From Saccharolobus solfataricus (GTDB lineage Archaea; Thermoproteota; Thermoprotei_A; Sulfolobales; Sulfolobaceae), in contig NZ_LT549890.1 of the NCBI RefSeq assembly GCF_900079115.1, forward strand, positions 390,001 through 422,000: a DNA stretch of 32,000 bases. Direction: 5' to 3'. The stretch's first letter is position 1. The number at the start of each line of letters is the position of its first letter. The translations under genes and the position numbers were made by a program. The notes under the pieces are model-generated. The model was not told where the DNA came from. It ran no database searches and saw only the letters and a program-made list of their open reading frames with translations. This document shows positions 1-32,000 of this stretch, one piece after another.

Positions 1-430
1 ATACATACTTTAGACTAGTTATAAATCTTACTACAAACCCGGATACAATTCCAATGAAATTTGTTAGGACTAGGGTGAAGGTTGAAGCAGCGAGTTTACT
101 AAAGAACAATATAAACACCGCATCAGAAATAGAAGAAATATGCAACAAATATACCAATAAAACCAATGCAACAATATACTGGACTATATTTCCAAGGTAA
201 GAAGATCCATGGAATTTTAATAAACGATTAAGGTACGAATTATTCCTCTTATCTTTGAATGTCCATATATCATTTAAGACGAAATTAAAGATGAGTGAAA
301 TCTCGATTGCAATGGCTAGAGAAACCCCAATTGGTATAGTCTTAGAGGCTAAAACGTAAGTGACTTCATTTACAATTGTGCCTAAACCACCAACTAAAGC
401 AAACTTAGCGAGCCTGATTAGTAATGACAC
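1..430 (-). CDS. GtrA-like family membrane protein (3' end runs off the window start)
   Basis: My own minus-strand translation from GTG at 430: VSLLIRLAKFALVGGLGTIVNEV...SLIFNFVLNDIWTFKDK...GIVSGFVVRF. The frame is open to nt 1, with an in-frame stop just upstream at 452-454. Four hydrophobic segments and an F..VG..G N-terminus are typical of GtrA-type proteins. It is absent from the ORF track because the window edge truncates it. Confidence 0.6.
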   Translation of the reverse strand, partial: MSLLIRLAKFALVGGLGTIVNEVTYVLASKTIPIGVSLAIAIEISLIFNFVLNDIWTFKDKRNNSYLNRLLKFHGSSYLGNIVQYIVALVLLVYLLHISSISDAVFILFFSKLAASTFTLVLTNFIGIVSGFVVRFITSLKYV

Positions 431-467
431 AAAAATAGTTATCTGCCCAAACTAATAAATAAATTCC

Positions 468-1178
468 CTATGGTTTAACAGTATAGTAAACTCTCTTTCT
501 CCCTTTCCCTTTGTTTTCAACTTTAAGTAATACTATTTCTCCTATTTCCTTGGTATTCTTAACGTGAGGTCCACCATCAGCTTGGATATCTATACCCGGA
601 ATCTCAACAATTCGCCATATGGGAATCTGTGGTGGATTTCTTCCAGCTAGTTTCACTATAGCTGGTATCATTAGAGCTTCTTCCCTAGGTAGAAAATAGA
701 TCTTCAACTCTATGTCTTTTTTGATTATTTCGTTAGCTTCATTTATTAACTCAATAAGGGTATCTTTATTTTCAACATTAAAATCGTCCTTAGCTTGTTC
801 TGGGCTAATGTGCCCTCCGGTTATCAAAGCTCCGAATTTTCTATAAGCCAATGCAGCGACTATATGCGAAGCGGTATGTAATCGCATCATTCTATATCTT
901 CTGTCCCAATCTATTGTGCCTATAACTTTTTCATTAACATTAAGGGAACCATTTTGATCTATCTTATGTAAAATCTCTCCGTTTTCTCCCCTTTTTACCT
1001 CAGTAACGCTTATTCTCTCCCCTTTCTCATTGACTAGGAATCCAGTATCGTTATCTAAACCTCCTCCACCTGGATAAAAAGCTGTCTTATCAAGTATTAC
1101 GTAGTTACCTTCTATCCTAACTACTCTTCCCTCGAATTCTTTAATGTAAGAATCCTTTAGATAGAGTTCTTCTGTCAT
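468..1178 (-). CDS. alaX: AlaX-type Ala-tRNA editing protein (alanyl/threonyl-tRNA synthetase second additional domain)
   Basis: 236 aa. It has the N-terminal AlaRS-like beta-barrel (ILDKTAFYPGGGGLDNDTG) and the editing-domain Zn motif (HTASHIV ... GGPHV). Confidence 0.85.
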   Translation of the reverse strand: MTEELYLKDSYIKEFEGRVVRIEGNYVILDKTAFYPGGGGLDNDTGFLVNEKGERISVTEVKRGENGEILHKIDQNGSLNVNEKVIGTIDWDRRYRMMRLHTASHIVAALAYRKFGALITGGHISPEQAKDDFNVENKDTLIELINEANEIIKKDIELKIYFLPREEALMIPAIVKLAGRNPPQIPIWRIVEIPGIDIQADGGPHVKNTKEIGEIVLLKVENKGKGRKRVYYTVKP

Positions 1179-1451
1179 TTAGTTTAACTTGTTACCTTGT
1201 AATATAAATATTCCATTCTTGTGCTTGTAAGTTAAGGTTAATGGGTCTATCCTTATTGGTAACGATATCACTTTAATTATTCGGTTATTTATCGAATCAG
1301 TTATATAAATCTTGTTTCCGTCAGTATTTATCTTTACTCTATTATATTCTAGTTCTTTCCACCTAAGATCTAAGTATATTACCACGTTATCAGTTGATAC
1401 GAAGATGTCGTATTCTGGATCTTCATCTTCTTTAATGAACGTGTTTGGCAT
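1179..1451 (-). CDS. small conserved hypothetical protein with a weak Hsp20/alpha-crystallin-like beta-sandwich pattern
   Basis: 90 aa. Its stop codon (1181-1179) directly abuts the alaX ATG (1178). The pattern DIFVS.D..VIYLDL......V.I......I.I......I..I.LP..ID......YK.KNGIF.L resembles an alpha-crystallin domain. Confidence 0.45.
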
Positions 1452-1539
1452 ATTACTTATTTCCGATTCTAATAATTTAAACTCTTCACATTATGTGTTT
1501 GATCTTATAAGAGTTGATGAGGTAAGATATATATTAGCC

Positions 1540-2166
1540 ATGCTCGGAAAGGATTTTCAGAAAATGTGGGGTTATGAGGAAAATAAATTTAAAATAAAGG
1601 GCTCTAAAGAGCCCTTAAAATACAAGTTGGTTCAAGCTCACTATAAAATCAGCTCCATGATAAGTAGGCTTGACGCTTACATTTCCAGAATGCAAGAAAG
1701 AGATAAAATATTATTTGAAAGAGTCGTAGAAGCACAAATGTCTAAGGATACACAAAGAGCAGCAATGTATGCTAATGAGGTAGCTGAAATTAGAAAGATT
1801 TCCAGACAATTATTAACAACTCAAATTGCCTTAGAGCAAGTACAACTTAGATTAGAGACAGTAACTGAGTTAGGAGATGTGTTCGTAAACTTGATCCCAG
1901 TATTGGGTGTTATTGGTGAATTGAAGTCTGCCTTAAGAGGTATAATGCCTGAAGTTTCGTTAGAACTGACAGAATTAGGAGAAGGATTACAAGAAATAGT
2001 TACCGAGTCTGGAGAATTCACAGGTATGGGATCTTACGCAGCAGCATCTTCACCAGAGGCAAGGAAGATATTGGAAGAAGCATCTGTTGTTGCTGAACAG
2101 AGAATGAAGGAGAAGTTCCCAGACCTACCTGTCGGTACCGGATTAGCCTCTAAATCTAATTCCTAA
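1540..2166 (+). CDS. ESCRT-III / CdvB paralog (Snf7 family), lacking a C-terminal winged-helix
   Basis: Internal ATG at 1540 (M77 of tracked ORF 1312-2166). The upstream 76 codons overlap the minus-strand gene and look non-coding. The sequence ...[42 protein letters not shown]... is characteristic of Sulfolobus CdvB-family helical hairpins. Confidence 0.85.
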
Positions 2167-2200
2167 CCCTTGTAACCGCATATTTCACTTAATTTTAACC

Positions 2201-2208
2201 TTTTATAT
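2201..2208 (+). promoter_or_regulatory. TATA box for trpS
   Basis: TTTTATAT is centred about 27 nt upstream of the ATG at 2231, consistent with a leaderless archaeal transcript. Confidence 0.45.
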
Positions 2209-2230
2209 TTTCATGTATTTTCTTACTACA

Positions 2231-3373
2231 ATGCCAGATGAATTTACTGTAACTCCTTGGGAAGTTAAGGGTAAAGTTGATTATGATAAACTAATTGTTC
2301 AATTTGGTACTCAGAAAATTACAGAAGAGCTGAAACAAAGAATTAAGAACTTAGCTGGGGATTTGCATGTCATGCTCAGGAGAAACGTATTTTTTTCTCA
2401 TAGGGATTTAGATTTAGTTTTAAATGACTATGAGAAAAGTAAAGGATTCTTCCTATATACTGGAAGAGCGCCTTCCTTAGGTATGCATATAGGACATCTG
2501 ATACCATTCATATTTACCAAATGGCTACAAGAGAAATTTAATGCTAATTTATACATTGAGATAACTGACGACGAGAAGTACATGAGAAATCCAGAATTTA
2601 CATTAGATCAAACTAGGAGTTGGGCTTACGATAATATTTTAGATATAATCGCTGTTGGCTTTAATCCCGATAAAACGTTCATCTTCCAAGATACAGAGTA
2701 CATAAGGAATATGTATCCTATAACAGTGAAAATAGCAAAGAAGCTGACGTTTTCAGAAGTAAGAGCTACTTTTGGATTAGACGCATCCTCAAATATAGGT
2801 CTCATATTTTACCCAGCCCTACAGATAGCTCCTACCATGTTTGAAAAGAAGAGATGTCTAATACCAGCCGGTATAGATCAAGATCCCTATTGGAGATTGC
2901 AAAGGGATATAGCGGAAAGCCTTGGGTATTATAAGGCTGCGCAGATACATAGTAAATTCCTTCCCCCACTCACGGGTCCAGAGGGCAAGATGAGTTCTTC
3001 AAACCCAGAAACGGCAATATATCTTGTAGATGATCCTAAAACCGTGGAAAGGAAAATCATGAAATACGCATTTTCAGGGGGACAACCCACAATAGAGTTA
3101 CATAGGAAATATGGCGGAAACCCGGAAATAGATGTTCCCTTTCAGTGGTTATATTACTTCTTTGAGGAGGATGATAATAGGATTAAGGAGATTGAGGAGG
3201 AGTATAGATCAGGCAAGATGTTAACCGGTGAGTTAAAACAGATATTAATAGACAAACTAAATAATTTCTTAGAAGAACACAGAAGAAGGAGGGAAGAAGC
3301 AAAAGAACTTGTACATGTATTTAAATATGATGGTAAATTAGCTAAGCAGATGTGGGAGAAGATTCACGAATAG
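2231..3373 (+). CDS. trpS: tryptophanyl-tRNA synthetase (class I, archaeal/eukaryal type)
   Basis: It carries the HIGH-type motif (GMHIGHLIPF), KMSSS, and the TPWEVKGKVDYDKLIVQFG N-terminus. The start is placed at M7 (2231) because TATA box TTTTATAT (2201-2208) lies about 27 nt upstream. The alternative start is 2213. Confidence 0.92.
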   Translation: MPDEFTVTPWEVKGKVDYDKLIVQFGTQKITEELKQRIKNLAGDLHVMLRRNVFFSHRDLDLVLNDYEKSKGFFLYTGRAPSLGMHIGHLIPFIFTKWLQEKFNANLYIEITDDEKYMRNPEFTLDQTRSWAYDNILDIIAVGFNPDKTFIFQDTEYIRNMYPITVKIAKKLTFSEVRATFGLDASSNIGLIFYPALQIAPTMFEKKRCLIPAGIDQDPYWRLQRDIAESLGYYKAAQIHSKFLPPLTGPEGKMSSSNPETAIYLVDDPKTVERKIMKYAFSGGQPTIELHRKYGGNPEIDVPFQWLYYFFEEDDNRIKEIEEEYRSGKMLTGELKQILIDKLNNFLEEHRRRREEAKELVHVFKYDGKLAKQMWEKIHE

Positions 3374-3794
3374 GTCTATATAAACCCATTTTCTTTAAGT
3401 GATACACCACGAGATTAGTTGAAATATTGAGCTCTTTTGCGATCCTATATATACTATTTCCTTTAATATACTCTTCTCTTATCTTCTCTATTTCCTTTGC
3501 ATCCAACTTTCTTCTCTTTTTACCTAGATTGTATTTTTTAAGAATTCTTAATACGGTATTAAAGTTGATATTTAATTCCCTACTTATCCTATTTGCACTA
3601 TAACCTTGTTTACCCATTTCTATGATTTTTTGTATTTTATCGTTAGGCACTTTTCCCCTGAAATTAACCTTAGCCTTAATTAGCATTCTACGAACCTTGG
3701 AATAACTTAACCCTAATTGATTTGCAATCTCTCTAATACTTAATCCTTCTTCATACATTTTCTTAACTTTTTCAATGTTTTCTTCCTCGCTCAC
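3342..3794 (-). CDS. DNA-binding protein made of three tandem helix-turn-helix modules
   Basis: 150 aa with a GTG start at 3794. It contains three ~45-aa repeats with the pattern I(E/Q)K(I/V)......G.S...I(A/S).(E/Q)L(G/N)(L/I)(S/N)...V...L(K/I)K. The 3' end overlaps the trpS 3' end by 32 nt. Confidence 0.7.
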   Translation of the reverse strand: MSEEENIEKVKKMYEEGLSIREIANQLGLSYSKVRRMLIKAKVNFRGKVPNDKIQKIIEMGKQGYSANRISRELNINFNTVLRILKKYNLGKKRRKLDAKEIEKIREEYIKGNSIYRIAKELNISTNLVVYHLKKMGLYRPIRESSPTSA

Positions 3795-3817
3795 GAGTTA
3801 TGTGTATACTAAACCAA

Positions 3818-3827
3818 TTATATTAAT
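3818..3827. promoter_or_regulatory. shared AT-box (TTATATTAAT) at the midpoint of a 55-bp divergent intergenic region
   Basis: The box is centred about 27-28 nt from both the GTG at 3794 (minus strand) and the ATG at 3850 (plus strand). Confidence 0.4.
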
Positions 3828-3849
3828 CTTTTCCCAAAATCTATGTAAG

Positions 3850-4572
3850 ATGATAAAAATAGGTACATGTGGATTTACGAGAAAGCATTTCAATTATTTT
3901 GATGTTCTTGAGGTCCAAGAGACTTTTTACAACTTCTTATCAGAAGAAAGGCTAAATAAATTGAAGGAACTTTCTATACGGAATAAAGTTGAGCTAACTA
4001 TTAAGGCTAATCAGATAATTACACATGAATATAATAGAATTACATATAAGAGATTTAAGAAAATTATTGGGGACGTCAAAAACTACGGATATTTTAGACC
4101 AACTAAAGAAGTTATGCAAGCTCTGGAAATCACATTAAATGAAGCAAAATTTTTAAATTCTAGGATTATAATATTTCAGACACCTCCATCCTTTGCACCA
4201 AATAATGAAAACATAAAAAATCTTAAAGACTTTTTCAGTATTCTAGATAAATCATTTATCTATGGTTGGGAGCCTAGAGGAGAATGGAATCAAAATCATG
4301 AAGTTCTGCTTAAAATATTTTCTCAAATTGATGTAATTCACGTAGTAGATCCATTCAAAAACAAGTCAGTAGATGATAAGCAAATTAGATATTTTCGACT
4401 TCACGGTTTAGGATCCAGCGAAGTTAATTATAGATATAAATACACTAAGGCTGATTTGGAGAAACTAAAGGAATATGTGTTATCTGAAAGGAAAGAGCTA
4501 ATTTACGTCCTTTTCAATAACGTTTACTCGTTTGATGACGCTTTAAGTTTTAAAAGGATGATTGAAGGATAG
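3850..4572 (+). CDS. DUF72 (UPF0759) family protein
   Basis: MIKIGTCGFTRKHFNYFDVLEVQETFY is a typical DUF72 N-terminus. The start is M26 of the tracked ORF, and the TATA-like box at 3818-3825 supports it. Confidence 0.75.
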   Translation: MIKIGTCGFTRKHFNYFDVLEVQETFYNFLSEERLNKLKELSIRNKVELTIKANQIITHEYNRITYKRFKKIIGDVKNYGYFRPTKEVMQALEITLNEAKFLNSRIIIFQTPPSFAPNNENIKNLKDFFSILDKSFIYGWEPRGEWNQNHEVLLKIFSQIDVIHVVDPFKNKSVDDKQIRYFRLHGLGSSEVNYRYKYTKADLEKLKEYVLSERKELIYVLFNNVYSFDDALSFKRMIEG

Positions 4573-4580
4573 TCTAATAA

Positions 4581-5141
4581 ATGTTACTCACTTACTTGGG
4601 CTTAGGAATTATTCTTGGTTTATCCATGGCTGCACCTCCCGGACCGGTTAATGCAATGATCGCAAATGAGTCTATGAAATCGTGGCTTCATGGAAGTAGT
4701 ATTGGGGCGGGAGCAATGACAGCTGATTTAATTTTCTTTATAATAGTTTACTTCATTCAAGGATACATCCCTACACCAATTAGAAATGCCCTATATATAA
4801 TAGGTGGTATTTTCATGTTATATTTATCGTACTTAACAATTAGAGCTAAAATGCCTTCTAAGTCCATAAAAGGAAATTATTTCATAGGACTTTCCATGGG
4901 TTTAACTAATCCATACCAAATAAGTTGGTGGATTACTGTTGGAATTTCCATTATCAGGTCCCTTTCAATTTTAATAATACCGGGATTTTTTGTTGGTATA
5001 CTAATATGGATAATAGCTTTTCCGAAGGCAGTAAATATGTTAGGATCAAAATACGTCAAGTATGTAAAGGTAATTTCATCTGTAATATTAGTCATATTCG
5101 GTGTCTACTTATTATACGAGGGTATTCTAAATGTTATCTAA
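4581..5141 (+). CDS. LysE/RhtB-type amino-acid exporter
   Basis: 186 aa and multi-TM. The N-terminal [12 protein letters not shown] motif is typical of LysE-family translocators. Confidence 0.8.
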
Positions 5142-5856
5142 GCAGGAAATAAGAGAATTAATATGGAGAAAATTAGAGGAGGGAAATATAGCACTGTTTC
5201 CGAGGCCAGTTTACGGTAGGATTCCTAATTTTAAAGGAGCCGAAGAAGCTGCTTTAAACTTAGTAAAGTGTAAAGAGTTCGAAAACGCCGAAATAATTAA
5301 GGTTAACCCTGATTCCCCACAATATAAGGTAAGAGAAATTGCGTTGAGACATAAGAAAAAGGTTCTAGTCCCTACTCCTAGATTAAGAGGAGACTTCTTT
5401 TTATTAGATCCTTCTAGAATTTCACCTTCTGATATACCAAGAGCTTCTAGAATATCCGGCTTTGAAAAATATGGAATAAGGATAAGTTTAGAAGATATAG
5501 TGAGGGTTGATTTCATGGTAGCTGGATCTGTGGCTGTTGACATAAATGGAAATAGGGTTGGCAAAGGTGAAGGATATAGTGAGTTGGAGTTTGCAATTTT
5601 AAGGGAGCTTGGTAAGGTAGATGAGAATACCCCTATTGCAACTACTGTTCATGATGTACAAATAGTTGATGAGATACCCTCAGAACCTTTTGATGTACCA
5701 GTTGATATAATTGCAACTCCCTCTAGGCTTATAAGGGTTAATAGGAAAAGAGAAAAACCAAAGGGAATTTACTTAGAATATTTAAGTAAGCAAAAAATAG
5801 ATAATACACCTTTGTTGAGGGAATACTTAAAGAAAAGAGGATATAATAGTATGTAA
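5131..5856 (+). CDS. 5-formyltetrahydrofolate cyclo-ligase family protein
   Basis: 241 aa. The N-terminal [12 protein letters not shown] and the later [16 protein letters not shown] motif are typical of the 5-FTHF cyclo-ligase fold. It overlaps the upstream gene by 11 nt. Confidence 0.7.
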
Positions 5857-6177
5857 ATCTTTACAAGTTTCTTCTGATCTTTTAATAAGTTTTTTCTTTA
5901 GCTCCTCTTTATTGATACGGTATAAGAACTTTGGTCTTCCTCCTCTACTCACACTAGTTTTCTCTTTTTCTACTAATCCAGCATCAGCTAACTTCTTTAG
6001 TATTAGACTTGCCCTACTCTTGCTTATTCCTAATTCTCCAGCTATTGCATCTACATCTTTTCCAGTCTCACTACTTACTATCTTTATGAAGGCATCTACA
6101 TCTGCCTCTGATAGACCATAGGCTACTATTAAGAACCTTTTCAATAAAAAACTTTTTTCGCTAATTTCAATACTCAA
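5827..6177 (-). CDS. winged-helix transcriptional regulator (TrmB/MarR-like)
   Basis: 116 aa with a TTG start; there is no internal Met, and an in-frame stop lies at 6201-6199. HTH: [28 protein letters not shown]. An AT-rich box sits about 25 nt upstream. Confidence 0.65.
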
Positions 6178-6275
6178 TAAACTTTCACCAATCTTTATTT
6201 AATATTTTTTTATTTTTAAGTTTTTCCTTCATTAACCCTCAATTTTTTATTTGCATTTATATAATAAATATTATC

Positions 6276-6494
6276 ATGAGTGCAGAGTTAAAACGCAAAA
6301 TAATTGACATCGTATCTAAAGGTGATAAAACGTCCACACAAATAAGGGATGAACTAATTCAAATGGGGGAGGAGATTAATTTATTGGAATTTAGAAAAGT
6401 TCTAGCGAATTTAGTTAGAGAAGGACTATTAGAAAAATATCCAGTTTATAATGAAAGGAAATTTTATTTTCGACTTAAGTCAAAAAGCTATTGA
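6276..6494 (+). CDS. small winged-helix-like protein
   Basis: 72 aa. TSTQIRDEL......LEFRKVLANLVREGLLEK fits a wHTH. It is divergent from the 116-aa regulator, and AT-rich TATA-like elements lie upstream. Confidence 0.5.
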   Translation: MSAELKRKIIDIVSKGDKTSTQIRDELIQMGEEINLLEFRKVLANLVREGLLEKYPVYNERKFYFRLKSKSY

Positions 6495-7378
6495 TTGGAT
6501 TCAACAATTTTAATTACTTTGTCAGCTATATTTAAGAATTCTTTAGAAGTTGGACTGTCTGGATGTTTCAAAAAGAAGGGTTCTCCAGCATCATTAGCTT
6601 CTGCTATGGAAGGATCAAGAGGAACTTGACCTAAAAGGTCTACTCCCATTTCCTCTGCCATTTTCTTACCTTTACCTTCTCCAAATATATAATAGACTTT
6701 CCCATCACTTGGGCATACAAAATGGCTCATATTTTCAACTACACCTAATATTTTTGTGTTTACAGTTCTAGCGAAATTTATTGATTTCTTAACAGCTAAT
6801 GTGGAAACTTCAGATGGTATTGTAACGATAACAAATCCTGTAATGCCAGGAACTAATTGAGCAATGGACAAAGCTTCATCTCCAGTCCCTGGGGGCATAT
6901 CTATTATCAGATAGTCCAATTCTCCCCAATTAACGTCACCTAGGAATTGTTTTATCGCTGAATGTTTTATGGCTCCTCTCCATACTACTGGCGTATCGTC
7001 TCTAGGTAATAGAAAATCTATGGAAACAACTTTTATTCCGAAAGGCCCTATAACTGGATTTATTCCCTTATCATCGGCAGTTAACATTTGTCCTCTAACG
7101 CCTAACATTTTTGGCACTGATGGTCCATGGAAATCAACATCTACTATACCTACTTTTCTACCGCTCGCAGCTATAGCCATTGCTAGGTTAGATGAGACAA
7201 ATGATTTACCAACTCCACCTTTTCCACTAACTACTCCAATCTTATATTTTATATTTTTCATCTTCATTTGTACTTTTAGATCAACAGCTTGAACTTGTTG
7301 GTTAACCTTTCTTAAATCACGAGGCTGTCTTTGAGGTTGTGGCTGAGGATTTTGAATTCTAAAAGGATTACTGCTCAT
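6488..7378 (-). CDS. Mrp/NBP35 (ApbC) family Fe-S cluster carrier ATPase
   Basis: It has the deviant Walker A GKGGVGKS, DMPPGTGD, and a CPxxG-type motif (FVCPSDG). The N-terminus has a P/Q-rich extension. Confidence 0.9.
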   Translation of the reverse strand: MSSNPFRIQNPQPQPQRQPRDLRKVNQQVQAVDLKVQMKMKNIKYKIGVVSGKGGVGKSFVSSNLAMAIAASGRKVGIVDVDFHGPSVPKMLGVRGQMLTADDKGINPVIGPFGIKVVSIDFLLPRDDTPVVWRGAIKHSAIKQFLGDVNWGELDYLIIDMPPGTGDEALSIAQLVPGITGFVIVTIPSEVSTLAVKKSINFARTVNTKILGVVENMSHFVCPSDGKVYYIFGEGKGKKMAEEMGVDLLGQVPLDPSIAEANDAGEPFFLKHPDSPTSKEFLNIADKVIKIVESNQ

Positions 7379-7942
7379 CTAGATATCATTCTCATAGGAG
7401 CTAATAATCTTATCTAATTCCTCTAAAAATCTTTGTACTTTTGTATCAACTAACCATTCTATTGGTCCATCACATTGTTTATTTAGTATTTTATTTAATA
7501 TTTGTTCTGTACTCATTTCTGTGGTATCTACTTCACACACCTTATCCTTAAAGGCTTCTCTAGCCTCTTGTGAGATCACTCCTAGAATTTCTGCCTCCAC
7601 GTTCTCAGCTACTTTTATATCAGCCCAACCCCTTCCTTTTAGTTCATTATATAGAGAAAAAGGATTCTTCCTAAGGACAACTACTAAGTCAGCGGTAGAT
7701 ACCAATGAAGGGTATATAGTTTCAATCACGAGATGGCTAGTTGAAATAATTTTCTCTAATTCTTCCTTTACTTTATCCTCGTCTATTATATAACTTTGCC
7801 TAAGTTCATCATATTCCGTATAAAGTTTATTTTCTATAACAAATTGGGAAAGAGAAAGATAGTTTAGATTAAGCGCCTCAGAAAGTTTCTTTGAAGCTAC
7901 GGTTTTTCCCACACCGGGTGTGCCAGTCACTATTATTATCAT
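7379..7942 (-). CDS. Fap7/AK6-type adenylate kinase-like NTPase (ribosome biogenesis factor)
   Basis: 187 aa with the P-loop [14 protein letters not shown] at the extreme N-terminus. The size and layout match archaeal Fap7. It directly abuts the Mrp gene. Confidence 0.8.
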
Positions 7943-8103
7943 TGCTTCACTGCTAATATCGTTTCAATTGCAAATAAAACTATTGAAATCCCAACAAGGG
8001 TTATCTTCACAGCTCTATCTGCCTCACTTTTGATAATTTCATACAAACCGTATGGGAGCATTAAGAATCCTATAATTAATAGTATTTCCTCTACTAATAT
8101 CAT
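7939..8103 (-). CDS. unlisted 54-aa predicted membrane mini-protein
   Basis: My own translation: [54 protein letters not shown], with two hydrophobic helices. Its TGA overlaps the Fap7 ATG (ATGA), and its ATG lies 2 nt after the rhomboid stop. It is below the ORF-track size cut-off. Confidence 0.35.
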
Positions 8104-8379
8104 AATTATTTTATTGTCCTTCCACTCCTTATAAGGTAATAGACAACTGCGTACATAATACCTCCCAAAATACCTCCGATATGAGCAACAACGTTCACAT
8201 TAGGGAATATTAAATCACTAACTCCAAATACTGATACTAAAAATACAAGACCATAAACCCCTAGATTATCCTTTTTTAAGAAATCGTAAAACGTGTAGTA
8301 ACTTAATAATCCAAATATTCCCCCAGACGCTCCCGAGCTTAGTGTAAAAGGACTATAGAATATTACAGTTAGTAGATTT

Positions 8380-8397
8380 CCAGTGGTGTTTCACCAA
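8380..8397. repeat. IS terminal inverted repeat (left)
   Basis: CCAGTGGTGTTTCACCAA is the exact reverse complement of 9803-9820. Confidence 0.85.
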
Positions 8398-8599
8398 ATT
8401 ATTTCATTTGAAAGATATAATATTAGTCCTTTCAAAAAGAGATTGATATAGAGAAAAACAATAAAATTATTATGAAACATAACATGTTAAAATAATTTGC
8501 AAAAAATATAGCGTACAATTCTAATAATAAGAGGAGAATTCTGAATTTTTCTCACGTGGTGAAAACGACGTGCATAGTCTCCTCTGAACACCGAGAAAG

Positions 8600-9565
8600 T
8601 TAGAGAAGCTTGACGAATGAATCGAAGGACAAAACCTTCTTACACGTGGACTTGAAGTTAAAGAGAAGATGATTCACTAGATTCCACGCAGAATCCAGAA
8701 CCGTGTAATAGAGGAACAAGAAGATCTTATTACTCAACTTCCTAACATACCTTATCCTTGCCTTCCTAACCTTAAAACCCTCCTCAACTTGCCACCTCAA
8801 CCTATAGAGTTCAGCCAGTTCATAGGGATCTCCCTCGAAGTTCGTTACGAACATGAAGTGCCTCGGCTTCCCCTTAACGTAAACCACATCGTAATAATAA
8901 AGCCCTTCAAATTTCAAGACCCTATACGCAACGTAAACCCTGTCCTTAACCTCGTATCTCTTCTCAACTAATGGAACGTTAGATAGTTCCTTGAATCCCT
9001 TCAAGTTCGACTTTCCTCTCACAATGGTCTTCACGGGCATTTCCTTGATGACCCCTAGGTTCAAGAATCCGGCGTCAGCTACAACGTAATCTATTTCCAT
9101 GTATTGGCTTACTTCCCTCACGCTCCTGAGTAGGAACTGTGATGGACTGTCGCTTCTCAAATCTGCTACCTCCACTAGGAGGGGTAACCTTAAGGGATAT
9201 ACGAGGTCCAAGGATCTCATCTTTACTCCTTTTCTCTTCCAGTTGTAGAGTAGAAAGCCCTCTGCTTTTTCTTGTTCCTTTTCTCCCACGGTTAATCCGG
9301 TCTCATCTACAGCGACTACGTTGATCTCTCCCTTTACTTCTCTGTAGATTGGGTAGAACTTGAAGGTTCTCTGACCTTTACTAATTACTTTCTCGCCTCG
9401 TCTTACTACCTTCAAGTAGTATTTTCCTCTGTTTCCGGTTAGCAAGGATGGTGCTGCTTTCACTATTTCCGGGTCTAGATCTTGAGAGATAACGTTAATA
9501 TTGTTTGTTGCTAAAGTTATAGCGAGGGACTTCAGCTCCGTTTTGGGTAATATCATGGTTTGCAT
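8600..9565 (-). CDS. IS4-family DDE transposase
   Basis: 321 aa. Candidate DDE residues lie in AVDETG, VVADAGF and the C-terminal YRLRWQVEEGFKVRK, which fits the IS4-family Y-x2-R-x3-E-x6-K signature. Confidence 0.9.
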   Translation of the reverse strand: MQTMILPKTELKSLAITLATNNINVISQDLDPEIVKAAPSLLTGNRGKYYLKVVRRGEKVISKGQRTFKFYPIYREVKGEINVVAVDETGLTVGEKEQEKAEGFLLYNWKRKGVKMRSLDLVYPLRLPLLVEVADLRSDSPSQFLLRSVREVSQYMEIDYVVADAGFLNLGVIKEMPVKTIVRGKSNLKGFKELSNVPLVEKRYEVKDRVYVAYRVLKFEGLYYYDVVYVKGKPRHFMFVTNFEGDPYELAELYRLRWQVEEGFKVRKARIRYVRKLSNKIFLFLYYTVLDSAWNLVNHLLFNFKSTCKKVLSFDSFVKLL

Positions 9566-9802
9566 AACGGAGTTATGGAGTCCCTCGCTTTAACCTTTTC
9601 TTGTTCATCTCGTCCTTCCACCTACTTTCCTCTATTGATAATACTAGACAAATGGTATTACTCTTTATATATAAACTCGTTTTCTGTTAGTTTCTTCAAC
9701 AAATATGAAAATTTTTTGCTTCTTGTGTTGAAATAAGCCGATTTTTCTAACTCCGCTCTGATATTTTTCTCTTCCATAGAAATTGTATCATTTTGAGTAA
9801 AA

Positions 9803-9820
9803 TTGGTGAAACACCACTGG
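9803..9820. repeat. IS terminal inverted repeat (right)
   Basis: TTGGTGAAACACCACTGG is the reverse complement of 8380-8397. Confidence 0.85.
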
Positions 9821-10137
9821 TAGATTTCCTAGAATACCAGCTAGGATAAATATACCATATTCATGTTTTCCCGCTCTACTACCAAAAATTAAATATATAA
9901 CATATAATGAAATAAAATTAAATATAAAATCAACAAAGCTATTAGTTATAAATATTGATGTGAATAGTTCGTAATAATACCCTTTAATTACTAAGTAGTT
10001 TAATTGTTCTAGATAATATAATGAGGTAGAATCTATAAAAGTTGCTAATAAACCTACCATAAAACCCAAAGTAACAAGAAACATTAAGAAAAAAGTTGAT
10101 ATACCTATTATTTTTTTTATTATCACTTTATTCACCA

Positions 10138-10740
10138 TTATAGAAATGTTAGTGCGAATGCAATGATTATCAATACTGCCCACACTATCATGTTCCATCT
10201 AAAGATCTTTAATCCGTCTAAAACCCAGAATGGAAGCAAGTTAAAGAATGCTACCCAGAAGTTAAACCTAGCTAATTCAAAGAAAAATAAGCCAACAAGG
10301 CTAAAAGGCACTAACGATGCACCAATAAGGCCAACAAATCCTACTATTATGTTAGTTAGAGGTCCAGCTAGAGCTGTTTTTCCCTCAACGTCTCTATTAA
10401 GAAATCCACAAGATATTGATGTGTATCCCGAAAAGAAAACTAAGATACCTACGAAGCTACCAATTATATTCAGTATTAACGTTGTCCAAAACCCTGAAAA
10501 ACTTAAAGTAAATCTAGAGAAACAACCATATCTTCTCGCAGCTTGTCTGTGGCCTATTTCATGTGGTATTATAGCTAATAATGCTACGATATATGGTATG
10601 ATTATACTACCTATTGGATCTGAAAGTATTGATGTTGGGCGTATATAAGCTACTGCTAAAGATAAGGCAGCAAGTAAAAAGGAAGTGATCTCATTTAGGT
10701 TGGCGAATCTCCATTCTAAGTATCTTATATCCCAAGACAT
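10138..10740 (-). CDS. site-2 protease-type (peptidase M50) intramembrane metalloprotease
   Basis: 200 aa and polytopic. HEIGH sits in a TM segment, followed by the downstream FNLLPFWVLDG motif typical of the M50/S2P family. Confidence 0.85.
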   Translation of the reverse strand: MSWDIRYLEWRFANLNEITSFLLAALSLAVAYIRPTSILSDPIGSIIIPYIVALLAIIPHEIGHRQAARRYGCFSRFTLSFSGFWTTLILNIIGSFVGILVFFSGYTSISCGFLNRDVEGKTALAGPLTNIIVGFVGLIGASLVPFSLVGLFFFELARFNFWVAFFNLLPFWVLDGLKIFRWNMIVWAVLIIIAFALTFL

Positions 10741-10742
10741 AC

Positions 10743-11366
10743 CTATCTTATTAATCTTAACAACTCTGAGGGTATTAAATTATTGCTTACATATCGAATG
10801 TTTGTACTATCTATTTTCCATAATAACGCTTTTTTGTCATTACTGATGGTTGCCATGTAAATATTTCCACTTAAGTTTATTATCCCTTCAAATATTATGT
10901 CAAATAATCTTTTGAAGGAATTAAAGGTATCAAAGATTACTGATCTATACATAAATGGCATCGTAATTTTTAGACAAATATATCTTTTTGCTAAAATTTC
11001 AATTAAGTCCTTAGAGAAATCGTTATAGAGTTCAGGTCTCAATAACGTTATTTGCGCATTTCCTTCAACGTTTATAATTATAACTAACATTTTTCTTGTC
11101 TGATTAGTTGTGGATATCCATATCTCAAATATCCTTAGGACGTTCTCACACTCATCACTTATCTTTTTAGCTGGCAAGAAAAAAGAATAAGTTCCATTAT
11201 TTTGAGTTACAGCATCTATTAGTCCCTCTGCAAAAAGTTTCGATGAGACCCCTATTAAGGACAATTCCTTTTCAAGCGAAGGATTTAATTCTACTACATG
11301 CCCATCACTTGTAAGTACCTTTCTCCCTATACCTTGTAGGTAATCTACAGTGACTTCGAATCTCAC
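10743..11366 (-). CDS. hypothetical protein, first gene of the protease/Fap7/Mrp string
   Basis: 207 aa with no motif I recognise. Its stop lies 2 nt before the M50 start. A TATA-like TATATAAAAG (minus strand, about 11391-11400) sits about 26-34 nt upstream of the ATG. Confidence 0.55.
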   Translation of the reverse strand: MRFEVTVDYLQGIGRKVLTSDGHVVELNPSLEKELSLIGVSSKLFAEGLIDAVTQNNGTYSFFLPAKKISDECENVLRIFEIWISTTNQTRKMLVIIINVEGNAQITLLRPELYNDFSKDLIEILAKRYICLKITMPFMYRSVIFDTFNSFKRLFDIIFEGIINLSGNIYMATISNDKKALLWKIDSTNIRYVSNNLIPSELLRLIR

Positions 11367-11385
11367 AAAAATAAAATAGTGTACA

Positions 11386-11544
11386 TTAAACTTTTATATA
11401 TTTTGCGTATATCTCTGCATTTAATTCCATGTTCTTTGCCAATACTTTTTCGAGTACTTGTTTATCCTCAGCGGATGGATTATAATTCTTTATGATAGAT
11501 TCGATTTGTTCCAACAGCCTTAATACATCTTGTATACTTTCCAT
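11386..11544 (-). CDS. possible 52-aa helical mini-ORF (speculative)
   Basis: My own translation: MESIQDVLRLLEQIESIIKNYNPSAEDKQVLEKVLAKNMELNAEIYAKYIKV. Its 3' end contains the putative TATA box of the downstream gene, so it may simply be promoter/leader sequence. Confidence 0.2.
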   Translation of the reverse strand: MESIQDVLRLLEQIESIIKNYNPSAEDKQVLEKVLAKNMELNAEIYAKYIKV

Positions 11545-11571
11545 GATTTTACTTTATGCTTAATCTAAAAA

Positions 11572-14085
11572 ATGGTTACCAATGTAAAATTGGTATTTCC
11601 ACAATACTTTTTACTGTATATAAAGTCTAGGAATAATGTGAAGAATGGCCTTGTATCGTTGGTATTATGGTTATTACTGATTATGATATTATTGCATTTT
11701 GCAATTAAAACTCCTAGTTTATTTACGTATTCGGATTCCCCATTCTTGTCAAGCAGCGTACAAAGTGTAAGGGCTGATAAGATAGTAACCAATTACTTTC
11801 ACATTGGCAACGTTGATAATCTGTATATTATTATCAATTCCTCGTCTTATAACCAAGCTTTACAAGAAATTTATTCTAATTTATATCTCCTTAATAACGC
11901 TACGGTGATAACTCCCAACGGTTACGTTAGCATGCTTAAGACAGAGTATCTCAGCTACCTTGGCTTAAATGAGAAGAATTTCTCATCTACGATAAGCCAG
12001 TTGTATGAGAATTTGACTCGTTTGAAACTTTATTTAATTTCAAATTTTCAATACTTTGAATATCAGTTAAATATTACATTTGGTCTTCCACTTCATAATT
12101 TCACTAGTAACATATGCCCTACCTATAAGGAAAATTTTGATAAAGTTAATGGAAGTTTACTAGAGAAAGCTAGATATGCGGGATACTTAACCTTTAAAGA
12201 TCCATTTCTTTTCTACTTTGGATTTAATAATTACACTAATTACACTTTGGCATTAAAGTTTTTGATACAGTTTAATAACTACACTAGTCTAATCGAAAGG
12301 ATACTTAAAACTCAAAACATAACGTCTGTTAATGAAAGCAATGTGATTTTTAATAATATAACTACAGCCTTTAACTCATCCTTTCATAAGGGTACTTTAT
12401 GGCTTTTCATTATAAATGTTCCTAGCAATGAAAGCCTAACAAATATTAATCAATTTACTGAAAGTCTCAGAAACGCCTATGTAATAGGTCACCTAGCGTA
12501 TTATGCACAATCCGCATATTATACTCAAAGTAACGTTGAAATTATAGATATAACTACAATTATTCTTGTAATGATATTACTAATACTGTTAGTTAGATCA
12601 ATTGTTCCAATTCTGATTTTAATATCTAGTGCTGGTACTAGTCTTTTATTAGCTTATGGTCTCATGTACATGGAAACGCTTCTAGGTTATAAGATATATT
12701 ATATTTCGGGTTTGGTTGCACCTCCAATTGTATTTGGTCTTAACATTGACTATGGCATATTACTCATATATAGATATTTTGAAGAAATTAATAAAAATAA
12801 TTTAGATGCTCTCCTATATGCGCTTAAAAATTCAATAAAAGGTATACTATTAAGTGGTATTAGTATCACGATTGGGTTCTCCAGTTTTATCCTTTCCCCT
12901 TCTGCACTACTTCAAAACATAGGAATAGCGTTAGTGACATCTTCCATTTCAGCATTAATACCAGCAGTTTTCTTTACGTACACGTTATTGCTCTTAATCC
13001 CTCAAAGATATCTTAGTTTTCCTAGACGAAAATTACCGAGTATTACGGATATAAGGCAAAGGTACTTATATAAGCTTTCCAACTTTGCAGTAAGGCACAA
13101 TAAGTTATTAGTAATTCTTATGCTAGTTTCTATCGTTATCTTTATCTTTTATTTTCCTTCTATACACACCAACGTTAATATAGATGAAATATTACCTCCC
13201 CATGCAAATTCACTTGTAGGTACAAAGGTTCTTAATCAACTTTACAATTATAGTATAGACTATATTATATTGTATGGAAGCCCTAAGGCTAACTACACTC
13301 TCATTTATAATTTAACTAAAACTCTTATAGATCAAGGTAACTTAGTTTATGGACCAATGTCCTTAGGTTCTCAGATCATTGTCAATAATAGCAACTTATA
13401 TGATCACTTTCATCAAGGAAATTACACCTTGTTGATAATTTACCTAAAGTACCCTGTATTTAGCAATGGCGCTATAAATTTAACAAATTGGCTCATAAGC
13501 AAGGGATTCCTAGTTGGAGGGGATAACGCACAAAGAATAGATATCGTTAATAATACCGTTAGTACTTATTTTAGCTATACTTTACCACTTACTATAATTT
13601 TAATTGTCATTTACCTCTTCATGATTCTCGGATCTATTCTACTTCCCTTGAGGTTATCCTTAACTGTAGGTCTAAGCTCATTATTGGGAGCATTTACAGT
13701 GGCATTAGTATATAACTCGCCATATTGGCTATCCCCACTTGTAATTTTTGCCCTTCTTTTCAGTTTAGGTATAGACTATGATATGTTCATAATCATAAGA
13801 TTATTTGATGAGATGAAAAACGACGATGACATAAATAGTGCTATAGTAAGATCGGTAGAAAATACTGGATTAGTAGTAACTACTTGTGGTTTGATTTTAG
13901 CCGGAGCCTTTTTCTCATTGATGGTGGCAAATATGAGATTCTTACAAGAAATAGGTCTAGGTGTAGGAGTCTCAATACTGTTTGATACTTTTGTAGTTAG
14001 GCCTATTCTAGTACCTGCAATTATTTCAATTCTGAAAAAATATAATTTTTGGCCATTTAAGGCGAGAAAATTTCTTTATACTTAA
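11572..14085 (+). CDS. MMPL/RND-superfamily membrane transporter
   Basis: 837 aa. It has two 6-TM bundles, each preceded by a large extracytoplasmic loop. Duplicated hallmark motifs: GLNIDYGILLIYRYFEE and SLGIDYDMFIIIRLFDE. Confidence 0.85.
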   Translation: MVTNVKLVFPQYFLLYIKSRNNVKNGLVSLVLWLLLIMILLHFAIKTPSLFTYSDSPFLSSSVQSVRADKIVTNYFHIGNVDNLYIIINSSSYNQALQEIYSNLYLLNNATVITPNGYVSMLKTEYLSYLGLNEKNFSSTISQLYENLTRLKLYLISNFQYFEYQLNITFGLPLHNFTSNICPTYKENFDKVNGSLLEKARYAGYLTFKDPFLFYFGFNNYTNYTLALKFLIQFNNYTSLIERILKTQNITSVNESNVIFNNITTAFNSSFHKGTLWLFIINVPSNESLTNINQFTESLRNAYVIGHLAYYAQSAYYTQSNVEIIDITTIILVMILLILLVRSIVPILILISSAGTSLLLAYGLMYMETLLGYKIYYISGLVAPPIVFGLNIDYGILLIYRYFEEINKNNLDALLYALKNSIKGILLSGISITIGFSSFILSPSALLQNIGIALVTSSISALIPAVFFTYTLLLLIPQRYLSFPRRKLPSITDIRQRYLYKLSNFAVRHNKLLVILMLVSIVIFIFYFPSIHTNVNIDEILPPHANSLVGTKVLNQLYNYSIDYIILYGSPKANYTLIYNLTKTLIDQGNLVYGPMSLGSQIIVNNSNLYDHFHQGNYTLLIIYLKYPVFSNGAINLTNWLISKGFLVGGDNAQRIDIVNNTVSTYFSYTLPLTIILIVIYLFMILGSILLPLRLSLTVGLSSLLGAFTVALVYNSPYWLSPLVIFALLFSLGIDYDMFIIIRLFDEMKNDDDINSAIVRSVENTGLVVTTCGLILAGAFFSLMVANMRFLQEIGLGVGVSILFDTFVVRPILVPAIISILKKYNFWPFKARKFLYT

Positions 14086-15001
14086 CTGATATATTTATAA
14101 TCTTTTTTACAACATCTAATGGATCTCTGCCAAAAACATAAGTGTTGGCCTCAATACCAGTACCGCCCAAATGTATTACCACATCTGTACCTTCATCAAA
14201 TACTGCAGCTATTGTTTCGGCTATTCTTTCATTGCCTAGGTCGTTCTGAGGACCTACTTTCTTAAATTTATAGCCAATTTCCTTCAATATCATTTCCACT
14301 TTCTCATCATACTTGATATTCATAACTGACCTCACAGCGGGATGATTTTTCATCACTGATAATAGTACCTTAGCTAAATGCTTGCTTCCTCCCCACATTG
14401 GTTTAGAAGCAGGTGTTGGTAGGTTTCTAATTTTAGTTATTCTCCCTGGAATTGCAAGCACATCTTCTTCCCTCTTAGCGTTGGCTTTTGCAAAGGCTAA
14501 ATTGCTTAGAACTTCTGGGATTAATTCCGCTACAGACTCGTTTTGAAGCATTGATAGTGCAAGTTCCATCATTTCCTCTTCATTCTCCTTGTACAAACTT
14601 TTACAAATGTCGCAATCAACAGGAATTTCACTATCAATCATTTTGTGGTATTTACAGAATTTTAGCCTACTTAAATTGGAAAGGAAAAACACACTGATAT
14701 ATTGCATTACTTGTTTAGGGTCACCATTTATTAGTAATTGCGTAAGTTTATCTAGAAAATCGTCTATTTCTTCACGTGTTAATCCCAAATTCTGTAATCT
14801 TTTAATGTACGAATTTTCGTCTTCATCTAAGTATTGTTTCACTGCTGGTTGGCTAACTCCTAATAGATTAGCAATTCTCGTTTGACTCATATGTAGTTCC
14901 CTAAGTCTTTTAGCCTCTAATACCCTAATTGATGTTATGAATATGTCATCAAATATTGATAGTGGTGATTTTAGCACAATAGTAAGATTGAGATCAAACA
15001 A
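14057..15001 (-). CDS. transcriptional regulator: N-terminal HTH fused to a C-terminal ThiN-like domain (ThiR/COG1992-like)
   Basis: HTH: MSQTRIANLLGVSQPAVKQYL. A central Cys/His cluster follows (CKYH...CDIC). The C-terminal AIPGRI......P.WGGS.HLA...L.......R..MNI.Y......IHLGGTGIEANTYVFGRDP matches the ThiN pattern. The tracked start is TTG 15001. GTG 14977 is an alternative, and ATG 14890 would truncate the HTH. Confidence 0.65.
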   Translation of the reverse strand: MFDLNLTIVLKSPLSIFDDIFITSIRVLEAKRLRELHMSQTRIANLLGVSQPAVKQYLDEDENSYIKRLQNLGLTREEIDDFLDKLTQLLINGDPKQVMQYISVFFLSNLSRLKFCKYHKMIDSEIPVDCDICKSLYKENEEEMMELALSMLQNESVAELIPEVLSNLAFAKANAKREEDVLAIPGRITKIRNLPTPASKPMWGGSKHLAKVLLSVMKNHPAVRSVMNIKYDEKVEMILKEIGYKFKKVGPQNDLGNERIAETIAAVFDEGTDVVIHLGGTGIEANTYVFGRDPLDVVKKIINISVKYKEIFSP

Positions 15002-15695
15002 AAATTACTTTCTGAATAGAGAGTTAACGTTTGCCGCAATTGATGGAACCTTCTCTGACATTATTTTGGAAGGAGAGAAAGGAGGTTATATAGTAATAGG
15101 CATAATCAAAGGCAGAATATTTAAGGATTTTAAATTTACTATAGAAGATATTTCAGTTGATGATGAGCTGTGCATTTGTGAAGCAGAGAAGAGAATGAGA
15201 GAACTAGAATACTACAATATAAAGGAAAATGAAGTTGATCTAATATTTTTCGATAGAAAACTGTCATTTGATAAATCTTTAGGTATTTCGGTTCCTAAAA
15301 ATTCCATTGGAATTGTAAAGGATTTTGATATAGTAAAAAGAGAAAATTTGAACAATGTAGAAAACCCCCCTTGGCTAGTAATTAATGAAAAACATGATGA
15401 AACGATTTATGGATATTTTAAACTGTTTCCCTCCTCATGGGTATTCTACATAGAGTCTCAAGTTTTTGTAGAAAATCCGGAAGAATTGCTTTCTCTAATC
15501 TATAATCTAGGAAGGGAGCCAATACCAGAAGCTTTAGGGTATAATTATCCATTGTTTTTAGCTGATAAGTTAGTGAAATATTACAGAAATAAATTAAGCA
15601 AGTTCATAAATGTCACCAGTTTGCAAAGCAATATTAGATACAGAGAATTTAGAAGTTGGATTGAGAGATTAAGAAATGATGGAAAGTATTTTTGA
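14937..15695 (+). CDS. NurA-like nuclease candidate (compact)
   Basis: 252 aa. It has AAIDGT at residues 33-38, then AEKRMRELE, then LIFFDRKLS, which mirrors the order of the NurA acidic motifs. It overlaps the downstream HerA-like gene by 20 nt. The start is uncertain (ATG 14937/14943 or TTG 14988). Confidence 0.5.
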
Positions 15696-17424
15696 AGTAG
15701 AAGAGGGAAAGCTAAGAGAAGCCAAAATAATAACTAGGCAAACTTCTGATGGCAGGGGTACAATATCTTTTAGAAATTATATAGTAGAATTCCCCTTCTC
15801 GCTAAAGGATAAATTAGGTATAGGAAAATTGCTTGCTGTAAATACAATAAAGGAAAATTACTATCTGATTTTAGAAGTTGCAGATATTATTCCGATGCAT
15901 TATGGTATGATAAATCTGGACTCTACAATACCTAAGGAGATTAGAAATGAAATCATGAAAAAAGTTAGTGAAAGTTGGTATTCGAACGATGAGAAAGAAA
16001 TATGGATAGATTCAATAACTTATCCTTTGGGATATATTCTCGAAATAAATTCGAACAATATTCAATTTAAAAAAGGATATTTCCCACCTCTATTGGGTTC
16101 CTCAGTAAAGATTTTAAATAAAAAGGCGTATGCGTCATTTGTCTGTGCAAATAGTAATGTAAGTTTAGGAAACATTCTACATGAACAACTTTCTTTAGAT
16201 ATAAATTTAGAAAAAGCAATAAAGTATCACCTAGGTATTTTCGCTTTTACGGGCTCGGGTAAATCAAATTTAGCATCCTTGATAGCAAGAAAAGTGTTAG
16301 ATAACCTACCCGACACTAAAGTTGTAATATTTGACGTATCAATGGAGTACGCAATACTTCTCTTAGATAAGTTGCTTGAAGTTCCATCTAGAGTTATAAG
16401 CTTAGATAGAGTTCCCCCTAATCCAGCTGATGCGAGTAGAAAATTTTTAAGAAGTCACGTGATTCCTGACGACATTATAGATATTAGAGATAAGATAAAA
16501 AAAAGTGCAGAAATTCTACATCAAAATGGGAAAATGAAACAGTTATACGTTCCACCTGAAGGTTTTACTTACTTAACTTATGCCGATTTAATAGATCTAG
16601 TCAAAAAGCAGATAGAAGATAAATATACTGCAATATCGCAGAAACCACTACTCTATACTTTCCTAAGTAAGTTAGATAATTTCATGAGAGAAAGGAAATT
16701 GACAGTGGATGATATCATAGATGACTCTATTAATAATTTATTGGATGAAATAGAAAACTTAGGAAAAGATGCGCATTTAAAGGAGAATTCGTCACTGTTT
16801 ACATTTATATCTGGTATAAGAGCATACATCTCACTCGGCATCAGAGAAACTGAAGATTATGATATAGAAAATTTAGCGATTGAAATTTTGGATTCTTCCA
16901 GGGACTCACCTAGATTATTTATTTTAGAACTCCCTAACTTAGAAGAGGGAAGGCAAGTAGTTGCGACTGTAATTAATCAAATTTACAATAGGAGAAAGAG
17001 AATGTATTCCGACAATCCTAAAGTACTATTCATAATAGATGAAGCTCAAGAGTTTATACCTTATGATACCAAACAGAAAGATAAAAGTGAAGCCTCAAGC
17101 ACTGCCATAGAGAAATTGCTTAGACATGGAAGAAAGTATCACTTACATTCACTAATAAGTACTCAAAGACTAGCTTACCTAAACACTAACGCACTGCAGC
17201 AGTTACACTCTTACTTCATAAGCACACTTCCTAGGCCGTACGATAGACAATTATTAGCTGAAACTTTTGGAATTAGTGATATGCTCTTAGATAAGACCCT
17301 AGAACTGGAACCAGGGCAATGGTTATTAGTAAGCTTTAAGTCGGCTCTCCCTCATGATGTTCCAGTATTCTTTGCCGCTGAGAACAATCTAGATTTATTA
17401 AAGGATAGAATAAATAAGCTATGA
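15676..17424 (+). CDS. HerA/FtsK-clade (DUF87) hexameric ATPase paralog
   Basis: 582 aa. An N-terminal barrel-like region is followed by Walker A FTGSGKSN (nt 16246-16269), Walker [12 protein letters not shown] (nt 17023-17055), and a downstream LISTQR. Confidence 0.85.
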
Positions 17425-17688
17425 CTGTACTTCTATTTCTTCCAAATTTTGATCAGCAAAGGCCTTGTAAGAGCTCTTAGACATAATTAGAATTGTAAGG
17501 TTTATCTCATCAGTATGTTTGTATACCTCATCATAAATTGCATCTATTAGTTTAGACTTTTCTTTGCAATTAGCCGTTCTAACTATGATTAGATAGTATG
17601 CACCACTTTCATCTTTAAAAAGGTGAACTTCGCCATCTTTATTTAGTTCCCTTGCCTTCTTATATGCAGTCAGAATAGCGTTTTCCAT
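17419..17688 (-). CDS. hypothetical 89-aa protein, downstream partner of the SelB-like gene
   Basis: I recognise no motif. It lies 15 nt downstream of the 301-aa gene on the same strand, and its 3' end overlaps the HerA-like 3' end by 6 nt. Confidence 0.5.
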
Positions 17689-17703
17689 ATAATACTAATT
17701 AAC

Positions 17704-18609
17704 TTATAAACTAATATATCCAGCGACTCTTGGTTTTCCCTGTCTGACGTTAACGTTTAAGACAAGTATCCTATTGTCAACAATAGGTATTGGAACAGAT
17801 GACATAATCTTAGCTTTTTGATTATCGACTTTTATATTAGCTGCAATTCCATGACCCTTAACTATTATGTGATTTTGACCTTGATTTATAGTGGACCATT
17901 TGTAATTAGTTATTTGTCCTTCTATTTCCTTTACAACCTTAACATTTGGCTTAACCAAATACAGTAAATCTTCTATTTCCTCTTCTTTTACGTTTTTCAG
18001 AGCAAACCCTATTCTAACTCCGGTTGAAACACTCTTTTGATCCTCATCTAAAACTTGAATACTCTTTATTTCAACCTCCTTATTATAAGGTAACGCCACT
18101 AATTTCTCATGAACTTCAACATTGGTAAATGAGAATCCAGTAACTACGGTTCCAACACCTTTGACTGTGAATACTCTATCTACATATACTATTCCCTTAT
18201 CCTCCTCTTCGGTCTCGCTTAAGTCTGGAATATCATTATATAGATCGAATTTAGTAAAGGAGCTTAAAGAGCCTAAAATATTATTTATTTTACCTTGATC
18301 TAAGTTGGATATTACTATCTTGTTATGCGTATTTAGAGAATCAATTAAAAGTGCTAGCTCTCCATCCATCCACGTTAAAGTTTCTGGTATATATAATATT
18401 GCAGTCGACGAGAGTGATAATGCTTCAGCTAAATCTATAATTTTTTCCGGATACTCTGTAGTCAATAGGATTGATCTAATGTATTCCCCCTTTTTTCTAT
18501 AATATATTTTTGTCTTGGCGGTTTCATGAAGCTTACCTAGTTTTTCGGCTATCCCAGTTAGTTTATTCTTATCTGACGATAAGACTGTAATTATACTCCC
18601 GTAATACAT
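17704..18609 (-). CDS. EF-Tu/SelB-like translation-factor paralog with degenerate G domain
   Basis: 301 aa with a conserved EF-Tu domain II signature (VDRVFTVKGVGTVVTGF ... GVRIGFALKNV). G1 is replaced by TVLSSDKNKLTG (no GK[ST]). G3 DxPGH is replaced by TTEYPEK. G4 NKxD is replaced by SNLD. Confidence 0.65.
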   Translation of the reverse strand: MYYGSIITVLSSDKNKLTGIAEKLGKLHETAKTKIYYRKKGEYIRSILLTTEYPEKIIDLAEALSLSSTAILYIPETLTWMDGELALLIDSLNTHNKIVISNLDQGKINNILGSLSSFTKFDLYNDIPDLSETEEEDKGIVYVDRVFTVKGVGTVVTGFSFTNVEVHEKLVALPYNKEVEIKSIQVLDEDQKSVSTGVRIGFALKNVKEEEIEDLLYLVKPNVKVVKEIEGQITNYKWSTINQGQNHIIVKGHGIAANIKVDNQKAKIMSSVPIPIVDNRILVLNVNVRQGKPRVAGYISL

Positions 18610-18629
18610 ACGCTCACCTTAATATAAAG

Positions 18630-18637
18630 TTTATAAA
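18630..18637. promoter_or_regulatory. perfectly palindromic TATA box (TTTATAAA) shared by divergent genes
   Basis: The box is centred 25-26 nt from both the ATG at 18609 (minus strand) and the ATG at 18660 (plus strand), in a 50-bp intergenic region. Confidence 0.5.
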
Positions 18638-18659
18638 GCTTATAACAAAAGATTAACAT

Positions 18660-18941
18660 ATGAAGTTAATTGCGGCTGGTCTCACATTAATATTTCTTGG
18701 TTTCATCCTACTCTTCCTAGGTGTAGTATTGCAAGTTCAAACTCCCCAGACAACTACTTCATCTTCTCCGCAATTCGCAGGATTAGTGTTATTAGGACCA
18801 ATTCCAATAGCCTTTGGCAATGTCCCACCATCGGTCTTAAGTAACCTAATTATAGTAGGTGTTGTATTTACCATAATAATGTTAATCATCTATTTAATAA
18901 TGTTTATAATTGGAAGAAAAACTACCAGAGCTCCATTTTAG
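18660..18941 (+). CDS. small archaeal membrane protein (DUF131-like)
   Basis: 93 aa with two TM helices flanking [10 protein letters not shown]. As far as I recall, this matches the GPIPI.FG core of DUF131/TIGR00304 proteins. Confidence 0.55.
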
Positions 18942-20029
18942 TTAGGAATTATTAAACTTCTTATTGCCTCTCCTTGCTCCAATAATTTTACTGCCTCGTT
19001 AATTTCTTCTAATCTGAACTTTCCAGTCACTAACGCAGTAGGGTCATATTTTCCCAATTTTACAAGTTCAATAAGTCTAGGCATATCTACTCTAGGCCTC
19101 CCTCCATAGTCTCCTATGATTTTAATACCCCCTCTAACTATACTTGCTATCCTAATTGGAATTTCAGCAGTAGTTGGAGGTAATCCCACTAGTACTACCT
19201 TTCCTCCTATTCTAACCATATCTAAAGACATTTTCACTGTTTCCGTAGTTCCTGCTACTTCTATTACAACATCCGGCCCTCCTCCAGTAATATTCTTAAC
19301 AGCTCTAACAACATCAGTCTCTTTAGAGTTAACTACATCACTAGCTCCTAGCTCTAACGCCTTTTCCAATTTCCATTTTCTAGTCCCGACTGCTATTATC
19401 CTTCCGGCACCAGCAATCTTTAACATCTGTATCACAGACAATCCTACACCGCCAACTCCAATTACAGCAACTGTTTCACCAGGCTCTATTTTAGCGGAAT
19501 TTACAGCACCATAAGCAGTTAAACCTGCACAACCCAATACTGCAACCTTTCTTAAATCCAAATCTTCCGGAACTTTAGTTAATGCAGTATAAGGTACCAT
19601 TGCGTATTCTGCAAATCCTCCTCCTAAAAATGCCCTTATCGGAGTTCCATCCTTAAAGTGTAATCTAGTTGTACCATCTAGTAATGTCCCATTTAGTCTA
19701 TTTTTCGCAAAGACTTCACATAAATTCTCCTTTCCCGTTATACAATTTTTGCATTTACCGCAGGGATGAATAAATGCTGATATAACCCTATCGCCAGGTT
19801 TAAAGTCTGTAACGTTATTTCCTACCTCCTCTATAACACCAGCTATTTCATGTCCCGCAATGACTGGTGGAGGGACTGGAGTTTTTCCTTCAAATACATT
19901 TACATCTGAATGACATAAGCCAGTTGCCTCAATTCTAATCTTTGTTTCACCTACCTTAGGTTCATCTATTTGAATATTATCCTCAATAATTAATGGCTCA
20001 TTATATTTATACAATATTGCTCCTTTCAT
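18938..20029 (-). CDS. adh: zinc-dependent alcohol dehydrogenase (MDR family)
   Basis: It has GLCHSDV, a structural-Zn Cys cluster ([15 protein letters not shown]), and the Rossmann motif GVGGVGL. The start is set at M9 (20029) because TTTAAATA (minus strand, 20060-20053) lies about 27 nt upstream and would cover the 20053 ATG. Confidence 0.9.
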
Positions 20030-20052
20030 TAGTATAAGGTACAGTATAATCA

Positions 20053-20060
20053 TATTTAAA
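20053..20060 (-). promoter_or_regulatory. TATA box for adh
   Basis: TTTAAATA on the minus strand lies about 27 nt upstream of the ATG at 20029. Confidence 0.4.
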
Positions 20061-20078
20061 CATTTCTAAACATCTCCC

Positions 20079-20085
20079 TTTATAA
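20079..20085 (+). promoter_or_regulatory. TATA box for xpb
   Basis: TTTATAA lies about 27 nt upstream of the GTG at 20109. Confidence 0.4.
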
Positions 20086-20108
20086 CTGCGAAAACTATTC
20101 ATTATATC

Positions 20109-21443
20109 GTGGTACGATTACGATACTTTAAATGTTTATTACTATCCGATTTTTCAGCTCCCGGTTTAAGCTGGAATGATGAGTTTAAGTGCTATATAGG
20201 CCAAGCAAACAAGTATCGAGAAGTCCTTTATTACTATAAGAGGTCTCACGTTGAAGTTGAGGATAGCGTCCTAGAGTTATTACCTTTTCCTTTGATTGTA
20301 GATCGAATAAAATTAAGGGAATATCAGCAAGAGGCTTTGAATGCATGGTTAAAGAGTAAGCTAGGGATAATAGTGATTCCCACTGGAGGTGGAAAAACTG
20401 TAATAGGATTGAAGGCCATAGCTCTGATTAGGCTTGCTACACTAATAATAGTGCCTACAATCGATTTATTACAGCAATGGTATGAAAATATAAGAGAGTT
20501 ACTTGGAGTTGAGGCGGGGAGGGTAGGGGGAGGATATGATGAACTTAAGGGAATAACCGTAATTACGTATGATTCAGCGTACACTCAGCTAGAGAAAATA
20601 GGAAATAAATTTGGATTAGTAATTTTTGATGAAGTTCATCATCTACCTTCAGAAGGATATTCCATAATAGCTCAAGGTTTAGCTGCCCCATATAGATTAG
20701 GCTTGACTGCTACGCCAGAAAGAAGTGACGGAAGACACAAACTGTATCCATCACTCGTTGGGCCCTTAGTATATAGGATTACAGTTTCTAACCTAGTCGG
20801 AAAATATCTTTCAAGTTTTGAAATTCAACGTATATACGTAAATCTCACTGAAGACGAAGAGAAATTATATAGGCACTATAGAGGAATCCTAAAGAAATTT
20901 TTATCTCAACGTAATCTTAAGTTAAAGTCATTGAATGATTTCAATAGGCTACTTAGGCTAGCAGTTAAGGATAAGGAAGCTAGAGAGGCATTATTAGCAT
21001 GGCATGAAGCTCTCAAGATAGCTGTAAATTCCAAGGCAAAGTTAGAGAAGCTTAAAGACTTGCTCAAGGAGCTAAATGGTGAGAAAATTATAATATTTAC
21101 TAGAAATACGTCAATGGTATACGAGATATCAAGACTATTCTTAATTCCTGCAGTTACATACAAGACGAATAAGCAAGAAAGGATAGAGATTCTGGAGAAA
21201 TTTAGATCTGGAAAATACAATGTAATAGTAACTTCTAGTGTCCTCGATGAAGGTATTGACGTTCCAGATGCTTCTATTGGTATAGTTCTAGGAGGTTATG
21301 GAACCTCTAGGCAATTCATACAGAGGTTAGGTAGAATCTTAAGGAAGAAAGAGAATAAAAAAGCTAGATTGATAGAAATAATAACTAAAGGTACTAGTGA
21401 TTATAATTTAAGTAAAAGGCGAAGACAAAATGCTAACCTCTGA
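20109..21443 (+). CDS. xpb: XPB/Rad25-type SF2 DNA helicase
   Basis: Helicase motif I is VIPTGGGKT, motif II is IFDEVHH, and motif III is GLTATPER. A short N-terminal damage-recognition-like domain is present. The GTG start is supported by the TATA spacing. Confidence 0.9.
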   Translation: MVRLRYFKCLLLSDFSAPGLSWNDEFKCYIGQANKYREVLYYYKRSHVEVEDSVLELLPFPLIVDRIKLREYQQEALNAWLKSKLGIIVIPTGGGKTVIGLKAIALIRLATLIIVPTIDLLQQWYENIRELLGVEAGRVGGGYDELKGITVITYDSAYTQLEKIGNKFGLVIFDEVHHLPSEGYSIIAQGLAAPYRLGLTATPERSDGRHKLYPSLVGPLVYRITVSNLVGKYLSSFEIQRIYVNLTEDEEKLYRHYRGILKKFLSQRNLKLKSLNDFNRLLRLAVKDKEAREALLAWHEALKIAVNSKAKLEKLKDLLKELNGEKIIIFTRNTSMVYEISRLFLIPAVTYKTNKQERIEILEKFRSGKYNVIVTSSVLDEGIDVPDASIGIVLGGYGTSRQFIQRLGRILRKKENKKARLIEIITKGTSDYNLSKRRRQNANL

Positions 21444-22887
21444 TCTAGCTAGGTTTAAGATAGAAAATCAGAGGATAATTCCACTATTTGCTACAGATTC
21501 TGACATAGATGTAGCAAAGGAAGTCATTGACATGTTTAAAATAGGAGCAAAAGTTGGTGATATTCTAGAAGATTTAAAATATTTATCTAAAATATATGAT
21601 TATAAACTAGTCAAGGGATTAGGGAAAATTTATCTAAGATATTGTATCGTTGAAAGTGCGACTAAGATCGATTATATAGAATTGCGTAGGCAATTATTTA
21701 GTAGGGGTCCAGTATTAGAGGAGAACGATAAGGAGAGAGTATTAAAAGAGGTCGGTGACCTTTTTCACGTTGATCCCATAAAGGCTATGTATGAAGACCT
21801 TGACGTTGAAAAGAAAATAGTGGAACTCCCTAAATTTTCTCCAGAAGATCTATTAAAAATATATAATCTTTCCCTTTTGCAAACCATTATTTTCAACGCG
21901 TATAAGGTTACAGTTTCCGTTAGTGATGGCTGGAAAGAAATCGCGAGAAGAATAAAAATGCTAGGATTAATGTATTTAGCGTATGAAAATCCGCTTAGAA
22001 TAGAGATTTTTGGTCCATTGTCCCTAGTAAAGATGACAGAGAAATATGGGAGAAATTTAGCTGCATTAGTACCGTTTTTAGTCTCTAAGAATAAGTGGAC
22101 TATTATAGCTGATATAGTTTTAGGCAAAAATAAAAGAAGAACCTATAGACTGGAACTCTCGAGCGGCTATTCTAAACTCTTTAAGTATATTAATGATGAA
22201 GAGATGGAAAAGAGGTTTGATAGTTCAATTGAGGAAAAGTTTTACGAGGAGTTCAGAAGGGTCATAAGGGATTGGAATATAGTAAGGGAACCAGAACCTA
22301 TAGTGATAGAAAAAAGGCTTTATTTTCCGGATTTCGTACTTAGTAAAGGTAATATCAAAGTGTATGTAGAGATAATGGGATTTTGGACTAAAGAATATGT
22401 AAATTCTAAGATAGAGAAACTGAGAAACTTCAAATATCCGATTTTAGTTCTCTTGAATGAAGAGCTTTCATACGAAAATTACATACCGGATACTTTAAAT
22501 GTAATAAAATTTAAGAAAAAAATTGATATAGGTAAACTGTATTCAGCTTTAAGAGGCTTTCAAGCAAATGTTAACGAGGATATCGACTTAAGTGATGTTA
22601 ATGACGATATTATCTTGATTAAGGAGCTGTCTGCCAAATATAATGTTAATGAGAAGATAGTTAGAAGCAAGTTGATGCAAAGACCTGATTATATAGTACT
22701 TAAAAATTACGCTATAAAGAAAACGTTTATAGAAGAGCTAAAAAAGGAAGATTTCTCAAATACGCAACTTTCTTCATTAGTTAACAAATATGGAAATTAT
22801 ATAGTTGACATTATAGATTATCTAGGTTATAAAATTGTCTGGAAAAACATTTCCGATGCAATTGTAGAAAAGATCAAAGAGGTTTAA
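21430..22887 (+). CDS. bax1: Bax1 nuclease (XPB-associated, DUF790)
   Basis: 485 aa. It overlaps the xpb 3' end by 14 nt. The C-terminal restriction-endonuclease-like motif is YFPDFVL....KVYVEIMGFWTKEY. This is the canonical archaeal xpb-bax1 gene order. Confidence 0.8.
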   Translation: MLTSDLARFKIENQRIIPLFATDSDIDVAKEVIDMFKIGAKVGDILEDLKYLSKIYDYKLVKGLGKIYLRYCIVESATKIDYIELRRQLFSRGPVLEENDKERVLKEVGDLFHVDPIKAMYEDLDVEKKIVELPKFSPEDLLKIYNLSLLQTIIFNAYKVTVSVSDGWKEIARRIKMLGLMYLAYENPLRIEIFGPLSLVKMTEKYGRNLAALVPFLVSKNKWTIIADIVLGKNKRRTYRLELSSGYSKLFKYINDEEMEKRFDSSIEEKFYEEFRRVIRDWNIVREPEPIVIEKRLYFPDFVLSKGNIKVYVEIMGFWTKEYVNSKIEKLRNFKYPILVLLNEELSYENYIPDTLNVIKFKKKIDIGKLYSALRGFQANVNEDIDLSDVNDDIILIKELSAKYNVNEKIVRSKLMQRPDYIVLKNYAIKKTFIEELKKEDFSNTQLSSLVNKYGNYIVDIIDYLGYKIVWKNISDAIVEKIKEV

Positions 22888-24460
22888 AGGCTAACCTGAA
22901 TAACCAGTAGATCGCCTTTATCACTCCCGTCGTGTTATTGAGATTGATACTTGCGAAAGTGTACGCATATTTCCCTTGTGTCTCTTTTAGTTGTTTAAAT
23001 ACCCATTCAATGCTGTAGAATATTTTGTCTATCATGTATTGGACAGTCCTTTGAGCGAATTTGTTCTTGATACCTCCAGTGAGAATTGGTATCATCTCTC
23101 TCGTTATCTGTAAATCGTATTTCCACGATATGTATAGTACATCCCAATATCTGGTGGGCATTTTTTCTAACACTGGAAATGGATTATTTCTTATATAAGA
23201 AACTCCCATAGGTATGACCGGCAATGGGAATATCCAAGCTTTAAGTTTATGATCAATTATGGACTGAACTAAATCAATTGATTGATCAACATCTTCATTT
23301 GTCTCCTCTGGATAACCTATTGTCATAGTGTAACAAGGATAGATGTAATTATCGTTCATTATCGCAGTCGCATCAAGTATGACATCTTTCCACTCTCTAG
23401 GAGTCCAAGGGAATGGCTTTGCTCTCATGTACTTACTTAGTATCTTCTCACTTCCACTCTCTAGTCCAACCACTGGAGCAGCAGCTCTATCCTCATCATA
23501 TCTTGCAATCTCAGACATAGCCTTTACTGTTTGTGGACTACTTCTAACAGCTGGGGCAGAGATATGTGGAAACCATATCCCATCTACTCCCATATTCATG
23601 GTTTCGGTAAACAACTTTGTAATAGCTTCGTGATTTACCCTCAACTTCTGTGAACCGTACAGTAGGACATCATCAGTTATAAATTCAACCCTCTTTACAC
23701 CAGCCCTCATGTTAACTTCAACTTCCTTCTTCACAACGTCTAATGGTATCGTTCTAAAGGTTTCAGGGGTTATTGGACAGAATTGACATCCTCTTGGACA
23801 TCCTCTGGTTATTTGAACTTCCCCTAGTCTTGCAGGGTTTATTATTGGTGGTATTTCATTTACCTTTGGATTCTTGCCATAGACAACTTTAGGGACTTCT
23901 TGTCCATCAATTATGGATTTTACAACTCGTGGTAGATCTGCTTCAGCTTCTCCTATGAATATAACATCTGCCCAATCCTTATTCTCCTTGGTTAACTCCC
24001 AGCTCCCTGGCCCACCTACTATTACTTTAAAATTATACTTTGACTTAAGCTTCGAGATCTTTTCTCCAAATTCTTCGAAATATTTGGCTGTCCATGTAGG
24101 ACCACCTCCAAATATCATACTTAACTTAAAGCTAACTGGATTTAGGCCAAAGGGATCATGAACTGTTAATCCCACTACTTTAGTCTTCTGGTTTATTGCT
24201 TTCTCTAGTCTGTGCGGAGGTATTACTACAACGCTATCGAATCCCGCATGAACAAGCGTACTTTCTACTTTTCTAAGAGCGTACGGTGCTACTATTGCTC
24301 TTCCTTCAGAATCCACTGGGACATCTGGAGTGAAGAATCTATCCATAAAGAATTTGGGTATTAGTCTTGATGGCATGCAAGCTACATAACCTAATACACT
24401 TGAACCCCCATAATCTGTAAAAGACCCTTTATCCGCGGTTAATATGATCTCCCATGCCAT
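22874..24460 (-). CDS. radical SAM enzyme with an N-terminal B12-binding-like domain
   Basis: It has CxxxCxxC (RGCPRGCQFCPI) and an N-terminal Rossmann-like region (KVVGLTVHDP...KVIVGGPG). The start is set at M14 (24460) because TTTTATAG (minus strand, about 24492-24485) lies about 25-30 nt upstream. The tracked start is 24499. Confidence 0.85.
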   Translation of the reverse strand: MAWEIILTADKGSFTDYGGSSVLGYVACMPSRLIPKFFMDRFFTPDVPVDSEGRAIVAPYALRKVESTLVHAGFDSVVVIPPHRLEKAINQKTKVVGLTVHDPFGLNPVSFKLSMIFGGGPTWTAKYFEEFGEKISKLKSKYNFKVIVGGPGSWELTKENKDWADVIFIGEAEADLPRVVKSIIDGQEVPKVVYGKNPKVNEIPPIINPARLGEVQITRGCPRGCQFCPITPETFRTIPLDVVKKEVEVNMRAGVKRVEFITDDVLLYGSQKLRVNHEAITKLFTETMNMGVDGIWFPHISAPAVRSSPQTVKAMSEIARYDEDRAAAPVVGLESGSEKILSKYMRAKPFPWTPREWKDVILDATAIMNDNYIYPCYTMTIGYPEETNEDVDQSIDLVQSIIDHKLKAWIFPLPVIPMGVSYIRNNPFPVLEKMPTRYWDVLYISWKYDLQITREMIPILTGGIKNKFAQRTVQYMIDKIFYSIEWVFKQLKETQGKYAYTFASINLNNTTGVIKAIYWLFRLAFKPL

Positions 24461-24671
24461 AATATTATATTTTACTTTCCTACTATAAAAAGTATTCATT
24501 ATAGGGCGTATAAAAGAGTAATATTTAATTTATGTAAACTTTTTTATTGTATATAGAATTATACTAAAGCTTGGAACTATTACGTCTAATTACTTTTAGC
24601 TAGTTAAATGTAAACAATCTTACTATGTGAGAAAGTTAAAAAGGGAGGCATATAAATTAAATAATATTAAG

Positions 24672-25769
24672 ATGTTACAGCAAGATGTTAAATATTCTGA
24701 AGAAGTGATAGAGGCTGAATTTTCAGTTGAAGGGTATAGCCTCATCGATTATAAAAGATCTTATACGTTAAGTCGAGCTTTAGTTAATGGTAAATGGATA
24801 GTTTATGATGGTAACAGATTAGAGAGTAGTCAAAAAATAAAGGAGTTTGAAATTTGTGAAGACTTTTATCATGAATCAGTGAAGGCGTGGCCGAATAAGG
24901 AAAAGTATTCCAGACTCTTCACTAATATTAAATTAAATGAAGATGACCAACTAAAAGTTATAAGCAAGAAAATTTCAAAGTCTATCTTAATTCACGATGT
25001 TAAGGAGTGCCGCGAAGAAAAAGTAGTAAACTATGTAGAGTATAACGATTTAAATTTCTCATATGCTGGTAACCCTAAAGATATACCGTCAATTGTAGAA
25101 TATTTAAGGGCAAGTCAGTCCCAACTTACTTCTCCATCTAGACAAGTCTTAACTGAGAGTGGCAGACTAACTTTCATATTAGATTCTGAAATAGTAGCCT
25201 CCATTTTCCATTACGTTCTTAGGAATTTTTTAAATGGTAACTCACCTAAGTTGAAATTAAATGAAAAAATATCAAGTGAAATTACAATTTATGATAATCC
25301 ATTAAATTCATTCTCCTCATCCTTTTCAGTCTTTGATGATGAGGGAGTAAAAACAAAGAAGAAAGAGATTATTGGAGATGGGATAATTACAAATTATTTA
25401 GGAACACTTACTTCAAAGTACGGTGAAGCAGGGAACGCACGAGGTATTTTACCAAAACCAGATTATTTCTCCTTAGAAGTAAAGCAAGGAGACTGGTCTC
25501 TTAATGAACTAATTGATGAAAGTAGAGGGGCGTACATTGCCATGGGTGTTAAGAAGTCGGAATTAATACGTAATAGTATTAGAATAACTCCGAGAAGTGT
25601 AGTTAAAATAGGCCAAGGACAAATATTCTTTAGGGAGATTGCAATTCCACTTCAAGAACTGGTTACAATTGATGCTGTTACTAGAGAGAATAGAGGGGTA
25701 TTTATTGACGAGGAACATGGAGGTGTAACTCCATACGTAAGAATGAAGGTAAGAGCGATATTGTACTAA
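24672..25769 (+). CDS. PmbA/TldE-like protein (peptidase U62 family, no HExxxH)
   Basis: [24 protein letters not shown] and the C-terminal glycine-rich region are typical of TldD/PmbA. I found no HExxxH. The start at M16 (24672) is preferred; the tracked GTG at 24627 is possible. Confidence 0.7.
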
Positions 25770-25801
25770 AGCAAGATATAATAAATGCATATGATAATAT
25801 A

Positions 25802-26350
25802 GTGTATAGAAGAAAGCCTAATCCTTATGTCAAATTGATAAATGGAGATAAGATTATTGATGTAGGTTGTGGATCTGGTCAAAATTGTGACCAATTTAAG
25901 GGAAGACTAGTTATTTGCTTAGATCTTTCACTAAATCAATTAAATCAAGCTCGTAAAAAAGGATGTCAAAATTTAGTACAAGCAGATATGGAATATTTAC
26001 CATTTAGAGATTCATCAGTTGATTCTCTAGCCTATATAGCGTCTCTTCATCATTTGAGAGATCCATCTCAAGCTTTAGGGGAAGCTCAAAGGGTGCTAAA
26101 AGATAAAGGTGAAATACTGGTTACTGTATGGTTAGTACAACTAAAGTTTTTCTTCTTAAGAAGATATATAATCAAGAGAAGTCTCATAAACGGCAAAGAG
26201 GTTAGACGTTTCTATAGACTTTATTACCCTTGGGAATTAAAGCGAATAATGGAAAGCAAGGGTTTCGTTACAAAAATCTATAAGTTATATAGAGTAAATA
26301 GTTTATTGCCAAATAATTCCCTTTATTACGGTATCAAATCAACTGCTTAG
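25802..26350 (+). CDS. class I SAM-dependent methyltransferase
   Basis: Motif I is [11 protein letters not shown], followed by the post-I acidic CLDLS and then ADMEYLPF. The GTG start leaves only 19 aa before motif I. Confidence 0.8.
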
Positions 26351-27755
26351 ACATATAAGGACCTTCTTTTACATAGCCTCTTTTAGCATAGTATTCTCGA
26401 GCACCTATTCCAGATAAAACAGAAATTTTCCGCATATCGAATTCCTCTCTCGCAATCTTTTCAGCTTCGCTTAATAACTTACTTCCATACCCCCTATGTT
26501 GGAAACCCAATTCATCCCAGCTTCCTATAGGTACTTCTATCCCGTATACGTGAAGTTCTCTTACTATGGCCGTCTTTCCATCTATCTCTTTTCTATGAGC
26601 CTTATTTGATGTTATTCTTAATCGTAAATAACCTATTAAAATCTCTTTTTCATCCTCAAAAGATAGGAAAATTTCAGTACCTTCACTTGCTTCATAAACT
26701 TCCTTGTAAAGATGAATTTTAGTATGATCTGGTAATAATCCCCTATGTTGCCACATCATCCCAACTTCCCTAAATCTAATTTCATTAATCTTAATTCCTT
26801 TCTCCAAGACCTTTTTCTCTACCAATTCTCTTAAGTTTCCCTTTTTGTTACCATCTAAGATTACATTAGCAGGAATATCTCTTTGTATTCTCATCACTCT
26901 AACCCATTTAGGAATATATCTATACATTTCAGATATTAATTCAATTAAAGTCTCCGTACCATAAGGCTTATATAATCCCCTTCTCCATAAATTCGCTAAC
27001 GGCGCAGTTTCAACTACTAAGGTAGGATATATTTTCAACATATCCGGCCTAAAATTAGGATCAGAAAATATTGTCTTAAATGCCTCCAGATCCTTATCAG
27101 GATCTGATTTAGGAAGACCAAGCATTACATGATAGACCACTTTGAACCCTGAATCCTTCAGTATTCTAGTAGATTCTATGGAATCTTTTACGGTATGACC
27201 CCTATTGGTGAACTTTAAAATGTCATCGTATACAGTTTGCACTCCTAATTCAACTTTGGTTGCACCTAATCTTAGCATTTGATCTGCGTGCCACTCCTTA
27301 GCCCAATCCGGTTTCGTTTCAATCGTCATTCCTACACAACGTACTTCTGCCTTTTCGTTTTTCACTTGTGCATCTTCTAAATATACAAAAGAAGGTTTAT
27401 CATAACTAGGAAATCTATTCATAGCCTCTAAGGCATAGGTCACAAACCAATCTTGATAATCTATGGGTAATGATAGGAAAGTACCACCCATTATTATTAA
27501 CTCTACTTTACTTGGAGTATGTCCATTCTCAACATATTGTCTTAATCTTGACTGTACTTGATGGAATGGATCATAATCGTTTTCTATTGCCCTCATTAAA
27601 GTGGGTTCTCTACCATAGTAGCTTTGGGGGGTATCCACATCTACTCCTCCGGGACAGAATACACACTTTCCATGCGGACAAGAATGCGGGTGAGTCATTA
27701 TCGATACTATCGTAACGCCAGAAAGCATTCTAGTTGGTTTCCTTATTACTTGCAT
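26334..27755 (-). CDS. elp3: Elp3-type radical SAM/GNAT tRNA uridine(34) modification enzyme
   Basis: 473 aa. It has the [12 protein letters not shown] cluster, a radical SAM core, and a C-terminal GNAT domain ([10 protein letters not shown]). Confidence 0.92.
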
Positions 27756-27831
27756 TAAACTATACTACTCTTTATTCATATTTAGGACTTACTGTGTTAA
27801 AACTTTAATATTTCCAGTAAGGTTATAACTT

Positions 27832-28464
27832 ATGAGAAAAGCAGTAATATTTGACCTAGATGGCACTTTAGCGAATACGGATGAAGTTCACAAATTAGCT
27901 TGGGAAATTGCTTTACGAAAACTGGGATATGACGTTAAAGTGGATATTAGATATTTGCTTGGTAGGAAAACGATAGACATAGCAAAGATTTTGATTGGGG
28001 AGAGTCATGCGGAAAAATTGGCTTCTGTAAAAACCGAAATTTATAACGAATTAGTGAAAACTTTGGCAAAACCTAAACCTTGCGTAATGGAGCTAATAAA
28101 TCGTTTGAGAGATGTGGAAATACCTATTGCAGTGGTAACCTCGTCGATGCGTAACTCTGCTGTTCAAGTTTTAAAGGTAATTAATGTAGAACCAGATGTC
28201 CTAATTACAGGGGATGATGTTAAACTAGGAAAGCCTAATCCTATGCCGGTAATAGAGGCAATTAAAAGATTAAATGTAGATCCTAATGAAAGCGTAGGAG
28301 TAGGAGATACAATCTATGATGTAATGGCATACTATTCAGCTGGAATAAGGGAGATTATAGTGGTAAGGAGTAGTGTTCCTCTAAATGTAGAAGAGGCAAG
28401 AAAGTACGATGCAAAGATATTGGATTCATTATGTGAAATATCGGATTGGTTTGAATTATTTTAA
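27832..28464 (+). CDS. HAD-superfamily hydrolase (beta-phosphoglucomutase/phosphatase-like)
   Basis: It has the DxDGT motif (FDLDGTLANT), VVTSS, and K...GVGDTIYD. TTTAATAT lies about 25 nt upstream of the ATG. Confidence 0.85.
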   Translation: MRKAVIFDLDGTLANTDEVHKLAWEIALRKLGYDVKVDIRYLLGRKTIDIAKILIGESHAEKLASVKTEIYNELVKTLAKPKPCVMELINRLRDVEIPIAVVTSSMRNSAVQVLKVINVEPDVLITGDDVKLGKPNPMPVIEAIKRLNVDPNESVGVGDTIYDVMAYYSAGIREIIVVRSSVPLNVEEARKYDAKILDSLCEISDWFELF

Positions 28465-28540
28465 TACTATCTAACCTCCCACTCGAATGAAAACAAAGTT
28501 TTTAATCTCACAATACGACTTTTCTTATAAGGATGGGAAA

Positions 28541-28825
28541 ATGTTAACAAACCCTTACGATTGGATCATAATACTAGTAGTAATTGCTGTACTATTCTTT
28601 GGAGCATCCAAAATACCAGAACTATTTAGATCGATGGGGAGAGCTGTTGGAGAGTTCAAGAAGGGTAGAGTAGAGGCCGAAATGGAGTTGCAGCAAATGC
28701 AAGCACAAAACCTTCAACAACCGTTAGTTCAACAACAGCAACCTAATGTTCAAGACCTAGAGAAACAAATAGCCGAATTACAGAAACAGTTAGAGGAGTT
28801 AAAGAAATCTAAGCAGAATCAATAA
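28541..28825 (+). CDS. tatA: twin-arginine translocase TatA/E
   Basis: The start is at M19 of the tracked ORF. MLTNPYDWIIILVVIAVLFFGASKIPELFRSMGRAVGEFKKG has a TM helix, the FG hinge and an amphipathic helix. The tail is Q-rich and then coiled-coil. Confidence 0.85.
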   Translation: MLTNPYDWIIILVVIAVLFFGASKIPELFRSMGRAVGEFKKGRVEAEMELQQMQAQNLQQPLVQQQQPNVQDLEKQIAELQKQLEELKKSKQNQ

Positions 28826-28837
28826 AATAATAAATAC

Positions 28838-28844
28838 TTTTTTT
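28838..28844 (+). terminator. oligo-T tract between the two tatA paralogs
   Basis: A T7 run lies 13 nt after the tatA stop. Oligo-T is the usual archaeal termination signal, so this could be an attenuating or partial terminator. Confidence 0.3.
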
Positions 28845-28848
28845 ACTT

Positions 28849-28854
28849 AGGTGA
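28849..28854 (+). promoter_or_regulatory. Shine-Dalgarno-like AGGTGA
   Basis: It lies 7 nt upstream of the ATG at 28862 and is complementary to the crenarchaeal 16S 3' end, as expected for an operon-internal gene. Confidence 0.4.
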
Positions 28855-28861
28855 GATAGGA

Positions 28862-29179
28862 ATGATTAGCAACTTAAGTGACTTTTTAGTAGTGGTAGTT
28901 GTGTTTATACTGTTGATGGCCGGAGATAAAAATGCTGGAAATACCACTAAGTCAATAGGGAGGTTTTTAGGTGAAATAAGGAAAAGACAAAACGAATTCA
29001 AGAACGAGTTAATGAGGGAATTGAATAGTGTAGAGGCTACTAATAACACTCCTTTTACTGGGTCTAATTTCAAATACGTAAAGGTTACAAATCAAGAAAG
29101 AGTTAAAGAATTAGAGGCTCAAATAAAACGATTACAAGAGGAATTGGAGAGGCTGAAAGCTAGTGACGGAAAGAACTAG
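28862..29179 (+). CDS. divergent TatA/TatB-like protein
   Basis: It has an N-terminal TM (FLVVVVVFILLMAG), then SIGRFLGEIRK (compare SMGRAVGEFKK in the upstream paralog). The hinge FG is replaced by AG. The coiled-coil tail is homologous to the TatA tail. Confidence 0.6.
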   Translation: MISNLSDFLVVVVVFILLMAGDKNAGNTTKSIGRFLGEIRKRQNEFKNELMRELNSVEATNNTPFTGSNFKYVKVTNQERVKELEAQIKRLQEELERLKASDGKN

Positions 29180-30047
29180 AGAGGTTGAAAAGCTTGAAGA
29201 AAGACCTTTAATAGAACATTTGAGAGAATTGGCGTACAGATTAAGGAGAATTTTAATTGCTCTCGCAATAACTTTTATGATATATTTCATGCTGGGTTTA
29301 GAATTAGTTAGAGTATATTTACCTTATCCATTCTTTGGTCTTAAATACGTTTTAGCGGAAGTTCCCGTTTTATACCCATCTCTATTTGATAGTATATCTG
29401 TACAACTGACACAGCTTTTCATATATAATGAGCTACCTAAAGGCGTGAAATTGATAATCATAAATTTGTTCGATCCACTTTTCGCATCCTTTTATATTTC
29501 CCTGTATCTGGCAATATTTACTACAATCCCTATCATTGTAAGGGAAATTTGGGCATTTGTAGCTCCAGGATTATATGAACATGAGAAGAAACTTTTCAAG
29601 AGTATAATATTTCCTGCCTTTTTATTGTTTGCCTTAGGTTCTGCCTTTGCTTACTTTCTTCTTATTCCCTTAATGTTAAGAATAATACTCTTATATGCTA
29701 CTGCTTTAGGTTCTGCAGTGGAGCCAACTTTAGGCCTAAGGTCCTTTGTAAGTACAGTAATGACATTGCTAATTGCTACTGGATTGTCTTTTGAACTACC
29801 CTTAATAATGGGCGGCTTAACGGGCGTTGGAGTTGTAAAGTCAATTACGTGGCTTAAAAATTGGAGATGGGGAGTTCTAGTATCCTTTATTATCGCATGG
29901 ATAATTTCACCAGGTACAACTGGAGGTATAATAGAAACAGTAATAGGAATAACCTTATCTACCCTATATTTTATTGGTGCATTAATAAGTAAGTTTATGG
30001 AAAAGGGTAGGAAGAAAGAATCCCAGAAAACTTTGGAAAGAATTTAG
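29163..30047 (+). CDS. tatC: twin-arginine translocase TatC
   Basis: 294 aa with a GTG start. It has the RPLIEHLRELAYRLRRIL N-terminus and 6 TM segments. It overlaps the upstream gene by 17 nt. Confidence 0.9.
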   Translation: MTERTREVEKLEERPLIEHLRELAYRLRRILIALAITFMIYFMLGLELVRVYLPYPFFGLKYVLAEVPVLYPSLFDSISVQLTQLFIYNELPKGVKLIIINLFDPLFASFYISLYLAIFTTIPIIVREIWAFVAPGLYEHEKKLFKSIIFPAFLLFALGSAFAYFLLIPLMLRIILLYATALGSAVEPTLGLRSFVSTVMTLLIATGLSFELPLIMGGLTGVGVVKSITWLKNWRWGVLVSFIIAWIISPGTTGGIIETVIGITLSTLYFIGALISKFMEKGRKKESQKTLERI

Positions 30048-30150
30048 AAAAATTACGTGATTCGGTTTATGAAGTTTTAACCATACGACTAAGGCAGCCG
30101 ATAGAATAAACTTCAATTTAATATTTTCTTATTCTAACTGAGCCAAAAAA

Positions 30151-30157
30151 TTTATAG
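30151..30157 (+). promoter_or_regulatory. TATA box for the ABC uptake operon
   Basis: TTTATAG is centred about 27 nt upstream of the ATG at 30181. Confidence 0.45.
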
Positions 30158-30160
30158 TTT

Positions 30161-30173
30161 GGATAGTCTATCC
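30161..30173. promoter_or_regulatory. candidate operator palindrome GGATAG-T-CTATCC
   Basis: A perfect 6+1+6 inverted repeat lies between the TATA box and the start codon of the binding-protein gene. Confidence 0.35.
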
Positions 30174-30180
30174 AGACATT

Positions 30181-31137
30181 ATGCCAAGCGTAAAAGCGAT
30201 TGGTACGATAGTAGCTATAATTATAGTAGTGAGTGTAATTTCCGTCTACTATTATTACAAGAGTTCTTCTACATTACAACCGGCTACTGTTAACAATAAT
30301 CTTAGAATTGTATCATTAGCACCTAGTGATACACAAATTCTAATAAGTTTAGGCTTAGGTAAATATATAGTGGGAACTGATTACTATTCATACCAGTTAT
30401 TGCAATCTCTTAACCTCACAAAGGATATACCATCTAATATTACAGTGTTTTCTCAAATATCTCCTCCAAATATTTCTGGCCTGCTACTATTACATCCAAC
30501 GGTTATTGTAGTTGAAAAAGGGCTTATAGGAAGTTACATAGAGCAAATGAAAGAAGCTGGACTTAACGTCTTAATTACGAATAATGATTTTGCAAGTACC
30601 TATTCCCAGATAGAAAATTGTATATTAAAAGTAGGAGAGTATTTTAATGTAACTAGTAAAGCTCAACAGTTAATAGATTGGATGAATCAGAAAATAAGCG
30701 ATTTCTCTACTGCAGGAAATGTAAGCGTAGCTTATTTATTATGGATATGCCCAGATTTAAGTTTCTACACCGCTGGCGGGAACGTTTTTATAAATAGCAT
30801 AATTGTTCAAGCGGGCGGTATTAACGTTTTTGCGAACTACTCTGGCTATCCATTATTAACCCCGTCACCACTATTGATAATAAAACCCTCTGTCGTAATT
30901 GCGCAGGAAGTATATAATTTAACTTACACCAACTACTTAATTTCCCAATATAAGGGAATAAATAGTAGTAATCTCTATATAATAGGAAATCTAGCAACTA
31001 ACCTATTAAATGAACCAGGACCACTTTCGGTGTATTCCATACAAGTTATTAAACTCATAATTGAGGGAAAGGCGCCACATTTCATTTCAGACAATTGGGT
31101 GATAAACAATCTTAATGTAACTCTGCCGGTGTTTTAG
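30181..31137 (+). CDS. ABC transporter substrate-binding protein, iron-siderophore/cobalamin (Peripla_BP_2) type, membrane anchored
   Basis: It has an N-terminal TM anchor, then RIVSLAPSDTQILISLGLGKYIVG, typical of FecB/BtuF-like binding proteins. Many N-x-S/T sequons are present. Confidence 0.8.
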   Translation: MPSVKAIGTIVAIIIVVSVISVYYYYKSSSTLQPATVNNNLRIVSLAPSDTQILISLGLGKYIVGTDYYSYQLLQSLNLTKDIPSNITVFSQISPPNISGLLLLHPTVIVVEKGLIGSYIEQMKEAGLNVLITNNDFASTYSQIENCILKVGEYFNVTSKAQQLIDWMNQKISDFSTAGNVSVAYLLWICPDLSFYTAGGNVFINSIIVQAGGINVFANYSGYPLLTPSPLLIIKPSVVIAQEVYNLTYTNYLISQYKGINSSNLYIIGNLATNLLNEPGPLSVYSIQVIKLIIEGKAPHFISDNWVINNLNVTLPVF

Positions 31138-32000
31138 ATGGTTCGTTTAAGTGGTATTTTTTTAATTATAGGATTTATTATTTCGTTTTTGCTTGGGTTA
31201 CTCTACGGTGATGTTACTATACCGATTAGCGAGATTTTCCATCCTAGCGGAGTTTACGCTTATATATTGCTTAACATAAGATTACCTACCTTAACTGTGG
31301 CAATTCTCATAGGTGCAATCTTATCCACATCTGGGGCAGTTCTTCAGATGTTATTGAGAAATCCACTCGTAGATCCCTATATAAGTGGGACAGCATCTGG
31401 TGGGGCTTTTGGGGCAGTTCTTACGTATTTACTGCTGATGCTTAATTTGCCCTTTTCATGGATAATATACTTCCAACCTTTGGTAGCATTCTTCACTGCA
31501 ACGCTAGCAACCTTGATAACCATAATGATTGGAAAGAAATCAGGATATCTTGGTCTTGTGATTGGTGGTGTTTTAGTCTCGTTCATTTTCTCATCTCTGG
31601 TAACGGTCATATTATCAGTAATGAGCGCTAAATATCCTCAAATACCCCCACTTACCTTTTGGCTCTTGGGAGATATTAGCGTAGTTGGCTGGTTTAATGC
31701 CATAATATTATCATTATTTGCCATTCTCTTACTTTACTTTAGCCTATCAAATTCTAGATTGATAGACTTACTATCAATAAGTGATGAGATTAGTTATTCT
31801 CAAGGGGTAAATCCTAATAAGCAGAGAGTCTTCTGGCTATTATTCATAAGTCTTGTAGTAGCTTACTGTGTTTCAATAGCCGGTATTATAGGATTTTTAG
31901 GCATAATAGTTCCACATATTATTAGGAGATTAATTGGAGGAAACACAAGCCAGCTAGTGATGTATTCCTCACTATTAGGTTCAACAATCTTAATTCTAAG
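31138..32000 (+). CDS. FecCD/BtuC-family ABC permease (3' end beyond window)
   Basis: My own translation from the ATG at 31138, 1 nt after the upstream stop: MVRLSGIFLIIGF...LRNPLVDPYISGTASGGAFG...GFLGIIVPHIIRRLIGG. The frame is open to the window end. It is not in the ORF track because it is truncated. Confidence 0.85.
   Translation, partial: MVRLSGIFLIIGFIISFLLGLLYGDVTIPISEIFHPSGVYAYILLNIRLPTLTVAILIGAILSTSGAVLQMLLRNPLVDPYISGTASGGAFGAVLTYLLLMLNLPFSWIIYFQPLVAFFTATLATLITIMIGKKSGYLGLVIGGVLVSFIFSSLVTVILSVMSAKYPQIPPLTFWLLGDISVVGWFNAIILSLFAILLLYFSLSNSRLIDLLSISDEISYSQGVNPNKQRVFWLLFISLVVAYCVSIAGIIGFLGIIVPHIIRRLIGGNTSQLVMYSSLLGSTILIL

Follow-up and report, generated by a model that had tools for sequence, protein, structure and literature searches.

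What does a gene pair that resembles nurA and herA do when it lies outside the mre11-rad50 operon in which the canonical herA and nurA genes are found? Two overlapping genes raise this question here. No Mre11 or Rad50 gene is present in the window, by which we mean the whole stretch of 32,000 nucleotides that was analysed, so that the pair is not the canonical operon; a sequence-only reading of this DNA had already noted their absence. The open reading frame coordinates, the overlap and the motif positions given in that reading proved exact to the base (Table 1). The ATPase open reading frame is in frame +1 relative to that of the nuclease, and the GC content of the pair is similar to that of its flanks. 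The overlap points to co-transcription, and translational coupling of the two genes is likely given their overlap and adjacency; at annotated orthologous loci the nuclease and ATPase genes are separated by 2-5 nt. The 5′ end of the nuclease gene faces a divergent gene for a ThiN-HTH regulator, arranged head-to-head with it. The N-terminal extension of this regulator is conserved, and a GTG start codon lies 29 codons before its annotated Met; from its sequence, the gene most likely starts at 14977 and overlaps the nuclease 5′ end. Candidate nuclease starts are ATG at 14937, ATG at 14943 and TTG at 14988, and the true start is uncertain because residues 1-10 of the model have pLDDT below 50 and the start of the divergent gene probably overlaps this region.

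Table 1. Features of the nuclease-ATPase pair and its divergent neighbour, in positions of the window
Feature	Position	Strand	Remarks
Divergent ThiN-HTH (ThiR-type) regulator gene	14057..14977	-	Pfam ThiN 176 bits; context only
Compact NurA-family nuclease gene	14937..15695	+	252 aa, 29.7 kDa, ATG; from the ORF list
D36 codon	15042..15044	+	AIDG motif, long strand beta-1; predicted first metal-binding carboxylate
E91 codon	15207..15209	+	MRxxEY motif, helix alpha-1; predicted catalytic glutamate
D106 codon	15252..15254	+	DR motif, just after short strand beta-4; predicted second metal-binding carboxylate
D210 codon	15564..15566	+	C-terminal helix; predicted fourth active-site residue
Nuclease stop/ATPase start overlap, ATGATGGAAAGTATTTTTGA	15676..15695	+	20 nt
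HerA-clade P-loop ATPase gene	15676..17424	+	582 aa, 66.8 kDa, ATG; from the ORF list
Walker A, FTGSGKSN	16246..16269	+	aa 191-198; K196 at 16261-16263
Walker B motif	17023..17055	+	aa 450-460; D455/E456 at 17038-17043
LISTQR, sensor glutamine and candidate arginine finger	17152..17169	+	aa 493-498; R498 at 17167-17169

The larger protein is a member of the HerA clade. It scores 72 bits against the Pfam DUF87/HerA central domain (PF01935; cut-off 23.2), and the top PDB matches of its AF2 model (pLDDT 86.9) in Foldseek, with E about 1e-23, are the HerA proteins of T. kodakarensis and S. solfataricus. HerA-family or HerA-like ATPases account for all of the best 50 PDB matches (E 1e-23 to 1e-19), and the Foldseek alignments with the T. 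kodakarensis, S. solfataricus and bacterial HerAs are full-length, running over 570-680 columns. The model predicts three parts, with aa 1-150 beta-rich, a core from about aa 186 and a helical insertion at aa 250-405. As expected, the beta-rich N-terminal stretch of about 150 aa would fit a HAS-barrel, an assignment that comes from the match of the whole model and not from a separate superposition of the barrel. Among 32 homologues of the ATPase, with identities as low as 39%, residues G193, G195, K196, S197 and N198 of Walker A, D455 through F460 of Walker B, and T496, Q497 and R498 are invariant; R498 we take, from the FtsK-HerA superfamily, to be an arginine finger. The Pfam score, the invariant Walker A/B and TQR motifs and the matched HerA folds thus bear out the earlier description of this protein as a HerA-like ATPase.

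The smaller protein had been read as NurA-like and as shorter than the characterised NurA proteins, and both statements stand. It scores 38.9 bits against the Pfam NurA profile (PF09376; gathering cut-off 21) in an alignment that covers only aa 125-214, or profile positions 173-253 of 254. Both profile HMM searches by which the sequence-only reading proposed to check the pair (NurA PF09376 and HerA/DUF87 PF01935) pass their gathering cut-offs. The top Foldseek PDB match of its AF2 model (pLDDT 85.3, pTM 0.80) is S. solfataricus NurA (2YGK_A, E 1.4e-8, TMq 0.52); the NurA proteins of D. radiodurans, T. maritima, T. kodakarensis and P. furiosus also match at E <= 6e-4, and the structures 7F6D_G, 1ZUP, 9X1N_G and 3TAI are matched at E <= 4.5e-4. 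The predicted fold is the RNase-H-like/PIWI-like one of the solved NurA structures. Identity is only 10-16% both for the nuclease against solved NurA and for the ATPase against solved HerA, and a sequence search of the nuclease against the PDB gave no match. The solved NurA chains have 293-430 resolved residues compared with 252 aa here.

The predicted active site follows the NurA layout. The motifs AAIDGT (aa 33-38, with D36), AEKRMRELE (aa 83-91) and LIFFDRKLS (aa 102-110) occur in this order, and D36, E91, D106 and D210 are invariant among 42 nuclease homologues. Their placement on a long strand, helix alpha-1, the end of a short strand and a C-terminal helix is that of Asp51, Glu105, Asp126 and His411 in PfNurA. 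D36 falls on model strand E30-44, its counterpart Asp51 being on strand S1 of PfNurA, and the motif A[IV]DG[TS] is kept in the longer orthologues described below. E91 falls in model helix H83-93, and its predicted topological counterpart is Glu105; D106 comes after model strand E102-105, its counterpart Asp126 lies on short strand S4, and its motif appears as LLDR in the long-form orthologues. D210 would take the place of His411 in PfNurA, or of an Asp in TmNurA and Ago, a topological assignment made from the position of the helix in the model relative to the PfNurA layout and not from a residue-by-residue superposition. The D210 motif is nearly identical across phyla, and for the majority of the long-form proteins retrieved no other stretch matches.

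A fold of this kind also admits the reading that the small protein is an endonuclease specific for a structure or lesion, like EndoV or of another type, or that the pair serves DNA transfer in the manner of Ced or TdtA, with the ATPase delivering or remodelling the substrate; we judge this quite unlikely. EndoV structures 3GA2 and 4XPU rank second and third in Foldseek for the nuclease model, and 3GA2 has the lowest rmsd (5.2 A) and the highest target-normalised TM (0.52) among the significant matches, but the best structural match is a NurA of the same genus and the sequence has no match to Pfam Endonuclease V even at E <= 1. EndoV proteins share the RNase-H-like/PIWI-like fold with the nuclease at a target-normalised TM of about 0.5, are similar to it in size (208-237 aa) and presumably resemble it in the spacing of D36, E91, D106 and D210, whereas a HerA partner that is obligatory and a C-terminal motif of NurA type favour NurA, and a long-form relative (L007) aligns with positions 4-253 of the Pfam NurA profile, almost its entire length, at 19.4 bits, just under the cut-off of 21. 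A paper on a Thermus DNA-donation ATPase (PMC5365140) is said to use both the term 'HerA-like' and the term 'NurA-like'. The NCBIfam matches of the ATPase to CedB (NF041017, 28.7 bits) and CedD (NF053655, 44.4 bits) are weak compared with cut-offs of 700 and 600, and no membrane or pilus genes are conserved beside the pair in the loci examined.

The pair is already annotated. In S. islandicus M.16.4 the nuclease is M164_1684, which arCOG files as NurA (arCOG05927), and the ATPase is M164_1683, filed as HerA (arCOG00283); by gene order the two correspond to SiRe_1532 and SiRe_1531, the latter being Sso0469 or 'SsoPK3'. At NCBI the small protein is annotated as 'DNA double-strand break repair nuclease NurA'. 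The ATPase scores 60.9 bits against NF040937 (HerA_Thermprot; cut-off 800) and 41.3 bits against NF040819 (helicase_HerA; cut-off 970), and its sequence match to S. solfataricus HerA (4D2I) amounts to only 44 bits over 110 aa. These equivalog scores, the assignment to arCOG00283 and not arCOG00280, and the separate locus tags rule out that it is the canonical HerA of double-strand break repair and agree with the proposal of the sequence-only reading that this is a paralogous pair distinct from canonical herA-nurA. In Tn-seq data from S. islandicus the canonical genes M164_0062-0065 are essential (nurA M164_0062, herA M164_0065), whereas M164_1683/1684 are marked 'n', non-essential. The non-essentiality of the pair is in itself a point against the explanation that we favour.

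'Protein-serine/threonine kinase' is the name given in several database records, and a review table (PMC5007285) credits Sso0469 (SsoPK3) with the Mn2+-dependent phosphorylation of Ser in casein, BSA, MBP and RCM-lysozyme, the kinase label being, as far as that table goes, the sole enzymatic report on the ATPase. The 582-aa protein would then be mainly a Ser/Thr protein kinase of signal transduction whose resemblance to HerA is incidental, which we regard as very improbable. The sequence has no match to any protein-kinase family of Pfam at E <= 1, the fold is that of HerA throughout the top structural matches, and a kinase role would not account for the strict pairing with a nuclease gene. A later study found no autophosphorylation of SiRe_1531 and reported no kinase activity for it among the ePKs tested; its authors call the protein a HerA paralog. 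For the sister case SiRe_0181/SsoPK2, activity depended on Walker A and not on the proposed kinase motif. Overexpression of SiRe_1531 is toxic and slows growth, and the authors, drawing a parallel to the overexpression of HerA, suggest that it interferes with DNA metabolism. No paper in the indexed literature names the nuclease partner. The earlier statement that the pair is functionally uncharacterised holds for the nuclease-ATPase machine, but not for the ATPase, which has been studied as SsoPK3, nor with respect to Tn-seq, for which data exist.

Co-conservation of the two genes, which the sequence-only reading had proposed to check, is nearly complete. Relatives occur at 526 genome loci across Thermoproteota lineages, and at 79 of the 80 related loci that have upstream sequence the next gene upstream, in the same orientation, encodes the nuclease; these loci span Sulfolobales, Nitrososphaerota, Methanosuratincola, Marsarchaeota and others; the exception is a Sulfolobaceae MAG in which a related ATPase has no adjacent nuclease gene. 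Across several phylum-level lineages the ATPase retains 35-42% identity over its full length. Outside Sulfolobales (for example at loci L005-L007, L029 and L068) the nuclease has 480-650 aa, with an insertion of about 200 aa after the DR motif and further insertions, and most of this long form has no Pfam match. Compact and long forms have the core motifs A[IV]DG[TS], EY, DR, KD, PW and EALG[YH]N[YF]PLFLADK in common. Given the length of the nuclease outside the order, the compact form is, on this comparison of sequences, an order-specific derived state of Sulfolobales, a stripped-down core and not a property of the family. The compact nuclease is without the large insertions that its long-form orthologues have and, in view of these missing segments and its short length, may also be without dimerisation or HerA-docking elements.

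The genomic context of the pair is non-mobile. Its neighbours within the window are housekeeping genes, every Sulfolobales locus examined has the ThiN-HTH gene next to the pair, which is not so in other orders, and synteny with an MMPL gene extends over most of the Sulfolobales loci examined. In the gene listings of the window and of related loci there are no defence, CRISPR, toxin-antitoxin or integrase genes adjoining the pair and no dnd genes, and no relatives were found among 2.9 million viral contigs or among 72,556 plasmids. These observations bear on the possibility that the pair is an anti-virus or anti-plasmid module in which a HerA scaffold activates a DNA-degrading nuclease effector, as in Sir2-HerA, DUF4297-HerA and TdpAB, a reading we hold to be unlikely. 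The best full-length PADLOC match of the ATPase is 'HerA, type III coevolved' (PDLC01055, 7.4e-38, 128.6 bits), a model for which PADLOC gives no cut-off, whereas the nuclease matches no PADLOC model and is NurA-like, not a Sir2 or DUF4297 protein. The NCBIfam anti-phage HerA models score like repair HerA (62.1 versus 60.9 bits), but NF042943 and NF042944, at 62.1 and 44 bits, stay far from their cut-offs of 800 and 850. The structural matches of the ATPase to defence HerAs and TdpA equal those to repair HerA, the NurA-like TdpB is among the matches of the nuclease model (8wfd_G, E 6e-3), and non-essential genes with toxic overexpression would be compatible with a defence role. On the other side stand the absence of a defence-island or mobile context and of viral-contig or plasmid relatives, and order-wide synteny with conservation across phylum-level lineages, unlike patchy mobile defence genes. 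The sequence-only reading had left repair and defence equally open; vertical conservation, fixed synteny, housekeeping neighbours and the absence of viral or plasmid relatives favour cellular DNA maintenance over defence.

In sum, we think it probable that the pair constitutes a second HerA-NurA-type machine, independent of Mre11/Rad50, that acts in auxiliary or condition-specific genome maintenance through the resection or degradation of DNA ends. The 582-aa protein is a HerA-clade ATPase, composed of an N-terminal beta-barrel, a RecA-like core that carries Walker A/B and the candidate arginine finger, and a helical insertion of large size; its predicted ring would thread double-stranded DNA through the pore. 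The smaller protein, of 252 aa, is a minimal NurA-clade RNase-H-like nuclease with D36, E91 and D106 plus D210 as its predicted metal-binding set. Seated on the barrel face of the ring, the nuclease would cut the strands of DNA ends as the motor pulls them in, and the complex would thereby resect or degrade those ends. We infer a physical complex of hexamer plus dimer, and likewise its DNA substrate, polarity and physiological role. The auxiliary or condition-specific reading follows from vertical inheritance across Thermoproteota combined with dispensability in laboratory culture; the machine would be neither essential resection machinery nor a mobile defence module.

Other NurA/HerA-like genes of S. 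islandicus, in the same genome, also lie outside the mre11-rad50 operon. The nurA-herA operon SiRe_0094/0095 (SiL_0094/0095) is bound by Csa3a, linked to CRISPR adaptation and a separate locus from the pair, and the SiRe_0014-0017 cluster is at yet another locus, with M164_0014 as NurA-like (arCOG07312) and M164_0017 as HerA (arCOG00280). The scaffolds of anti-phage HerA systems (Sir2-HerA/Nezha 8J4U and 8SUB; DUF4297-HerA 8ZIQ and 8XAU) match the ATPase structurally at E about 1e-20 to 1e-22, but their partner is a Sir2 or DUF4297 protein where the pair has a NurA-type nuclease, and the pair is without defence-island or CRISPR context. TdpAB (8WFD/8WET), which serves thermophiles in defence and senses the phosphorothioate modification of DNA, resembles the pair as a two-gene combination of HerA-like hexamer and NurA-like nuclease that is independent of Mre11/Rad50. 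TdpA matches at E about 1e-21 and TdpB at the value given above. Similarity to TdpAB is very low, and, in contrast to it, the pair is core-like and not patchy. The long-form orthologues share the upstream nuclease, the level of ATPase identity and the core motifs but differ in the inserted segments of which the Sulfolobales protein is stripped. Canonical HerA-NurA (4D2I, 2YGK; T. kodakarensis complex 9X1L-9X1N; S. islandicus SiRe_0064/0061) differs in its mre11-rad50 operon, its assignment to arCOG00280/00367 in place of arCOG00283/05927, its essentiality and its longer NurA, and the pair misses the HerA equivalog cut-offs by more than 700 bits; yet both folds match, and the order of catalytic residues, the Walker A/B and TQR motifs and the adjacent, co-oriented genes are common to the two.

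The two genes singled out in the sequence-only reading overlap and run in the same direction exactly as it described, and all six motifs that it named lie at the residues and nucleotides it gave. The genes share 20 nt, with the ATPase gene in the +1 frame, and the GC content of both (31-32%) is like that of their flanks. The other genes of the window are housekeeping genes, encoding AlaX-like, class I (Trp/Tyr-type) aminoacyl-tRNA synthetase, Mrp/ParA and alcohol dehydrogenase proteins as well as XPB2-Bax1, radical-SAM enzymes and TatA/TatC. Beside the pair the window has no genes for CRISPR, toxin-antitoxin systems or integrases.

Features of the window around the nuclease-ATPase pair, and the gene order of S. 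islandicus M.16.4
Feature	Position (nt)	Locus tag	Strand	Remarks
IS element	8382-9819			1438 bp; in rhomboid protease gene relative to Y.N.15.51
DDE_Tnp_1 transposase ORF	8600..9565		-	321 aa; within IS element
ThiN-HTH (ThiR-type) regulator gene	14057-14977		-	divergent from nuclease gene
NurA-like nuclease ORF	14937..15695		+	252 aa
HerA-like ATPase ORF	15676..17424		+	582 aa
89-aa gene	17419-17688		-	no family match; converges on ATPase gene, 6-nt tail-to-tail overlap (17419-17424)
301-aa protein gene	17704-18609		-	weak EF-Tu domain 2 / SelB-II match, arCOG01564; comes after 89-aa gene
XPB2 helicase gene	20109-21443			2.7 kb downstream of HerA-like gene; 14-nt overlap with Bax1 gene
Bax1 nuclease gene (DUF790)	21430-22887			overlaps XPB2 gene by 14 nt
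bax1, M.16.4		M164_1677
xpb2, M.16.4		M164_1678
DUF131 protein, M.16.4		M164_1680
SelB-II domain protein, M.16.4		M164_1681
Small protein, M.16.4		M164_1682
'HerA helicase', M.16.4		M164_1683		arCOG00283; flagged non-essential
'NurA 5'-3' nuclease', M.16.4		M164_1684		arCOG05927; flagged non-essential
ThiN regulator, M.16.4		M164_1685
RND/MMPL transporter, M.16.4		M164_1686

The nuclease matches Pfam NurA at 38.9 bits (gathering score 21), in an alignment confined to its C-terminal third. NCBIfam and PADLOC scans returned no family, and neither the single sequence nor a 42-sequence profile found a match in the PDB, where fold comparison alone succeeded. With pLDDT 85.3 and pTM 0.80 the AlphaFold model is confident; it runs from a long strand (30-44) through two strands, one helix (83-93) and a short strand (102-105), then through more strands to C-terminal helices. 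Foldseek against the PDB places S. solfataricus NurA first (2YGK, E 1.4e-8), followed by EndoV and then by NurA of D. radiodurans, T. maritima, T. kodakarensis and P. furiosus, with Argonaute PIWI domains and TdpB among the later matches. We regard an EndoV-like, lesion-specific or DNA-transfer role as quite unlikely. In PfNurA, Asp51 and Asp126 bind Mn2+ in the cleft that separates long strand S1 from short strand S4, and the site is completed by Glu105 and His411; TmNurA and Ago have Asp in place of His411 (PMC3300031). Residues invariant in an alignment of 42 homologues (A1) include D36, E91, D106, D112, K128, D129, P145, W146, E198 and D210, and in the predicted model D36, E91, D106 and D210 occupy the same structural elements as the PfNurA site residues, the mapping being topological. 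Since NurA-like structural matches coincide with invariant acidic residues on matching elements, the NurA fold (by model) and the acidic triad (D36/E91/D106) anticipated by the sequence-only reading are both present, and the 252-aa protein is a NurA-family nuclease.

Its partner is a HerA-clade ATPase distinct from canonical HerA, the product of the mre11-rad50 operon. The 582-aa protein scores 72 bits against the Pfam DUF87/HerA central domain, and its best PADLOC match, over the full length, is 'HerA, type III coevolved' (7.4e-38). Against the NCBIfam equivalogs for repair HerA, anti-phage HerA, CedB and CedD it reaches 29-62 bits compared with cut-offs of 600-970, and its best sequence matches in the PDB are short stretches of 36-46 bits. 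In the model (pLDDT 86.9) a beta-rich N-terminal region of ~150 aa is followed by a RecA-like core, with an inserted helical region spanning about aa 250-405. All of its top 50 structural matches are HerA-family or HerA-like ATPases at 13-16% identity, including T. kodakarensis 9X1M, S. solfataricus 4D2I, DUF4297-HerA, Sir2-HerA and TdpA. Homologues down to 39% identity show no variation in Walker A, Walker B or TQR.

A scan of GTDB, with a single genome for each species, found relatives of the ATPase at 526 loci. The best 80 of these comprise Sulfolobales (47-79% identity) and, outside that order, Nitrososphaerota, Methanosuratincola, Marsarchaeota and other Thermoproteota, at 34-42% identity. 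Three loci fetched earlier bring the number analysed to 83, three of which have no upstream sequence. A nuclease homologue lies directly upstream on the same strand at 79 of the 80 loci having upstream sequence; the co-conservation that the earlier proposal required therefore holds. The sole exception, at 3992-5752 of a Sulfolobaceae MAG contig (L022, JAWARQ010000005.1), has a 47%-identical ATPase and no NurA-like neighbour, with Mrp/ParA-like and adenylate-kinase-like genes upstream and, by eye, a methyltransferase-looking product downstream. This ATPase may be a further paralogue, or its nuclease gene may have been lost or moved. Four contigs with the pair carry the labels Methanobacteriota (L021, whose ThiN synteny is of the Sulfolobales type), 'bacterium' (L040), Desulfurococcales (L079, whose synteny resembles that of Acidianus) and Omnitrophota (L080), and are probably mis-binned or mislabelled MAG contigs. 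The orthologues of the pair available as DNA are either nearly identical or saturated.

The nuclease partner measures 230-290 aa only in Sulfolobales and 480-650 aa elsewhere, where it mostly has no Pfam match, and compactness is therefore a trait of the order and not of the nuclease family. Every core motif is common to the long and compact forms. The long form adds an insertion of ~200 aa following the DR motif and further insertions, among them a second one ahead of the C-terminal motif; both of these are absent from the Sulfolobales proteins and gave no match in Pfam. Partners with the ~200-aa insertion are found at L005 (4175-5998), L006 (4196-5995), L007 (4181-5998) and other loci, and by eye this segment appears winged-helix-like, for example LLKFAAVLELFGGESLTARDLVERLG. 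A nuclease profile search of 1.84 billion representative proteins returned 65 clusters, only about 13 of them compact and few in the canonical NurA size range; alignment to the long-form proteins was limited to their last ~70 residues.

At the Sulfolobales loci examined a divergent ThiN-HTH regulator gene always adjoins the pair and an MMPL transporter gene usually does. Outside the order the pair alone is kept, so the two genes make up the functional unit. The probable start of the regulator gene is GTG 14977, which precedes by 29 codons the Met that some annotations use: the resulting N-terminal extension (VLKSPLS...IRVLEAKRLR) completes the HTH and is kept, with its start codon, in nearly all of 13 other Sulfolobales loci compared. 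With this start the regulator and nuclease genes would overlap head-to-head by ~35-41 nt, each promoter lying inside the other's coding region; alternatively, the nuclease may start at TTG 14988. On the downstream side, the 89-aa and 301-aa genes were considered as module members and rejected, neither being kept beside the pair outside the genus. XPB2 and Bax1 form another helicase-nuclease pair near the HerA-like gene, and xpb2 and bax1 (M164_1678/1677) are reported as non-essential. Their closeness to the nuclease-ATPase pair is shared only by the close relative L008 and so probably does not reflect functional linkage.

The wider sequence is 99.9% identical to S. islandicus Y.N.15.51 (near position 1.04 Mb of CP001404.1) over 9820-27424 (99.93% right of the IS element) and 93.9% identical over the left flank (4228-8381). 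The window thus comes from a strain other than Y.N.15.51, from which it differs by this flank and by the IS insertion, which carries terminal inverted repeats of ~17 bp (CAGTGGTGTTTCACCAA) and duplicated 10 bp of its target (GTAGATTTCC). The drop in identity suggests a recombination boundary.

Gene order in the window exactly matches that in the S. islandicus M.16.4 Tn-seq supplement, in which M164_1683 and M164_1684 are non-essential, and the canonical nurA, rad50, mre11 and herA (M164_0062-0065) are essential (PMC6249222). In REY15A, xpb2 is SiRe_1526 (PMC4471258); since the offset of five genes from xpb2 is equal to that in M.16.4, the ATPase is SiRe_1531, an identification resting on gene order and names. 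Huang et al. (2017) equate SiRe_1531 with Sso0469, Saci_0435 and STK_01810 and call it a HerA paralog, which fits (PMC5682000). Also fitting are the S. shibatae members of the ATPase's 90%-identity cluster and the S. tokodaii homologue in UniRef, which are named 'Protein-serine/threonine kinase'; other records in that cluster read 'ATP-binding protein' or 'DUF87'. The kinase label, which has passed into several genome records, probably stems from the 2004 report of Sso0469 as 'SsoPK3', a protein whose listed substrates, with Mn2+, are casein, BSA, MBP and RCM-lysozyme (PMC5007285). SiRe_1531 showed no autophosphorylation, and its overexpression slowed growth (PMC5682000). That the ATPase is a genuine protein kinase would agree with the listed activity, but is contradicted by the fold and profile evidence and seems to us scarcely credible. 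The result corrects this label: the 'SsoPK3' of databases and reviews has the fold of a HerA ATPase, and its obligatory partner is a nuclease. The extra S. islandicus NurA/HerA genes SiRe_0014-0017 and the Csa3a-regulated nurA-herA operon SiRe_0094/0095 lie at other loci, and identity of the pair with that operon was rejected.

In the HerA-NurA family, HerA forms a hexamer that translocates dsDNA, and the strands are cut by a dimer of NurA docked on the barrel face of that hexamer. The models and sequences show the two folds, catalytic residues that are intact in each protein, tightly coupled genes and strict co-inheritance, and the nuclease and ATPase would form a complex of this type that digests DNA ends with ATP. 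The pair is non-essential, vertically inherited and in a non-mobile context, which points to an auxiliary role in genome maintenance; we hold this reading at rather better than even confidence. An ATPase profile found no relative among 2.9 million viral contigs. Searches of 72,556 plasmids by tblastn with both proteins returned only distant fragments for the ATPase (~30% identity over ~22% of the query) and none for the nuclease; when the nuclease model was compared by Foldseek with predicted structures of viruses, the matches were generic RNase-H-like ones only. The case for a defence module, which the sequence-only reading had entertained beside repair, consists only of a general likeness to the HerAs of defence systems and the match to the PADLOC profile; we consider it unlikely, and the evidence favours a cellular role.

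The names NurA and HerA are already in public annotation (NCBI names, arCOG), so recognition itself is not new. The pair represents no new kind of system. Searches of the indexed literature for the nuclease partner's plausible locus tags and both arCOG numbers found no mention, and we found there no account of an obligatory NurA partner of the 'SsoPK3' ATPase, of conservation of the pair across Thermoproteota, of the Sulfolobales nuclease as a minimised form of a 500-650-aa protein, or of a case for a cellular over a defence role. Sulfolobales are the main genetic model of archaeal DNA repair. The canonical HerA-NurA machine is essential there and hard to study, and a second, dispensable one would be tractable. 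The pair has a minimal 252-aa nuclease, and its conservation reaches from Sulfolobales as far as the ammonia-oxidising Nitrososphaerota; from it one could learn how motor and nuclease are coupled without Mre11-Rad50, and which extra genome-maintenance task Thermoproteota need. Were the in vitro kinase activity of Sso0469 real and physiological, a HerA-type ring loaded by NurA on a DNA end would phosphorylate target proteins. This idea is highly improbable, and if true would make the pair an archaeal DNA-end sensor and signal transducer conserved across Thermoproteota, an analogue of ATM/DNA-PK built on a P-loop translocase instead of a kinase fold. In a milder version, lineages without the canonical operon may use the pair as their main end-resection machinery. 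In sum, the pair belongs to the HerA and NurA families and would work like them at the superfamily level, and it stands outside the canonical orthologous groups for repair and the curated families of anti-phage HerA, as well as outside the Ced ATPases and the protein kinases.
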